Shown piece after piece: positions 1-64,000 of a DNA stretch of 64,000 nt (its first letter is position 1; the number at the start of each line of letters is the position of its first letter). The position numbers were made by a program, and so were the translations under genes. The notes beneath the pieces are model-generated. The model saw nothing but the letters and a program-made list of their open reading frames with translations. It searched no databases and was not told where the DNA came from. The stretch is from Candidatus Eiseniibacteriota bacterium. GTDB lineage: Bacteria > Eisenbacteria > RBG-16-71-46. The stretch is from NCBI GenBank assembly GCA_963717505.1, contig OY970342.1, forward strand, positions 512,001 through 576,000, given 5' to 3'.

Positions 1-168
1 TCGACGCTCTAGTTGCTGGGACCGCCGCGATGTCGCAGCGATCGGGCCTGAGCCGTTCCCCCTGCCGTGGGTTCTTGAAGAAGAGGTGGCCCCCGACGCC
101 CTTGATGCCTCCACCTAAACAAAGGAAGCAATCGGTCGCGAGTGTCGGGTGGTTTCCCGGGTTTTTCG

Positions 169-197
169 TTGACATGACCTCTGACGGAGCCTAACGT
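169..197 (+). promoter_or_regulatory. Putative sigma70 promoter TTGACA-17 bp-TAACGT
   Basis: Perfect -35 TTGACA (169-174), 17-bp spacer and TAnnnT -10 (192-197) in non-coding DNA upstream of the CDS at 644. Confidence 0.45.
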
Positions 198-643
198 TCC
201 GCCCCAGGTACCCGACGATTTTCCAGCAAACCCGCGCGGTGGCCGCCGTTTGTTGTTCGACGCGCCCAGGCCGCGCCATTCAATGCTCCTAGCCGCTTTG
301 CGCTTGAAAGCAGAGCGCATGTACACGACGGAGATCGTCCCGGGTTTCGTTTCGTGTACGGCTGGACCCCCCACCAGCCTGTCAGGACGCGGTGGCCGCC
401 GCTGATCAAATGCGTCCGGAGCCGCGCCATGGCCTCAATTGGTTTCGTTCTCACTCGGAGTGCGAACTCCCGGTGCGAAAGTGAGGTGTTTGGCTCTTTC
501 TTTTGTTCAGCCTCCTGGCTGACTCACTGAACTTGCCCCTTGGCTCATTCGCAATTTCATTGACGTTTCAGGCCGCGGCTTCGCTTCCACATTCGAGTCG
601 CGAAAACGTTCGGCAACACCCCCAGTGGAACGGAGGAAATGCG

Positions 644-3600
644 ATGACGCACACGAGAACTCGCCCCAAGACATGGCGACATGGTTGGGGCGTCTTGATT
701 TTCCTGGCCGCCTTGCTGGCCCCGGCAGCCGCGCACGCGATATCGAGCGATATCGTGATCAGCCAGGTGTACGGCGGCGGCGGCAATGCCGGCTCCGTAT
801 TCACCAATGACTTTATCGAGCTGCACAACCGTGGCACGTCGCCGGTGAATGTTTCCACGTGGAGCGTTCAGTACGCATCCGCGGCGGGCACCTCGTGGCT
901 GAAGACGAACCTCACGGGGACCGACCCCATCCCGGCCGGCGGGTACCTGCTGATTCAGATGGCGGCAGGGACAGGTGGCACAACTCCCCTCCCGACACCG
1001 GAAGTCATCGGGACGACCAACATGAGCGCTACGGCCGGCAAGGTGGCGCTGGTCAATGATCAGACCACGATTGGAGCAATTTCCTGTCCCACCGGGGCCA
1101 CCATCGTGGACTTCGTTGGCTTCGGCACAACTGCCAACTGCTTTGAGGGCACAGGGCCGACGCCGGCGCCAAGCAATACCAACGCGGTGCTCCGTGGCGA
1201 CGCGGGCTGCACAGAAACCGACAGCAACTCCAGCGACTTCGCTGCGGGCGCCCCGACACCGCGTAACAAAGTTTCGGCCCCCGTCGCCTGTTTCTACAGC
1301 CTGACGACCACTGTCGTCGGCAATGGCTCGGTGAGCCGCAGCCCGAATGCTGCCGACTACCTGCCGGGAACTAGCGTCGATCTCAGCGCCTCCGCCGATC
1401 CAAACTGGCACTTCGTCGGATGGAGCGGCGACGCCAGCGGCTCGTCGAGCCCGGTTAGCGTATTGATGGACATGAACAAGATTGTGACCGCGACGTTCGA
1501 GATCGACACCTACACCCTGACCTATCTGGCCGGGGCCGGTGGCATGATCTCGGGCACCACTACGCAGGTGGTCGGCTACGGCAGTGACGGCACCGAAGTG
1601 GTCGCCGTGGCCAACACCGGCTACCACTTCGTCACCTGGGACGACGGCGTGCTGACCGCGGCGCGCACCGATCTCGGCGTCACCGCCGACCTCACGGCGA
1701 CCGCGTCATTCGCGATCAACACTTACACCCTGACCTACACGGCAGGCGCGAACGGCATGATCTCGGGGACCAGCCCGCAGGTCGTCGACCACGGCGCCAA
1801 CGGCAGCGAGGTGACGGCGGTGGCGGATGCCAACTATCACTTCGTCAGCTGGAGCGACGGGGTGCTGACGGCGACGCGCACCGATGAAAACGTCACCGGC
1901 GACATCACCGTCTCCGCGACGTTCGCGATCAACACCTACACCCTGACCTACACGGCCGGGGCAGGTGGCTCGATCTCCGGATCCGCAGCACAGGTGGTCA
2001 ACCACGGTGCTGATGGCACAGCGGTGACGGCGGTGGCGGATCCCAACTATCACTTCGTCGACTGGAGTGACGGGAATCCGAGCGCTTCGCGCACCGAGAC
2101 CAACGTCACGGCCAATCTCAGCTTCACCGCCAACTTCGCGATCGACACCTACACCCTGACCTACTCGGCCGGGGCAGGTGGCACGATCTCCGGATCCGCA
2201 GCACAGGTGGTCAACCACGGTGCTAATGGCACAGCGGTGACGGCGGTGGCGGATCCCAACTATCACTTCGTCGACTGGAGTGACGGCGGGGTGAACGCGA
2301 CGCGCTTCGAGACCAACGTCACGGCCAACCTCAGCTTCACCGCCAATTTCGCGATCGACACCTACACCCTGTCCTATACGGCCGGGCCCGGTGGCACGAT
2401 CTCCGGATCCGCAGCACAGGTGGTCAACCACGGTGCTAATGGCACAGCGGTGACGGCGGTGGCGGATCCCAACTATCACTTCGTCGACTGGAGTGACGGC
2501 GGGGTGAACGCGACGCGCTTCGAGACCAACGTCACGGCCAACCTCAGCTTCACCGCCAATTTCGCGATCGACACCTACACCCTGAGCTATACGGCTGGGC
2601 TCGGTGGCACGATCTCCGGATCCGCAGCACAGGTGGTCAACCACGGTGCTAATGGCACAGCGGTGACGGCGGTGGCGGATCCCAACTATCACTTCGTCGA
2701 CTGGAGTGACGGCGGGGTGAACGCGACGCGCTTCGAGACCAACGTCACGGCCAACCTCAGCTTTACCGCCAATTTCGCGATCGACACCTACACCCTGTCC
2801 TATACGGCTGGGCTCGGTGGCACGATCTCCGGATCCGCGGCACAGGTGGTCAACCACGGTGCTAATGGCACAGCGGTGACGGCGGTGGCGGATCCCAACT
2901 ATCACTTCGTCGACTGGAGTGACGGCGGGGTGAACGCGACGCGCTTCGAGACCAACGTCACGGCCAACCTCAGCTTCACCGCCAACTTCGCGCTCGACAC
3001 CTACACCCTGAGCTACACGGCGGGTACGGGTGGCTCGATTACGGGTAGCACGCTGCAGGTCGTCAACCACGGTGCCAATGGCACAGCGGTGACGGCGGTG
3101 GCGGATGCCAACTATCACTTCGTCGACTGGAGTGACGGCGGGGTTAACGCGACGCGCTTCGAGACCAACGTCACGACCAACCTCAGCTTCACCGCCAACT
3201 TCACGATCAACACCTACAAGCTGGCGGTGATCATCGTCGGCTCGGGAACCGTGACCAGGGATCCGGTCGCGGAGTTCTACGACTACGGGACGACCGTCGA
3301 GTTGGCGGCCACGCCCGCGGCCGGTTGGTACCTGGTGAACTGGACGGGAGCGGCCTCGGGAACGACGAGCCCGGTGTTCGTGTTCATGGACGCCATCAAG
3401 TCGGTCACCGCGACGTTCGCGATCAATACCTACTCGCTGGACGTGACAGTGGTGGGCAGCGGCTCGGTGGCCAAGAACCCCAATTTCCTCGAGTACAGCC
3501 ACGGCGCCAGCGTCGATCTGAGCGCGACCGCGCCCTTCGGCTGGACCTTCTCCAGCTGGAGCGGCGACGCGACCGGCAGTTCGAATCCGGTCACCCTGCT

Positions 3601-5467
3601 CATGGACGCGAACAAGGCCGTGACCGCGACCTTCATCATCAACGTCTACACGCTGACCGTGTCGACGACCGGCACGGGCTCGGTCGCCAAGAGCCTGAAT
3701 CAGGCGACGTACACCCACGGCACCAACGTGGATCTGACCGCGTCGGCGGGCGCCGGCTGGTTCTTCGTGAACTGGACCGGTAGTGCGACCGGCTCGGCGA
3801 ATCCGTTGACGGTGTTGATGGACGGCAACAAGTCCATCACCGCCCACTTCGCCGTGTCGGGCATGGTGGTCGTCAGCCAGATCTACGGCGGCGGCGGCAA
3901 TACCGGCGCGACGCTCAAGAACGACTTCATCGAGTTGTTCAATCGCAGCGACGCCCCGGTCAGCCTCGCCGGCTGGTCCGTGCAATACACCTCGGCGACC
4001 GGGACCGGAACGTGGTTGACGACCCCGCTCGCGGGTTCGATTGCAGCAGGGGGCTACTACCTGGTTCAGCAGGCTCAAGGAGCCGGCGGAACCGTGGACC
4101 TGCCCACGCCGGATGCCATCGGCACCATCGCGATGGCCCTGGGCGCTGGAAAGGTGGCCCTGGTCTCGAATACCACGGCGCTCTCGGGTTGCCCGGGCAG
4201 CGGCAGCGTCTCCGATCTGGTGGGCTACGGTTCGACGGCCAACTGCTTCGAATCCGCGCCGACCGCGACCCTCAACAACACGACCGCCGGGTTCCGCAAG
4301 GGCAACGGCTGCGTCGAAACCAACAACAACTCGGCTGACTTCCTGACGGGCGCTCCGGCGCCACGCAACAGCGCGTCGCCGATCAACACCTGCCAGTACA
4401 CGATCACGGCTTCGTCCGATCCGGTCAGCGGCGGCAACGTCGCCCTGGCCCCGAACCAGGCCTCGTATCAACTGGCGACCGTCGTCCAGGTCACCGCGGT
4501 CAAGGCCTACGGCTATCACTTCGTCGGCTGGAGCGGAGACGCGAGCGGCCTGGTCAATCCGATCCAGGTCGTGATGGATGGCGACAAGACGTTCGTGGCC
4601 CACTTCGCGCTGAACACGGTTGCCGGCGTGGTCGTCATCAGCCAGGTCTACGGCGGTGGCGGCAACACCGGAGCGCAGTACACGAACGACTACATCGAAC
4701 TGTTCAATCGCGGCAACGCCACGATCGACATCACCGGCTGGTCGCTGCAGTACGCGGCGGCGGACGGAAACACGTGGACGGGAACGACTCTGGTGGGCTC
4801 GATTCCGGCCGGGGGCTACTTCCTCGTCCGGCAGGCGGCCGGTGCGGGTGGGATCGGCGCTCCCCTGCCGACGCCCGACAACATCGGCGACATCGAGATG
4901 GGCGCCGTCGAAGGCAAGGTCGCGCTGGTCAGCAACACGACCACGCTGTCCTCGAACTGCCCGACGGGTGTGCACATCATCGATTTCGTGGGCTACGGCG
5001 CAGCGGATTGCTCCGAAGGCTCACCCGCCTCCGACATCGACAACGTCACGGCGCTGTTCCGTAACGAGGATGGATGCCGGGACAAGGACGACAACCTGAC
5101 CGACTTCTCGGTGGCGGCTCCGGCGCCGCGGAACAGCGCGACGCCGATCAACACCTGCGACGAGTGGCTCGCCGTGGACGAGGAGCCGGCCGTGGAACTC
5201 GCCCTTGGAGCGCTTTCACCGAACCCGACGCGGGGTGCGCTGCACATTCCGTTCGCACTGCCGCGAGAGTCGGAGGTCCGAATCCGGGTGCTCGACATCC
5301 AGGGCCGCATCGTGGCGTCTGTTGCCGAGGGAGTGTTCTCGGCGGGACGGCATGAGCTGACGTGGTCCGGGATCACTCGGAGCGGCCCCGCTCGCTCGGG
5401 AGTGTATTTCGTCCAGATGAACGTGGCCGGCAAGGACTTCGTGAAGAGGATTTCGGTCACGAACTAA
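644..5467 (+). CDS. Secreted surface protein: 3 lamin-tail (LTD) domains, InlB-B/Flg_new-like repeats, C-terminal FlgD-Ig/T9SS-like sorting domain
   Basis: GGAGG RBS at 632-636 before ATG 644; signal peptide ending AAAHA; three 'V(I/V)SQ(V/I)YGGGGN...ND(F/Y)IEL.NR' domains; repeats 'YTLTY.AG.GG.ISG...A.A..NYHFV.WSD'; C-terminus 'SPNPTRG...LDIQGRIV...WSG...SGVYFVQM'. Confidence 0.85.
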   Translation: MTHTRTRPKTWRHGWGVLIFLAALLAPAAAHAISSDIVISQVYGGGGNAGSVFTNDFIELHNRGTSPVNVSTWSVQYASAAGTSWLKTNLTGTDPIPAGGYLLIQMAAGTGGTTPLPTPEVIGTTNMSATAGKVALVNDQTTIGAISCPTGATIVDFVGFGTTANCFEGTGPTPAPSNTNAVLRGDAGCTETDSNSSDFAAGAPTPRNKVSAPVACFYSLTTTVVGNGSVSRSPNAADYLPGTSVDLSASADPNWHFVGWSGDASGSSSPVSVLMDMNKIVTATFEIDTYTLTYLAGAGGMISGTTTQVVGYGSDGTEVVAVANTGYHFVTWDDGVLTAARTDLGVTADLTATASFAINTYTLTYTAGANGMISGTSPQVVDHGANGSEVTAVADANYHFVSWSDGVLTATRTDENVTGDITVSATFAINTYTLTYTAGAGGSISGSAAQVVNHGADGTAVTAVADPNYHFVDWSDGNPSASRTETNVTANLSFTANFAIDTYTLTYSAGAGGTISGSAAQVVNHGANGTAVTAVADPNYHFVDWSDGGVNATRFETNVTANLSFTANFAIDTYTLSYTAGPGGTISGSAAQVVNHGANGTAVTAVADPNYHFVDWSDGGVNATRFETNVTANLSFTANFAIDTYTLSYTAGLGGTISGSAAQVVNHGANGTAVTAVADPNYHFVDWSDGGVNATRFETNVTANLSFTANFAIDTYTLSYTAGLGGTISGSAAQVVNHGANGTAVTAVADPNYHFVDWSDGGVNATRFETNVTANLSFTANFALDTYTLSYTAGTGGSITGSTLQVVNHGANGTAVTAVADANYHFVDWSDGGVNATRFETNVTTNLSFTANFTINTYKLAVIIVGSGTVTRDPVAEFYDYGTTVELAATPAAGWYLVNWTGAASGTTSPVFVFMDAIKSVTATFAINTYSLDVTVVGSGSVAKNPNFLEYSHGASVDLSATAPFGWTFSSWSGDATGSSNPVTLLMDANKAVTATFIINVYTLTVSTTGTGSVAKSLNQATYTHGTNVDLTASAGAGWFFVNWTGSATGSANPLTVLMDGNKSITAHFAVSGMVVVSQIYGGGGNTGATLKNDFIELFNRSDAPVSLAGWSVQYTSATGTGTWLTTPLAGSIAAGGYYLVQQAQGAGGTVDLPTPDAIGTIAMALGAGKVALVSNTTALSGCPGSGSVSDLVGYGSTANCFESAPTATLNNTTAGFRKGNGCVETNNNSADFLTGAPAPRNSASPINTCQYTITASSDPVSGGNVALAPNQASYQLATVVQVTAVKAYGYHFVGWSGDASGLVNPIQVVMDGDKTFVAHFALNTVAGVVVISQVYGGGGNTGAQYTNDYIELFNRGNATIDITGWSLQYAAADGNTWTGTTLVGSIPAGGYFLVRQAAGAGGIGAPLPTPDNIGDIEMGAVEGKVALVSNTTTLSSNCPTGVHIIDFVGYGAADCSEGSPASDIDNVTALFRNEDGCRDKDDNLTDFSVAAPAPRNSATPINTCDEWLAVDEEPAVELALGALSPNPTRGALHIPFALPRESEVRIRVLDIQGRIVASVAEGVFSAGRHELTWSGITRSGPARSGVYFVQMNVAGKDFVKRISVTN
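1505..3208 (+). repeat. Eight tandem 213-bp (71-aa) coding repeats; central copies nearly identical
   Basis: Unit starts ((a/g)acac(c/t)tacaccctg) at 1505, 1718, 1931, 2144, 2357, 2570, 2783 and 2996, each 213 bp apart. Confidence 0.95.
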
Positions 5468-5561
5468 CCCGCTTCGCAATCCGTATCGCTTCATCGCGGT
5501 CCCTCGGCATCCGGCCCCTAGCATCGGGCCGGGCCGGGGGACTGCGCGTTTCGGCTCGATC

Positions 5562-6827
5562 TCAGCCGAGCTTCTCGACGTGCGTCGGCGGAGTGGCCGA
5601 CGTCTCTGCGGCTTCGCGCGCCGCGATCACGCGCAGGCGATACGCGACCCAGAACGCCCCGGCGAACAGAACCAGGGCACTGAAACTGGTCGCCCACGGA
5701 GCGCCCCAGCGCTGGGCGATCGAGCCGCACAGCAGAGCGCCAAATGGGGCCGAGCCCACGAACATGACCGTGTAGAAGCTCATCACCCGGCCTCGATAGC
5801 GATCGTCGGTGGTGACCTGGAGCAGCGTGTTCGTGGTCGCGACGTAGAGGATGAGCCCGAATCCGGACAGGAACCCCCCGGCCATCGAAAGCGAAAGCGT
5901 CCGGGACCACGCCAGCGTCAACATGCCGGCTGCAGCCACCAACAGGCCAATCAGCAGGTTGCGGCGCAGATCCCAGCGGCTCAGGCGGCGAGTCATCAGC
6001 ACCGCGGCGACCAACGAGCCAACCCCGAACGCCGACACCAGGAGCCCGTAGCCGTGCGCACCCGAGCCCAGGATTTCGCGCGCATAGACCGGCAGCAGCA
6101 CCATGTACTGAAAGCCGAGACCGGACACGAATCCGAGCAGAACCAGGAGATTGCGCAGCGGTCGCAGCTCGAGGACGTAACGCAAGCCCTCGCGCAGGGT
6201 GAGCTCGGAGCCCGACCGAGCGCCCGACGGCGGTTTGGCGCCGATCCGCGCCAGGCAGTAAAGCACGACCAGATAGGAAACAGCGTTGATCCAGAAACAG
6301 GCGGCCTCACCCAGGCTCGCCACCAGGATTCCGGCGATCGCGGGGCCGACGATCCGTGCCGTGTTGAACGCCGCCGAGTTGAGCGCAATGCCGTTCGACA
6401 AGTCCTCCTTGCCCACCAGATCCACCAGGAACGACTGGCGGGCCGGCAGGTCGAAGGCGTTGAAAACGCCATAGGCGAACGCGAACACCAGGATCATCCA
6501 GGGCTGAACCACCCCGGTCGAGACCGCGGTCGCAATCGCCACCGCCTGAGCCAGGGCGGCGCTCTGAGTGAGCATGAGCATGCGGCGCTTGTCGGTGCGA
6601 TCGGCGATCACGCCGGCCCACAGGCTGAACATGAGCACCGGAACGAACTGGGTGAACGTCAGCAGGCCGAGCATGAACGCCGAAGAGGTCAGGCGATGCA
6701 TGAGCCAACCCTGGGCCACGCTCTGCATCCAGGTGCCGATCAGCGAGACCAGCTGTCCGCTCCAGTAGAGGCGGTAGTCGCGGTGGCGGAGCGCGCGAAA
6801 GCGATCGCTCAATGCGTGGGCGGACAT
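5562..6827 (-). CDS. MFS transporter (MFS_3/EntS-like family)
   Basis: About 12 hydrophobic segments; 'RDYRLYWSGQLVSLIGTWMQ', 'GVIADRTDKRR', 'DLPARQS', 'RGRVMS' motifs. Confidence 0.9.
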   Translation of the reverse strand: MSAHALSDRFRALRHRDYRLYWSGQLVSLIGTWMQSVAQGWLMHRLTSSAFMLGLLTFTQFVPVLMFSLWAGVIADRTDKRRMLMLTQSAALAQAVAIATAVSTGVVQPWMILVFAFAYGVFNAFDLPARQSFLVDLVGKEDLSNGIALNSAAFNTARIVGPAIAGILVASLGEAACFWINAVSYLVVLYCLARIGAKPPSGARSGSELTLREGLRYVLELRPLRNLLVLLGFVSGLGFQYMVLLPVYAREILGSGAHGYGLLVSAFGVGSLVAAVLMTRRLSRWDLRRNLLIGLLVAAAGMLTLAWSRTLSLSMAGGFLSGFGLILYVATTNTLLQVTTDDRYRGRVMSFYTVMFVGSAPFGALLCGSIAQRWGAPWATSFSALVLFAGAFWVAYRLRVIAAREAAETSATPPTHVEKLG

Positions 6828-6872
6828 GCAGGCGCGCACGCTACAGGCGCGCGGTCGCGACGCCAAACTTCG

Positions 6873-7757
6873 TCAGGCGCTGGTTTCGTGTTTCGTGACC
6901 CACCTCGCGATGTGGCCCGTGAGCCACTCCGGCCGTGACAGGGGATGCAGGTGGCTGACCTCGGGCGCGACTTCGAACGCGGCCCCGGGAATGCATTCGC
7001 GCAGCTCGTCGGCGGCGCCACGGGCGAACACGCTCTCGCGCTCGCCCACGACGACCAGGGCCGGAGGCTCGAGGCCCCGCAGCGCCGCACGCGTGTCGTG
7101 CCGGAACACCAGCTCGAGGCACGCGCGAGCCTGGGCCCAGGTCGTCGCGCGCATGCACTCGCGAACGAACGTCAGCACGTCGTCGTCGCAGTACGGGTCG
7201 TAGACCCAGGCGTAGCGCCGAGCCAGTCGGCGAGCCACCTCCTGCGCGGCGCGGTCGGGGAGCAGCCGCTGCCCGGCCACGACCAGCGGCTGCTCGACGA
7301 ATCGCGCCCACCGGTTGCCGCGCGGATTCGTGACCCGCGCGAAGCTGCTCGACAGGACCAGGGAGCGAACCCGCCACGGGTGGGCCAGGGCCCACCGCTG
7401 CGCGAGGGCGCCGCCCATCGAGTGGCCGACGAGGTGCAGCGGCTCGGGAGCGAACGCGTCGAGGATGCGGTCGAGGTCGCGCAGCAGGGCGTCCCAGGAA
7501 GGTGGCTCGCCATGCCCGACCCGCAGGTCCATCGTCACCACCCGGAACCGGCGCGCGAGCAGCGGGGCGCACCGAATCCACGCCTCCTTGAATCCGGGCA
7601 GAGGCGGGAGGAGCACGACGCTGGGCCCACTTCCCATCTCGATCACCTCGGTCGCGCCGGGTTCGAGCCGGAAGTGCCGCGGCGCCCAGCCTTCGAGCCA
7701 GCGTGCAGGCACCTTCGTGCGCCAGGCCGGATGCAACCGACTATCGGGAGTGGCCAG
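6873..7757 (-). CDS. Alpha/beta fold hydrolase
   Basis: GHSMGG nucleophile elbow, C-terminal 'SHL..L..P' His motif; start uncertain (CTG 7757 after GGAGG, or ATG 7637). Confidence 0.8.
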   Translation of the reverse strand: MATPDSRLHPAWRTKVPARWLEGWAPRHFRLEPGATEVIEMGSGPSVVLLPPLPGFKEAWIRCAPLLARRFRVVTMDLRVGHGEPPSWDALLRDLDRILDAFAPEPLHLVGHSMGGALAQRWALAHPWRVRSLVLSSSFARVTNPRGNRWARFVEQPLVVAGQRLLPDRAAQEVARRLARRYAWVYDPYCDDDVLTFVRECMRATTWAQARACLELVFRHDTRAALRGLEPPALVVVGERESVFARGAADELRECIPGAAFEVAPEVSHLHPLSRPEWLTGHIARWVTKHETSA

Positions 7758-7787
7758 CGTGCCTCCGTGAAAGGTAGGGTAGTTCGC

Positions 7788-9743
7788 GTGAGTATAGCGT
7801 TGCCGCGGATGTCGGCGGCTGTGGCCGCCCTTCTCCTGTCGCCGGTGCTCGCGGTGGCCGGGGACTCGCGAGAAAAGGCCGAGTTCCTGTATCGATCCGC
7901 CATCGAGCGGTTCGAACGCGGCACGGTCGATGATCGTCGTGCCGCCATGGAACATCTGCGCGAGGCGGTGAGCCTCAATCCACGGGAGCCGCGCTATCTG
8001 CTCGCCCTGGGCCGCACCAACGACCGCATGGGGTACTACTCCGAGGCCCGGCGATACTACGAAGACGCACGAGAGCTCGCGCCGAACGATCCGCAGGCCC
8101 TGACCTGCATCGGGCTCAGTTGGAAGCGAGAATGGCTGCACCACTTCGAGTCGGCCGCCCTCGACAGCGCCCTGATCGCGTGCACCGAGGTCACGCGGCT
8201 CCGGCCGTACTCCAGCGACGCCTGGCTGGCGTTGGTTCCGCTGCGCAGCGAACGCGGCGACGCCCAAGGTGCATTCGAAGCGGCCGAACGTGCTGCCGCG
8301 TTGTCCCCCCGACGTCCCGGCCCGTTGCTGGCCCGCGCCTGCATGGACGTGAACATGGGAAACAACCAGCGTGCTGACACCACGTTCGCGGCAGCGCTTC
8401 CGCGCCTCGACCCGACGCTGCGCGGATTCATCGAGGATTTCTCGCCGATTGCCGACCCGGCCATTGCCGCCAACATCCGCGTGCTGCCCGACTCGCTGCA
8501 ACCCTCGGCGGTCGCGCGGTTCTGGGCCCGGCTGGATCCCGACCCGACCTCGCGCGAGAACGAAGCGCTGCTCGAGTACCGTGCCCGCGCCGTCTATGCC
8601 TGGCTGTTGTTCTCCGATCCGATCACCGGCGCACTCGATACGCGCGCACAGATCTACAAACGCTATGGTCCACCGGACGCAATGATCCACAATCCGATGG
8701 GCGAGCGTCTCGAATACACGCACAACCGCAACTATCTCGGCGCGGGAGGCATGGCCTTCAACTGGCAGACCCGTAACCAGAGCCTCGCGAGCTATTCGAT
8801 GAACGCGCTGGTGTGGCACTACCCCGAGGTCGGCATGCGCATTCTACTCAACGATCGTTCGCTGACCGGCTTCTGGGACTACCCGATCCAGCTCGATTTC
8901 GATCCGCAAACGGCGCCGCGCAAAGACATGGTCGCCCGACAGGGCGACCTGATGACCACCGGCGATGGGCGCGGCCTGTTCCACACGCTGCCGCCGCGTG
9001 AGCGGCGGCTCGACGTCCAGGGCGCGATCGCACGTTTCCAAAGCGATCGCGGCCCGCGCATGCTCGTCCAGGTCGGCGTCCCCGGTGGCCCCGCCGAACG
9101 GCTCGAGTCGAGCTGGGTCGTGCTCGACTCCACCGGAACCGAGGTCGCGCGTGGCGCGGCCGAGGTCGAGCTCTCGGCGTGCGACCCCGCCGAGACTCGA
9201 ATCGCGTCGTTTGCCACCGACGTTCCGCCCGGCGACTACCAGGTCGCGCTGTCGGTCACCGACGCCCGGGCGCGGAAGGGGCTGTACAAGTCGCGCGCCT
9301 CGCTGGCGCCGACCCCGAGCGGGCTCGCCTTGAGCGACGTGGTTCTGTCGTGCGCGGGGGTCACGACCACGCTCGAGCCGGAGAATCCGCGCATCGAGAT
9401 CGACGCGAGCGGCCGGGTGCGCGGCATCGAACCTCTGGTGGTCTACTTCGAGATCTATGGCCTGGTCCCCGAGGCGAGCGGCCAGGCGCGGTTCGAATAC
9501 GACGTGCGGGTCCGGCCACTGGTCGATCGACGGGGTTGGTGGCAGCGGGCGTTTGGCGGCTCCGTGCCCCCACCGGTGGTCCAGGTTCGCCGGGAGGAAT
9601 CGAATGTCGGCGCCCTGCGCCGGCAGTTCGTCACGGTTCCCGCGCGCGAACTGGCGCCCGGGCACTACCGGCTCGAGATCGACGTGCGCGACCAGGTGTC
9701 GGGCGCCACCGTCACCGGCACCGCCGAGTTCGTGGCCGACTGA
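7788..9743 (+). CDS. Exported TPR + GWxTD-family domain protein with two C-terminal Ig-like domains
   Basis: Signal peptide; TPR helices; 'RFWARLDPDPTSRENE..EY..R...A...F...GALDTRAQIYKRYGPPD' matches the GWxTD pattern; 'LVVYFEIYGL' and 'LAPGHYRLEIDVRD' C-terminal domain; start GTG 7788 or ATG 7809. Confidence 0.75.
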   Translation: MSIALPRMSAAVAALLLSPVLAVAGDSREKAEFLYRSAIERFERGTVDDRRAAMEHLREAVSLNPREPRYLLALGRTNDRMGYYSEARRYYEDARELAPNDPQALTCIGLSWKREWLHHFESAALDSALIACTEVTRLRPYSSDAWLALVPLRSERGDAQGAFEAAERAAALSPRRPGPLLARACMDVNMGNNQRADTTFAAALPRLDPTLRGFIEDFSPIADPAIAANIRVLPDSLQPSAVARFWARLDPDPTSRENEALLEYRARAVYAWLLFSDPITGALDTRAQIYKRYGPPDAMIHNPMGERLEYTHNRNYLGAGGMAFNWQTRNQSLASYSMNALVWHYPEVGMRILLNDRSLTGFWDYPIQLDFDPQTAPRKDMVARQGDLMTTGDGRGLFHTLPPRERRLDVQGAIARFQSDRGPRMLVQVGVPGGPAERLESSWVVLDSTGTEVARGAAEVELSACDPAETRIASFATDVPPGDYQVALSVTDARARKGLYKSRASLAPTPSGLALSDVVLSCAGVTTTLEPENPRIEIDASGRVRGIEPLVVYFEIYGLVPEASGQARFEYDVRVRPLVDRRGWWQRAFGGSVPPPVVQVRREESNVGALRRQFVTVPARELAPGHYRLEIDVRDQVSGATVTGTAEFVAD

Positions 9744-9769
9744 AGCATGGCGCCCTGGAGTCTGGCAGC

Positions 9770-11083
9770 GTGACCGAGCGGAGTTTTCCGGACGGGTTCC
9801 TGTGGGGTGCGGCCACGTCCCACCATCAGGTGGAGGGCAACGACTTCCACAACGATTGGTGGCGATTCGAGCAATTGCCGGGCTCGATCCACCGAGGTGA
9901 CGTCAGCGGTACGGCGTGCCGGCATTGGGAGCGCTACGACCAGGACTTCTCGCTGGCCGCGGGTGACGGCCACAACGCGCACCGTTTGTCGATCGCCTGG
10001 AGCCGCATCGAGCCCGAGCGCGGCCGGATCAACGGCGCCGCCGTCTCTCACTACCATGAAGTGTTCGCCTCACTCCGGCGCCACGGACTCCTGCCGATCG
10101 TCACGCTCCATCACTTCACGAATCCGCTGTGGATCGCCGACCACGGCGGCTGGGAGTCCCGGGCGACCGTGGATGCCTTCTGCGATTTCGCCAGGTTCTG
10201 TGGCGGCGAGTTCGGCGGGGAGGTGGACTGGTGGTGCACGGTCAACGAGCCCGAGGTCTACGCGTTCCGCGCGTATTCCGAAGGGCTTTGGCCGCCGCGA
10301 AAACGGGACGACGGGGCGGCACTGGGGGTCATCGCGAACATGCTCGAGGCCCATGGCCGAGCCTACCGCATCCTCCACGACGTCGACCGGATCGACGCCG
10401 ACGGCGACGGCCGGCCGGCGATCGTCGGCTTCGCCAAGCACCTGGTTCAGCTCGAGCCGGCGTGGCCGTGGTTTCCGCCGGACGCGCTGCGAGCGCGGAT
10501 CGAAGACCAGGTCTTCAACGCCTCGGTCATGAACGCGGCGGCAACCGGCGAGATCGCGCTGGCGATCCCTGGCGTGCGCCCGGTCCGGCGCAGGGTTCCC
10601 GAACTGGCGGGGGCCATGGACTACTTTGGCCTCAACTACTACACGCGCTGGCTGGTGAAGGCCCTTGGACCCGAGCCGCACGTTGCTCGTAGCGGGGCCC
10701 CGCTCAACGATTTGGGCTGGGAGCTCTACCCCGAAGGACTGGCGCTGGCGGTTCGCCGGGCCCACGAAGCCGCCCGCCGGGTGCGCCCCGACGTACCGGT
10801 CCTGGTCACCGAGCACGGTATTGCCGACGCGGCTGACAGCTTCCGACCCCGCGAACTGGTCGCAGCACTGACCGCCCTCCAGGGAGCCATCGCGGGTGGC
10901 GCCAACGTGCGCGGGTACCTGCACTGGTCCCTGATGGACAATTTCGAGTGGGCGGATGGATTCCGAGGGCGATTCGGCCTCTATGGGGTGGACTTCAGCG
11001 ATCCCGAGCGGCCGCGCACTCGTCGCCGGAGCGCGGAGCAGTTTTCGGCCATCGCGCGGAGCAACCGACTGCCGCCTGGTTAG
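9770..11083 (+). CDS. Glycoside hydrolase family 1 (beta-glucosidase-like)
   Basis: 'FPDGFLWGAATSHHQVEG', 'RLSIAWSRIEP', acid/base TVNEP, nucleophile VTEHG, 'WSLMDNFEWADG'. Confidence 0.92.
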   Translation: MTERSFPDGFLWGAATSHHQVEGNDFHNDWWRFEQLPGSIHRGDVSGTACRHWERYDQDFSLAAGDGHNAHRLSIAWSRIEPERGRINGAAVSHYHEVFASLRRHGLLPIVTLHHFTNPLWIADHGGWESRATVDAFCDFARFCGGEFGGEVDWWCTVNEPEVYAFRAYSEGLWPPRKRDDGAALGVIANMLEAHGRAYRILHDVDRIDADGDGRPAIVGFAKHLVQLEPAWPWFPPDALRARIEDQVFNASVMNAAATGEIALAIPGVRPVRRRVPELAGAMDYFGLNYYTRWLVKALGPEPHVARSGAPLNDLGWELYPEGLALAVRRAHEAARRVRPDVPVLVTEHGIADAADSFRPRELVAALTALQGAIAGGANVRGYLHWSLMDNFEWADGFRGRFGLYGVDFSDPERPRTRRRSAEQFSAIARSNRLPPG

Positions 11084-11403
11084 GAACACGAAACCTTGTG
11101 ACGCACTCGATGCAGGAATGGCCCGCTCCGAGTCCGAGTTCGGGGCGGCTGCCCCAGGAGAGAAACTAGGACTCGCCTCGGCCCACGATCTGAGGCTAGA
11201 ATCGCCAGCGGTCCCTGGCACCGCCTTCCCGCTAGGTTGGTCCAGGGTCGAAGTCGTTAGCGCGACAATTGACTCCGGTTCTTCCTCCCCCAGGGTGTCG
11301 GCGCTGACTCGAGCAACCATTTTCCGTTTGTCGCGTGTGACGGCTGGCATGGTTTGCTCGCCACCGGTCATGCACCGCGTCACACTTTGGAGAGTGTGTC
11401 CCC

Positions 11404-14400
11404 ATGCGCCGCGAATTCGACCACGGAAGGCGATCTCTGGGCAGCATCGTGCACGCGCACCTCGCCCTTGCGATCCTGGCTGGATCGGTTCTCATCGCCC
11501 CGGAGGTGGACGCCCAGACGCCGATCGAAGCCGGGTATCGCGACTTCAATTTCGGCACGGTCGTCAACGACACTCCCACCGGCGAGAAGCCACAGAGCAA
11601 GGTATGGTGGAACGACGGCAGCTGGTGGGGGATCCTGTGGGACCCGACGTCCAGTCGCTACGAGATTCACAAGCTGAACACGTCCACGCAGGCGTGGACC
11701 AGCACCAACGTCGCCGCGGACACGCGCTCGAGCGCCAAAGGCGACGCGTTGTGGGATGGGACGCGCCTCTACCTTGCGTTCCATGTCTTCTCGAACGGCT
11801 CGCAGAACGTCAGTCCGTCTCAGGCGGCACAGCTCTACCGATACTCGTACGACGCCGGCACCGACCAGTACTCGCTGGATCTCGGCTTCCCGGTCACGAT
11901 CAACAGCTCCAACTCCGAGACCCTGGTTCTGGCCAAGGACGGCACCGGACAGTTGTGGATCACCTGGATCCAGTCCGGCGACGTCATGGTCAACCACTCG
12001 GTGGGCAACGACCTGACGTGGGGCACTCCGTACCGGCTCCCGATTCAGGGCAACGACGCGGATGGGGACGACATCTCGTCGGTCTTCTCGCTCCCGGGCA
12101 GGATCGGGATCTTCTGGACCAACCAGGAGGACGAGGCCGACTATTTCGCCGCCCACCTCGACGGAGCGGCCGACAACGTCTGGCAGCCGCGCGAGACCGC
12201 CCTCAGTGACGGTAGTCTGTCGGTGGCGGATGACCACATCAGCATGGCCTTGGACGTATCCGGCAACCTCTACGTGGCGACCAAGACCAGCCTGAACTCC
12301 ACGGGCCAGCCGCTGATCTACCTCCTGCGCCGAACGCCCTCCGCGGTCTGGACGCGCTACGTCCTGGGACTGGTCGAGAACGACCACACGCGGCCAATCG
12401 TCCAGGTCGACGAGGGTGGCACGATCTACGTGCTCATGGCGAGCCCGCTGGGCGGTCGTGAGCGCATCTACATGAAAACGTCGAGCACGAGCAACATTTC
12501 ATTCCCGGGCGGATTGGGAACGCCTTTCATCAGCAGCTTGAGCGACAACACGATCCGAAATCCTTCCGGCACGAAGCAGTTGCTGACCGCGGCCTCGGAC
12601 ATGCTGGTGATCGCCAGCGACCAGGGTACCGATCGCTACTTTCACAATCTGCTGGCGATCGGCGGCTCGGGACCGGCGATCGCGTCGTTCGTCCCGGCCA
12701 GCGGCGTTCCCGGCAACCAGGTCACGATCAGCGGTTCCGGGTTCACGGGCGCGACCAGCGTCACCTTCAATGGCGTGAACGCGCCCGGCTTCATCGTCGA
12801 CTCGGCCAATCAGATCCGGGTCAACGTCCCCGCGACGGCAACCACCGGGCCGATCCGGGTGGTCACCCCCCAAGGCACCGCGGTCAGCAGCGCGAACTTC
12901 GTGATTGAGGCGGCCCCGACCATCGCGTCGTTCACGCCCGGCAGCGGGCCGCCGGGAATCGAAGTGACGGTGACCGGCACCAGCTTCGTGGGCACCACCG
13001 ACGTGCGGTTCAACGGGCTGTCGACCAGTTTCACGGTCGATGGCGACACGCAGCTGCGCGCGAACGTGCCGGGTGGCGCGACCACCGGCTCGATCTCGAT
13101 CACCAACGGCGTCGGCACGGGAACCAGCTCCAGCAGTTTCGTCGTCACCGCGCCGCCGCCGGTGGTGACGTTCACTGCGGTCCACGACGCCCGGGTCGAG
13201 TCCGGCAATCCGACCTCGAACTACGGAACCGGAAGCGGCAATACCACCCTGCTGCGCGTGCGCGCCGGGCCCGAGATCGACTCCTACATCAAGTTCAACG
13301 TCTCCGGTCTCAGCGGGCCGGTGGTCAGTGCCAAGTTGCGCTTGTTCTGCATCGACGACAGTCCGGATGGCGGCCGGGTCTACGCGACCTCGAACAACTA
13401 CCTGGGCACCTCGACGCCATGGACCGAAACCGGAATCATCTGGAACAACGCGCCCGGAGTCGGCGGAACCATCCTCGACCACAAGAACAACGTCGCCGTC
13501 AACGCCTGGGTCGAGTTCGACGTCACCCCCGCGATCACCGGCAACGGCACATTCAGCCTGGGCCTGACCAGCGGCCTGAGCAACATCGCCGGGTACCAGT
13601 CCAAGGAGTGGGCGAACCCGCCGCAGCTCGTGGTGTCGACCGCGGCCGGCTCGCCCACGATCGCGTCGTTCACGCCCTCGAGCGGCCCGCCGGGCACCGT
13701 GGTCACGATCACCGGCGGCAACTTCGGCACGACCTCCGCCGTGGCGTTCAACGGCGTGACGGCTGCGTTCATCATCGACAACAACACAGAGTTGCGGGCG
13801 ACCGTGCCGTCGGCGGCGTCTTCGGGTCCGATCAGCATCACCAACGCGATCGGCACCACCGCGAGTGCGGCGATCTTCACGGTGACGCCGCCGACGATCA
13901 CCGGCTTCACGCCGGACAGCGGCCCGATTGGCGCCACGATCACGATCACCGGAACCCAATTCGCGACCGTGAGCGTCGTCCGGTTCGCCGGCACTGCCGC
14001 TTCGTTCGTGATCGACAGCCCGACCCAGATCCGCGCGACAGTCCCCGTGGGCGCCGCCAGTGGGCCGATCAGCGTGGTCAACCCCGCTGGTTCGGCTTCG
14101 AGCGCCACGAGCTTCACCGTGATCCTGCCGCCGACCGTCGCCTCGTTCAGCCCAGCCAGCGGGCCCCCCGGCGCTCAGGTGGCGATCACCGGGACCCAGT
14201 TCAGCATCGCGACCGCGGTGACGTTCAACGGCGCGTCGGCGTCCTTCGTGATCGACAGCCCGACCCAGTTGCGAGCAACGGTCCCCGCCGGCGCGTCCAC
14301 CGGCCTGATCGGCGTCACGAATCTCGCGGGCTCGGCGACCAGCCCGACGGCCTTCACCGTCCTGCCCTCGGGTGCTCCGACGATCGCGGACTTCGCACCG

Positions 14401-15465
14401 ACCTCGGGACCCGTCGGCACCGTCGTCTCGATCACCGGGACCCAGTTCACAGGCACGACGACCGTGAAGTTCAACGGCGTCGCATCCGCGTTCACCGTCG
14501 TCGGGCCGACCCAGATCTCGGCGACCGTGCCCGCCGGGGCGACCCCGGGGCCGATCGCCGTGACCAACCAGGTCGGGACCACGTCGAGCGCAACCGACTT
14601 CGTGGTCACGATTCCGCAGACTACGTTCCTGCCCACGGCTGACGCGCGCGTCGAGTCCGCCAATCCAACGTCGAACTTCGGCTCGGGAGCCGGCACCCGC
14701 CCCTTGCTGCGCGTCCGGACCGGTCCTGCGATCAACTCGTATCTCAAGTTCTCGGTCAGCGGTCTGGTCGGTCCGCCGACTCAGGCCCGTGTCCGGTTGT
14801 TCTGCCAGGACGAGTCGACCATCGGTGGCACGATCTATCTGGTTTCGAACGACTATGCCGGGACCTCGACCCCCTGGACGGAGAGCGGCCTCATCTGGAA
14901 CAACGCGCCCGCAATCGGCGGCGCAGCACTCGACGCGAAAGGCGCGGTGGCGATCGGTCAGTGGGTCGAGTTCGACGTCACGCCGGCGATCACCGGCGAC
15001 GGCATCTACAGCTTTGGCCTGACCAGCAGCACCGGCAACATCGCCGGCTACACCTCGCGCGAAAGCACCACGCCGCCCGAACTGGTGATCGGCGACGGCG
15101 CCGTCGCCTCGTTGTCGGCCGGGGGCGGATCGACGCCGGTCCAGCGCGCGGCCTCGAGCGACCTCGTGATCGACGCCGAGTCGGTGGCCACGATCGCACT
15201 CGGCCCGATCCGTCCGAATCCGTTCCGCGGCGAGATGTCGTTCCGGGTCGACCTGCCACGGAGCGATCGGGTCCGGCTCGTGGTCTTCGATCTCATGGGG
15301 CGCCGGGTTCGAACGCTGGTCGAGGGGATTCTGGATGCGGGCGCGCACGAGTTCTCGTGGGATGCTCGCGACGACGGCGGGGCCCGGCTCGAGGCCGGGC
15401 TCTACCTGATCCAGCTCGACACACCCGGATTCACGACACGCCGAAAGGCCGTGCTCGCCCGATAG
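11404..15465 (+). CDS. Secreted modular protein: N-terminal beta-propeller-like domain, 6 IPT/TIG domains, 2 DNRLRE/CBM96-like domains, FlgD-Ig/T9SS-like CTD
   Basis: Signal peptide; six 'P.(I/V)..F.P.SG..G..(V/I).(I/V).G..F' repeats; two 'DARVES.NPTSN.G...SY.KF.VSGL...WVEFDVTPAITG' domains; C-terminus 'RPNPFRG...FDLMGRRVRTL...WDARD...AGLY'. Confidence 0.82.
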   Translation: MRREFDHGRRSLGSIVHAHLALAILAGSVLIAPEVDAQTPIEAGYRDFNFGTVVNDTPTGEKPQSKVWWNDGSWWGILWDPTSSRYEIHKLNTSTQAWTSTNVAADTRSSAKGDALWDGTRLYLAFHVFSNGSQNVSPSQAAQLYRYSYDAGTDQYSLDLGFPVTINSSNSETLVLAKDGTGQLWITWIQSGDVMVNHSVGNDLTWGTPYRLPIQGNDADGDDISSVFSLPGRIGIFWTNQEDEADYFAAHLDGAADNVWQPRETALSDGSLSVADDHISMALDVSGNLYVATKTSLNSTGQPLIYLLRRTPSAVWTRYVLGLVENDHTRPIVQVDEGGTIYVLMASPLGGRERIYMKTSSTSNISFPGGLGTPFISSLSDNTIRNPSGTKQLLTAASDMLVIASDQGTDRYFHNLLAIGGSGPAIASFVPASGVPGNQVTISGSGFTGATSVTFNGVNAPGFIVDSANQIRVNVPATATTGPIRVVTPQGTAVSSANFVIEAAPTIASFTPGSGPPGIEVTVTGTSFVGTTDVRFNGLSTSFTVDGDTQLRANVPGGATTGSISITNGVGTGTSSSSFVVTAPPPVVTFTAVHDARVESGNPTSNYGTGSGNTTLLRVRAGPEIDSYIKFNVSGLSGPVVSAKLRLFCIDDSPDGGRVYATSNNYLGTSTPWTETGIIWNNAPGVGGTILDHKNNVAVNAWVEFDVTPAITGNGTFSLGLTSGLSNIAGYQSKEWANPPQLVVSTAAGSPTIASFTPSSGPPGTVVTITGGNFGTTSAVAFNGVTAAFIIDNNTELRATVPSAASSGPISITNAIGTTASAAIFTVTPPTITGFTPDSGPIGATITITGTQFATVSVVRFAGTAASFVIDSPTQIRATVPVGAASGPISVVNPAGSASSATSFTVILPPTVASFSPASGPPGAQVAITGTQFSIATAVTFNGASASFVIDSPTQLRATVPAGASTGLIGVTNLAGSATSPTAFTVLPSGAPTIADFAPTSGPVGTVVSITGTQFTGTTTVKFNGVASAFTVVGPTQISATVPAGATPGPIAVTNQVGTTSSATDFVVTIPQTTFLPTADARVESANPTSNFGSGAGTRPLLRVRTGPAINSYLKFSVSGLVGPPTQARVRLFCQDESTIGGTIYLVSNDYAGTSTPWTESGLIWNNAPAIGGAALDAKGAVAIGQWVEFDVTPAITGDGIYSFGLTSSTGNIAGYTSRESTTPPELVIGDGAVASLSAGGGSTPVQRAASSDLVIDAESVATIALGPIRPNPFRGEMSFRVDLPRSDRVRLVVFDLMGRRVRTLVEGILDAGAHEFSWDARDDGGARLEAGLYLIQLDTPGFTTRRKAVLAR

Positions 15466-15536
15466 GGTCGGAACGATTGCCGGCTTCCGGAGCCTGCGTT
15501 AGGCTTGAGGCCCCCTCGCTCCTGGAGCCCGCCGCC

Positions 15537-15980
15537 ATGTCGAATCCGCCCGATGATCCTTTCGAGAACCTCCAGCGCGAGGTTCAGCGGCTGTTCCACG
15601 ATTTGGTTTACAGCCGCCATCCGGTCGCACACTTCGCCGAGCCGTCGTGGTCGCCGCCGGCGGATCTGGTGGTCAGCGCGGACGAGGCGCGGGTGATCGT
15701 CGAGCTGGCCGGCGTCCCGCGCAAGAACGTGCGCGTTCGCCTGCACGGCAACCTGCTCGAGGTCTGGGGTCAACGCACGCCACCTTCGCGCCTGCATGGT
15801 GCTCGCTACCACCGGGCCGAGATCTACTACGGCGAGTTTCGGCGACTGATCGAGCTGCCCTGGCCGGCCGACGAGGCCAAGGTCGAGGCCCGCTATCGCG
15901 ACGGACTCCTCGAGATCTCGCTGGTTCCCGCCGGCCGACTGGAGCCTCGGGAAGTCGCCATCCAGACGCCGGTGCGCTGA
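15537..15980 (+). CDS. Hsp20/alpha-crystallin family small heat shock protein
   Basis: 'WSPPADL...VELAGV...YHRAEIYYGEFRRLIELP...ARYRDGLLEI'; directly upstream of lon. Confidence 0.9.
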   Translation: MSNPPDDPFENLQREVQRLFHDLVYSRHPVAHFAEPSWSPPADLVVSADEARVIVELAGVPRKNVRVRLHGNLLEVWGQRTPPSRLHGARYHRAEIYYGEFRRLIELPWPADEAKVEARYRDGLLEISLVPAGRLEPREVAIQTPVR

Positions 15981-15990
15981 GGTCCGGCCG

Positions 15991-18659
<2,669 letters not shown>

Positions 18660-19241
18660 CAGGATCCCTCGCTGATCCGCAGGAAGGGCATCCAGGGTCA
18701 GCAGTTAACGGTCGTTGTCACCGCCACCGACAGCAACGATGGCGCTAGGACTTATCACGCTGCATATGTGGACAAGGCCGGAATGTCCTGGAACGCGAGC
18801 ACCCGCACATTCAAGTGGACGAATGCCGGGCCCGCCGGCACGTACTACGTGAAATTCTGGGTGACCAATGGCTCTGTGGCCGGAGGCGCGCAGAACGGTG
18901 CAATGGATGCGATCCTCGCCCAGATCACAGTAACATCGAGTAGTCCCGAGCGATCGGGGATGCCCTCAAAGGTCCAGCTTCAGCAGGCGCCACTGGTTTT
19001 CGGACCCAACCCCACCCGCGGCGAGTTCGTGGTCCTGACCCCGGCGAGGCGCGAAGCAGCCACTCTGGAGATCTTCGACGTCCGCGGACGACTCGTGAGT
19101 CGGGACTTCCAGGCCGCCGCTGACCGCGTCGTCTGGGATGGAAAGGATCGTCTTGGAATGGCGGCAGGTCCTGGCGTCTACCTCTACCGCCTGAGAGTAG
19201 GCACCGATCTGCGAGAAGGCCGCGTCGTGGTCGTGAAGTGA
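18660..19241 (+). pseudogene. 5'-truncated remnant: Ig-like (He_PIG/cadherin-like) domain + FlgD-Ig/T9SS-like CTD
   Basis: Frame is open back to the lon stop codon; 'GQQLTVVVTATDSND' lies upstream of the first start codon (GTG 18768); no signal peptide; C-terminus 'GPNPTRG...FDVRGRLV...WDGKD...GPGVYLYRL'. Confidence 0.6.
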
Positions 19242-19873
19242 TCCGCATCGCGTTCCTTGTGACTGTCGGTATCCTCCTTCAATCCGTCCCGCATGCGGAA
19301 GCCGACTCTTGTGCGACCACGACGTCCGTGGCAGTAGATACGAGCGCTATCAACGATCACATTCCTGCTTACTTCGGGAAAGCGCCGGGCCAGACGTTCT
19401 TCGCAAGTGACACGATGATCAGGTCGCTGACCGTCTGGCGTTCCTCGAACGTGGGACCCAATGGCACGGGGATGAAGCTCTGGATCACCGACGTCGATTC
19501 TACCGGTATGCCGCTGACCCTGCAGGTGGTTGTCGACGGACCGGTGCTCTCGTTGCCGATAGATGATGGGCATACACCCATAGAGGTGCGCTACGAGTGG
19601 GACCCTCCGATAGCGCTTCCTGGGACGGGACGGTATGCGTTCTTCATCCAGCAGTACTTATGCGATGGCACCTTCGATTTGCACACTGCTCCCGACCTGT
19701 ATCCAGGAGGCAGCCTATGGCGGACTCATCGCGGCATTCCCTATTGCGAGCTTCGCGAGCGGCCCCAGAACTGGACCAACTACGACCTTGTGTTCTCGAT
19801 CGAGTTCTGCGGCGATGCCTCGACACCAGCGGTTCAAAAGTCGTGGGGCCAGGTCAAAGTGCGGTACCGGTAG
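19238..19873 (+). CDS. Secreted hypothetical protein with C-terminal 'TPAVQKSWGQVKVRYR' tail
   Basis: Signal peptide (…HAEA); beta-rich core with four Cys; GTGA overlap with the upstream ORF. Confidence 0.75.
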   Translation: MIRIAFLVTVGILLQSVPHAEADSCATTTSVAVDTSAINDHIPAYFGKAPGQTFFASDTMIRSLTVWRSSNVGPNGTGMKLWITDVDSTGMPLTLQVVVDGPVLSLPIDDGHTPIEVRYEWDPPIALPGTGRYAFFIQQYLCDGTFDLHTAPDLYPGGSLWRTHRGIPYCELRERPQNWTNYDLVFSIEFCGDASTPAVQKSWGQVKVRYR

Positions 19874-21826
19874 CTACTCCCTCCGCTCGATGACCATCCG
19901 TCGCACGATCACCAGCGCGTCCAGGTCCGACTGGAGCGCGATGTCGACCGTGCCCCCGCCGTAGCGGATGCCGACCCGATCCGGCGCCTGCGCGAGCACG
20001 GCTTCGGTCGCCGAGTCGCGAATCCAGACGTTGACTCCCGGCAGGCTGGCTTCGATCGACACCACCCACACGCCGGGCGAGAGCGTGATCCCGGTGACAC
20101 CGGTGACCCGTTCGGGCCGAATCGTGACTCCCGCATTGCCGAGATCGTCGAGCCGCACGGTGCTCGCAGGGTCGGCGCTGATGTGCCAGCCCGGGATCAC
20201 GATTCGGCTGTCCGAGATCTCGATGCCCAGTGGCCCGCCGTCGCGTCGCATCCAGATGCGCGAGCGCGTCTTGTACGGCTCCGGGGTCTGGAAGTTGACG
20301 ATCGCATAACGCTCGAGGAAGCGCGGGTGGGCGCGCATTTCGAGGCCGCCTCTGTAGTAGGCGGTGTCGCCTCCCGCGGGATTCCGGAACAGGACCAGGT
20401 CCGGCTCGCGGCTCATCAGGTACTCGCCGATCGTGCCATCGCCCGGAGTGAGCTCGCGGACCGAGCCTCGCGGCAGCGACGCGAGATGGCTGTCGTTCGT
20501 CCCCGCCATGTCGATCGCCGGGAGCCGCGAGAAGTAGGGAATGGCGCCCGGTTGTTCCACGGCGATTCGCGGCCGCATCGAGCGAAACCCGCTCCCCAGC
20601 ATGCGCCCCACCGCTTGGGCCTCTTCGAGTTCCACGTCGCCGGCGTGCACGCCGCGCATCGCTGGATCGAGTATCTGGAGCGGCACGTAGATCGCGAGCG
20701 CAACTGCGGCGAGCAGCGCGAGACGCGGACCCGAGACGCCGCGCTCCCGAGCGAGCGTCAACGCTCGTGCCGCCAAGAACGCAAGCACGACCAGCGCTGG
20801 CAACATGAAGCGGCGCGCGGGCAGGTCGTCGCCGCCCATCAGGATCACGCACGCCAACCAGCCCCCGAGCATCACGAGCAGGAATCGCATCGCGCCGCGA
20901 TCCTCCGTCGCGGGAGCCGCGGCAGCCTCCGGCGCCGAAACCCGGCGTCTCGCCCACCACACAGCCGCCACCGCGACCAGCACGATCGGCGCCACGGTCG
21001 GAATCGCATCCACCACGTAGATCGCGCCGCCGAGGAGTCGCCCCGGTCCCAGGTCGAGCTGCTCGCGCACCGTGCTCGGCAGCAGGTTTCCGTGATAAGC
21101 GACGCGGAACAGACTGTGCGCGACGAGCGCCGCACCTGGCCACGCGAGCAATGCACCGATCTCACGCCGTGATCGTCCAGCCGCCCACAGCCCGGCGGCC
21201 GCCGCGATTCCGAACACAACACCTTCCGGACGAGCGATCGTCAGGAGCGACAGCATCATTCCCGCGGGAATCAGCGCCGTCCACGCGATCTCGTCGCGAT
21301 CGAGCAACGGCAGGACCAGCGCGATTGACCATGCGAGCAACGCAGCCACCATCGTGGCCTCGAAACCGCTGATCGACCACGCGGCGAGCGGCCCCGAACA
21401 CCCAATGGCCAGCGCCGCAAACGCGCCGGGCACCAGGTCGGCGAGCTCGGCCACCCGGCGCCGCCACAGCACGGCCACCACCGTCGCGACCGCGGAGGCG
21501 ATGCCGAGCATCCAGCTCGCTCGCACCAGGTCCACTCCCAGGGATCCGACCCCCGCCGTCGCCAACACCCACAAGAGGCTCGAGTAGCCCTCGATTCGCT
21601 CGCCACCGGTCCAGGTCAAACCATGCCCCTGAAGGATTCGATCGGCATAGCGCAGCGCCACGTAGGCGCGATCGAGATGGAACGGGAAGACGTATGCCGG
21701 AAACGCGAGGGCTGCCGCGATCGCGGCGGCGACCAGCGCCCACCACCCGGCGAGCGTCGATGCGGCGGGGCGCGCGGTTGCCGCTTCGGAGTGTGCGGAA
21801 CCGCGGGCTGCGCGCCGGGATTTCAC
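19874..21826 (-). CDS. Polytopic membrane protein, GT-C glycosyltransferase-like
   Basis: 'LDRAYVALRYA...GHGLTWTGGERIEGYSSLLW', 'SGFE', 'RPEG', 'GGD....RF..P' motifs; GTG 21826 overlaps the upstream TGA. Confidence 0.7.
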   Translation of the reverse strand: MKSRRAARGSAHSEAATARPAASTLAGWWALVAAAIAAALAFPAYVFPFHLDRAYVALRYADRILQGHGLTWTGGERIEGYSSLLWVLATAGVGSLGVDLVRASWMLGIASAVATVVAVLWRRRVAELADLVPGAFAALAIGCSGPLAAWSISGFEATMVAALLAWSIALVLPLLDRDEIAWTALIPAGMMLSLLTIARPEGVVFGIAAAAGLWAAGRSRREIGALLAWPGAALVAHSLFRVAYHGNLLPSTVREQLDLGPGRLLGGAIYVVDAIPTVAPIVLVAVAAVWWARRRVSAPEAAAAPATEDRGAMRFLLVMLGGWLACVILMGGDDLPARRFMLPALVVLAFLAARALTLARERGVSGPRLALLAAVALAIYVPLQILDPAMRGVHAGDVELEEAQAVGRMLGSGFRSMRPRIAVEQPGAIPYFSRLPAIDMAGTNDSHLASLPRGSVRELTPGDGTIGEYLMSREPDLVLFRNPAGGDTAYYRGGLEMRAHPRFLERYAIVNFQTPEPYKTRSRIWMRRDGGPLGIEISDSRIVIPGWHISADPASTVRLDDLGNAGVTIRPERVTGVTGITLSPGVWVVSIEASLPGVNVWIRDSATEAVLAQAPDRVGIRYGGGTVDIALQSDLDALVIVRRMVIERRE

Positions 21827-22680
21827 GCGAGCGCGCGCAGCTCGCTGCCGGCTTCGTTGATCTCGCCCAGGTCCGCGGCAAAGCCAGCCGCACCGTGGGC
21901 GCGCGCATAGCGCACGGCGTCGGGCAGCGTCGAGGCGCCACCCGCGCACAAGTCCTTGGCCACGATGTGCAGACCTGATCCACGCACGGCGGCGAGCACT
22001 TCATCGGGGTTGGGCTTCATCCCCAGTCCTCCCGGGTTGACCGGCGCGACCACGAAGTCCGGCACGAGTTTCCACTCGTCGAGCCGCCCGATCAAGGTGC
22101 CGAGATTGTGGGATTCGAATCCCGCGAGCGTGCGAAACCGTCTGCGGACAAAACGCAGGAACGATTCGAACACGCGGGCATTGCCGGCGGCGAGGGCGAA
22201 GTCCGTGATCCAGGCATCGAGCACGACGCCGCGCAGCGAATGTCCGGTGAGCGACGCCAGTTCCGACTCGACCAGCACCGGAAGTCGCGAGGCCCAGTCG
22301 CCACCGTAGAACGCCGCGGGCCGGGTGATGCGGGTGAGCGCCGAGCGCATCGACGAGCCGTTCCGTTGCCCGCGCCGGTGCAGGAGCGGCTCGACGCCGG
22401 GCTCGAGCTCGAGGCGCTCCACTTCCGAGAGCGCCGGAACCACCGCGAACAGGGGCACCTTGCGCTTGAGCTTCTTCATCGCATCGACCAGCATGGGCGA
22501 GGGACTGGCGAGCAACCCGTCGACGCCGGCTTCGAGTGCTCGCGCGATGGTCACCGCCAGCGATCCGGCTTCGCGGTAGCGAGCGGTCACGTCGAGCACG
22601 CGCTTGCGCGGCAGCAGCGACATGCCGTTGAGCGAGCGCGTCCCCATCAGAATGCGCGGCGGCGCCGGCAGCGGCTTCAT
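21823..22680 (-). CDS. Hypothetical protein, possible aldo/keto-reductase-like TIM barrel
   Basis: 'ILMG.....G', 'GFESHN', 'PVNPGGLGMKP', 'IVAK.L.AGG' resemble AKR-like proteins; coupled to both neighbours. Confidence 0.5.
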   Translation of the reverse strand: MKPLPAPPRILMGTRSLNGMSLLPRKRVLDVTARYREAGSLAVTIARALEAGVDGLLASPSPMLVDAMKKLKRKVPLFAVVPALSEVERLELEPGVEPLLHRRGQRNGSSMRSALTRITRPAAFYGGDWASRLPVLVESELASLTGHSLRGVVLDAWITDFALAAGNARVFESFLRFVRRRFRTLAGFESHNLGTLIGRLDEWKLVPDFVVAPVNPGGLGMKPNPDEVLAAVRGSGLHIVAKDLCAGGASTLPDAVRYARAHGAAGFAADLGEINEAGSELRALA

Positions 22681-23774
22681 GGCGTGCCCACGATGTCGAT
22701 CTGGGCGCCATTCGAGCGCGCCGAGGCGTAGAGGGCCGCGATGGCACGCACGGCGGGCAGGCAGGCCTCGATTCGAGTCGGTGACGGGGCAACACCTGCC
22801 GCGTCCGCCAGGAACTCCGCCATCAAGGCGCTCGGCGCCTCGCCGTCCAGGTCGAAGCGCGCGGCGTGTGGCAGGTCGGCGCGGCCGAGTCGCGTGACGC
22901 CCGACGGCCAGCGGCCCATCGGGAACACCAGCTCCAACTCGAGCGCATCGTCGGACGCCAACATGCGTCCGCGATCCCCTTCGACCTCGATCACGGTCAT
23001 CGGACGCGGGTAGCCGGGCACGCTCCAGCTCGCCTCGAGGATGATCTCGCGGCCATCGGAGCGCACCAGGGTCCCGCGGATCTCGTCCTCGTGGGGTCCG
23101 TACAGCCGGCTCGCAGTGGCGCTGGCGCGCACCGGGTCGCCGAACATGGCGGCGAGCACATACGCGAGTTCGCTGCCATCGTGGGCCAGAACTCCGCCGT
23201 CGACGCCGTCCTGGACGCGCGCCCGTTGCCCGGCGGCGTTGAACACCCTCGACACCGAGAACGACGCCCGCACCTGGGACGGACGCCCGGGCACGCCGCT
23301 GGCCACCGCGCGTGCGGCCATCGCGAACACCGGATGGTGTGCGAGCGGACAGGCCACGACCACGGTGCGCTGGCGCTCGCGCGCCCGAGCCGTGAGCGCC
23401 TGCGCTTCGACCACCGTCAGCGCCGGCGTGCCATCGATCAACACCGAGGCGCCGGCATCGAGGGCCGCGAGAGCGGCCTCGAGCCGCGCTTCGGGCTCGA
23501 GACTGACGATCACCGCTTCCGGCGTGTCGTGCTCCAGCATGGCCTCGACCGATACATGCGGTCGCAAGCCCAGTCCCATCCCGCGCGCATTCCGGCGCGT
23601 GGCCGGGCGCGGATCGGCGAGCCCGACCAGCTCGGCCTGCGGCAACACTGACAGGGTCGCGGCGTGCAGCAAGCCGGAGCGTCCGAGACCGGCGACTGCC
23701 GCGCGGACGGTCGCGTGCCCGGGTCCGAACGGGGCGAGCGCGGGTGCGGCGATTGACTCTTCCGTGAGTGCCAT
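22677..23774 (-). CDS. Gfo/Idh/MocA family oxidoreductase (divergent)
   Basis: Rossmann 'VAGLGRSG..H', 'GGVLAHDGS', 'ASWSVPGY....IEVEG..G' motifs. Confidence 0.75.
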   Translation of the reverse strand: MALTEESIAAPALAPFGPGHATVRAAVAGLGRSGLLHAATLSVLPQAELVGLADPRPATRRNARGMGLGLRPHVSVEAMLEHDTPEAVIVSLEPEARLEAALAALDAGASVLIDGTPALTVVEAQALTARARERQRTVVVACPLAHHPVFAMAARAVASGVPGRPSQVRASFSVSRVFNAAGQRARVQDGVDGGVLAHDGSELAYVLAAMFGDPVRASATASRLYGPHEDEIRGTLVRSDGREIILEASWSVPGYPRPMTVIEVEGDRGRMLASDDALELELVFPMGRWPSGVTRLGRADLPHAARFDLDGEAPSALMAEFLADAAGVAPSPTRIEACLPAVRAIAALYASARSNGAQIDIVGTP

Positions 23775-23853
23775 GGCGATCAGGGTAGAAGGTAGGAAGC
23801 GGCGGCGCAACGCCCGGACGGATCGGTTGTGCTTCGTGCCGCCGCGTTCGTCG

Positions 23854-24429
23854 TCATGCCGTCATCCGGAACTCGATCTTGGGATCCTCGCGGTCCGACT
23901 CCTCGACCTTGAACAGCTCCTGACGCTGACAGTGGAGCCAGCCGGCGACGTACATGTCGGGAATCTGCTCGATGCGCGTGTTGAATGTGGTCACGGTGTC
24001 GTTGTAGTACTCGCGGCGGTCGGCGATCTGGTTCTCGAGATCGCTGATCCGGTGCTGGAGCGCCATGAATCCCTGGTTGGCCTTGAGGTCGGGGTAGGCC
24101 TCGGCGACCGCGAAGAACGAACCGAGCGCCCGAGTCAGTGTGTTCTCGGCGTCGGCGCGCTGCGCCACGGTCTGCGCCTGCGCCAGCGCCGCCCGGGCTT
24201 CGCTCAGCTTGTCGAACACCGCACGCTCGTGCTGCATGTAGCCTTCGCACACCTTGACCAGCTTGGGCAGCTCGTCGTGCCGCTGCTTGAGCAGCACGTC
24301 GATGTTCGACCACGAGCGCTGGATGTTGTTCCTCAGCGCCACCAGGCTGTTGTAGATGCCGAGGAAATACCCGAGCACCCCGACCACCGCAAACAGCACG
24401 AGGACGAGAACGATCACCTCACCGATCAT
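23854..24429 (-). CDS. lemA: LemA family protein
   Basis: N-terminal TM segment; 'YNSLV...WSNIDVLLKQRHDELPKLV', 'AEAYPDLKA', 'ENQIADRREYYND'. Confidence 0.92.
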   Translation of the reverse strand: MIGEVIVLVLVLFAVVGVLGYFLGIYNSLVALRNNIQRSWSNIDVLLKQRHDELPKLVKVCEGYMQHERAVFDKLSEARAALAQAQTVAQRADAENTLTRALGSFFAVAEAYPDLKANQGFMALQHRISDLENQIADRREYYNDTVTTFNTRIEQIPDMYVAGWLHCQRQELFKVEESDREDPKIEFRMTA

Positions 24430-24467
24430 GGCGTCTTAACCCCCCTTGCAACGCGGCCTCGGGCCGC

Positions 24468-25559
24468 CTACCTCGCCCCCATCGCGGGAGCGAGAACGAA
24501 GAGCCAGTACATCAGTCCGAATACCGTCAGCAACGGGCCGCCGATCAGCTTGGCGAACGTCAGCAGGCCCAGGGTCGTGGTCAGCGATTCTTCCGACTCG
24601 CGGCTGATCAGGAACGTCGGGTCGTTGCGTCCGCGCCGGATGACGGCGACCACTTTTCGATGCAGCGCCTGTACGCGGCCCGGGCCGTGAGCGGTGTCGC
24701 CGGCGGAAGCGGCGCGCCGGCGCGCCTGGATCATGTCGTACGCGGCCCCGGCCATGAGGGCTTCGGGGCCCGCTTGCCGAAAGACTCCCGCGGCGATCAC
24801 GGTTCCGGCGAGCACGTCGTCGCGACTGCCGGCCACAGGGCGCATGGCGGGGACCACCTCGCCGGCCGCTACCGGTCGCGTGGTCCTCGGGCGGGTCGCC
24901 TCGATGCCGGGCGCCATCGGGCCATCCGTGCCGGTGGCCTCGAGCGGAACGTTGGACTCGGCAATCGCCGCCGCCATCGGTTGTTCGTTCAGCTCGACGT
25001 GTGAGATGTCGCGGCTCTGCGGTCGCGGCTCGGCCGAGCCCAGGACGTAGACCTTCTCGCCCTCTTCGACCCGGTGCTCGCGGAAGCGCATCTGCGAGAA
25101 GCGCCACAGGAATCGCCGCCACAGGCGCCGATTCGCCATGAACTCCGAGTACACGTCGGGGATCAGCGCGCCGACGCAGGCCTCCTCGGCCGAAGGCGGC
25201 ACGCGGCAGATCGAGCCCTTGGGGTAGACCATCGCCACACCCGTGCCGTCGTCCACGTAGAACGGTTGTCCCGAGGTTTCGCGGTACACGGTCGTCCAGC
25301 CGTGCTTCTCGTTCATCCGCAAGGCGATCTCGACCTCCCAGTAGGCACACGGCTGATTCGAGAATGGCGCTCGCACCGAGCTGCGCTGCAGCACATCGCC
25401 GTAGATCTCGACCAGCCCCATGGCCATCGAGCGAATGCGCGAGGTCGGCGTGTTCTGGATCAGGCGATGGAGCCTCAGGTCGCGGAAGCCGCGAAAGAAC
25501 AACACCGGCCCCGCGCACAACGCGGCCATCGCCCAGAATTTGAGTTCCATGTCGTTCAT
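24468..25559 (-). CDS. GIDE-domain (PF12483-like) membrane protein
   Basis: TM; 'NTPTSRIRSMAMGLVEIYG', 'PFYVDDGTG...VYP.G', 'REHRV..GEKVYVLG', 'FLIS..SE', C-terminal TM; adjacent to lemA. Confidence 0.75.
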   Translation of the reverse strand: MNDMELKFWAMAALCAGPVLFFRGFRDLRLHRLIQNTPTSRIRSMAMGLVEIYGDVLQRSSVRAPFSNQPCAYWEVEIALRMNEKHGWTTVYRETSGQPFYVDDGTGVAMVYPKGSICRVPPSAEEACVGALIPDVYSEFMANRRLWRRFLWRFSQMRFREHRVEEGEKVYVLGSAEPRPQSRDISHVELNEQPMAAAIAESNVPLEATGTDGPMAPGIEATRPRTTRPVAAGEVVPAMRPVAGSRDDVLAGTVIAAGVFRQAGPEALMAGAAYDMIQARRRAASAGDTAHGPGRVQALHRKVVAVIRRGRNDPTFLISRESEESLTTTLGLLTFAKLIGGPLLTVFGLMYWLFVLAPAMGAR

Positions 25560-25804
25560 GCGCGATTCACTCGATGGGTGGACTCGTCCCCTCGACCGCC
25601 GGAACGCCGTATCACGGCCAACGCAGCGAACGCTCTGCGGGCCCGGGGGTTATCGGCGGGTGCCCCAGCCGTCCCCAGCCCGAATTGGCCCGATCTCGGC
25701 GGGTGGCGGGATGCGCCGAGCGGGGAGTCCGGAGGGCATCGACCCCTTCGCCCCATGGTAGGCTCGGGGCTGCCGGCTCCCCGGCCCTTTCCAGGAGTGA
25801 ACCC

Positions 25805-26197
25805 ATGAAGCGCCCGATTTTCGCCCTGGTCGCTATCCTCCTCACGCCGCTCGCCACAGCCCCCACCCGCGCGGCGGTCAACGTCGAGCGCCACGGCGCG
25901 GAGAACCCCATGGTCGAGATCTCACGATCGATCCTCTACGGCGGACTCGCCGGGCTCGCGATCGGCGGCGCCATCGCCATCGCCGACGAGGACAGCGACA
26001 ACACCGATCCGCTCAAGTACGGGTTGGTTGCCGGCGTGTTCGCCGGCGCGGCGGTCGGGTTCTACTGGGTCATGTCGCGCCCGCAGCCGTCCGCGGCGCT
26101 CGAGCTCGACTCGGAGTCGCTCGCGCTGCGACTGCCAACGCCGGTGCTCACCCGGGATGGCGGGACGCGCGTCAGTTTGGTCGCGTATCGGTTTTGA
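25805..26197 (+). CDS. Small exported/membrane hypothetical protein
   Basis: AGGAG RBS; signal peptide; two Gly/Ala-rich hydrophobic helices; ends 'RVSLVAYRF'. Confidence 0.7.
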   Translation: MKRPIFALVAILLTPLATAPTRAAVNVERHGAENPMVEISRSILYGGLAGLAIGGAIAIADEDSDNTDPLKYGLVAGVFAGAAVGFYWVMSRPQPSAALELDSESLALRLPTPVLTRDGGTRVSLVAYRF

Positions 26198-26421
26198 GGC
26201 CTGTTCGGCGGGGAATGGCTCCCCAACAGGAAAGTTGTTGACCGATGGGGGCTGGGGGTGTAAGGCTTCGCTTGCGGTTGCTGACGAAGCGCATCTCTTT
26301 GGGCGACCCCCAACTCTTCTGAGATGAGCTTCGCGCGCCGCACCGAGGTTGTGTGCGTCCACTGGCCGCGATTCACTTCCGTGGGACGTCACGCGCTCGC
26401 CGTCTGATCGAGCCCTGTCGC

Positions 26422-27225
26422 ATGTGGGCATGGCTTGCGGCTGCGGTCGCGCTGCTGGCTCTGCCGCACCCCGATCTCCGGGCCGACCAGTTCGTTCTTC
26501 AGCCGCCCGCTGAGGGCTTCAAGGTCGGTGGCGAGTCCAACCGTGTGCTCGTCCGCCTTCTCAGCGAATCCGACCGACCAGGGTTGCAGTTCGATCTTGT
26601 CTACAACACTGCATTCCTGCGCCCGGTGGAGGTTTCGGGCGTCGGCCGGCTGAGCGAAGCGGACCTACTCCACTACTCGATATCGCCCCCCGGCGTGCTC
26701 CATTTGGTTGCGTACGAGGCCCGGGGAAACCTTTGGACGATCTCCGCCGGCACGGATCCGGTCGTTGCCGTGACCTTCGATGTCCTGGATACGCCGCCCT
26801 CCGGAACGCTGCAGCTTGCGGTGGTCCGCGGACTTGCTGCGGCCGGCGCCAACGGACCGATCGCCCTCCCCCCGACCACGGTCGACATCGCGGTGGAAGC
26901 GGGCGAAAGCGCACGAGACCCCGATCCAACCCAGGACGGGAAGCTGCCCACCCGTTTTGCTCTGTACCAGAACAGCCCGAATCCGTTCTCGAGCTCGACT
27001 TCATTTCGTTTCGACGTCCCGCGCGCGAGTCACGCGCGCATCGTGGTCTATGACCTGTCCGGGAGATCCGTGTCCGTCCTTGCTGATGGCAAGTTCGCTC
27101 CAGGACGTCACGCGGTGACTTGGACCGGCAAGGCGCGGAGAGGCCGCGCACGTCCCGGAATCTACTTCTGCGTCATGGAGGCGGAGAGCTTCCGAGTGGT
27201 GAGGAAGTTGATTCGTCTGGAATAG
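26422..27225 (+). CDS. Secreted cohesin-like domain protein with FlgD-Ig/T9SS-like CTD
   Basis: Signal peptide; 'VLVRL...GLQFDLVY...L...ISAGTDPVVAVTFDV' cohesin-like pattern; CTD 'LYQNSPNPF...YDLSGRSV...WTG...PGIYFC'; start ATG 26422 or GTG 26353. Confidence 0.7.
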   Translation: MWAWLAAAVALLALPHPDLRADQFVLQPPAEGFKVGGESNRVLVRLLSESDRPGLQFDLVYNTAFLRPVEVSGVGRLSEADLLHYSISPPGVLHLVAYEARGNLWTISAGTDPVVAVTFDVLDTPPSGTLQLAVVRGLAAAGANGPIALPPTTVDIAVEAGESARDPDPTQDGKLPTRFALYQNSPNPFSSSTSFRFDVPRASHARIVVYDLSGRSVSVLADGKFAPGRHAVTWTGKARRGRARPGIYFCVMEAESFRVVRKLIRLE

Positions 27226-27246
27226 CTGCTCACGAGGTCGCAACAC

Positions 27247-30200
27247 GTGAATTCAGGGCCGCAAACGAAGTCCCCTCCTGGCACTCCAGTGGTGTCCAGG
27301 CAGAGCGCTGACCCGTCCGAAAGCTTCATCGGGCGGCTCCGCGCCAGTTCCCCCATGCTGGCCATCCTGGTGCTGGGCCTTCACCTGCTGCCCTGGAGGC
27401 CCGCGGAGGCGGCTGGACGGACTCGCGGGTTCGCGACGCCGATTGAGCCCGTGAGGGTTGCCGGCGATCTCAATGGCGATGGCAAGGTCGACGTGATCGA
27501 CCTTCTCCGACTTCGCGACCTCGCGTTTCGGCTGGGAACCATCGCCACCGCTGCGGAGAACGAAGCAGGCGACCTGACCGGCGATGGGAAACTCGACTCG
27601 CTCGACGTTGCCGCCCTTCAGGATCTCGTGCTTCGCGTCGACGCTGCCGCGGAATCGCAGTCGCTGCGGGCGGGAGCCGCGGTCCACACCGGCCCCAACA
27701 TTGCCAACGGCACGTTCGAAGCAGGTCTCATGAGTTGGCAGGTGTTCAGGAACAACCCTGCCAACACGGTGACAACGGAGCTCGACAGTGAAATCCCAGG
27801 CAATAGTGTCGCGCACTTCAACATCCAGGACGCCTCAGGCTCGGGTTGGTACCTGAACCTGGTCCAGTGGTCGGATCAGGGCCCCCTGAATCTCCAATCG
27901 GCGACGACGTACATGATCCGCTTCAAGGCGCGCGCCTCGAGCGATCGCGTGCTCAAGCTCGAACTCGCGGCGTTCCAGCCCACCTATCGGAATCTGGGCC
28001 TGCTGGAGAGCGTCAACCTGACCATGCAGACCCGGGAGTACACGGTGCCGTTTCGCACCGTGGACAACGTGCCCGCCACCGGCGTCCTGTTCTCGATGGT
28101 CTCCACGCAAGTGGCCGGCGACATCTGGGTCGATGACGTGAGCATTGAGCTCGTGCCCCTGGTCACGTTTGTCGGCAACGACACGCAAATCGCTTCGTTC
28201 GACGGTGGCGAATCGTGGGATGGCGGCGCGATCGACACGCTGCAGGTTCGAGAGGGCGACGCGGGCCTGCGATTGACCGCAGCCACGAACGGGTTTCAAC
28301 ACGTCACCCGCGAAGTGCCCATGGATCTGAGCCAGACGCCCTGGGAGATGACGTTCTGGGTGTACACGGAAACACCGGTCTCCGTGGGCCGCCTCTCGCT
28401 TCTCTGGCGCTCGGGCTCGGGTGAGGACGCCGAAGGCTCCTACGTCGCCTGGGCCCTCAGTGGACTCGCCTCGGGTTGGAACTTCGTGGTCATACCTGCC
28501 GAGGCGTTCTTCAAGCCGTATTGGTACGTCAACAACTTCACGTGGCAGGGTGCGCGCACCGTGGCGTTCAAGCTCGAGGCCAATGGCAATGGCCCGGCGT
28601 CGGTCACACTCGACGACCTGAGGATCGAACCCGTGTCCATGAGTGACCGCAGGTCCCCGGTGGTCTCGCACATCAACGTCGTGGACGTCGGCCCGACGAG
28701 CGTCACGATCCGGTGGCTCACGCAGGAACCGGCGGTCGGGGCGCTGCACTACGGTGCGAACACCGCCTACGGGACAACGGTCACGGCGGGCGCGCCGGAT
28801 ACCGCGCAGCAAGTCATCCTCACCGGGTTGACCCCGGCCACTCGCTATCACTGCCGGATCGCCGCGACCGACAACGCCGGCCTGCCGGGATCATCCGGGG
28901 ACTTCACGTTCGCCACCGAGCCGGCCACCCCGCCATTCCCGCCCGATTCCACTCTGGACTTCGAGCTCGGGCTGTACACCGTGTACGGAATGACCGACCT
29001 CGCCGGACTCGCCGGCATGCCCTTCACTCATGTTCACAGCTTTCAGTTCAGCCGCTGCACCATCAGCATGGAGGCCATGCAGCAGTATCTCGACACCGCG
29101 CAGGACATTGGCGTCAAGGTGATGCTCGGGGTCAGCTGCAATCCCATCGTCGAAGCCAACAGCATCCCGATCGTTCAGGCGTTCAAGACTCATCCGGCAA
29201 CGGACAGCTGGTACCTGTACGACGAACCGGAGGGGCACGGCATCTCGCCGGCCTATCTCATCAGCGCTTACAGCGTGATCCAGGCGGAAGACCCCACTCG
29301 TCCAATCGTCATCAGCTCGTACGCATTTGGACAACCCGGGTTCCCGTACTTGCTGGGATTCGATCGGGTGCTGTTCGACGCGTACCCAGTGCCCATCCAC
29401 CCGGTGGACTGGCTCCTGCCCCAGCTCGATGCCGCCGGCGCGGACGGACGGCCCTGGGGCTTCGTCTTTCAGGCGTTTCAATGGGACGTCGATCGCTGGA
29501 TCGAACACGCTGGAGGCCCCACCCGCTATCCGACCGCTGCAGAAATGCGCGCGATGCCGTTCCTCGCGATCAACCGCGGCGCACAGCATCTGTGGGCCTT
29601 TTCGTACAACGACCTCAATGACCTCCCGGGATCGGAGTGGAAGTGGAGCGAACTCCTGACGCTCGCTCAGGAGCTCAAGCGACTGCGGCCCTTGTTCGCC
29701 TCGACGACGGCACCGACGATCACGGCAACGACTTCGGAGCCGGCTCTCGATCTCGCGACCCGTCGCTATGGCGAGCGGGAGTACGTGATTGCCGTGAACT
29801 CGAGTGCGAGCAGTGTGTCGAGCTCGATTGCCCTCACCGGGGTTACGGGCGTGAACGCGATCAGAGTCGGAGATGGCCAGACACTGCCGCTCAATGGAGG
29901 CAGTCTGACCGACGTGTGGAGCCCCTACGACGTTCGCCTGTACGAGGTAACCCCGCTGGATGCGGACGACGTGTCGCCCACGCTGGCGATCACGGAGCCG
30001 CCCGCCGGGGACTACACGAGCGGCGCGACGACCGTAGTCGTCGATGCCAATGACGACATGCTCATCGATTACGTCCAGGTGTTCGTCGATGGTTCGCCGG
30101 TGGGCCCGCCCCTGACTTCCGCTCCGTACACGATGATCTGGGACGCCGTCCAGCACAGCGGCGGCGCACACATCCTGTCGGCGGTCGCGTACGACGTCTC

Positions 30201-32487
30201 GAACAACTACGCCACCACCGAGATCGACGTCACGGTCGACAACGTCGCCCCGAGTGTGGTCCTGGCCGAACCCGCCGACGGCGGGGTGATCTTTGGAACG
30301 TCGATCGCAGTCAACGCCACGGCCAGCGACAATGACGCGGTGGTCGGGGTGCAGTTCACGCTCGACGGCAATAACCTCGGTGCGGAAGACGCGACCGCGC
30401 CCTACGAACTGACCTGGGACTCCGCTTCGGCACCCGATGGCCCACACGTTCTCGCCGCCATCGCGCGGGATCGGGCCGGGAACTCGCAGCAGGGCATCGC
30501 GGCGATCGTGGTGGACAACACCCCGCCCGCGGCGGCTCTGACCGCTCCGGCCGACGGCTCGGTGCTGGTCGCGACCCCCGTTCCGGTCAACGCAACGGCA
30601 ACCGACGCCCGGGGCATCGCCGGTGTGCAGTTCCTGCTCGACGGCGCCGCGCTCGGCGTCCCCGACACCGGAAGTCCCTATGGCGTCACCTGGAGCAACG
30701 CCACCGACGGTCCCCACGTTCTGACCGCTACCGCGCAGGACAACACGGGCCACAGCACGACCACGGCGAGCGTGGCGGTCACGGTCGCGATTCCGCCCAC
30801 CGTGTCCCTGACCGCACCCGCCGTCGGCAGCGTCCTCTTTGGCACGTCGGTCGCGGTCAACGCCACGGCCAGCGACAATGACGCGATTGTCGGCGTGCAA
30901 TTCACACTCGACGGCGCCAACCTCGGTTCGGAGGACACGGCCGAACCCTACGAAATGGCGTGGGACTGCACCTCGGCGCCCGACGGTCCACACGTCCTGG
31001 CGGCGCTGGCACGCGATCCGGCAGGGCACGTGTCGTCGCAGAGCGTGGCGATCGTCGTGGACAACACGCCGCCCGCGGCGGCAATGACCGCCCCGGCCAA
31101 CGGAGCTGTCCTGGTCGCGACCTCCGTTCCGGTCAGCGCGTCGGCGACCGACGCCCGGGGCATCGCCGGTGTGCAGTTCCTGCTCGACGGCGCAGCCCTT
31201 GGCGCCATCGACACCGGAAGCCCCTACAGCGTCACCTGGAGCAACCCCACCGATGGCCCCCACGTCCTGACCGCGACCGCCCAGGACAACACGGGCCATA
31301 GCACGACCACGGCGGGCGTATCGGTCACCGTCGCCATTCCCCCCACCGTGGCCGTGACCGCACCCGCCAACGGCAGCGTCCTCTTTGGCACGTCTGTCGC
31401 GGTCAACGCCACGGCCAGCGACAATGACGCGATCGTCGGCGTGCAGTTCACGCTCGACGGCGCCAACCTCGGCCCGGAGGACACGACCGCGCCCTACCAA
31501 CTGACCTGGAACTCCACCTCAGCGCCCGACGGTCCCCACGTCCTGGCGGCGCTGGCGCGCGATCCGGCAGGGCACGTGTCGTCGCAGAGCGTGGCGATCG
31601 TCGTGGACAACACGCCGCCCGCAGCGGCAATGACCGCTCCCGCTAATGGCGCCCTCCTCGCGGGGACCTCCATCCCGGTCAGCGCAACGGCGACCGACGC
31701 CCGAGGCATCGCCGGCGTTCAGTTCCTACTCGACGGGGCGAACCTCGGCGCCCGCGACACGCAAAGCCCCTACAGTGTCACCTGGAGCAACCCCATCGAT
31801 GGTTCCCACGTCCTGACCGCGACCGCACAGGACAATACCGGCCATTTCACCACCGCTACGAGCGTGGCCGTGATCGTCGACAACACGCCGCCGCCGGCGC
31901 CTGGCGCGGTGCGCGACGGCACCGGTGCCGATCTGCAATTCACGAACGTCAGTACGCAACTGTCGGCCAACTGGAACGCGGTCACGGATCCGGGATCGGG
32001 GGTGAACCACTACCGGATGGCCATCGGAACGTCCGCGGGTGGCGCGCAGGTAATGGCGTTCACCAATATCGGGAACGTCACGGTTTACACGAAGACCGGC
32101 CTCAACCTGAGCAACGGCACGAGATACTTCGTCTCGATCCGCGCGGTGGACAATGCCGGTCGGGTCGGCGCGGTCCGGACCAGCGACGGCATCCGGGTGG
32201 ACACCACTGCACCTACGGTTTCCGTCACCAAGCCGAACAACAACGCAACCGTGAAGGGAACCGCCGTGGCCGTCCAGGCAAGTGCATCGGACACCTATGG
32301 GATCGCTTCGGTCCAGTTCACGCTGGACGGCGTGAATCTCGGATCCGTAGATACCTCATCTCCGTATTCGATCGTGTGGAACACCACGACGACCTCGAAC
32401 GGCATCCACTACCTGAGAGCCGTCGCGACCGACCAGGCCGGAAACGTGAAGACCAGCAACCAGGTCAAGGTGACGGTGAACAACTAG
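27247..32487 (+). CDS. Secreted dockerin + CBM4/9-like + FN3 + GH-like TIM barrel + 8 Big_7-like Ig domains + FN3 protein
   Basis: Paired dockerin Ca-loops 'GDLNGDGKVDVIDL' and 'GDLTGDGKLDSLDV'; 'NGTFE...W...Y.IRFKAR...IWVDDVS'; 'WYLYDEPE', 'DAYPVP'; repeats 'PP...TAP..G...A.D...I.GVQF.LDG...D...PY...W...DGPHVL'; start uncertain (27247-27355). Confidence 0.8.
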   Translation: MNSGPQTKSPPGTPVVSRQSADPSESFIGRLRASSPMLAILVLGLHLLPWRPAEAAGRTRGFATPIEPVRVAGDLNGDGKVDVIDLLRLRDLAFRLGTIATAAENEAGDLTGDGKLDSLDVAALQDLVLRVDAAAESQSLRAGAAVHTGPNIANGTFEAGLMSWQVFRNNPANTVTTELDSEIPGNSVAHFNIQDASGSGWYLNLVQWSDQGPLNLQSATTYMIRFKARASSDRVLKLELAAFQPTYRNLGLLESVNLTMQTREYTVPFRTVDNVPATGVLFSMVSTQVAGDIWVDDVSIELVPLVTFVGNDTQIASFDGGESWDGGAIDTLQVREGDAGLRLTAATNGFQHVTREVPMDLSQTPWEMTFWVYTETPVSVGRLSLLWRSGSGEDAEGSYVAWALSGLASGWNFVVIPAEAFFKPYWYVNNFTWQGARTVAFKLEANGNGPASVTLDDLRIEPVSMSDRRSPVVSHINVVDVGPTSVTIRWLTQEPAVGALHYGANTAYGTTVTAGAPDTAQQVILTGLTPATRYHCRIAATDNAGLPGSSGDFTFATEPATPPFPPDSTLDFELGLYTVYGMTDLAGLAGMPFTHVHSFQFSRCTISMEAMQQYLDTAQDIGVKVMLGVSCNPIVEANSIPIVQAFKTHPATDSWYLYDEPEGHGISPAYLISAYSVIQAEDPTRPIVISSYAFGQPGFPYLLGFDRVLFDAYPVPIHPVDWLLPQLDAAGADGRPWGFVFQAFQWDVDRWIEHAGGPTRYPTAAEMRAMPFLAINRGAQHLWAFSYNDLNDLPGSEWKWSELLTLAQELKRLRPLFASTTAPTITATTSEPALDLATRRYGEREYVIAVNSSASSVSSSIALTGVTGVNAIRVGDGQTLPLNGGSLTDVWSPYDVRLYEVTPLDADDVSPTLAITEPPAGDYTSGATTVVVDANDDMLIDYVQVFVDGSPVGPPLTSAPYTMIWDAVQHSGGAHILSAVAYDVSNNYATTEIDVTVDNVAPSVVLAEPADGGVIFGTSIAVNATASDNDAVVGVQFTLDGNNLGAEDATAPYELTWDSASAPDGPHVLAAIARDRAGNSQQGIAAIVVDNTPPAAALTAPADGSVLVATPVPVNATATDARGIAGVQFLLDGAALGVPDTGSPYGVTWSNATDGPHVLTATAQDNTGHSTTTASVAVTVAIPPTVSLTAPAVGSVLFGTSVAVNATASDNDAIVGVQFTLDGANLGSEDTAEPYEMAWDCTSAPDGPHVLAALARDPAGHVSSQSVAIVVDNTPPAAAMTAPANGAVLVATSVPVSASATDARGIAGVQFLLDGAALGAIDTGSPYSVTWSNPTDGPHVLTATAQDNTGHSTTTAGVSVTVAIPPTVAVTAPANGSVLFGTSVAVNATASDNDAIVGVQFTLDGANLGPEDTTAPYQLTWNSTSAPDGPHVLAALARDPAGHVSSQSVAIVVDNTPPAAAMTAPANGALLAGTSIPVSATATDARGIAGVQFLLDGANLGARDTQSPYSVTWSNPIDGSHVLTATAQDNTGHFTTATSVAVIVDNTPPPAPGAVRDGTGADLQFTNVSTQLSANWNAVTDPGSGVNHYRMAIGTSAGGAQVMAFTNIGNVTVYTKTGLNLSNGTRYFVSIRAVDNAGRVGAVRTSDGIRVDTTAPTVSVTKPNNNATVKGTAVAVQASASDTYGIASVQFTLDGVNLGSVDTSSPYSIVWNTTTTSNGIHYLRAVATDQAGNVKTSNQVKVTVNN
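27463..27633 (+). other. Type I dockerin domain coding segment
   Basis: Two EF-hand-like DxxxDGxxD..D repeats, each followed by a helix. Confidence 0.8.
30241..31878 (+). repeat. Three tandem 546-bp (182-aa, two-Ig-domain) coding repeats
   Basis: Equivalent Pro codons at 30250, 30796 and 31342; shared blocks such as 'gtcaacgccacggccagcgacaatgacgcg'. Confidence 0.9.
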
Positions 32488-32669
32488 AGACCGCCGCCGC
32501 CGCGCCAGGACCAAGCGCGCGGACTTGCCGCGTTGAGAATTCCTGGTCCGGCACGGCGCCGGGAGGCCCCTTCAGGCGGCCTCCGCGCGGACATTCGGGG
32601 ACGCTGGCGGCGGGCGAGCCGTCGCGCTACGCTGCGTTCCTACCCCCCCATCCTGAACAGGAGTGTTCG

Positions 32670-35240
32670 ATGACCCCGAAGAAACTGTTCCTCCTTGGCA
32701 CACTGGTCGGCCTGTGCGCGGCACCGCTGGGCGCCGCGGTCGCCGCCGGTGCCGACGCCGATTCCACCGCTCAGGCCGAGTCCGCTCCCGCCCCACCGGA
32801 CACCACGGCGCCGGTGATCGCGCCCAACACGAGCCCGGCGCAGGCCGCGGCGCCGTCGGCCGCGGCGGGGACTCAGGTGGCCACACCGGACCCCGCGGAT
32901 CGCGATGGCGGTTGGCCCCGGATCACCGAGACCGTGACCGGCGCAACGCTCATCATGTACCAGCCGCAGGCCGTGTCGTGGGAACGCCAGCGCGAGCTGG
33001 TGGCCATGGCGGCGCTCTCCTACCTGGCCAAGAGCGCCACCACGCCCGACCTCGGAACGGTCACTCTCTCCGCCCAGACCTCGGTTTCCACGGAAGAGCG
33101 GATGGTGAAACTGGAACAGGTCAAGATCACCGATATGAAATTCTCCACGCTCGACAAGGCGGAGGCGCGCGAGGCCCTGGCCGAGATCCAGGAGGCGGTC
33201 CCGGTGACCGCGGTGTTCATGGGCCTCGACCGGCTGCTCGCGATGGTGGACAAGAGCCTGATTCGCGGCAGCAGCGTGCAGGTGCAGACCGACCCACCTC
33301 CGATCTTCTACAGCGAGAAGCCGGCGGTGCTGCTCCAATTCGACGGGCCGCCGATCATGGCCACGATCGAGAAGGGCACGCTCAAGTACGGACTCAACAC
33401 CAACTGGGACGTCCTGCAGGATCCCGAATCCAAGACCTATTACCTGCGCAACGGGACCGGCTGGTTCCAGGCCCCCGAACTCAAGGGTCCGTGGAAGGTC
33501 ACGGGGAAGCTCCCGAAGTCCTTCGAGCAGATCCCGGCCAACGACAACTGGAAAGAAACCAAGGACAACATCCCCGGGAAGAAGGCGAAAGACACGGAGG
33601 TGATCTACTCGGAGCGACCGGCGGAGCTGCTGATGCTCGAGGGCAAGCCCAAGTACGAGAAGCTCGAGGGCACCCGGACGAACGACAAGAAGGGCAGCGA
33701 GATCCTGTGGGTCAAGAACACGGAGAGCGACCTGTTCCGCGTGAAGGATGCCGAGTTCTACTACCTGGTTTCGGGTCGCTGGTTCAGTGCCGCCGAGCTC
33801 AAAGGTCCGTGGAAGTTCGCCACCCAGAACCTGCCGCCCGCGTTCCTCCAATTCCCCGTCGACCACGAGCGAGCGCGGGTGCGCAGCTCGATCCCGGGGA
33901 CCGATGAGGCCGCCGAAGCCGTGCTGCTGGCGCAGGTGCCGCAGACCGCGCGGGTGGATGCCAAGAACCTGAAGCCCGTCTCCGTGGCCTACGACGGCGA
34001 GCCCAAGTTCGAACCGATCGAGGGCGCTGCCGGCGTCACCTATGCGGTCAACACCGAGAGCGACGTGTTCGTGGTTTCTGGCACCTACTACCTGTGCCAG
34101 GCCGGCGTGTGGTTCAGCTCGAACAGTCCCAACGGACCGTGGAGCGTAGCGACCAACATCCCGGAGGCCATCTACCAGATCCCGCCCAGCTCATCCGCCC
34201 ATCACGTGACCTACGTGGTCGTGGTCGACGACGACGACGACTACCCGACGTACGGATACACGCCGGGCTACATGGGGGTCACTATTGCCTTCGGCTGCGC
34301 GATGTACGGGACCGGCTACTACTACCCGCCCTACTACGGTTACCCGGGCGGGTATCCCATCTACTATCCGCGCCCGGTGTGCTACGGCGGCGGCGCGATG
34401 TACAACCCACGTACCGGCGCCTACGGGCACTACCAGACGGCCTATGGGCCGTATGGCGGCGTGGCGCGCGGCGCGAGCTACAACCCGACCACCGGAACCT
34501 ACAAGCGCGGCGCGATGGCCTACGGACCCACCGGGGCCCAGGGCTACGCCCAGGCGTACAACCCGCGCACCGGCACCTACGCCTCGACGCGTCAGGGCAG
34601 CAACGCGTACGGAAGCTGGGGATCCACCAGTGTCCAGCGCGGCGACGACTGGGTGAACACGCAGCGCGTCACCGACTCCAATGGCAACAGCAAGTGGCAG
34701 GCGCAGGGTAGCGGCGGCGGCTCGGCCCAGGGAGTGCAAGGCAGTGGCGGCGGCAACGTGGTCAAGACCGGGAGTGGCGACGTCTACGCCGGCAAGGACG
34801 GCAACGTTTACCGCAAGACCGACAATGGCTGGCAGTCGTATGACAACGGGAACTGGAACAACGTCCAGGGCGGGGACGGCGCGCGGCCGGGCAACCAGCC
34901 CGCGGGCGGCGCGGGCAGTACGAAGCCGGGCGCTTCGCAGCTTCCCGCGGGTGGGGGAGCTGGTGCAGGTACGGGCGCGTCGCAGCTTCCGAGCGGAGGA
35001 GGCGCAGGAGCGTCGCAGCGTCCGTCCACCCAGCCTGGCGTCTCGCAGCAGCCGAGTACGCGGCAGAGCCCCAATTCCAGCACCATGGGGCAGCTCGATC
35101 GTGACTCCCAGGGGCGCAATCAGGGTGCACAGCGGACCCAAAGCAACTATGGCGGGGGCTCGGGGTCGCGCGGCGGTTCTAGCGGTGGCTCTCGCGGCGG
35201 CGGCGGCGGCAGGCGTGGAGGCGGTGGCGGCCGGCGGTGA
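32670..35240 (+). CDS. Large secreted hypothetical protein with Tyr/Gly-rich YNPxTG repeats and Gly/Arg-rich tail
   Basis: AGGAG RBS, ATG 32670, signal peptide, Ala/Pro linker, repeated 'W..A..L.GPW' units, three YNP(R/T)TG repeats, C-terminal G/R-rich tail. Confidence 0.8.
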   Translation: MTPKKLFLLGTLVGLCAAPLGAAVAAGADADSTAQAESAPAPPDTTAPVIAPNTSPAQAAAPSAAAGTQVATPDPADRDGGWPRITETVTGATLIMYQPQAVSWERQRELVAMAALSYLAKSATTPDLGTVTLSAQTSVSTEERMVKLEQVKITDMKFSTLDKAEAREALAEIQEAVPVTAVFMGLDRLLAMVDKSLIRGSSVQVQTDPPPIFYSEKPAVLLQFDGPPIMATIEKGTLKYGLNTNWDVLQDPESKTYYLRNGTGWFQAPELKGPWKVTGKLPKSFEQIPANDNWKETKDNIPGKKAKDTEVIYSERPAELLMLEGKPKYEKLEGTRTNDKKGSEILWVKNTESDLFRVKDAEFYYLVSGRWFSAAELKGPWKFATQNLPPAFLQFPVDHERARVRSSIPGTDEAAEAVLLAQVPQTARVDAKNLKPVSVAYDGEPKFEPIEGAAGVTYAVNTESDVFVVSGTYYLCQAGVWFSSNSPNGPWSVATNIPEAIYQIPPSSSAHHVTYVVVVDDDDDYPTYGYTPGYMGVTIAFGCAMYGTGYYYPPYYGYPGGYPIYYPRPVCYGGGAMYNPRTGAYGHYQTAYGPYGGVARGASYNPTTGTYKRGAMAYGPTGAQGYAQAYNPRTGTYASTRQGSNAYGSWGSTSVQRGDDWVNTQRVTDSNGNSKWQAQGSGGGSAQGVQGSGGGNVVKTGSGDVYAGKDGNVYRKTDNGWQSYDNGNWNNVQGGDGARPGNQPAGGAGSTKPGASQLPAGGGAGAGTGASQLPSGGGAGASQRPSTQPGVSQQPSTRQSPNSSTMGQLDRDSQGRNQGAQRTQSNYGGGSGSRGGSSGGSRGGGGGRRGGGGGRR

Positions 35241-35282
35241 AATCGGCCGGGCGGGTGTGGCAGAGACTCCAAGGCTGGCGGG

Positions 35283-35453
35283 TCATGACCCGATATCGGT
35301 AGGGTTCTTCTCGGGCCGGGAACGAGCGCCGGCGTCGCGGCGCTCGTCGCGTCTCCCCCGCCGATACGCGTACTGGTAGACCAGGTAGATCGCGACCACG
35401 TGGATCACCCACCAGCCGAGCTTGAGGAACTGCAGCCCTTCGGGCAGCGGCAC
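35283..35453 (-). CDS. Small single-TM protein (56 aa)
   Basis: GAAGGA RBS before GTG 35453, two bases after the mutT stop; 'LGWWVIHVVAIYLVYQYAYRRG' TM segment plus basic stop-transfer. Confidence 0.55.
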   Translation of the reverse strand: MPLPEGLQFLKLGWWVIHVVAIYLVYQYAYRRGRRDERRDAGARSRPEKNPTDIGS

Positions 35454-35455
35454 GG

Positions 35456-35860
35456 CTATCCTTCGCGCGCCAGTACTGCGAGGAACGCGCGATCGGCTTC
35501 GAGGACATCTTTGGGATCGACCTCGGCTGGCCGCACCCAGCGCAGCGCATGAACGCCGTGGCCGGCGCGCACTTCGCCGGGCTCCAATTCGCATGCGATG
35601 AAAGCGATTTCGACCGACAGGCCATGGTCGTAGTCGTGGCGCTCGAGGGTCAGCACCTCGCCGGCATGTGCACCGACTCCCAGCTCTTCATGCAATTCGC
35701 GCTCGACCGCGTCTCCAGGCGTCTCCCCCGGCTCGATCTTGCCACCGGGGAATTCCCAGAGCAGTCCGAGTGGGCCGCCCGGCGGGCGCTGAGTGAGCAG
35801 CACGCGACCGTCTCTTCGAATCACGGCGGCGGCAACTCGAACTCGAGTCATCAGGCTCAT
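35456..35860 (-). CDS. mutT: NUDIX hydrolase, MutT/NudG-type (d)NTP pyrophosphohydrolase
   Basis: 'WEFPGGKIEPGETP...RELHEELG' Nudix box. Confidence 0.85.
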   Translation of the reverse strand: MSLMTRVRVAAAVIRRDGRVLLTQRPPGGPLGLLWEFPGGKIEPGETPGDAVERELHEELGVGAHAGEVLTLERHDYDHGLSVEIAFIACELEPGEVRAGHGVHALRWVRPAEVDPKDVLEADRAFLAVLAREG

Positions 35861-36477
35861 GCGGCCTCCGCGGCGTGCGACCGCGCCACCGCCTGCTCGA
35901 ACCGCAGCAAGTAGCGACGATCGCCGCGTTCGCGCGCGGCGATTGCCTCGATGGCCAGTCGATGGAGCAGCGCGGCATCGGCAGCAACCAACGCTCCGGT
36001 GCGCAGCCGGCGCGGCAACTTGAGGTAGCCGGGTGCACTATCGATGATCAGCGCGGAGCGCGCCAGCGCCCACAGGTCGCATGCGCGTTCGCCGCGCGGC
36101 ACCAGGTCGCGCGCCTGGAGCAGGTGCGTCATCTCGTGCGCGATGGTGAACAGCTCGAGCCGCCGCGGCCGCACCCAGATGCCCGGGTTCTCGGGATCGA
36201 GCGAGCCCCAACCGAGAACCCCGCGCTTTTGCGCGAGCCCGACGCGGACGGTGATTCCGGCCAGTTCCGGGAAGAATCCGCGAACGATCTCGATCCGCTC
36301 GCGAATCCGCTCGAAATGCGGCGAGCGCACGACCAGCCGGGAAAAGGTCCAGCGGGGCGGTCCGATATCGAAGGCGAGCGGGAGCTGCTCCAAGGCAATG
36401 GCCCGGCGGCGGCGGGGGCGCGGGTGCGTCCCTGACCCGGATTCTGCACTCGACCTGCGTCGCGCACGGCGCAGCAT
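35857..36477 (-). CDS. Hypothetical HExxH zinc-metallopeptidase-like protein
   Basis: 'TIAHEMTHLLQ...GERACDLWA' zincin motif with downstream E..D; ATGA overlap with mutT; start uncertain. Confidence 0.6.
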   Translation of the reverse strand: MLRRARRRSSAESGSGTHPRPRRRRAIALEQLPLAFDIGPPRWTFSRLVVRSPHFERIRERIEIVRGFFPELAGITVRVGLAQKRGVLGWGSLDPENPGIWVRPRRLELFTIAHEMTHLLQARDLVPRGERACDLWALARSALIIDSAPGYLKLPRRLRTGALVAADAALLHRLAIEAIAARERGDRRYLLRFEQAVARSHAAEAA

Positions 36478-36674
36478 GCACGTGTGGATAGCACAGGGGC
36501 CGGCGGCGGCACAACGCTTGCAGTGCCCCCGCGTGCACCACGACCTTGTTCCATCGTCGTGAAGTCGGTGCCGGTGGCGCCCGCGGCCCCACTCCTCTTA
36601 TAGTGGCGCCCGCGCTCCCCGCGCCGACACCGGACGTCCACCCTCACGAGGAAGGATCCTCAGAGGAGCAGCCC

Positions 36675-37238
36675 ATGCGTCTTTCGCGTTTCACTCTCGC
36701 GCTGGCCGCGCTCGCGTTCGCCGCCACACCTCTCCACGCCCAGAACGTCGTCACTCCCGCCGGAACGCTGGTCGGCATCGAGGCCATGATGGCCACGGTC
36801 ATGCAGGAGGAGCAAAGCTCGTTCTCGGGGCTCGCCCTGCGTATTCGCCTCCAGCCACCGCAGCTGCTCAAGCAAATCGAGATCATGCCGACCATAGAGT
36901 ACTGGCGGAACAGCAACCATCTCGCCACCTACGACGTCAGCACCGAGCGCAAGGACGCGACCCTCGGGATCGACATGCGCTACAACTTCGAGGCCGGATC
37001 GTTCCGGCCGTACCTGGGCGCCGGCTGGGCACTCCACTTCCTGAGTTCCGAAGTGGAAGCGCCGGGGCTCGGGTTGCCCGCGTCCTCGAATTCGATCTCC
37101 AAGGGCGGATTGGCCGTACTCGGCGGTGTTTCGTTCCCGATCACCGAGCGTTTCGAGAACTTCCTCGACTTGAAGTACCACCACGTGACGGACTACCGCC
37201 AGCTCAAGTTCAACTGGGGGTTCACCTACAAGCCGTAG
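36675..37238 (+). CDS. Outer-membrane beta-barrel protein (small 8-stranded porin/OmpW-like)
   Basis: GAGGAG RBS; signal peptide; amphipathic strands 'FRPYLGAG', 'GGVSFPI', 'LDLKYH', C-terminal 'FNWGFTY'. Confidence 0.8.
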   Translation: MRLSRFTLALAALAFAATPLHAQNVVTPAGTLVGIEAMMATVMQEEQSSFSGLALRIRLQPPQLLKQIEIMPTIEYWRNSNHLATYDVSTERKDATLGIDMRYNFEAGSFRPYLGAGWALHFLSSEVEAPGLGLPASSNSISKGGLAVLGGVSFPITERFENFLDLKYHHVTDYRQLKFNWGFTYKP

Positions 37239-37260
37239 TCCGCACCCGGAACGCGCGCGC

Positions 37261-38849
<1,589 letters not shown>

Positions 38850-38853
<4 letters not shown>

Positions 38854-40946
38854 TGACCCGGTTCCTTACGCAGCTCCGAGATACGAATGCGGATCGACTC
38901 GTGTGAGCGCAGCAGATCCGCGACCACTTCGCCCTTGCCGCGCTGGGTCGGCGTCCGGCGCGGGTCCTCCTCGAGGAACTCCCACAGCCGGTCGCGGATC
39001 GGCGGCGGCAGGACGCTCTCGAGGTACTCGAGACCCATGCCGCGCAGCATGCGATCGTCGCCGCTCAACCCACGAAAGGCAATCTGGAGTGGGCGTTGCG
39101 CGAGCACCAGCGACAACAGGTTGAACACGTGCTCGAGGCTTGCCGAAGCGCGCAGGCGCAGGAACTCACTGACCGGGTTGGTCCCGGTCTCGTCGCCGGC
39201 CGCGGACGCCGCCTGCACGACCCACACCTTGCGCTCGACGTCGACCTCGCGGTGGACCGCGGCGAACACCCGGTCGCGGTCGAAGGTCAGGTCGGGGGCC
39301 TCGGCGCGGATCCGGGCCAGCGCCACGCCGCAGGCGTGGCGCACGTCGAACGGCGCGTCTTCCAGCGCCAGCAACAAGGCGTCCATCGCGCGGCGCGATC
39401 CGGTGGTGCCGAGCAGGCGCGCGACGCGTCGTCGGACGACCGGCGGATGACGTGTGTCGAGCAATGCGTCGCCGAGTTGTCCCACGGCGGTCTTCGCCAC
39501 CGCTCGCAGGGCACGCATCGCTTCCCCGTCGTGCCGCTCATCGCCGAGTTGGAGGATGGTCTGCGCGATCTCGACGGGGTTCAGTGGCACACGATCCCCT
39601 GCCGGACGCTCGAGCATCACGGCTTGCGACTGGTTCATCGGGTCGGCGTTAGGGTGGGCGGCGAGCACCGCGCGCAGCGCGGGCGTAATGCGGATCGCCT
39701 GGGTCTTCAACACCACCGACCGCGTCGCGGCGTCGCCGACGTCTTCCACCGCGACCGCGCCCTGGAGCAGGTTGCGTTCGAGCGTCGCAACGTAGCCGCG
39801 GTGGAGCCGGAGCGCGATCCAGGTGCCGAGCGCGCCCAGAACGATGCAAGCCCACCACATGCCGGTGCGCGCGCCCGATCCGGCGACCGCCAGCAGCAAG
39901 GCGGCGAGTGCGCCGCCCACGACGTCGCCAACTCGCGAGCTGGCGACGTCGACCAGCGTCTTGGTCGCGCGCTTCTCGCGCGCCGGGATCGGCGTGAAGA
40001 ACAGCTCGTGCGCCGAGCGGAATGCCGAGTTGCGCAGCACGTGGTCGGCGGTCCACACCGCGGCAGCGGTGCCGAAGCCGGGAACCGCCACGCCCGCCAC
40101 ACCGCCGAGGCCGATCGCCGCCGGCAGCAGCGCCGAGGAGCGGGCGATGCCCAGGCGCTCGACCAGACGCTGGCCGAACAACGACTGGAACGCGAAGGTC
40201 AGGAGCGAGGAGCCCATGTGGAAGATCGAGAACACGCGGACCAGCGCTTCCTCGCTGCGATACAGATCGGACGCCGCCGCCTTGAACAGAAAGTCGAGCA
40301 TCGCCGCCGCCACCGCGCCGACGATCACCAGCGTGGCAAGCGTCACCAGATAGGGCGAGCCTGCGAGGATGCGGATTCCGGTGAACAGCCGCTCGGGCTC
40401 CGTCGACACTGGCTCGCGCGGAGACTCCGGAGACACTCGACGCGACGCCAGCGCGCACACCAACTGAATCACGGCGAGCGCCGGCAGGGTCGAGGCGACG
40501 CCGAACCCCGAGGTCAGTCGCTCGGCGATCACGCCGCCGGCCACACCCCCGAGCGTCGCGGTCGCGGCGATGCGCGCCACGGTGCGTTTCGCGGTCCGGG
40601 GATCGAACCGCTCGTTGATCAACGACCAGAAGCTCGAGATCAGGATCGGGCCCATCACCGCCACCAACCCGTAGGTGGCGATTGCGCCCACATGCGCGTT
40701 GGACAGCGTCAGCGGCCACAGGGCAAGGAACAGCGCGGCGCTCGCGACGAACGCCGCCGGCACCAGATGCGCGGGACCCCGCGTGCGCAACAGTCGTCCC
40801 CAGGCGAGCGCCACCGCCGCGGAGATCACCCCGGTGCCGACCAGCACCGCCGGCAGCGTGGTGACCGGGAACACCGAGAGGAACAGACCGTCGCGCGCGG
40901 CCTTGCCGGCGATCTGACTCGCGATTATGGCGGCAGCCGCCAGCAT
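38850..40946 (-). CDS. Npt1/TLC-like MFS transporter fused to HEAT repeats
   Basis: 'ARDGLFLS', 'FWSLINERFDPRTAKR', 'LDFLFK', 'ELFFTPIP..KRATK..VD...RVGD'; C-terminal HEAT-like repeats 'LLLALEDAPFDVRHACGVAL'. Confidence 0.75.
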
Positions 40947-41081
40947 CGCCGCTCGCGCGGCACGTTGATCGTGCGCGTCGCCCGCGGATCTCGGGTTCTG
41001 GAAATCGCTCAGGGCGCCTCCCCGCTCCGGGGCGCTGAAGTTAGCGGCGCGCCACCGGCGTCAGCATGAACTACCCAGGCG

Positions 41082-41420
41082 TCAGAACGAGAATCCCAGG
41101 AGCCCCGGATCGGGCATCAACTGCGGGCTCCAGGCATCCGGCATGATCTCCACTTCGCACGGCACGGGGACCACGCTCATCGTCGCCTGCTTGACGTCCT
41201 CCATCATCTGGGGAGCATAAGGGCAAAACGGGGTCGTGAGCATCATGCGGATGTGCGTGCGATCGGGAAAGACATGAACCTCGCGGATCAGGCCCAGGTC
41301 GATGACCGAAAGCCCGATCTCGGGGTCCATCACGGTTTCGAGGACCGAACGAATCGCCAGCTCCTGCTGCGAGGGAGCACTGGTGGTGTCCTTTGCTTCT
41401 TTGCTCTCTTCCTCACTCAT
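41082..41420 (-). CDS. sufT: Metal-sulfur cluster assembly factor (DUF59/SufT-like)
   Basis: 'VMDPEIGLSVIDLGLI...LTTPFCP...WSP..M'. Confidence 0.85.
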   Translation of the reverse strand: MSEEESKEAKDTTSAPSQQELAIRSVLETVMDPEIGLSVIDLGLIREVHVFPDRTHIRMMLTTPFCPYAPQMMEDVKQATMSVVPVPCEVEIMPDAWSPQLMPDPGLLGFSF

Positions 41421-41731
41421 GCCCACCCCACCTGGATCTCGTCGCCTGCGATGCGGACCGTGTAGGTCGGCACCGGTGCGGTCGCCGGCAGCCGCAACGG
41501 CTCGCCGGTCCGGATGTCGAAACGCGCCCCGTGGCGCGGACACTCGATCACGTCGCCCTCGATCGTCCCCTCGGCCAGCGGACCGCCGTCGTGGGTGCAC
41601 AGGTCGTCCATCGCGTAGTAGCCGCCGTCGATATGAAACACCGCCACCGGCTGGTCGTCCAGTCGCACCACTTTGACTCCGCCCTCGGGAATCTCGCCGA
41701 CCCGCGCCACGGTCACGAATCCGTCGCTCAC
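41417..41731 (-). CDS. Rieske [2Fe-2S] ferredoxin
   Basis: 'CTHD...L..G...IECPRHGARFD..TG' Rieske motifs; overlaps neighbours by 4 nt. Confidence 0.92.
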   Translation of the reverse strand: MSDGFVTVARVGEIPEGGVKVVRLDDQPVAVFHIDGGYYAMDDLCTHDGGPLAEGTIEGDVIECPRHGARFDIRTGEPLRLPATAPVPTYTVRIAGDEIQVGWA

Positions 41732-42135
41732 TCCTCCCCCTCCTCGCCCGGCCAGCGGGTCATTCCATAGAGGCCGGCCTTCATGGTCTTGAGCGCCAGC
41801 AGCGCGCATTTGAGCCGCACCGGCCCGAGTTCGATGCCGAGCATGTCGAGCACATCGTCGCGGGTGAGCCGGCGGGCGTCCTCGAGCGACTCGCCTTCGA
41901 TCCGCTCGCACAGCATCGACGCCGAGGCCTGGCTGATCGAGCATCCCTGTCCACTGAAGCGCACCTCGTCGATCCGGCCCTCGCGAATCCGGAAGTCCAT
42001 GCGCAGGCGGTCGCCGCACAGCGGGTTTGCGTCTTCGTAGGTAACGTCGGCGGGCTCGAGCGTGCCGCGGCAACGGGGATTCCGGTAGTGATCGAGGATG
42101 TTTTCGCGGAACAGGTCTTCCGCGCCCGACGTCAC
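41728..42135 (-). CDS. sufU: SUF system NifU-like protein SufU
   Basis: 'ILDHYRNP', 'NPLCGD', 'GCSISQASAS', 'RLKCALL'. Confidence 0.9.
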   Translation of the reverse strand: MTSGAEDLFRENILDHYRNPRCRGTLEPADVTYEDANPLCGDRLRMDFRIREGRIDEVRFSGQGCSISQASASMLCERIEGESLEDARRLTRDDVLDMLGIELGPVRLKCALLALKTMKAGLYGMTRWPGEEGEE

Positions 42136-43403
42136 GCGAACACCTTGCGGGCGCGCTCGAGCCCCGCGATCAGCGCGTCGACGTCGGCCCGCGTGCTGTA
42201 GCAATGGAACGACGCGCGCGCCGACGCCGGAATGCCGAGTCGCGTATGGAGCGGCATGGCGCAGTGGTGCCCGGCGCGCACCGCCACGTTCGAAGCATCG
42301 AGTACGGTCGCGACGTCGTGGGCGTGGATCGTTCCCAGCGTGAATGCGACCGCCGCCCCGCGCTGATCCGGACCGGGTCCCAGGATCCGCAGTTCGGGCA
42401 CTTCGGCCAGACGCGCCATCGCGTAGGCGACCAGATCGCGATCGTGCGCCCAGATTGCGTCCATGCCCAGACTCTCGAGGAAGTCGACTGCAGCGCCGAG
42501 ACCGATGGCTTCGGCGATCGGCATGGTGCCGGCTTCGAACTTCCACGGCACTTCGTTCCATTGGGAGCCGGCCAGCGTGACCTCACGGATCATCTCGCCG
42601 CCGCCCATGAACGGCGGCATGGCTTCGAGCAGCGCGCGCCGCGCCCACAGCGCGCCGATCCCGGTCGGCCCGAGCATCTTGTGGCCGGTGAACGCGACGA
42701 AGTCCGCGCCCAGCGCACGCACGTCCATCGGCAGGTGGGGCACGCTCTGCGCGGCGTCGACCACGATCACGGCGCCGGCCGCGTGCGCACGCGCCGCGAT
42801 CTCGGAAATCGGGTTCACCGTCCCGAGCACGTTCGAGATGTGCGTGGTACCGACCAGCTTCACGCGGCCATCGGCGAGCAACCGGTCCATCGCGTCCAGA
42901 TCGAGGAAACCCTGGTCGGTCACCGGCACGTAGCGCAGCTCGACCCCGCGCTCGGCCGCCAGGATGTGCCAAGGCACCAGGTTCGCATGGTGCTCCATCT
43001 CGGTGAGCAGCACCGCGTCACCGGACCTCAGGTGTGTGCGGCCCCACGAATGCGCCACCAGGTTGATCGCCTCGGTGGCGTTGCGGGTGAACACGACTTC
43101 GGCGGGCGAGGCGGCACCGATGAAGTCGGCGACCCGCCGCCGGGCGTCTTCGTAGCGCGCCGTCGCCTCCTCGGCGATCCGGTAGACGCCACGATGGATG
43201 TTGGCGTTGCAGGTCCGGTAGTAGCGATCCATCGCGTCGAGCACCACGTCCGGCTTCTGCGAGGTGGCCGCACTATCGAGGTAGATGAGCGGCGCATCGG
43301 GTGCATTCAGGATCGGAAAGCGCGCGCGGATCGCCAGCGGATCGAAGGCGGCGGTTCGTTCCGCGGCGTCCGGCCGGGCGGGCGTCAGGGGGACGGTCGT
43401 CAT
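42132..43403 (-). CDS. sufS: Cysteine desulfurase SufS
   Basis: 'YLDSAATSQKP', 'EHHAN', 'DAAQS', 'GHKMLGPTGIG', 'RAGHHCA'. Confidence 0.95.
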   Translation of the reverse strand: MTTVPLTPARPDAAERTAAFDPLAIRARFPILNAPDAPLIYLDSAATSQKPDVVLDAMDRYYRTCNANIHRGVYRIAEEATARYEDARRRVADFIGAASPAEVVFTRNATEAINLVAHSWGRTHLRSGDAVLLTEMEHHANLVPWHILAAERGVELRYVPVTDQGFLDLDAMDRLLADGRVKLVGTTHISNVLGTVNPISEIAARAHAAGAVIVVDAAQSVPHLPMDVRALGADFVAFTGHKMLGPTGIGALWARRALLEAMPPFMGGGEMIREVTLAGSQWNEVPWKFEAGTMPIAEAIGLGAAVDFLESLGMDAIWAHDRDLVAYAMARLAEVPELRILGPGPDQRGAAVAFTLGTIHAHDVATVLDASNVAVRAGHHCAMPLHTRLGIPASARASFHCYSTRADVDALIAGLERARKVFA

Positions 43404-43452
43404 GTCGTTGCGGGCGGCCGATGGGCCGCGCCCCGCGGGCGCGGCCACCCGT

Positions 43453-44796
43453 CTATCCGATCTTGCGCTCGATCTCGGCACGCAGGTGCTCGCGGACGTC
43501 GTCGAGCGGAATGCGGTCGAGCACCGGCGCGAAAAAGCCTTCGACGATCAATCGCTGGGCGTCCGAGCGCTGCAGCCCGCGGGACATCAGGTAGTAGAGC
43601 TGCTCGTCGTCGACATTGCCGATCGTCGCCCCGTGCGTGCAGCGGACGTCGTTGGCCAGGATCTCGAGGCCCGGAATGCTGTCGGCGCGCGCGGTGTCGG
43701 ACAAGAGCAGGTTGCGGTTGGCCTGGTACGCGTCGGTGCGCTGGGCACCCTCGCTGACCTGGATCAACCCCTGGTAGATGCTGCGCGCGCGATCCTTGAG
43801 GCAACCCTTGATCAGCAGGTCACTGGTCGTGTTCTCGACCAGATGCCGCTGCAGCGTGTGCAGGTGGAAGTGCTGGCGCTGGTCGCCGAACATGAAACCG
43901 TGGACGTACGCCCGAGCCCCCGGGCCCGCCAGATCGAAGTACGCGTTGACTTTGGCCATCCGTGAGCCGAGCAGCGTCTGGATCCACTGCAGCTCGGCGT
44001 CGCGGCCGATCCGCACCCGCTGGTTGGCGTAGTGGTAGACGTTGCGGCCCCAGTCCTGGAGCGAGCCATAGATCAGCTTCGAATCGTCACCGAGGAAGAC
44101 CTCGACACCGCCGGCGTGGAACGCGATGCCCGCGGCGGTTGCCGACCACTGTTCCTCGACCACCACCGCGCGCGCGCCACGGCCGAGCACCACCACCGAA
44201 CGGGGCGCCGCCAGCACGCCCGGCCGCGTCATGTAGTGGACGATGCGGATCGGCTCGGGAGCCTCGACGCCATCGGGCACATAGACGAAGGCGCCACCGG
44301 TGCGCAGGGCCGCGCCGAGTGCCGCGTACCAGTCGAAGTCGTCGGCGAGCAGGCTGCCATAGGCCGCCCGCACCCGGTCTGGATGCTCGCGCCATGCTCG
44401 CTCGAGCGAGCTGACCACGACGCCGCGGCTGGCGAGCGCCTCGGAGCTGCGCTCCGCGGCGACGCCGCCGTCGATCTGGACCACGATGTTGGCGCACAGG
44501 GCGTCCTCGCCCAGGCGAGCGACCAGCTCGGCCGGTAGGTCCTCGAACGTCGGCGCGGGACGGGGCGTGACGAATGGATCGAGTCCGGGAATCGCCTGCT
44601 GCAGGGTGCCGAAGTCGGTTCGGCGCCACAGCTCGTGCTCGCGCCGCGGGAACTCGAGGCCCTTCAGCGTTTCCGCCGCGGCGCGGCGGCGCTCCGCGGC
44701 CCACCCGCTCTCGCCACGGGCCGAGGCCTCGCGGGCCGCCCGGTTAGCCCACGCCACATCGAATCCGGTGTTCGGCGCCAGCTCGGTCGTCGTCAT
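43453..44796 (-). CDS. sufD: Fe-S cluster assembly protein SufD
   Basis: 'ELWRRTD', '[38 protein letters not shown]', 'YYLMSRG'. Confidence 0.92.
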
Positions 44797-46211
44797 CCGA
44801 CCGAGCCTTCCATCTGGAGCTGGATCAGGCGGTTCATCTCGACCGCGTACTCCATCGGCAGCTCCTTGACGATCGGCTCGATGAAGCCCGAGACGATCAT
44901 CGCCGCCGCTTCTTCCTTGCCGATGCCGCGGCTCTGCAGATAGAAGAGCTGCTCGTCGCCGATCTTGGAGACCGTGGCCTCGTGGCCGATCGTGACGCGA
45001 TCCTCCTCGATCTCCATGTACGGATAGGTGTCGGAGCGCGACGCCTCGTCGAGGATCAGCGCGTCGCAGTTGACGGTGCTCTTGCGAGTCGACCGCGCCC
45101 TTCTGCACCTTGATCAGCCCGCGGTAGCCGGCCCGGCCGCCGTCCTTGCTGATCGACTTGGAGATGATCTTGCTGGTGGTGTGCGGCGCGCAGTGGATGA
45201 CCTTGCCGCCCGCATCCTGGTGCTGGCCCTTGCCGGCGAACGCGATCGACAGGATCTCGCCATGCGCGCCCGGCTCCATCAGGTAGACGCTCGGGTACTT
45301 CTGGTGATCTTGGAGCCGAGATTTCCGTCGACCCACTCCATCGTGGCGTTGCGCGTAGGCGACCGCGCGCTTGGTCACCAGGTTGTAGACGTTGTTCGAC
45401 CAGTTCTGGATGGTCGTGTAGCGGCAGCGGCGCGCCGCGCTTGACGATGATCTCGACCACCGCCGAGTGCAGCGAGTCGCTCGAGTAGATCGGCGCCGTG
45501 CAGCCCTCGACGTAGTGCACGTACGCGCCCTCGTCGACGATGATCAGCGTGCGCTCGAACTGCCCCATGTTCTTGGTGTTGATGCGGAAGTAGGCCTGCA
45601 GCGGGACGTCGACGTGCACGCCCTTGGGCACGTAGATGAACGAGCCGCCCGACCACACCGCCGAGTTGAGCGCCGCGAACTTGTTGTCGGTCGACGGGAT
45701 GATGGTGCCGAAGTACTCGCGGAACAGATCCTCGTGGTCGCGCAGGCCGTGGTCGGCCGAGAGGAAGATGACGCCCTGCTTCTCGAGATGCTCCTTGATC
45801 TTGTGGTAGACGACCTCGGAGTCGTACTGGGCGCCGACGCCGGACAGGAACTTCTGCTCGGCCTCGGGAATCCCGAGCTTGTCGAACGTGCGCTTCATGT
45901 CGGCCGGCACGTCCTCCCAGGTCTTGGCCTCGGTCGTCGGTCGGCTTGACGTAGTAGAAGATGTTCTGGAAGTCGATGGTCGACAGATCCGGACCCCAGG
46001 TCGGCATCGGCTTCTTGTCGAAGATCTCGAGCGCCTTGAGCCGGAAGTCGCGCATCCACTTGGGCTCGCCCTTCATGTCCGAGATCTGGGCGACGATGTC
46101 GCGGTTCAGTCCGCGGAGCGCCTTGAACACCGGCTTCTCGTCGTCGTGGAAGCCGTACTTCTCCGCGTAGCCATCACGCATGTCGAGATTGGGAGTTTCG
46201 GTCGTGCTCAT
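44793..46211 (-). pseudogene. sufB: Fe-S cluster assembly protein SufB, frameshifted as assembled (probably artefactual)
   Basis: Pieces in different frames: 'YGFHD', '[24 protein letters not shown]', 'GQFERTLI', 'EGCTAP', 'HEATVSKI', 'ELPMEYAVE', 'MEGSVG'. Confidence 0.92.
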
Positions 46212-47013
46212 TGGGCCGCCACCTCCTTGCCCTCGCGCACCCAGTCGTATCCGCGCTTCTCCAGCTCGAGCGCCAGCTCCGGGCCGCCGGAGCGCACGAT
46301 ACGACCGTCCACGATCACGTGGACATGGTGCGGCTTGATGTAGTTGAGGATGCGCTGGTAGTGCGTGATCACCAGCACGCCCACGTTCGGGCCCGGCCAG
46401 CGCGTTGACGCCGTCCGACACGATGCGCAGCGCGTCGATGTCGAGCCCGGAGTCGGTCTCGTCCATGATCGCGATCTCGGGCTTGAGCATCGCCATCTGG
46501 AGGATCTCGGCGCGCTTCTTCTCGCCGCCCGAGAAACCGTCGTTCAGGTAGCGGCTGGCGAACGAGTCGTCCATCTTGAGCAGCGCCATCTTCTCGCGGA
46601 GCAGGGTGCGGAACTCCTTGAGCGGGATGCCCTTGTGCTTGGGCATTGCACCGCTGCCGTTGGTCTCCGCCGGTACCAGGCGCGCGTTGAGCGCGGTGCG
46701 CAGGAAGTTGGCGACCGAGAGCCCGGGGATCGCGACCGGGTACTGGAACGCCATGAACAGGCCCTCGCGCGAGCGCTCGTCGGGCTCCATCTCGAGAATG
46801 CTCTCGCCCTTGAAGCAGGATGTCGCCCGCGGTGACCTCGTAGCGCGGATGACCCATGAGCGTGTTGGCGAACGTGCTCTTGCCCGAGCCGTTCGGCCCC
46901 ATGAGAGCGTGAATCTCGCCCTTGCGCACCTCGAGCGAGAGGCCCTTCAGGATCTCCTTGCCCTCCACCGAGACGTGAAGGTTGTCGACGATCAGTTCCG
47001 GCGTGTGGCTCAT
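46208..47013 (-). pseudogene. sufC: Fe-S cluster assembly ATPase SufC, frameshifted as assembled (probably artefactual)
   Basis: Walker A 'GPNGSGKST', 'AFQYP', 'FSGGEKKR', '[12 protein letters not shown]'; frame changes near 46810 and 46390. Confidence 0.92.
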
Positions 47014-47074
47014 GGGGCTGCTTCTATCTCCCTGCGTGGCCGAACCGCTGGGGCCGGCACGCGCTGGTGGTCGA

Positions 47075-47439
47075 TTAGGCGGAGAAGCTTTCTCCGCACG
47101 CGCAGTTGTGGCGAACGTTCGGGTTGTTGAACTTGAAGCCCGAGCCCATCAGCCCGGTCGACGAAATCGATCTCGGTGCCGGCCGAGCAGCGCCATGCTG
47201 CGGGTGTCGACCACCAGCTGGACGCCGTTGCTGTCGAACGCTTCGTCGCCCGGCTCGGGGCCGGCGCAGAACTCCATGAAGTAGGAATTGCCCGAACAAC
47301 CGCCGCCGCGGACGCCGATGCGCAGGCCCTGCGTGGTTTCGCCCCGCTGCTGGATCAGCTCTTTGACCTTCTCGGCGGCCAACGCACTCAACGAAACACC
47401 CGTGCGCACTGGATTCTGATTCATGATCGGGAGATTCAT
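47075..47439 (-). pseudogene. iscA: HesB/IscA/ErpA A-type Fe-S carrier, frameshifted as assembled (probably artefactual)
   Basis: 'LRIGVRGGGCSG' and 'GFKFNNPN...CACGESF' lie in different frames. Confidence 0.85.
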
Positions 47440-47505
47440 GGGTTGCTTCGGACCTCCTGAGTTGCCGCGCTCCCGGCACGGTGCCGGATCACGCGGGTCT
47501 TCGGA

Positions 47506-48051
47506 CTATCGAACATCCTCGACACGCACGACCGCCGGCCGCGTCGGGACACCGAGCCGCGGTGCGGCGGTGATCCCGGCCACGAGCGCCGGTTCCTCGA
47601 GCATGCCGTGGTCTTGCGTACAATGAGCGCAGCCACCGACCGCCGCGGGTGTCGCGCACTCGCGGCACGTTTCCAGATAGGCGAGCCCTTCGAGCAGCTC
47701 ACGCTCGAGCTGCTGGTGCCGATCGATGGCCGCGCGCGTCTCGTCGAGCTTGCGCTCGAACAAGGTTCGCAGCTCACCCATCGCCCCCGGCCCCCGCTCG
47801 GCGGACCACCACGACCGCAACACCTCGCGCATCTCCTGGAGGGAGAAACCGAGGCCGTGCAGCAGGTCGATCCAGCGAACCCGCTCGATCGCCGACTCCT
47901 CGAAGAGCCGGAAGCCGCCGCTCGAGCGCGTGGCCGGTTTGAGCAGACCCAACTCTTCGTAGAGGTGAATCGCCCGTACCGACTTTCCGGTTTGCCGGGC
48001 GAGGTCCCCCACGCGGAGGAGGTGCTCTCGGGTCGAAGTCATCGTCGCCAT
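47506..48051 (-). CDS. MerR-family transcriptional regulator with C-terminal 4-Cys motif
   Basis: 'VGDLARQTGKSVRAIHLYEELGLLKP..RSSGGFRLF', 'LGFSLQEM'; C-terminal 'CREC-x7-CAHC'; first gene of the suf cluster. Confidence 0.9.
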   Translation of the reverse strand: MATMTSTREHLLRVGDLARQTGKSVRAIHLYEELGLLKPATRSSGGFRLFEESAIERVRWIDLLHGLGFSLQEMREVLRSWWSAERGPGAMGELRTLFERKLDETRAAIDRHQQLERELLEGLAYLETCRECATPAAVGGCAHCTQDHGMLEEPALVAGITAAPRLGVPTRPAVVRVEDVR

Positions 48052-48059
48052 GGAACCTT

Positions 48060-48081
48060 ACCTGTACGTTAGATTACAGGT
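48060..48081. promoter_or_regulatory. Inverted repeat ACCTGTA-N8-TACAGGT, candidate MerR operator
   Basis: Perfect 7-bp arms (48060-48066 and 48075-48081), 8 bp upstream of the merR start codon. Confidence 0.65.
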
Positions 48082-48083
48082 GG

Positions 48084-48112
48084 AAACTACCGCTTCCATA
48101 TGTATTTGGCAA
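48084..48112 (-). promoter_or_regulatory. Putative sigma70 promoter of the merR-suf operon, TTGCCA-17 bp-TAGTTT
   Basis: Minus-strand TTGCCA (48112-48107), 17-bp spacer, TAGTTT (48089-48084) in an AT-rich patch. Confidence 0.55.
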
Positions 48113-48156
48113 CGGCCACAAGGTCGCGGATCTTGACCCGGGCCTGACAGACGATC

Positions 48157-48621
48157 TTGTCGGGGCGGACCCGGCAGGTCCGAAAACACCGGACCGGGTC
48201 GCCCTGCCAGGGGAGTATCAACGAGCCGCTTTGGAGCATGCTCCCTCCCACGGCCTTTTCGAGCCGCCTCTTGCGCTATGGCTATCGACTCGAGATCGAG
48301 GGCGAATCGGGTCGTGAAGCGTTCGGCGAGGTCTGGCTCGACGTCCCGGGTTCGACCCTGCTGGCTCCGCCCCGACCGGTCATGAATCCAGCCCACCGGG
48401 AGGTTCTGGTCACGTTCGCTTTGGAACGCGAAGAAGACGTCGCCCTGGAATTGCTCGACGACGCCGGCCGGCGGAGGAGCGTGACCCGGCTGGATCGAGC
48501 GTCGGCGGGACTTCACGTCGTGAACCTGAGCGACACGGGCAACCTCGAGCCCGGGATCTACTTCATTCGAATGGCGCGGACCGGAACGGTCGCCACGACC
48601 AAGGTGTGCGTGGTTCGTTGA
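48157..48621 (+). pseudogene. Orphan C-terminal remnant of a secreted protein (FN3-like end + T9SS-like CTD)
   Basis: 'YGYRL...FGEVWLDVP...NPA...VTFAL...LELLD.AGRR...PGIYFIRM...KVCVVR'; no signal peptide and no convincing N-terminus. Confidence 0.55.
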
Positions 48622-48966
48622 CCGGGTCGGCTACCGGTCGGAGTGCGAACCGCTTCGCCGCCAGGGCGAGCAGGCCCAGCCCGGCGACTCCCGAGATCGC
48701 CTTCGCGAGCTGAGTTGAGCGCAGCACCCTCCGGAACCAGTCCATGAGTGTCCCCGCCACAGCTCGGCGTTCATGGCAAGCGTCCGCCGTGCAAACCCTG
48801 CGTTTTCGGGGCCTCCGGGAAAATTCTGGGCCATCCCACTAAAGCGCGGCCGGCCTTCGACCGATAGGGCCTGACAGGCTGTTCTTCGGCTGGCTGGCCA
48901 TACGGACCGCTCTCCCGAGCGGCGCCGGTGCGGACTCATGCCGAAAACGTTTCCCGGAGGTTCTCT

Positions 48967-49476
48967 GTGAAACTTGGGCATCGGGGCCGCTTCGGAGCGG
49001 CCATCGTGGGCGTCCTGTTCGTCGCACTGACGGCGACCGCTCACGCCACGGTTCAGGTCCGGCTGACTGCACACCGGATCCTGAAGGACGCGAAGGGTGC
49101 GGAATCGTTCCAGATCGCCGAGCAGATCAAGCCCGGCGAGTCCGTCGAGTACCGCGCGGTCTATCAGAACGACGGCGACGCCGGCGTCGACAAGCTGGTC
49201 GCGACGCTGCCGATTCCCGCCGGAACCGAGTTCATCGCAGGCACGGCGTCGCCGGCCGGCGCGCAGGCCAGCCTCGACGGCAAGACCTTCGCCCCCATGC
49301 CGCTCAAGCGCAAGGTTCGACTCAGCGACGGCCGTGAGGTCGAGCGCGAAGTGCCGACCGCCGAGTACCGCTTTCTGCGCTGGTCGCTGGGCAGTCTCGG
49401 TTCGCGCAAGGAGCAGATCGTCCGCACACGGGTTCGCGTGACCGCGCTTTCCGCCGGCACCGCGAGCGAACGGTGA
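48967..49476 (+). CDS. Exported single incomplete DUF11-like domain protein (gene A of DUF11 operon)
   Basis: GGAGG RBS at 48956-48960; signal peptide ending ATAHA; 'KPGESVEY...YQN.G...IPAGTEF...LRWSLGSL'. Confidence 0.8.
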   Translation: MKLGHRGRFGAAIVGVLFVALTATAHATVQVRLTAHRILKDAKGAESFQIAEQIKPGESVEYRAVYQNDGDAGVDKLVATLPIPAGTEFIAGTASPAGAQASLDGKTFAPMPLKRKVRLSDGREVEREVPTAEYRFLRWSLGSLGSRKEQIVRTRVRVTALSAGTASER

Positions 49477-52082
49477 CCGCCATGACCCACCTTCGACTCG
49501 ATACCCGACTTGGTTTCGCCCTGCGGGGAGCGTTGCTCCTCGCACTCGGAATCCTCGCGTTCGCGATTCCCGCGTCCGCTGCACCGCCCGCCGGCACCTC
49601 GATCGGCAACCAGGCGTCGGCCCAGTATCTCGACGCGACTTCGACGCTGCGCACCGCGACTTCGAACGTCGTCACCACCATCGTTCAGCAGGTCGCGAGC
49701 TTCACGTTGACCGCGAACGGCAGCGTCACGTCCTCGCCGGGCGGCCAGGTGATCTTCCCGCACACCCTGACCAACACCGGCAACGGCACCGACGACTTCC
49801 CGCTCACGCTGTCGAACGTGGTCGCGGATGACTTCGACCTGACCGGTCTCGCGATCTATCTGGACGCGAACGGCGACGGGGTGCCGGACAACTTCACCAA
49901 CCTGACGACCACGGGATCGGTCGCCGCCGGCGCCGCGTTCCGCTTCGTGGTGGTTGGAAGCGTGCCCGGAACCCAGGTCGGCGGGCAGATCGGCCGCATG
50001 CGGATCGATGCGTCCAGCACGTTCGACCCCGGCCAGGCCACGAACAATCTCGATCAGGTCACCGTCACCGGCAACGCAGTGGTCAGCGTGACCAAGGCGA
50101 TCAACCAGAACAACGGGGCTTCGCCGAGCGGTCCGCACACCTACACCCTGAGCTACAACAACTCGGGCAACAGCACCGCGACCGGCCTGCTGCTCACCGA
50201 CCTGGTTCCGGCTGGAATGACCTACGTGCCGGGCAGCGGTCGCTGGAGCGTCACCGGAGCCACGGTGCTGACCGACGGAAGCGCCGCCGACGCCCAGGGC
50301 GTCGTGCCGAACACCGTGATCTACGACTTCGGCGCGACCACCGGTGGCACGGTCACCGCCCGGATCGCGCAGGTGCCTCCGGGCGCCAGCGGGACCCTGA
50401 CGTTCGACGTCACCGTCAACGCGGGCCTCGGACCGCAGACCATCAGCAACAACGCGACCTACGCGTACAACGACGGTGCGGTCAACGTCGGTCCGTTCGC
50501 CACCAACTTCGCGCCGTTCACGGTCAACCAGGCGGTGTCGCTGACCTTCGCCGGTCAGACGATCCCGATCGCGGTCCAGGGCGCGACCATCTCGTACACC
50601 AACACGCTGACCAACACCGGCAACGGCACCGATCGCTTCGACATCGTGATCGGCGCTTCGACCTTCCCGGCCGGCACCAGCTACGCGCTATACCAGAGCG
50701 ACGGCGTGACGCCGCTGTCGGACACCAACGCCAACGGCACGCCGGACACCGGTCCGCTGGCCGCGGGCGCGGCCTACGATGTCGTTCTGCGACTGACGCT
50801 GCCGACGTCGGCTACCGGCGGTCCGTTCCAGGTCGACAAGACGGCGACCTCGATCTCGAACGTCGCGGTCAACGCCACGGCGACCGACGTCCTGACCACG
50901 ATCACGCCGAATGCCGTCGACCTGACCAACAACTCCCCCGGCGGCGCTGCGCCGGGCGCGGGCGCTGGTCCCGAACTTACGGCGGTGGTGACCAACGCCA
51001 CCAACCCGGCGACCACCACGCGCTTCACGCTGTACGTCAACAACTACAGCACGATCGCGGACAACTTCGATCTGGCGGCGAGCACGGACGGTTCGTTCGG
51101 CTCGATCACGCTGCCGGCGGGTTGGTCCGTGACCTTCTTCGACGCGTCGAACGCGATCATCACCAACACCGGCAGTATCGCCGGCAGCGGCAACGTGCTG
51201 GTCTACGCCGACGTCACGATTCCCGCGGGCTTTGCGGCGAGCACGAACAGCATCTACTTCCGCGCTCGCTCACCGGTTTCGCTGGCCGTCGATTACATCC
51301 ATGACGCGGTGACCGTCAACCCGGTTCGCACCCTGACGCTGGTGCCCAACAACTCCGGACAGCTGACGCCGGGCGGCGCGACCACCTACGCCCACATCCT
51401 GTCCAACACCGGCAACGTGCTGGAAGGTGACGGCGTGGCGAGCGTGGTTTCGCTGACCATGACCAACAACGCCGCCTCGTGGAGCTCGGCGCTGTACGTG
51501 GACAGCAACAACAACGGCTCGCTCGACGTCGGCGACGCCGCGATCGCCGATCTCGGCACCATCGGTGGGCTGGCCTCCGGCGCGAGCGTGCGTCTGTTCG
51601 TGCGTGTCTTCTCGCCGGCCGGTGCTCCACTCGGCGCCACCAACCTGACCACGCTGACCGCGACCACGACCAACGGCACCTACGTCTCGGCGCCGCCGGC
51701 GCTGGTGAACGCAACGGACCTGACCACGGTCCTCAACGGCCAGCTGCAGCTGGTCAAGCGACAGGCGCTCGATGCCGACTGTGACGGCCTTCCCGACGGA
51801 CCTTACTCGTTGGTGAACATCACGGCCGGTGCGATCCCTGACGCGTGCATCTGCTACGAGCTGGTGGTGACGAACGTCGGTACGGCGTCGGTGACCGCGG
51901 TGGTCGTCGACGACGCCACGCCCGCGAACACGACCTATTGGGATGCGGCGCCGGCGTCGAGCACCCAGGGCTTCGTCACCGCACCGCCGGGCAACACCGC
52001 CGGAACGATTTCCGCCGCGGTCGGCATCCTGGCGCCGGGTGCGTCGGCAACGATTCTGTTCGGAGTTCACATCGACCCCTAA
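49473..52082 (+). CDS. Exported DUF11/Ig-repeat protein (gene B)
   Basis: GTGA overlap with gene A; signal peptide; N-terminal 'AGTSIGNQASAQY...TSNVVTTIV'; 'TLTNTGNGTD.F' repeats; one complete internal DUF11 and one C-terminal partial DUF11. Confidence 0.85.
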   Translation: MTAMTHLRLDTRLGFALRGALLLALGILAFAIPASAAPPAGTSIGNQASAQYLDATSTLRTATSNVVTTIVQQVASFTLTANGSVTSSPGGQVIFPHTLTNTGNGTDDFPLTLSNVVADDFDLTGLAIYLDANGDGVPDNFTNLTTTGSVAAGAAFRFVVVGSVPGTQVGGQIGRMRIDASSTFDPGQATNNLDQVTVTGNAVVSVTKAINQNNGASPSGPHTYTLSYNNSGNSTATGLLLTDLVPAGMTYVPGSGRWSVTGATVLTDGSAADAQGVVPNTVIYDFGATTGGTVTARIAQVPPGASGTLTFDVTVNAGLGPQTISNNATYAYNDGAVNVGPFATNFAPFTVNQAVSLTFAGQTIPIAVQGATISYTNTLTNTGNGTDRFDIVIGASTFPAGTSYALYQSDGVTPLSDTNANGTPDTGPLAAGAAYDVVLRLTLPTSATGGPFQVDKTATSISNVAVNATATDVLTTITPNAVDLTNNSPGGAAPGAGAGPELTAVVTNATNPATTTRFTLYVNNYSTIADNFDLAASTDGSFGSITLPAGWSVTFFDASNAIITNTGSIAGSGNVLVYADVTIPAGFAASTNSIYFRARSPVSLAVDYIHDAVTVNPVRTLTLVPNNSGQLTPGGATTYAHILSNTGNVLEGDGVASVVSLTMTNNAASWSSALYVDSNNNGSLDVGDAAIADLGTIGGLASGASVRLFVRVFSPAGAPLGATNLTTLTATTTNGTYVSAPPALVNATDLTTVLNGQLQLVKRQALDADCDGLPDGPYSLVNITAGAIPDACICYELVVTNVGTASVTAVVVDDATPANTTYWDAAPASSTQGFVTAPPGNTAGTISAAVGILAPGASATILFGVHIDP

Positions 52083-52093
52083 CCCGGTATCCC

Positions 52094-55000
52094 ATGCAGA
52101 GTATCCGGGTTCATCCAGCACGACACGGGCGCCCCGCGGAGTTCCACTCCGCGACGGGCGCCGTCGTGCTGGTATGCGTATTGGCCGGCACTGCGTTTTT
52201 TTTCACGCGCGCGCACGCGATTCCATATACGCGCGGCACCGCATCCCCGCTGGCGACGGTTTCCGGGCCGCCGCCCGGCGCTCTCGTCGACAACACGGCG
52301 TTCGCGGCTGGACTCGACTCGGCAACCGCGACCCCGCTCAACGTCGCCTCGAACCCGGTGAGAACGATCGTCGGCACGTTCGAGCGGCTGGCATGGGACG
52401 GCCCGTTCGGAGCACAGGTTCCGCAGGGCACGAGAGCGACGTTTCGCCACCGACTGGCCAACACGGGCAACGTTTCCTCGGAAGTGCGCCTCGACGTCGC
52501 GAATTCGTTCGGCGACGGCTTCGATCTCGCGAACTTCTCGCTCGCCCGTGACGACGACGCCGACGGCGTCCCGAGCCCGGGCGACAGCTCGATCGCGCTC
52601 GGAGACGCGATTCTCGTGCCTGCCGACGCGGTCGTGGACCTGCTGGTCGGCTTCGACGTTCCGGCCGGCACTCCGGCGGCGGTCGCAGCCGAGTTCATGC
52701 TGTCGGCGACGACGCTCGACCAGGCGGTGGTCGCGGCCGTCGTCGACACCGTGCGCACTCCCGCCGGTCCGACGCTGGCGTTCTACCGCGACGGCACTTA
52801 TGCCGCAACCACGCAGATCGCCGCCGGCGGCGCGAACCTGTTCGTCGAGGCCGGCGCGGTCGGCTGCAACCTGCGGCCGTTTGCCGCCGATACGCTCGCG
52901 ATCACGCTCCGCTCGCTGCGCCTCGGCGACCTCGAGACGTTCACCGCCATCGAGACGGGACCGGCCACCGGGCGCTTCCGCATCGGCCCGTTCGTCGGCA
53001 CCGTGCTCACGCCGCCGGGCGTCACCCCCTACACCCTGGGTGTGCTCGAGACCGAAGCCAACGACGAGTTGGTCGCGAGCTTCGTCGGCTGTGGTGCGGT
53101 GCTCACCGAAGCGCGGCTGTGGATCGAGCCGGCCGGCGTCGCGTTCGATGCGCTCAGCAACTTCCCGGTGGCCGGCGTCCAGATCTCGCTGATCGACGTC
53201 ACCGGCCAGGGCAACGGCGGCTTCGCGGGCGGGCCGGCGCGCGTCTTCCAATCGGATGGCGTCACCCCGGCGCCCGACGCCGTCGTGACTGCATTCGATG
53301 GCCGCTATCTCTTCCCCTACGTGCTGGCCAGCACCTACCAGCTGAACGTGACGGCACCGGTCGACTACGCGTTTCCTTCGCAGGTCGCTCCCAGTGGGCT
53401 GCCCGTTGGCCACGTGATCGACGCTCAGGGCTCGTATGGCGCGCCGTTCGTGATCGCGACCGATGGCCCGCCGATCCGGCACGACGTTCCCCTCGATCCT
53501 CTCGGTGCGGCGGGTCTGCGCGTCGAGCTGACGGCGGCTCGGAACACGGCTGAGATCGGCGACGCCATCGATTTCACCGCGCGCGTGAGCAACGCTTCGG
53601 GCCGTCCGGTCGGGATGACTCAGCTGGCGATCGCATTGCCGCCGGGCTTTGCCTATCTGCCCGGCACGACCCGCCGCGACACGCTCTCTGCGCCCGATCC
53701 GGCCGGTGGGGCCGGCCCTTCGCTCGCGTTCGACGCCGGGGCCCTCGGCATCGGCGGTACCGCGACCGTTCGCTACCGGGTGCGCATCGGCGCCGGCGCC
53801 GAGCCCGGCGAGGCGCTGAGTCGCGCGAGTGCCACCGCGATCAACGCGACCTCGAACGTGGCCACGGCATCGGTGCTGATCGTGGACGGAGTGTTCGCCG
53901 ATGAAGCCGGCGTGCTCGGCACGGTGTTCGTGGACCTGAACGGCGATGGCCGCCGCAGTGCCGGCGACCCCGGACTTCCCGGCGTGCGCCTGGTGCTCGA
54001 CGACGGGACGTTTGCGGTCACCGACGGCGCCGGGCAGTACAGCCTCTACGGCCTGACGCCGCGCACGCACGGCCTGCGCGTCGATCCGTCGTCGCTCCCG
54101 GATGGCGCGGAAATGCTGGCCCTCGACCACCGCGATGCCGGAACGCCGGGGCTGCGCTTCGTCGATCTGCAGCGCGGCGACTTCCAGCGCGCGGACTTCG
54201 GCGTCGCGCCCGATTCGGCGACGCGCGTGGCGCCCGAGGAACGGCGCAAGGTGATCGCGTATTCCGGCGGCGAACTGGCCCCGACCGTTCGCCGTCCCCT
54301 GCCGGTCCAGGAGTTCGAGACCACGCCCGGCGATCCCCGGGCGCGGCCGACCTCAGGGGTCCTGGGCGAGTCGGGCCCGGCCCCGCTCGAACCACCGAAA
54401 CGCGGGGAATCCGCCGATCCGGCGACACCGACGATCTCGGCGCACGAAGGCGGAACGCGCGGGCGGCTTCCTCAGCCCGAGATGCCGGCTTTGCTGGCGT
54501 CGAACACCAGCGACCTCATCGATCCGGCGGACGGACTGTCCGGCACTCAGCCTTTCGGCTTCGTGGGCCGGCGGAACGGCGACACACTGAGCACCGACCA
54601 AATCACCGTGCGGGTTGCCGGACGCGCCGCCTTCGCGCTCGAGCTGCGCGTGAACGGCGACCTGGTGCCGCTGACCCGCGTCGGCACGCGACGCATCGAC
54701 GCCGACGCCGGGCTCCAGACCTGGGACTACATCGGCGTCCGCCTGCACCCGGGGCTCAACCAGCTCGAGCTGACCGAGCGCGCGACTGACGGCACCGCCG
54801 GCGCGCACGCCACGCTCGCGCTGGTGGCTCCGGACCGCCTGGGAACGCTCGAAATCACAGCACCCGAACGGGCCCCCGCCGACGGTCGCCGGCTCGCGTT
54901 CGTGCAAGTGCGAGCCGTCGATGAGCGCGGGGTGCCGATTGCCGGCCGCCTGGCGGTGACGCTGGTCGCCACGTTCGGCGAGTGGCAGATCGACGACGCT

Positions 55001-57586
55001 GATGGCTTCGCGCCGGGGGTTCAGACGGTGATCGAAGGCGGGGTCGCGGAGTTCGGACTCAGGACCCCGCGCGATCCGTGCCTGGCGACGATCACAGTCG
55101 CCGCCAGCGACCGACGCGCCGAGACTCAGATCGAATTCGTGCCCGACTTGCGGCCGCTGGTCGCGGTCGGCACCGCGGAATGGCAGGTGGGCTGGAACCA
55201 TCGCCTGAGCGGCTTCGCGACCTCGTATCGCGCGCGCACCGGATTCGAGCAGGCGTACTCGAGCATGGTCACCGAAGGCGTCGACGGCCGGCTGAGCGGC
55301 GGGGCGCGCGCGTCGCTGTTCGCCAAGGGTCGCGTCGGTCGCGATCTGCTGTTGACGCTGGGCTACGATTCCGATCGGCCGTCCGACCTCCGCCGCTTCC
55401 GCGACATCCAGCCCGACGCGTTCTACCCGCTCTATGGCGACGGTTCGGTGCGCGGCTACGACGCGCAGTCGTCGGGCAGCCTGTTCGCACGGCTCGACCG
55501 TCGCGGCGCGTCCCTGCTCTACGGCGACTTCATCACCGCCTCGTCGGGCAGTGCGCGCAGCCTGTCGACCTACAGCCGCAGCCTGACCGGAGTGCAGCAG
55601 CACTTCGAGAACCGGCGGACACGGGTGGACGCGTTCGCCAGCCGCGGCCGAGCGCGGCAGACGGTCGACGAGCTGCGCGGTCTCGGCGTCTCCGGCCCCT
55701 ACACTCTGTCGCGCACGCCGATCGTCGAGAACAGCGAACAGGTCGAGATCCTGGTGCGCGATCGCAACCAGCCGGGCGTCGTGCTGTCGGCGTCGGCGCG
55801 AACGCGATTCACCGACTACGAGGTCGACCCGTACACCGGCCGCCTGCTGTTCAAGCAACCGATTCCCAGCCACGACGGCGACCTGAATCCGGTGTCGATC
55901 CGCGTGGCCTACGAGACCCGTGACGGCGGCAATCCCTACTGGGTGGGCGGCGTCGAGACCCGCTTCAAGATCGATCCGCGGCTCGAAGTCGGCGGCAGCG
56001 TGGTCGCCGACGACGACGTCACGAACCCCTATCGACTCGGCAGCCTCTATGCCGGCGCGCGCATCGACGACGCGACCGAAGTCGAGGGCGAGTTCGCGCG
56101 CACCACCGCCGGCGGCAGTCCGGCGCTCGGCTGGCGGATGGAGGCGCGTCACGATCGCGTCGGGACCCAGGGCCGCTTCTGGGCGGCGAGCACTGACACC
56201 GGTTTCGCGAACCCGCACGCCGGCTACGCGCCCGGGCGCACGGAGCTGGGACTGCGCTGGTCGCATCGCCTCGACGAGCGCGCTCGTTTCCTGTCGGAGG
56301 GCATGTACACGGCCGAACCGGGGGGCGATCGCCGCGGCGGATTCCTGGTCGGCGTCGATCGCGGGCTCAGCTCGACGACGCGCGGCGAGTTCGGCATGCG
56401 TATCGCCGCCGAGCAGCGGGCGGTGGGCGAATCCGATCCGGCCAGCGTGGCACTGCGCGCGAAGCTCACGGCACAGGCCCCGGGCCACCCCGAACTCAGC
56501 GGCTTCGCCGAGCTCGAGCAGGACATGATCGAGTTCGACCGCCGACTGGCGGCGGTCGGCGGTGAATACCGCTTCAGCGCACGCGGCCGCCTGTACGCGC
56601 GCCACGAGCTGGCCTCGACCCTCACCGGCCCGTTCGCGCTGACTGCCGGGCAGCGCCGCCTGGCCACGGTGGTCGGAGTCGACGCCGACGTGACGCGCGG
56701 CGCCCATCTGTTCAGCGAATACCGCCTGGCCGACGCGTTCGCTGCCCGCGAGGCCGAGGCGGTGCTCGGCCTGCGGAATGCCTGGCAGGTCGGCGACTAC
56801 CGGATCAACACGTCGTTCGAGCGCGTGAGCCCGCTCGATGCGACCTCGACCGGGCCGACCACCGCGCTCGCCGGTGGCCTCGAAGCCATGGCCGACCCCG
56901 CGATCAAGATGGCTCTGCGCATGGAAGGTCGGACATCGCGGGCGAACGACGGCTACCTGACGACGATGGCCGCGGCGTTCCGGGTCGATCGCGCGTGGAG
57001 CGTGGTCGCGCGCACGCTCGCCGACCTCAACACCGGCCGTGACCGCGGCAACACGTTGCGGCTGCGGAACCAGATCGGCTTCTCGTTCCGTCATCCGGAC
57101 CTCGAGGTGCTCGATGCGCTCGGGCGCTACGAAATGCGCCTCGACCGCGAGCCGACCGACGCCACGCGCCGCACGCGCCACCTGGCGCACGTCCTTTCGT
57201 TCCACACCACCGGTCGCCTGTACGAGTCGTTCGAGACGTCGTTCGCCTGGGCGGCAAAGCTGGCCGACGAGAGCGCGGACGGCCTGGTCACGCACTCGAC
57301 CGCACAGTGGCTACACGGCCGCGTCGCGCGCGGATTCGCCAAGCACTGGGACGCGGGAGTTCACGGGAGCACGCTGATGGGCTCGGGATCGGAGCGCACC
57401 GGGCTCGGCGCCGAGATCGGCCGGCAGATGCAGCCGGGCGTCTGGATGTCGGCCGGCTGGAATCGCTTCGGCTACTTCGATCCCGATCTGCCCGACGAGG
57501 CCTACACGCGCGCCGGCTTCTACCTGCGGGTGCGCGCCCGCTTCGACGAATCGATCGTCGGCCGCATCGCCGGAGGTGGCCGATGA
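52094..57586 (+). CDS. Large outer-membrane protein: N-terminal Ig/DUF11/SdrD-B domains + C-terminal beta-barrel (gene C)
   Basis: Signal peptide; 'GTVFVDLNGDG...PGLPGVRL.L.DG....TD..GQYS'; 'FYPLYGDGS....DAQS...LFARL'; many amphipathic strands from about 55140; ends 'GFYLRVRARFDE'. Confidence 0.8.
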   Translation: MQSIRVHPARHGRPAEFHSATGAVVLVCVLAGTAFFFTRAHAIPYTRGTASPLATVSGPPPGALVDNTAFAAGLDSATATPLNVASNPVRTIVGTFERLAWDGPFGAQVPQGTRATFRHRLANTGNVSSEVRLDVANSFGDGFDLANFSLARDDDADGVPSPGDSSIALGDAILVPADAVVDLLVGFDVPAGTPAAVAAEFMLSATTLDQAVVAAVVDTVRTPAGPTLAFYRDGTYAATTQIAAGGANLFVEAGAVGCNLRPFAADTLAITLRSLRLGDLETFTAIETGPATGRFRIGPFVGTVLTPPGVTPYTLGVLETEANDELVASFVGCGAVLTEARLWIEPAGVAFDALSNFPVAGVQISLIDVTGQGNGGFAGGPARVFQSDGVTPAPDAVVTAFDGRYLFPYVLASTYQLNVTAPVDYAFPSQVAPSGLPVGHVIDAQGSYGAPFVIATDGPPIRHDVPLDPLGAAGLRVELTAARNTAEIGDAIDFTARVSNASGRPVGMTQLAIALPPGFAYLPGTTRRDTLSAPDPAGGAGPSLAFDAGALGIGGTATVRYRVRIGAGAEPGEALSRASATAINATSNVATASVLIVDGVFADEAGVLGTVFVDLNGDGRRSAGDPGLPGVRLVLDDGTFAVTDGAGQYSLYGLTPRTHGLRVDPSSLPDGAEMLALDHRDAGTPGLRFVDLQRGDFQRADFGVAPDSATRVAPEERRKVIAYSGGELAPTVRRPLPVQEFETTPGDPRARPTSGVLGESGPAPLEPPKRGESADPATPTISAHEGGTRGRLPQPEMPALLASNTSDLIDPADGLSGTQPFGFVGRRNGDTLSTDQITVRVAGRAAFALELRVNGDLVPLTRVGTRRIDADAGLQTWDYIGVRLHPGLNQLELTERATDGTAGAHATLALVAPDRLGTLEITAPERAPADGRRLAFVQVRAVDERGVPIAGRLAVTLVATFGEWQIDDADGFAPGVQTVIEGGVAEFGLRTPRDPCLATITVAASDRRAETQIEFVPDLRPLVAVGTAEWQVGWNHRLSGFATSYRARTGFEQAYSSMVTEGVDGRLSGGARASLFAKGRVGRDLLLTLGYDSDRPSDLRRFRDIQPDAFYPLYGDGSVRGYDAQSSGSLFARLDRRGASLLYGDFITASSGSARSLSTYSRSLTGVQQHFENRRTRVDAFASRGRARQTVDELRGLGVSGPYTLSRTPIVENSEQVEILVRDRNQPGVVLSASARTRFTDYEVDPYTGRLLFKQPIPSHDGDLNPVSIRVAYETRDGGNPYWVGGVETRFKIDPRLEVGGSVVADDDVTNPYRLGSLYAGARIDDATEVEGEFARTTAGGSPALGWRMEARHDRVGTQGRFWAASTDTGFANPHAGYAPGRTELGLRWSHRLDERARFLSEGMYTAEPGGDRRGGFLVGVDRGLSSTTRGEFGMRIAAEQRAVGESDPASVALRAKLTAQAPGHPELSGFAELEQDMIEFDRRLAAVGGEYRFSARGRLYARHELASTLTGPFALTAGQRRLATVVGVDADVTRGAHLFSEYRLADAFAAREAEAVLGLRNAWQVGDYRINTSFERVSPLDATSTGPTTALAGGLEAMADPAIKMALRMEGRTSRANDGYLTTMAAAFRVDRAWSVVARTLADLNTGRDRGNTLRLRNQIGFSFRHPDLEVLDALGRYEMRLDREPTDATRRTRHLAHVLSFHTTGRLYESFETSFAWAAKLADESADGLVTHSTAQWLHGRVARGFAKHWDAGVHGSTLMGSGSERTGLGAEIGRQMQPGVWMSAGWNRFGYFDPDLPDEAYTRAGFYLRVRARFDESIVGRIAGGGR

Positions 57587-60500
57587 GCCGCGACCTCCTC
57601 CGCCGCATGGCGAGCGCGTGGGTCCGGATTCTCGGCGGGCTCGCGGTGGCCGGTTGCCTGTCGGCATCGCCCGCAGCGGCCCAGGTGTTCCGCAACTTCA
57701 CGCCGCGATTCACCACCAACACCACCGGCGACATCACCCTGGTCGGCAACACGATCATGAGCTGCAGCGCCGGCGGCGGCTGCACCACCGCACGCAACGG
57801 CGGCGGCGGCAACCAGAACAACAACGATTGGAACATGCAGTACGTGGACGTCGACGGCGACGGCACCACGTTCAGCTCGAGCCGCGCCACGCTCACGCTC
57901 CCGGTCGGCGCCACGGTGGTGTGGGCCGGACTCTACTGGGGCGGCAACTCCAACAACGCCAACCGCAACACGTGTCGGTTCGCGTCCCCGGCTGCGGCCT
58001 ACGCGACGCTGACCGCCGATCAGCTCGACAACACCGGGTCGGCATACTCGGCGTTCGAGGACGTCACGGCGCGCGTCCAGACCGGCGGCAGCGGCCAGTA
58101 CACAGTGGGCAACGTCTACTCGACCACTGGCACCAACAACTACGGCGGCTGGTCGCTGGTGGTCGTTTATCAGCTCGCGAGCGCGCCGGCTCGCAACCTG
58201 GTGGTGTTCGACGGCTACGCCGAAGTCGCCCCCGGAGCCTCGGTCAACATCGCGGTCAGCGGCTTCCTGACCCCGCCGGCCGGCGCGGTGAACACCACGC
58301 TGGGTGCGGTGACCTACGAAGGCGACCGCGGCTTCACCGGCGATGACTTCGACCTGAACGGCATCGTGCTCTCCGACGGCGACAATCCGGCCAACAACTT
58401 CTTCAACAGCTCGATCGCCCTCCTCGACGTCCAGTTCACCAACAAGAACCCGAACTACGTGAACCAGCTCGGCTTCGACGCCGACCTGGTGAACGCGAGC
58501 GGCATCCTGGCCAACGGCGCGACCAGCGCCACGATCCAGCTCAGCTCGACCGACGATCGCTTCTACCCGGCCGCGGTCACGTTCGCCACCGACCTCTACG
58601 TGCCGGTGTTGAGCGGCAACGGCTTCACCAAGCTGGTCGCCGATTTGAACGGGGCGCCGGCCCGTCCGGGCGACGTCCTCGAGTACACAGTGTTCCTGCG
58701 CAACACCGGCAACGACGCGTCGCTCAACACCGTCGCGCGCGACACGATCCCGGCGAACACCGCCTACGTGGCCGGTTCGATGACCGTGCTCAACGGTCCC
58801 AACGCCGGCGCCAAGAGCGACGGCGCTGGCGACGACCAGGCCGAGTTCGACGTCGCCGGCAACCGCGTGGTGTTCCGCCTCGGGACCGGAGCCAATGCGG
58901 CGAATGGCGGCCAGCTGAGCCCGGGGGTTCAGACCTCGTTCCGGTTCCGCGCGGTCGTCACCTCGCCGTCGCCGACCGGCACCGTGGTCTCGAATCAGGC
59001 GGTCGCCAACTTCAACGCCGCCCAGCTCGGCACGGCACTCGTTTCGATCAGCGATGCCGACACGATCACCGCCGGCACGCAACGCACCAACGTCACGGTG
59101 ACCGCGCCGACCCTGTCGGGCGTGGTCTTCGAAGATCCGAACTACGGCGGTGGGGCCGGCCGGAATCGCGTGACATCGTCGGGAGTCGTGCGGCCGGGCG
59201 CGCGCGTCGAGCTGTACAACGCGGCCGGCGCGTTCCAGTCGTTCAGCACCACCAATGCCTCGGGGGTCTACAGCTTCAACGGCTGGGGCCCGGGCGGCTA
59301 CACGGTACGCGTGGTCAACAGCACGGTGAGCTCGTCGCGCGCCGGCGCGGTGGCCGGGCTGCTCCCGGTGCAGACCTTCCGCACCAACGCCGCGACCGGG
59401 GTTGCGGTGGACGACGCGCAGCGCGTCGGCGGCGAGAGCCCCGGACTGCAGGACGCCGGATCCAACCTGACCAACGCGACTTTGGCGTCGCTGACCACCG
59501 CGTCCGCAACCCCGCAATCGATCGCACCGGTGACTCTGGGCACCGCCGATCTGTCGGGGGTCGAGTTCGGTTTCAACTTCAGCACCATCGTCAACGCCAA
59601 CGACAGCGGTTTCGGGAGCCTGCGCCAGTTCCTGATCAACGCCAACGCACTGGCGAACACCGGCCTGGCCCAGGCCGGACTTCCGGCCGGGATCGAGCAC
59701 GCGATCTTCATGGTCACCGACGGTGCGGCGCACCCGGGCCTGCGCGCCGGCCTGCCGAACCTGCTGACCGGCGGCGTGGTCGCGATCAACGTGCTCAGCA
59801 CGCTGCCGTCGATCACCGGTGCATCGACCACCATCGACGGCGGGCTCCAGACCGCGAACGTCGGCGACACCAACCCCGGCACGCTCGGGACCGGGGGCTC
59901 GGCCGGCGTCGACCTGCTGTCGCTGCCGGCGGTCGCCCGGCCCGAGGTCGAGATTCGCGACGGCGCCGCCCTGGCGCTCGGGCTCGACCTCATGGCGAGC
60001 GACATCACGCTCGCCCGTCTCGCGGCCTACGGCTTCGGCAACGCCCCGGGAAACAACAACAGCGCCGTGGTACGCGTCTGGACCAATGGCCTGCGCGCGA
60101 TCCTCGACGGCTGCGTCCTGGGCACCAGCGCCTCGAGCTTCACCGATCCCGGCGCCGGCGTGCGTTCGGGCGGCGACGTCGTGCGCTCGGCGGGGGGCGA
60201 CGACGGCATTGTGCGCAACAGCCTGATCGGATTCGGCGCCGGGTCGGGCATCGCACTCGCCGGCACCTCCAATGGCTGGCAGATCCTGACGAACGAGATT
60301 CGTGGCAACGCGATCGGCAACTCGACGCGCGACGGCATCAGCATCGAAGCCGGCGCCACCGAGTTGGTTCGCGGCAACCTGATCGCGAGCCACGAGGGCT
60401 GCGGCATCGACGCCGGAGCCAGTACCGGCGGCAACACCTTCGTGAACAACACGGTGACGCGCAGCGGCCTCGGTGCGGGTGCCGCCGAGACTCCCGGCGT

Positions 60501-62535
60501 GCGGGTCGGCGGCAGCACCAGCCTGGTGGATCGCTGCATTCTGTTCGACAACTACGGCGCGGGCGTGATGGTGGCCTCGGGCGGCACCGCGGTCACGATC
60601 ACCCGCAACTCGATCTACGGCAATGGAACGATCAATGGCGGCCTCGGTGGCCCGAGCGGCCAGGTCGGCATCGATCTGCTGACGGCGGCCGATACCCCGG
60701 CCCACGGCACGGCCCCATACTTCACGATCAACGACAACGGCGATGGCGACGGCGGCGGCAACGGTCTACTCAACTTCCCGGTGCTCGAGTCCGCGAGCAT
60801 CGCCGGCAGCAACGTCACGCTCACCGGCTGGGCGCGTCCGGGGTCAGCGATCGAGGTCTTCCTCGCGAATCCGGACCCCTCCAGCTTCGGCGAGGGTCAG
60901 ACTTATCTTCTGACCGTCACCGAAGGCTCGGGCGCGGACCTCGACGCGACGACCGGTCCCTATTCCGGACCGATCAACGGCGTGAATCAGGGCACAGACA
61001 ACACCAATCGCTTCCGCTTCACCGTACCGGCGCCGGGGGGCCTGACCTCGGGCGTGCGTCTGACCGCGACCGCGACGGTGGCGCTCGCGACTTCCGAGTT
61101 CTCCGGACTGGTGGTGGTCGGCGGAGGCTTCGCCGTCAGCGGGTTCGGTTACCAGGACCTCGACCACGACCTGCAACGCGACGCGGTCGAGAGCGGCATC
61201 GGCAGCGCGCTGTTCGTCAAGCTCGTGCCGGTGTCATCGCCGGGTTCGGCGCAGTCGGTGGCCAGTGTCGACCCCGGAACCGGTGTGTGGAGCATCGGCT
61301 TCGTTTCCTCGGGCAACTACACGCTGGTGCTCGATGACAACAGTCTTGTCTCCGACGTCACGCCCAATTACCCCGCCGGCTGGATCGGAACCGAAGCCCC
61401 GGCGGGAACGCGCCCCCTGACCGTGACCGCAGTCAACGTCTCCGACCAGGACTTCGGCCTCTGGCACGGCGGTCGAGTCGAGGGCGTGGTGTTCGACGAC
61501 GATGGCGCGGGCGGCGGCGCGGCGAACGACGGCGTGCGGCAGGGTGGCGAGGCCGCGATCGCCGGGGTTCGCATGCGGCTCGCGGCCGTTCCGTGCGCCG
61601 GAGGATTGTGCGACAGCACGCTGACCGACGGCGCCGGGTTCTATGCCCTGTGGATCCCGCATGCGGCTTCGGGCGCCACCACTGAAGTGCGCGAAGCCAA
61701 TCCGTCGGTGTGGATCTCGACCGGGGGCGGCGCCGGGACGACCGGGGGCAGCTACGTGCGCGCGGCCGACGCGGTCTCTTTCGTTCCCCTGAGCGGCAAC
61801 CTCTACACCGGCGCCGTCTTCGGCGACGTGGCGCCGAACCAGTTGGTGCCTCCCGGAATGCAGACCGGGACCGAAGGCTCCGTCGTGTTCCATCCCCACA
61901 CGTTCGTCGCCGGGAGCGCCGGCAGCGTGACCTTCGGGCTCGGGCAGGCCCCGGCGCCGGTGATCCCGGGCTGGGGGGCTCAGCTCTATCGCGACCTGGA
62001 CTGCGACGGCGCCATCGACGCCGGCGAGCCGGCGATCGTCGCGCCCCAGGCGGTCACCGGCGGCCAGACGATGTGCCTCGTACTACGGCACTCGATTCCG
62101 GCCGGAGCACCTCTTGGCGCGCTCGAGCAGGTCACGGTTTCGGCAAGCATGAGCTACACCGGGGCCGCACCGCCGCTCGTCACCGTCGTTCTGCTCGACG
62201 ATCGCACCACCGTGATGGACGCCGGCACGTTGCGGATCGTCAAGAGCGTCAGCTCGGGCACCGCGCTGCCGGGCGATCTGATCACCTACACGATCACCTA
62301 CACCAACCTGGGCCCGGCTCCGGTCTCGGCGATCGAGATCCAGGACATGGTGCCGGGCTACACGATGTTCCAGTCCGCGGGCTGCGGCGGGCTGGGCAGC
62401 GGACTCTCGGCGTGCGGGGTGACCACGCAGCCGCCGCTGAACGGAACCGGACCGTTGCGTTGGACCCTGACCGGCGCGCTCGATCCGGGCGCAACCGGCA
62501 GCGTCACGTTCCAGGTACAGGTCGAGACGCCCTAG
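57583..62535 (+). CDS. Large exported adhesin-like protein: N-terminal beta-sandwich, DUF11, SdrD-B, right-handed beta-helix, C-terminal partial DUF11 (gene D)
   Basis: GGAGG RBS and ATGA overlap with gene C; signal peptide; 'WAGLYWGG', 'GGWSLVVVY'; 'SGVVFEDPNYGGG'; 'GSLRQFLINAN'; N/G-rich beta-helix 'TITRNSIYGNG...GIDL'; 'LNFPVL'. Confidence 0.85.
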   Translation: MSRDLLRRMASAWVRILGGLAVAGCLSASPAAAQVFRNFTPRFTTNTTGDITLVGNTIMSCSAGGGCTTARNGGGGNQNNNDWNMQYVDVDGDGTTFSSSRATLTLPVGATVVWAGLYWGGNSNNANRNTCRFASPAAAYATLTADQLDNTGSAYSAFEDVTARVQTGGSGQYTVGNVYSTTGTNNYGGWSLVVVYQLASAPARNLVVFDGYAEVAPGASVNIAVSGFLTPPAGAVNTTLGAVTYEGDRGFTGDDFDLNGIVLSDGDNPANNFFNSSIALLDVQFTNKNPNYVNQLGFDADLVNASGILANGATSATIQLSSTDDRFYPAAVTFATDLYVPVLSGNGFTKLVADLNGAPARPGDVLEYTVFLRNTGNDASLNTVARDTIPANTAYVAGSMTVLNGPNAGAKSDGAGDDQAEFDVAGNRVVFRLGTGANAANGGQLSPGVQTSFRFRAVVTSPSPTGTVVSNQAVANFNAAQLGTALVSISDADTITAGTQRTNVTVTAPTLSGVVFEDPNYGGGAGRNRVTSSGVVRPGARVELYNAAGAFQSFSTTNASGVYSFNGWGPGGYTVRVVNSTVSSSRAGAVAGLLPVQTFRTNAATGVAVDDAQRVGGESPGLQDAGSNLTNATLASLTTASATPQSIAPVTLGTADLSGVEFGFNFSTIVNANDSGFGSLRQFLINANALANTGLAQAGLPAGIEHAIFMVTDGAAHPGLRAGLPNLLTGGVVAINVLSTLPSITGASTTIDGGLQTANVGDTNPGTLGTGGSAGVDLLSLPAVARPEVEIRDGAALALGLDLMASDITLARLAAYGFGNAPGNNNSAVVRVWTNGLRAILDGCVLGTSASSFTDPGAGVRSGGDVVRSAGGDDGIVRNSLIGFGAGSGIALAGTSNGWQILTNEIRGNAIGNSTRDGISIEAGATELVRGNLIASHEGCGIDAGASTGGNTFVNNTVTRSGLGAGAAETPGVRVGGSTSLVDRCILFDNYGAGVMVASGGTAVTITRNSIYGNGTINGGLGGPSGQVGIDLLTAADTPAHGTAPYFTINDNGDGDGGGNGLLNFPVLESASIAGSNVTLTGWARPGSAIEVFLANPDPSSFGEGQTYLLTVTEGSGADLDATTGPYSGPINGVNQGTDNTNRFRFTVPAPGGLTSGVRLTATATVALATSEFSGLVVVGGGFAVSGFGYQDLDHDLQRDAVESGIGSALFVKLVPVSSPGSAQSVASVDPGTGVWSIGFVSSGNYTLVLDDNSLVSDVTPNYPAGWIGTEAPAGTRPLTVTAVNVSDQDFGLWHGGRVEGVVFDDDGAGGGAANDGVRQGGEAAIAGVRMRLAAVPCAGGLCDSTLTDGAGFYALWIPHAASGATTEVREANPSVWISTGGGAGTTGGSYVRAADAVSFVPLSGNLYTGAVFGDVAPNQLVPPGMQTGTEGSVVFHPHTFVAGSAGSVTFGLGQAPAPVIPGWGAQLYRDLDCDGAIDAGEPAIVAPQAVTGGQTMCLVLRHSIPAGAPLGALEQVTVSASMSYTGAAPPLVTVVLLDDRTTVMDAGTLRIVKSVSSGTALPGDLITYTITYTNLGPAPVSAIEIQDMVPGYTMFQSAGCGGLGSGLSACGVTTQPPLNGTGPLRWTLTGALDPGATGSVTFQVQVETP

Positions 62536-62539
62536 GCCG

Positions 62540-64000
62540 CTAGTTCCTGGCCTTGAACTCCGCGGCCGGTCGCAGCACGCCATCGCGCCCGACCCAGCGC
62601 AATCGCCGGAGGTTGGCGACGTCCTTCGTGGGATCCGCGCCGACGATGATCAAGTCCGCGAGGCGGCCGGGAGCGATCGTGCCGAGCGCCTCACCTCGGC
62701 CCATGGCGCGAATCGCGTTGCGGGTGGACGCCACGATCACGTCCATGGGCGACATGCCCGCGCGCTGCATCGCCTCCATCTCGGCGTAGACCGACGGCCC
62801 GTGGAGGGTGAGCGGATTGCCGGCGTCGGTGCCCATGGCCACGGGAATCCCGGCCTTGTGCACCTTCAACAGGTTGGCCGCCATGGTTCGGACCAGCGCC
62901 TTGCGCAGCGAATCCGGCGTGGTGCGACGGTTCGGGTCGCGGGCGCCGAGTTTTGCAGTACTGACCACGTGAGCGCGGGTCAGCGAATCGACCGCGCGAT
63001 GCGGATCGTCGACCGGCGGCTCGGTCGCCGAGCGCATTGCGTCGTCGAGGCGCCAGTAGCCCTCGATCACGGTGAGCGTTGGGCAATAGATCGTCCCAGC
63101 GGCACGCGCCAAGTCGAGGAACTCCTGGTCGACCGGAACGTCCCAGACGCTGTGAACCAGCAAATGCGGTCGCGCGCGCAAAGCCGCCTTGGCTTCACGC
63201 AGGCCGGTGGCGTGGACGATCAGGGGCAATCCGACGCGACGCGCCTCGTCGCCGGCGGCGGCGACCGCCTGGGCCATGGCGTCGAAGTCGCGGCCGGGCG
63301 TCATGATGAACCACACCTTGACCGCCGAGGCGCCGAGCGACTTCAGGTACTGCACTCCGGCGCGCGCGATCGAATCGCCGGTCAGATACATGAACTGCCG
63401 CTCGGCCGGCAGGTTCAGCCAATGGTCGAGCGTCGAGAGCAACGGGCCCGCGGCGACCACCCGTGGCGTTTCCGTGTCGAGCCGAGTGCGCTCCTGCAGA
63501 CCTACCGTCCATGCGAAGCCGCCGACATCGAACACCGACGTCACGCCACTCGCCAGCCAGCTGCGAAAGAACATCTCGGGATGCGAACGCAGGCGTTCGA
63601 CGGTCGCTTCGTAGGGATGCAGGTCGCGCAGGTCGAGGGCGTCCGGGCGGCCGTCGACCCAACCGGTCTGTGAGAAGTGCACGTGGGCGTCGGCGAGCCC
63701 GGGCAGGACCCAGGTGCCGCGCGCATCCAGCGTGTCGATACCGGCCGGAATCGGCGTCGAGCGCCGTGGTCCCGCGGCTTCGATCTTGCCGTCGCGCATG
63801 ATCACCACCGCGTCGCGCACCGGTGTGGCGCCGGTGCCGTCGATCAGGGTCGCGCCGACGATGGCGCGCGGCGGCGGCGGCGTGCCCGGCGGCGCGTCGA
63901 AAGCCGTGGTCATCGCCACCTTCCAGCCGGCGTGCGTGCGCACGAACAGGCGCTCGGAGATCCCGGCGTGCTCGACCTCGCCGAAGCGCACGCGATACCG
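62540..64000 (-). CDS. Amidohydrolase family protein (5' end lies beyond the window)
   Basis: 'LIDGTG', 'VLPGLADAHVH', 'SGVTSVFD', 'AMGTDAG', 'GTIAPGRLADLI'; frame is open to the window edge. Confidence 0.88.
   Translation of the reverse strand, partial: RYRVRFGEVEHAGISERLFVRTHAGWKVAMTTAFDAPPGTPPPPRAIVGATLIDGTGATPVRDAVVIMRDGKIEAAGPRRSTPIPAGIDTLDARGTWVLPGLADAHVHFSQTGWVDGRPDALDLRDLHPYEATVERLRSHPEMFFRSWLASGVTSVFDVGGFAWTVGLQERTRLDTETPRVVAAGPLLSTLDHWLNLPAERQFMYLTGDSIARAGVQYLKSLGASAVKVWFIMTPGRDFDAMAQAVAAAGDEARRVGLPLIVHATGLREAKAALRARPHLLVHSVWDVPVDQEFLDLARAAGTIYCPTLTVIEGYWRLDDAMRSATEPPVDDPHRAVDSLTRAHVVSTAKLGARDPNRRTTPDSLRKALVRTMAANLLKVHKAGIPVAMGTDAGNPLTLHGPSVYAEMEAMQRAGMSPMDVIVASTRNAIRAMGRGEALGTIAPGRLADLIIVGADPTKDVANLRRLRWVGRDGVLRPAAEFKARN

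What the first reader, a model, noticed from the sequence alone, without database searches (positions are those of the whole stretch)
48967..62535. Candidate new fibre system: split isopeptide-type DUF11 domains define chaperone, shaft, barrel anchor and tip adhesin
Seen: four tightly linked exported genes (overlaps A/B and C/D). The complete DUF11 domains inside B and D read [..K..Y....N.G....D..P...F.V.V][..T(I/V)SN.A..]. The same domain also occurs cut in two. The last part ('G..(I/V).N.A...SN.V.TIV', donor) sits alone at the mature N-termini of B and C. The first part (acceptor, with Lys and Asp) sits alone at the extreme C-termini of B and D, ending where the donor would begin. A is acceptor-only without the Lys/Asp. 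Established: CnaA-type domains form Lys-Asn isopeptide bonds catalysed by a nearby Asp, and chaperone-usher pili polymerise by donor-strand complementation. Inference: D(tip)-B(n)-C(anchor) assemble head-to-tail with intermolecular isopeptide bonds, giving a sortase-free covalent fibre in a diderm. I cannot verify novelty against the literature.
Basis: partly seen in the sequence, partly recalled or inferred. Interest (0 to 1): 0.92.

Follow-up and report, generated by a model that had tools for sequence, protein, structure and literature searches.

The report
Self-locking split-domain surface fibre operon
Four neighbouring genes of an uncultured outer-membrane-bearing bacterium encode proteins whose ends are the two halves of one cross-link-forming domain, so they can probably snap together head to tail into a covalently locked surface fibre without any joining enzyme.

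Summary
A (48967-49476), B (49473-52082), C (52094-57586) and D (57583-62535) form a compact operon. A profile of complete Lys-bearing DUF11/CLIPPER domains (154 positions) matches the C-termini of B and D only up to about position 118, where the proteins end. The mature N-termini of B match positions 119-154, and those of C match there weakly.

Among 130 diverse B-family proteins, the predicted triad is nearly invariant: acceptor Lys 128, acceptor Asp 129, donor Asn 127. Of these, 108 stop in the same column as B.

Four natural fusion proteins have the acceptor followed directly by the donor at 9 junctions. A complex model puts B's N-terminal two strands into B's C-terminal domain (ipSAE 0.87, best control 0.01). 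Such a pass is expected for halves of a known fold.

C ends in two intimin-like Ig domains and a giant barrel of about 36-40 strands with no family. A is a third acceptor-type half-domain lacking Lys and Asp.

Most likely this is a D-B(n)-C fibre locked by spontaneous Lys-Asn isopeptide bonds. The bond, the polymer length, the export route and A's role are inferred. I found no published description.

The parts
48967..49476 (+). Gene A: exported 169-aa single half-domain of acceptor type, without Lys or Asp. Possible reversible cap or chaperone for donor strands.
   Evidence: TIGR01451 25 bits against a cut-off of 24; hhalign probability 97% to profile 19-122 of 154, with Asp replaced by Leu; 179 homologues, most of those listed 163-175 aa (range 139-188).
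49473..52082 (+). Gene B: 869-aa shaft subunit. Order: signal peptide, donor, five complete beta-sandwich domains, acceptor.
   Evidence: Family size: 3399 representatives at E<=1e-3 and 634 at E<=1e-30.
49581..49688 (+). B donor (residues 37-72): the penultimate and last strands of a DUF11/CLIPPER domain. The predicted isopeptide Asn46 is at 49608-49610.
   Evidence: profile 119-154. N46 is N in 127/130; most conserved segment of the protein; contacts all lie in residues 37-74, plus residue 104 (partner residue 68).
50070..50531 (+). B domain 2: a complete DUF11/CLIPPER domain with its own Lys208-Asp243-Asn326 triad (intramolecular type).
   Evidence: profile 1-154, 230 bits. K 126, D 129 and N 127 of 130.
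51732..52079 (+). B acceptor (residues 754-869): a DUF11/CLIPPER domain that lacks its last two strands. Lys762 is at 51756-51758 and Asp814 at 51912-51914. It contains a conserved Cys pair.
   Evidence: K18, D70, C26 and C48 invariant in 13 sequences. K 128/130, D 129/130, and 108/130 end in the same column.
52094..57586 (+). Gene C: 1830-aa base/anchor protein. Order: signal peptide, donor, stalk domains, Pro-rich linker, two Ig domains, giant barrel.
   Evidence: (874 homologues).
52262..52378 (+). C donor (residues 57-95). The predicted isopeptide Asn67 is at 52292-52294.
   Evidence: motif conserved in the orthologues; weak profile match at 120-149. Asn is N in 48/50 C-family homologues; the donor+domain-1 model hits C at E 1.9e-14.
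53516..53884 (+). C internal complete DUF11 domain. In this genome it lacks Lys, Asp and Asn at the triad positions.
   Evidence: profile 2-114/114; the C-family profile matches PDB 9IFR at E 5.1e-9; family consensus.
54611..55153 (+). C: two Ig-like domains resembling intimin D0-D1 and invasin, directly before the barrel.
   Evidence: pLDDT mostly 84-91; 6tpl Z 11.8, rmsd 2.2 over 93 residues; 1f00 Z 11.3, rmsd 1.9 over 92. PF09134 precomputed on some homologues.
55160..57538 (+). C: C-terminal outer-membrane beta-barrel of roughly 36-40 strands, with no Pfam or NCBIfam family.
   Evidence: DSSP strand list; no family; only generic barrel matches.
57583..62535 (+). Gene D: 1650-aa distal (tip) protein. 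It has no donor, and its acceptor is at the extreme C-terminus.
57682..58617 (+). D N-terminal jelly-roll beta-sandwich. Possible carbohydrate-binding head.
   Evidence: pLDDT 69.4, pTM 0.78; best Z 9.2, with CBM-type rows at Z 5.6-6.6. DUF3344 lead at 0.87-0.88.
58609..59082 (+). D complete DUF11/CLIPPER domain carrying Lys, Asp and Asn.
   Evidence: profile 2-153, 168.6 bits. TIGR01451, 72.9 bits.
60208..60684 (+). D right-handed beta-helix region.
   Evidence: PF13229 at 3.6e-11 and NosD at 6.2e-7.
62218..62532 (+). D acceptor (residues 1546-1650). Lys1554 is at 62242-62244 and Asp1588 at 62344-62346.
   Evidence: DUF11 profile 2-86/114; profile ~10-119. K 7/7, D 7/7, and all 7 end in the same column.

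Best explanation
The operon encodes a self-assembling surface fibre. Its subunits are joined by complementation of a naturally split CLIPPER (DUF11, CnaA-like) domain.

The domain is cut before its penultimate strand. B and D end with the first part, the acceptor, which carries the Lys of the first strand and the catalytic Asp. Mature B and C begin with the last two strands, the donor, which carries the Asn of the '(I/V)xNxA' motif.

Insertion of a donor into the acceptor of another chain completes the beta-sandwich. This brings Lys, Asp and Asn together, and a Lys-Asn isopeptide bond then forms spontaneously, as it does inside intact CLIPPER domains. The order that follows is D (acceptor only, distal end) - B repeated (donor and acceptor) - C (donor only). 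C holds the fibre in the outer membrane through a giant C-terminal barrel.

A is an acceptor-type half-domain without Lys or Asp. It probably binds donor strands reversibly, either to stop premature polymerisation in the periplasm or as a non-covalent cap.

Shown here: the split, its conservation, the complementarity of the two pieces, the barrel, and the diderm background.

Inferred: bond formation, polymer length, direction of growth, the route across the outer membrane, and the roles of A and of D's head.
For: 1. The pieces meet at one profile position. Acceptors stop at ~118 and donors start at 118/119 of 154. Shuffle controls give 2/2000 for B, and 0 at the same profile place.

2. In 130 representatives (no two more than 50% identical), K762 is conserved in 128, D814 in 129 and N46 in 127. 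108 end in the same column as B and 126 within 5 residues. The donor is the most conserved segment of the protein (0.66 against 0.48-0.55 elsewhere).

3. The C-family donor Asn is N in 48/50, while the second Asn is N in only 39 and D in 9. D's acceptor Lys and Asp are 7/7.

4. The same triad sits inside the complete domain 2 of B (K 126, D 129, N 127 of 130). The motif Asn aligns with the position that corresponds to Asn806 of the solved CLIPPER structure 9IFR. This mapping runs through C's internal domain and the residue numbers in PMC12617251 (passages), which also state that CnaA-like bonds join the first and penultimate strands.

5. Rosetta-stone fusions: in P0124, P0125, P0394 and P0395 the acceptor end is followed within 2-6 residues by the donor start, at 4+1+3+1 junctions.

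6. Complex model of B 745-869 with B 37-202: ipSAE 0.87 in 3 runs, best control 0.01. The tool's calibration gives 58 of 80 solved complexes and 2 of 110 mismatched pairs reaching the mark. Partner pLDDT is 94 and run agreement at least 95%. The partner's contacts lie in its residues 1-38, the donor, plus residue 68. Acceptor strand 807-814 pairs antiparallel with donor 48-53, and Lys762 touches donor residues 64/65.

7. In the own genome, acceptor and donor modules occur only in this operon.

8. A-B-C are syntenic in 12 of 12 related loci, and D follows in the 10 that extend far enough.

9. AF2 of C 840-1830 gives a barrel at pLDDT 78.8. The genome has 8 Omp85 matches over the cut-off.
Against: - No experiment supports it and there is no expression evidence.
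- The complex pass is expected for two halves of a known fold, so it shows complementarity rather than binding in the cell. It also cannot tell an inter-chain fit from an intra-chain one.
- The tool gave no coordinates. The Lys-Asn distance is therefore unknown, and the Lys762-Asn46 pair is not among the 25 lowest-error pairs listed. I deduced it only from the strand register.
- Donor profile scores are weak one by one (B 8-14.6 bits, C 1-5 bits), and 3-4 of the 13 C donors align elsewhere.
- B-B, D-B and B-C specificity, polymer length and A's role were not tested.
- How a 1650-aa protein with a beta-helix crosses the outer membrane is unexplained.
- The barrel has no recognisable relative.
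- One sortase homologue exists elsewhere in the genome.
Confidence: 0.62

Rival explanations
1. The pieces do complement each other between chains, but the product is a defined three-chain surface adhesin (C-B-D with one B, or C-D) rather than a polymer. The split then serves modular assembly or exchange of tips, not fibre growth.
For: - D and C can only pair with another chain.
- D orthologues vary in their middle part while keeping the head and the acceptor (the L016 form has 1524 aa and the L024 form 1148 aa).
- There is one B per operon in most genomes.
- Polymer length was not tested.
Against: - B carries both a donor and an acceptor.
- The model supports B-on-B pairing.
- Natural fusions string up to five B units head to tail.
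- Nothing in the sequences would limit B to one copy.
Confidence: 0.2
2. Strand complementation occurs, but no covalent bond forms. The conserved Lys, Asp and Asn would then be structural residues, and the fibre would be held non-covalently as in chaperone-usher pili.
For: - Bond formation was not tested.
- Some DUF11 domains lack the bond (PMC12617251, passages).
- A and the window's C internal domain do without the triad.
Against: - The three positions are 97-99% conserved exactly where the split domain would be rebuilt.
- They match the triad of the solved cross-linked CLIPPER domain.
- In A and in C's internal domain all triad positions are lost together, which is the pattern expected if they work as a unit.
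Confidence: 0.1
3. The terminal pieces are not partners in a fibre. Either B closes on itself (its own N-terminus fills its own C-terminal domain), or the conserved termini are sorting signals read by the C barrel, much as C-terminal Ig-like domains direct type IX secretion substrates.
For: - The model cannot distinguish intra-chain from inter-chain fits.
- The conserved termini lie next to a giant barrel that gave Foldseek hits to SprA of the type IX translocon among other large barrels (TM about 0.16-0.18).
Against: - D has no donor and C has no acceptor, so self-closure cannot explain them.
- Fusions place the acceptor and the next unit's donor in line, head to tail.
- A sorting signal would not need a Lys-Asp-Asn triad that matches a cross-linking domain.
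Confidence: 0.07

Closest known systems
CLIPPER/DUF11 (PF01345) intramolecular isopeptide domains of fibrillar adhesins (PDB 9IFR; PMC12617251)
   Same: The fold family is the same and so is the Lys (first strand) - Asp - Asn (penultimate strand) triad. B and D also contain complete domains of this kind.
   Different: In the known domains the bond is within one chain. Here the terminal copies are cut before the penultimate strand, and the two parts lie on different proteins, so the bond would join chains.
Engineered split isopeptide domains (SpyTag/SpyCatcher, SnoopTag/SnoopCatcher, RrgA 'molecular welding'; PMC5333627 seen in a search listing only, the other names recalled)
   Same: A tag carrying one reactive residue docks into the rest of the domain, and a spontaneous isopeptide bond forms.
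   Different: Those are laboratory constructs made from Gram-positive adhesins. This would be a natural split, with a two-strand donor of about 36 residues, used for fibre assembly.
Archaeal threads (Saci_0406; PMC9715654) and Clostridium perfringens BsaA (TasA family; PMC11580942)
   Same: In both, an N-terminal donor strand completes the neighbour's fold, and a sortase-independent intermolecular isopeptide bond then forms (passages; abstract, which calls it 'exchange and lock').
   Different: The folds and the chemistry differ. Threads link the alpha-amino group of Asp24 to Asn57 of subunit n+2. BsaA is TasA-like and uses a Glu. Their hosts have no outer membrane, there is no barrel anchor, and neither contains a CLIPPER domain.
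Chaperone-usher pili (type 1, P pili)
   Same: The logic is the same: a tip protein with an acceptor only, shaft subunits with an N-terminal donor and an acceptor groove, and a last subunit that ends growth. Both are outer-membrane based and need no ATP.
   Different: Chaperone-usher pili are non-covalent and donate a single strand. Their chaperone gives a strand, whereas A resembles a groove. No usher (PF00577) was found in the genome, which is 86.7% complete. C matches FimD only as a generic barrel (Z 13.4-15.6, rmsd 9-13 A).
Sortase-assembled pili of monoderm bacteria
   Same: Both give a covalent Lys-based isopeptide chain of Ig-like subunits, with tip, shaft and base proteins encoded in one operon.
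   Different: There is no sortase in this operon and no C-terminal LPxTG signal. The bond would be Lys-Asn side chain to side chain inside a rebuilt domain. The host is diderm.
Intimin/invasin and autotransporters (type V secretion)
   Same: One chain carries both an outer-membrane barrel and a stalk of Ig-like domains. C's two Ig domains next to the barrel resemble intimin D0-D1 (Z 11-12, rmsd about 2 A).
   Different: C's barrel has roughly 36-40 strands rather than 12. It lies at the C-terminus with the stalk N-terminal. The stalk ends in a donor for other proteins.

Membership tests
CLIPPER/DUF11 (PF01345, TIGR01451) | Match to the family model over the curated cut-off | tested here: met
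   Pfam: B 44.3 bits and D 43.8 bits against a cut-off of 24.6. TIGR01451: B 49.8, D 72.9 and A 25.0 against a cut-off of 24. C (20.5 Pfam, 17.1 TIGR) and A (18.5 Pfam) are below the cut-offs in those libraries. The C-family profile hits 9IFR at E 5.1e-9.
CLIPPER/DUF11 (PF01345, TIGR01451) | Lys (first strand) - Asp - Asn (penultimate strand) triad | tested here: met
   The triad is present in the complete domains of B and D. In the terminal copies it is present but divided between chains. It is absent from A and from the window's C internal domain.
CLIPPER/DUF11 (PF01345, TIGR01451) | Whole domain within one polypeptide (intramolecular bond) | tested here: not met
   The terminal copies of B and D stop at profile ~118 of 154, and the missing strands stand at the N-termini of B and C. 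The internal copies are whole.
CLIPPER/DUF11 (PF01345, TIGR01451) | Isopeptide bond actually formed | not testable with these tools
   This needs mass spectrometry, SDS-PAGE or a structure.
Chaperone-usher pili | Usher protein (PF00577) | tested here: not met
   There was no match in the own genome, which is 86.7% complete. Pfam found no usher domain in C.
Chaperone-usher pili | PapD-like two-domain chaperone that donates a strand | tested here: inconclusive
   The Pfam scan of A found only DUF11, and A aligns as an acceptor-type half-domain. I did not search the genome for PF00345.
Chaperone-usher pili | N-terminal extension completing the preceding subunit's fold | tested here: met
   This is met by analogy only. 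The donor has two strands and belongs to a different fold.
Sortase-assembled pili | Pilus sortase in the locus and a C-terminal LPxTG sorting signal | tested here: not met
   There is no sortase domain in A-D or in the flanking genes. B ends ...HIDP and D ends ...VETP, and only loose internal motif matches exist. One sortase homologue lies at G000:C1:1272607-1272969.
Donor-strand filaments locked by spontaneous isopeptide bonds (archaeal threads, BsaA) | Donor strand from the N-terminus of the next subunit plus an inter-subunit isopeptide bond | tested here: inconclusive
   The donor-acceptor fit is supported, but the bond is inferred from the triad alone. No sequence relation to Saci_0406 or TasA was sought or seen. 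Pfam gave no TasA-type family.
Type V secretion (autotransporter / intimin) | 12-strand barrel with the passenger threaded through it | tested here: not met
   The AF2 model shows roughly 36-40 barrel strands over about 790 residues. Only the two adjoining Ig domains resemble intimin or invasin.

The most novel reading that the evidence does not exclude
This is a previously unrecognised, self-contained class of bacterial pilus with three features.

1. Subunits polymerise through a natural two-strand 'tag/catcher' split of an isopeptide domain.
2. A groove-type protein (A) acts as a reverse chaperone that shields donor strands instead of donating one.
3. C's giant family-less barrel serves both as the anchor and as the conduit for folded subunits.

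The family, with at least 634 clusters at 50% identity, would also be a large natural library of covalent protein-ligation pairs.
Probability: 0.35. Interest if true: 0.93.

Novelty: new variant of a known kind. Interest (0 to 1): 0.85.

Why it matters
Covalent pili are known from monoderm bacteria, where sortases make the bonds. Pili of diderm bacteria are held by non-covalent strand complementation.

This operon would combine the two principles in a diderm bacterium without any enzyme. Strand complementation would rebuild a cross-linking domain, and that domain would then lock itself. Only two loosely similar natural cases are described, archaeal threads and BsaA, and both use other folds.

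It would also show that the split-domain trick behind SpyTag-type tools was invented by nature. That offers many diverged donor/acceptor pairs to test as orthogonal ligation parts.

Finally, it gives a function to a large set of 'DUF11 repeat proteins', and to a giant barrel family with no annotation, in an uncultured phylum (Candidatus Eisenbacteria by the title of a related contig).

Tried and rejected
- **Cluster members:** The organisms behind the distant B-family proteins and the fusion proteins therefore stay unknown.
- **Expression:** no RNA holder was listed for B. Read laying was not used.
- **PDB by sequence:** single-sequence searches with B domain 2 and D's first DUF11 found nothing relevant. 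A profile of these domains hit 9IFR only weakly (E 0.15). The mapping onto 9IFR therefore rests on the C-family profile, and my count of 9IFR chain positions fits Lys715 and Asn806 but is off by one for Asp748.
- **Barrel fold searches:** these gave only generic large barrels, namely SlpA, LptD, SprA, FimD and MtrB at TM about 0.1-0.26, and OpdQ/FimD at Z about 13-16 with rmsd 9-14 A. No family can be named from this.
- **D's head:** it gave generic jelly-roll and CBM-type rows, which is not enough to call it an adhesin.
- **Promoter and terminator scan:** uninformative, with 0 promoter-like sites and 6 terminator-like sites against 7.3 expected.
- **Literature:** the 'DUF11' hits in the tafi paper were DUF1102. 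The Litorilinea grappling-hook protein is one chain of 49 DUF11 domains, not a split system. The 2026 review PMC13721041, in the passages found within the first 300,000 characters held, mentions only non-covalent chaperone-usher pili and sortase pili. Supplements of papers were closed, and those of PMC12617251 (Tables S2, S3) might list truncated terminal domains.
- **Protein atlas lead:** it placed A next to clusters of small TIGR01451 proteins that are commonest in Pseudomonadota (score 0.97). I could not test this lead.
- **Lipoprotein reading of D:** rejected. The 'VAGC' in its signal peptide is not conserved.
- **Unpublished genome:** the tallies include G026, an unpublished genome that counts among the 3 of 10 in family f3. 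No sequence from it was used in any alignment.

Full report
**Layout**

The region holds four co-directional genes: A 48967-49476, B 49473-52082, C 52094-57586 and D 57583-62535. A and B overlap by 4 nt, the B-C gap is 11 nt, and C and D share ATGA. G+C is about 0.68-0.72.

The flanks are unrelated and on the other strand. Upstream lie a MerR regulator and Suf genes, and downstream an amidohydrolase. The four genes therefore look like one self-contained unit.

The window lies in a 4.16-Mb single-contig genome scored 86.7% complete. A related contig is titled Candidatus Eisenbacteria, as are the named homologues of C. The genome has 8 Omp85-family matches over the cut-off, so it builds an outer membrane.

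**The observation**

Pfam and NCBIfam find DUF11/TIGR01451 in all four proteins. D's last domain (1550-1649) covers only DUF11 profile positions 2-86 of 114, while C's internal domain (475-594) covers 2-114.

I built a profile of 154 positions from 20 complete, Lys-bearing domains: B domain 2 and D's first DUF11, from the window and its orthologues. It gave these matches:
- All 13 B C-termini and all 7 D C-termini match positions ~7-118/119 and stop there, at the protein end.
- All 13 mature B N-termini match positions 118/119-154 (8-14.6 bits).
- C N-termini match the same place weakly (1-5 bits). Nine of 13 begin at 118-122.

For the window's B donor, 2 of 2000 shuffles reach its score and none does so at that place. 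For C the figures are 43 and 4. hhalign of the donor alignment against the full domain gives E 4.4e-4 over positions 118-154.

The A family (112 homologues plus the window's A) aligns to positions 19-122 with probability 97%. It has Leu at the Asp position and no conserved Lys in its first strand.

**Conservation**

A-B-C are syntenic in 12 of 12 related loci, and D follows in the 10 whose contigs reach that far.

A HMMER search of 1.84 billion representatives found 3399 B relatives at E<=1e-3 and 634 at E<=1e-30. Of the best 150, 130 are 780-1050 aa long. Among these:

| Position | Role | Conserved in |
|---|---|---|
| Asn46 | donor | 127 of 130 |
| Asn65 | donor | 125 of 130 |
| Lys762 | acceptor | 128 of 130 |
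| Asp814 | acceptor | 129 of 130 |

In addition, 108 end in exactly B's last column and 126 within five residues.

The donor is the most conserved part of the protein. Its mean share of the commonest residue is 0.66, against 0.48-0.55 for the domains. In 50 C homologues the first donor Asn is N in 48, while the second is N in 39 and D in 9. D's acceptor Lys and Asp are 7 of 7.

Within the own genome, acceptor and donor modules occur nowhere outside this operon.

**Which residues**

PMC12617251 (passages read) shows that DUF11, renamed CLIPPER, is a CnaA-like domain with a Lys715-Asn806 bond catalysed by Asp748 in PDB 9IFR. It also states that such bonds join the first and the penultimate strands on opposing sheets.

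The C-family profile aligns to 9IFR at E 5.1e-9. The Asn that corresponds to Asn806 falls on the 'xNxA' motif. That motif is Asn326 in B's complete domain 2 (N in 127 of 130), Asn46 in B's donor and Asn67 in C's donor. The split therefore separates Lys and Asp, on the acceptor, from Asn, on the donor.

**Natural fusions**

Four long proteins from the libraries contain B units in tandem: P0124 (3865 aa), P0125 (2023 aa), P0394 (3437 aa) and P0395 (3128 aa). At 4+1+3+1 junctions the acceptor model ends (positions 123-125 of 125) and the donor model begins (positions 2-6 of 166) within 2-6 residues.

In these proteins the two halves are one ordinary complete domain. The next unit follows head to tail, which is the arrangement proposed for the separate chains. 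The fused form is rare. The region search returned 10 proteins, of which three (P0125, P0394 and P0395) have tandem B units; P0124 came.

**Complex model**

I submitted B 745-869 (acceptor) and B 37-202 (donor plus its own first domain), each with a 13-row alignment. The result was ipSAE 0.87 in all three runs. The best of three controls scored 0.01, partner pLDDT was 94, and at least 95% of contacts were shared between runs. The tool's calibration has 58 of 80 solved complexes and 2 of 110 mismatched pairs reaching the mark.

All partner contacts lie in its residues 1-38 (plus residue 68). The donor therefore leaves its own domain and fills the acceptor. Acceptor 807-814 pairs antiparallel with donor 48-53, and Lys762 touches donor 64/65. 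From that register, Asn46 faces the same side as Asp814.

Three caveats apply:
- Halves of a known fold tend to pass this test.
- The test cannot tell inter-chain from intra-chain fits.
- No coordinates were returned, so the bond geometry is not shown.

**C and D**

AF2 of C 840-1830 (51-row alignment) gives mean pLDDT 78.8. It shows two Ig-like domains and then a barrel of roughly 36-40 strands. The Ig domains resemble intimin D0-D1 and invasin (Z 11-12, rmsd about 2 A over about 92 residues). The barrel matches only generic barrels, for example FimD at Z 13.4-15.6 with rmsd 9-13 A. It has no Pfam or NCBIfam family.

The C family is large: 874 hits among the 8000 candidates scored.

D has no donor. 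Its parts are a jelly-roll head with only generic CBM-type matches, a complete CLIPPER domain, SdrD_B-like domains and a right-handed beta-helix.

**Mechanism**

I think the most likely sequence of events is this. The proteins are exported by Sec. Donors dock into acceptors of other chains. The rebuilt domain then cross-links itself, Lys to Asn with loss of ammonia.

Since D can only accept and C can only donate, the chain order is D-B(n)-C, with C's barrel in the outer membrane.

Two growth modes fit this topology, and I could not discriminate between them:
- Growth at the base, as in chaperone-usher pili: D goes first and C terminates.
- Growth at the tip from a surface-exposed C donor, with D as the terminator.

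A, a groove without the reactive residues, could hold donors reversibly until assembly.

The bond, the polymer length, the export route and A's role are inference.

**Rivals**

I considered three: a defined three-chain adhesin rather than a polymer, complementation without a bond, and termini that act as sorting signals or self-closing ends. They are weighed in the Rival explanations section.

**Comparison and novelty**

The system works like archaeal threads (passages) and BsaA (abstract), which combine donor strands with a spontaneous inter-subunit isopeptide bond. Its logic of tip, shaft and terminator resembles chaperone-usher pili. Its chemistry is that of engineered split isopeptide domains.

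It is a member of none of these. There is no usher, no sortase or LPxTG in the operon, the fold differs from threads and TasA, and the barrel has no family.

Six literature searches found no description of split CLIPPER domains or of covalent strand-complemented pili in diderm bacteria.

In the species genomes of the phylum, B occurs in 49 of 206. All are in two families of one order: f1 45 of 88 and f3 3 of 10. It was found in 0 of 108 elsewhere (the tallies include the unpublished G026).

I rate it a new variant of a known kind of system, of high interest. All support is computational.

Noticed in passing
window 45375-47013, minus strand: A SufC-like ABC ATPase appears in two overlapping frames. 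ORF 46369-47013 matches ABC_tran positions 1-53, and ORF 45375-46790 (471 aa) matches positions 57-135. This could be a frameshift, an assembly error or an insertion.
   Followed up: no
window 53516-53884 (C residues 475-597): C's internal complete DUF11 domain has lost all three triad positions in this genome. By my reading of the consensus against the sequence, Lys, Asp and Asn are replaced by Leu, Ile and Ser, while the majority of 50 homologues keep K, D and N.
   Followed up: partly
L015, L020, L025 (C); G012 and G004 (B): In 3 of 12 related loci C is read in two overlapping ORFs. B is in three pieces in G012 and two in G004. These may be frameshifts in draft assemblies or decaying copies.
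   Followed up: no
L016 rc 6809-11380; L024 8453-11896: Two relatives have shorter D proteins (1524 and 1148 aa). They keep the N-terminal head and the C-terminal acceptor but differ in the middle, which suggests exchangeable tips.
   Followed up: partly
P0124, P0125 (library proteins): These tandem-B fusion proteins start with a donor. They end in paired 'GDLNCDG...DD' repeats that I recognise from memory as dockerin-like, which hints at a different anchoring mode in another lineage.
   Followed up: no
P0245 (library protein, 2272 aa): This is a C-type protein whose N-terminal half matches B residues 16-604 before the stalk and barrel. It is an intermediate architecture between B and C.
   Followed up: partly
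G000:C1:1272607-1272969: This is the only sortase-family match in the genome (97.7 bits). It lies about 0.7 Mb from the operon, and its substrates were not sought.
   Followed up: no
protein atlas, query A: The nearest clusters to A are small (166-183 aa) TIGR01451-type proteins, reported as commonest in Pseudomonadota (score 0.97). This may mean that related half-domain proteins exist in cultured bacteria.
   Followed up: no

Follow-up and report, generated by a model that had tools for sequence, protein, structure and literature searches.

Can a bacterial surface protein carry the two halves of one self-crosslinking domain at its opposite ends and use them to join subunits? The question is raised by a four-gene cassette of Candidatus Eisenbacteria, A-B-C-D, found in a window of 64,000 nucleotides (contig OY970342.1, positions 512,001–576,000), in which A encodes an acceptor-like domain, B both a donor and an acceptor, C a donor and a barrel, and D an acceptor, all on the forward strand. 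In our reading, B is probably the shaft subunit of a covalently locked split-CLIPPER fibre, with D at the tip and C as the anchor.

The open reading frame that a sequence-only reading had assigned to gene B is present at 49473–52082, its translation holds every string quoted there, and the codons named for the reactive residues are correct, Asn46 being AAC at 49608–49610, Lys762 lying at 51756–51758 and Asp814 at 51912–51914. Residues are counted from the GTG at 49473 that opens this longer frame; the true start is likely the ATG at 49482, which gives a gene of 866 amino acids (49482–52082), and the database twin of B, P0004, also has 866. The signal peptide (49482–49580), read by eye from the translation, ends in an AxA site, ASA followed by APPAG, with cleavage predicted before A37; A34, A36 and A37 are conserved in 102–108 of 121 homologues. 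The donor (49581–49688), a piece of 36 residues that contains Asn46, is therefore placed at the N terminus of the mature protein.

An AF2 model of B is all-β and consists of five complete domains and a terminal one, the Ig-like domains being connected by linkers of only 4–7 residues. The single intact DUF11/CLIPPER domain that had been proposed for B is recognized by Pfam (residues 205–332, E = 2.5e-11; 36.7–44.3 bits); it spans residues 201–353 (50073–50531) and has its own invariant Lys208, Asp243 and Asn326. The acceptor (51738–52079, residues 756–869) is the C-terminal DUF11 domain, which ends in HIDP and contains Lys762 and Asp814. Among the cysteines quoted for this region, all 121 homologues retain C770 and C792, whereas 114 of the 121 have Arg in place of the third, C794. 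Conserved DxNxDG motifs, putative Ca loops, also occur in the Ig-like domains of B. Foldseek with the whole protein returned generic tandem-Ig matches and nothing more specific, and a PDB sequence search with the B profile gave 0 matches.

The terminal domains of both B and D are incomplete copies of CLIPPER/DUF11 (PF01345). Taken alone, the B acceptor matches the family at 29.0 bits (gathering score 24.6), and it stops about 28 profile positions short, at approximately 80 of 114, while the D acceptor stops at 86 of 114; an internal DUF11 domain of gene C, unlike these two termini, reaches 114 of 114. The B acceptor breaks off after the strand that precedes the Asn-bearing strand, and the donor is the counterpart of what is missing, namely the four short strands with which a DUF11 domain ends. 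In profile–profile alignment (hhalign), residues 752–869 fall on columns 1–118 of the intact DUF11 domain within the same protein (probability 97.4%, E = 3.7e-11), and donor residues 38–76 fall on columns 119–154, the latter a weak match obtained in forced global mode (P = 0.006, probability 2.6%). The four-strand pattern of the donor, modelled in the AF2 monomer at a pLDDT of 82–88, agrees with that of the end of the intact domain, and neither the B donor nor the C donor on its own matched any Pfam family, even at E = 10.

The two profiles are specific at the genome scale. When 20,864 six-frame open reading frames were searched, the donor profile matched only B (1.9e-25) and the N terminus of C (0.025), and the acceptor profile matched, at E < 0.01, only the extreme C termini of B and D, so that the split-domain pattern exceeds what chance would produce. 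The N-terminal piece, which corresponds to the end of a domain and stands directly before the next one, looks like part of a tandem array that has been cut. A search for fused forms of the acceptor region yielded 8 longer proteins, all of them generic multi-DUF11 arrays with 31–40% identity; no B–B or B–C fusion was among these 8, which is weak evidence by the search tool's own account. We also considered that B and C are the halves of one broken gene, a possibility rejected in view of the separate start and signal peptide of C and a 16-residue spacer, the retention of the B stop in 120 of 121 homologues and the recurrence of the arrangement across phyla.

The residues expected to react are conserved in both halves. 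The CLIPPER/DUF11 triad occupies its canonical positions in B, the acceptor supplying Lys762 and Asp814 and the donor Asn46; it aligns with Lys208/Asp243/Asn326 of the intact domain, except that it is divided between the ends of the chain, and it maps onto the Lys/Asp/Asn triad of the CLIPPER structure 9IFR, as given in the available text of PMC12617251. Asn46, Lys762 and Asp814 are each present in 121 of 121 close B homologues (62–100% identity), 120 of which end at the same Pro. In the window and 80 related loci, 94 of 95 donors contain the Asn, and 80 of 84 terminal acceptors contain the Lys, with the same count for the Asp, an invariance that is partly circular across phyla, since donors and acceptors were gathered with iterated HMMs favouring sequences that keep the motif, and that comes from a sample rich in related Eisenbacteria and Burkholderiales. 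Divided by class, both Lys and Asp are retained in all 46 B-type and all 30 D-type acceptors, and Asn in all 46 B-type and in 41 of 42 C-type donors.

The donor is also the most conserved segment of B, with a mean top-residue frequency of 0.886 versus 0.745–0.793 in the other domains. The core positions that point inward (I/V, N, A, A ... S, N, V, V) are common to B and C donors, and hence there is no obvious barrier to the insertion of a B donor into a B acceptor. B-type donors are invariant at further sites (G, Q, A, Y, D, T, Q), as would be expected if they had to suit more partners than C-type donors. The suggestion that the ends of B form a natural Tag/Catcher-like pair is strongly supported: the tiling of the profiles, the invariance of the residues and the comparison of genomes agree in making the N terminus the missing Asn-containing part of a truncated Lys/Asp domain.

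The neighbouring genes contain the same two elements singly. Gene C (52094–57586, 1830 amino acids) encodes a signal peptide, an N-terminal donor (52268–52372, residues 59–93) with the core positions of the B donor and a donor-HMM i-E of 0.025, a stalk of Ig, SdrD_B and DUF11 domains, and a giant C-terminal outer-membrane barrel; it has no terminal acceptor. The barrel region (55301–57583, the last 761 residues) was modelled by AF2 as approximately 39 long meander strands (pLDDT 75, pTM 0.66). Its sequence matched nothing in Pfam, NCBIfam or the PDB, with 0 matches in a PDB search using the barrel profile, and Pfam did not detect PF03797, the 12-strand autotransporter barrel, in gene C; Foldseek returned only weak structural matches, to SlpA, LptD, SprA, MtrB and FimD, at TM scores of 0.15–0.28. 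Gene D (57583–62535, 1650 amino acids) encodes a signal peptide and no donor, followed by an unknown N-terminal domain, SdrD_B, a right-handed β-helix and a terminal DUF11 acceptor (62230–62532; Pfam 44.8 bits, positions 2–86 of 114) in which both Lys and Asp are present; its match to the acceptor HMM (2.3e-07) ends 2 residues before the stop. Judged by this layout, D is likely a distal tip adhesin.

Gene A (48967–49476) encodes a secreted protein of 169 amino acids with a single truncated, DUF11-like and acceptor-like domain (Pfam DUF11 11–64 of 114, E = 0.0026), and its family aligns to the acceptor profile over positions 29–117 of 118. Its start and signal peptide were read from the sequence. 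The residues at its Lys and Asp columns are Ala and Leu/Thr, and A is a candidate for a non-reactive chaperone or cap that binds donors. Small A-like open reading frames occur in 48 of the 80 related loci.

Record titles place further copies of the cassette in Eisenbacteria, Beta- and Gammaproteobacteria, Verrucomicrobia, Nitrospirota and Acidobacteria. Among 52 loci with room upstream of the barrel gene, an open reading frame with an N-terminal donor and a terminal acceptor, as in B, adjoins that gene in 42; in four further loci it lies farther upstream, C being broken into two frames, and in 4 (L057, L073, L088 and L089) none was found by the criterion used. C-type donors are present in 39 of the 52. 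A distant locus, L010, follows the same logic with far shorter pilins of approximately 300–370 residues, encoded by two pilin-like genes that each have a donor and an acceptor. Of 201 genomes sampled from the phylum, 79 encode the barrel family, and in a pattern-limited scan 393 stretches of species genomes, distributed over several phyla, gave a match.

Completion of B's split domain in trans is well supported, the preference for trans over cis resting on genetics rather than on structure. Were the N terminus of B instead to complete its own C-terminal domain, or to pack on domain 1, B would be a monomeric multi-Ig surface protein; the AF2 monomer, in which the donor is structured and hence packed within the same chain, agrees with such closure. 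The chain would, however, have to bend back across five Ig-like domains joined by short linkers, an improbable geometry, and the position of the donor immediately ahead of the next domain has the look of the cut array described above. Moreover, C has a donor without an acceptor and D an acceptor without a donor, here and in most related loci; neither can be satisfied in cis, which excludes a purely intramolecular reading and leaves closure within B very improbable. The halves might alternatively dock as in donor-strand complementation without forming a bond, with Lys, Asp and Asn serving structural roles. Some DUF11 domains lack the bond according to the CLIPPER survey, in the available text of PMC12617251, and gene A has the same truncated fold without Lys or Asp. 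Against this, the three residues are invariant at the bond-forming positions of a solved CLIPPER domain, and their joint loss precisely in A suggests that they are kept elsewhere for chemistry; we regard a non-covalent joint as improbable, though less so than closure within one chain.

A third possibility concerns the number of B copies, and we consider it unlikely, although the least so of the alternatives: a single copy each of D, B and C may form a three-piece adhesin with two split joints and no polymer, B being a single adaptor whose donor suits only the D acceptor and whose acceptor takes only the C donor, so that splitting would serve the export of a very long adhesin in pieces. The combined length of D, B and C lies within the range of single-chain proteins with the same barrel, whose open frames in relatives encode 2,700–4,800 amino acids, and L073 and L089 seem to hold C and D only. 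Specificity could be encoded in the outward-facing positions at which B and C donors differ and in an insertion with a disulfide that distinguishes B from D acceptors. Nor is there a sign of an excess of B over C and D, either from the B–C gap of 11 nucleotides or from a promoter and terminator scan, in which nothing, that gap included, rose above shuffle expectation. However, all conserved core positions are common to the two donor types, such that barring B from B would require specificity at the surface; B-type donors are the more constrained, and the two short donor-and-acceptor genes of L010 resemble a pilus operon. On balance we lean, with some reserve, towards polymerization of B on B.

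In the shaft reading, B would be the subunit that extends a split-CLIPPER surface fibre encoded by four genes. Once a subunit has been exported by Sec and has lost its signal peptide, its residues 37–72 would enter the incomplete C-terminal DUF11/CLIPPER domain of a second subunit and provide the two final hairpins that this domain lacks. The insertion would place Asn46 beside Lys762, with Asp814 as the catalytic acid, and an autocatalytic Lys–Asn isopeptide bond would then lock the joint, as it does within intact CLIPPER domains; we infer both the docking in trans and the lock between subunits from the sequences. D, which has only an acceptor, would form the distal tip; B, having both halves, would follow in one or many copies; and C, with only a donor, would end the chain and tie it to the outer membrane by its barrel, through which the fibre may also be exported. 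The N terminus of each new subunit would enter the groove of the previous one at the base, as in chaperone-usher pili.

More tentatively, the cassette could represent an undescribed class of pilus in double-membraned cells that operates without a chaperone-usher, sortase or type IV machine. It would in essence be a cut tandem-CLIPPER array that re-ligates head to tail, with folding and irreversible bond formation acting as a ratchet through the barrel of approximately 39 strands, A serving as a pseudo-acceptor that holds donors until assembly, the C donor terminating and anchoring the chain, and B polymerizing into fibres of variable length, each unit comprising about six Ig-like domains (830 residues); such loci might then supply a large collection of natural, orthogonal Tag/Catcher pairs. 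The literature searched held no description of a split-domain fibre system of this kind. If the reading is right, it adds a widespread route of surface-fibre assembly in diderm bacteria, accounts for many orphan 'DUF11 repeat protein' operons and means that placing the boundary between genes within a self-crosslinking domain can serve as an assembly device. It would also pose the question of how Ig rods that are already folded and covalently joined could pass the outer membrane without ATP, and would offer natural, probably orthogonal peptide–protein ligation pairs from a CnaA-like fold not yet used in this way.

In chaperone-usher pili (type 1 and P), which assemble at an outer-membrane barrel, the tip subunit has a groove alone, each shaft subunit has both an N-terminal extension and a groove, and the terminator has just the extension. 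The bookkeeping and polarity of D, B and C are the same, as far as the logic of the genes goes. The differences are that four short strands are missing rather than one, that a covalent lock is predicted and that the terminator is fused to the barrel. In A, C and the neighbouring genes, Pfam matched neither a PapD-like chaperone nor a PapC/FimD usher, and FimD ranks only 38th in the Foldseek comparison with the C barrel model, at a TM score of approximately 0.2. As to sortase pili, B has no LPXTG-type sorting signal and no sortase was found among the neighbours scanned.

SpyTag/SpyCatcher-type pairs derive from cut Gram-positive CnaB domains or from design. Like them, the present halves combine a short peptide bearing one reactive residue with a truncated Ig-like domain that supplies its partner and the catalytic acid, but they arise from a natural cut within a CnaA-like domain and would serve assembly. 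The B acceptor and the intact domain of B belong to the same family as CLIPPER, with Lys in the first strand, a catalytic Asp and Asn in a late strand. CLIPPER domains, as described in the available text of PMC12617251 with the triad solved in 9IFR, form an intramolecular cross-link within single-chain fibrillar adhesins, whereas in the cassette a gene ends within the domain, leaving Lys and Asp at one C terminus and Asn at another N terminus. In the main text of that paper the terms 'truncated', 'strand complementation' and 'beta-barrel' are absent, and 'incomplete' occurs twice, with reference to refolding and to triad side chains in the methods.

Beside chaperone-usher pili, the nearest analogues are archaeal threads and BsaA of Clostridium perfringens (TasA family), for which the available text of 10.1101/2024.11.04.621531 describes donor-strand insertion locked by an Asn–Lys isopeptide bond with an acidic catalyst, mutants losing the oligomers. 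In BsaA the N-terminal segment is reported to enter the sheet of the next subunit; in B the residues are placed and conserved as such a lock would require. BsaA differs in its TasA/camelysin fold and single donated strand, compared with the 36-residue, two-hairpin piece of B, and in being Gram-positive, with a SipW peptidase and no outer-membrane barrel; no Pfam or NCBIfam match relates B to TasA/camelysin. The archaeal thread Saci_0406 is formed by head-to-tail donor-strand complementation with proposed intermolecular isopeptide bonds, according to the part of PMC9715654 available, and differs from the present system in being archaeal and in having neither a Pfam domain nor a barrel anchor. 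Tafi (PMC11821415) have a different architecture.

Single-chain counterparts of the cassette also exist. GhlA of Litorilinea aerophila forms visible filaments, as reported in the available text of 10.1101/2025.08.19.671072, and the genome analysed here encodes a single-chain paralogue of 2,708 amino acids with 13 DUF11 repeats. Both share with the cassette a beads-on-a-string DUF11 stalk, which in the paralogue leads to a terminal barrel of the family seen in C; they differ in having no terminal half-domains, all of their domains lying in one polypeptide.

Gene B, in a four-gene cassette (A, B, C and D), occupies an open reading frame at 49473–52082 (+) of the window, which belongs to a single 4.16-Mb contig. 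Its translation contains all the strings quoted in the sequence-only reading, and the codons singled out there are those of Asn46, Lys762 and Asp814, with residues counted from 49473; the identical database protein (866 aa) starts at the ATG at 49482. Residues 1–36 resemble a Sec signal peptide that closes with ASA|A, which would place the start of the proposed donor, the Asn-bearing N-terminal piece, at the mature N terminus. In homologues of 62–100% identity, Asn46, Lys762, Asp814, Cys770 and Cys792 are each conserved in 121/121, and the same terminal proline closes the protein in 120/121. No other part of B is as well conserved as the donor, whose mean top-residue frequency is 0.886, compared with 0.745–0.793 for the other domains. 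Three Ig-like domains carry conserved DxNxDGxxD-type loops (approximately 49857–49895, 50721–50750 and 51501–51530 of the window), with invariant residues D131/G136/D139, D417/D425/G427 and D677/N679/G682/D685, respectively; these loops look like calcium-binding sites and are candidates for that role.

The two ends of B together correspond to one DUF11 domain (PF01345), now renamed CLIPPER. The single complete copy expected from the sequence was recovered by Pfam at residues 205–332 (E 2.5e-11). The final 118 residues, which include the acceptor, a C-terminal domain that ends early and bears Lys and Asp, score as DUF11 on their own (29.0 bits; curated cut-off, 24.6), with a match that stops at about position 80 of the 114-position profile. 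Gene D likewise ends inside the domain (positions 2–86, 44.8 bits), whereas an internal DUF11 of gene C, serving as a control, extends to 114/114. Against the intact domain of B, the acceptor profile (residues 752–869) aligns with columns 1–118 of 154 (probability 97.4%, E 3.7e-11), and the donor profile (residues 38–76) falls on the remaining columns 119–154, a weak match obtained in forced global mode (P 0.006). When iterated with sequences from related loci, this donor profile additionally picks out the ends of intact DUF11 domains (E ≤ 1e-3). AF2 modelling of B from a 43-sequence alignment (pLDDT 83, pTM 0.39) shows the donor as four short strands, a pattern repeated at the end of the intact domain.

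According to the CLIPPER paper, crystallography revealed an intramolecular Lys–Asn isopeptide bond with an Asp catalyst, the triad in structure 9IFR being Lys715/Asp748/Asn806 (PMC12617251). The intact domain of B carries invariant Lys208/Asp243/Asn326, whose places are taken in the split domain by Lys762, Asp814 and Asn46, as judged from profile alignment and motifs; the chemistry predicted for the split domain is that of CLIPPER.

Gene A (48967–49476) encodes a secreted protein of 169 aa with an acceptor-like truncated domain. In gene C (52094–57586), a signal peptide is followed by a donor (residues 59–93), an Ig-like stalk and, at the C terminus, a large all-β region, here termed the barrel; gene D (57583–62535) lacks a donor and combines a signal peptide with a β-helix and a terminal acceptor. 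Among 20,864 six-frame ORFs of the whole genome, the donor profile matches only B (1.9e-25) and the N terminus of C (0.025), and the acceptor profile, at E < 0.01, only the extreme C termini of B and D. With donors on B and C and reactive acceptors on B and D, the sole possible chain is D ← B(n) ← C. The neighbours of the cassette are an amidohydrolase and, on the opposite strand, a Suf operon and a MerR regulator; no chaperone, usher, sortase or secretin is found among these flanking genes.

Related stretches numbered 393 in a pattern-limited scan of species genomes, and 80 were kept, with titles naming Eisenbacteria, Beta- and Gammaproteobacteria, Verrucomicrobia, Nitrospirota/Thermodesulfovibrionales, an Acidobacteriaceae bacterium and Entotheonella. 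The source names of homologues assign the organism to Candidatus Eisenbacteria, and within this phylum the barrel is present in 79/201 sampled genomes, a tally that takes in one unpublished genome (G015). Where there is room upstream (52 loci), a B-like ORF with an N-terminal donor and terminal acceptor adjoins the barrel gene in 42 and C carries a donor in 39. The ten loci lacking an adjoining B-like ORF comprise four in which C is broken into two ORFs and the B-like ORF therefore lies further upstream (L014, L015, L034 and L048), two with an acceptor only and four with none (L057, L073, L088 and L089). The breaks, seen in several metagenome-assembled loci, may reflect frameshifts, assembly errors or genuine interruptions. 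The four loci with none have the barrel gene together with a D-like gene for a terminal acceptor, and no B-like gene was detected; L073 and L089, and also L088 and L057, may be two-piece versions of the cassette. The barrel gene of L089 contains an internal stop. Across related loci, 94/95 donors retain Asn and 80/84 terminal acceptors retain Lys and Asp (by class, 46/46 for B-type and 30/30 for D-type acceptors). These counts are not independent, since the sets were assembled with iterated profiles and contain many relatives. The distant locus L010 (4467–14144) repeats the cassette logic, with A-, C- and D-like genes and two short pilin-like genes (332 and ~370 aa), each bearing a donor and a terminal acceptor.

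Of the 80 loci, 48 have small A-like ORFs, 3 of these loci being counted via fragments of B-like genes, and A-family genes adjoin B in many phyla. The family covers columns 29–117 of the 118-column acceptor profile, followed by ~10 non-conserved residues, and has Ala and Leu/Thr at the Lys and Asp positions, inside a conserved ATLPIP motif that replaces the motif of the catalytic Asp. A protein atlas returned only unnamed DUF11-like clusters. We infer that A might be a non-reactive pseudo-acceptor, acting as a donor-holding chaperone or cap. The invariance and correct placement of the reactive residues, and also their joint loss in A, suggest that donor and acceptor become covalently locked.

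The last 761 residues of C have no match in Pfam, NCBIfam or PDB sequences. Their AF2 model (35 sequences; pLDDT 75, pTM 0.66) comprises ~39 long meander strands and a small insert, and bears only a weak likeness to the giant outer-membrane barrels SlpA, LptD, SprA and MtrB (Foldseek, TM 0.15–0.28), with FimD at rank 38. The same genome encodes a single-chain paralogue of 2,708 aa (G000:C1:1360764–1368890 (−), equivalent to L009:9764–17890), in which 13 DUF11 repeats are combined with a signal peptide, an SdrD_B domain and a barrel of the same family as that of C (36–37% identical), and which lacks terminal half-domains; in relatives, open frames with this barrel reach ~4,800 aa. Judged by this paralogue, the cassette therefore resembles an adhesin of this kind divided into self-ligating pieces.

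Purely intramolecular closure of B fails to explain the system, as the donor of C and the acceptor of D require completion in trans. B-to-B joining, the polymerisation proposed earlier, may extend the chain: all core positions are common to B and C donors, B-type donors have more invariant positions than C-type donors, and short pilins occur at L010. Yet there is no sign of an excess of B, and one D–B–C chain would already equal the single-chain relatives in length. The fibre may be exported through the C barrel and grow at its base, as in chaperone–usher pili, whose donor/acceptor bookkeeping the cassette matches. An isopeptide lock accompanying donor-strand insertion has been reported for BsaA, a Clostridium perfringens TasA-family protein (10.1101/2024.11.04.621531), and, with the bonds proposed, for archaeal threads (Saci_0406; PMC9715654). 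Full-text searches of literature outside subscription journals turned up no account of a split CLIPPER domain or of the four-gene cassette, and neither is mentioned in the main text of the CLIPPER paper (PMC12617251).

Elsewhere in the window, a 1,746-aa ORF (27247–32487) weakly matches OmpL47-type multi-barrel models of Leptospira (E 1.4e-12, far below cut-off), and the 954-aa ORF after it (32376–35240) matches no family in NCBIfam or Pfam; the two are possibly a further surface system.
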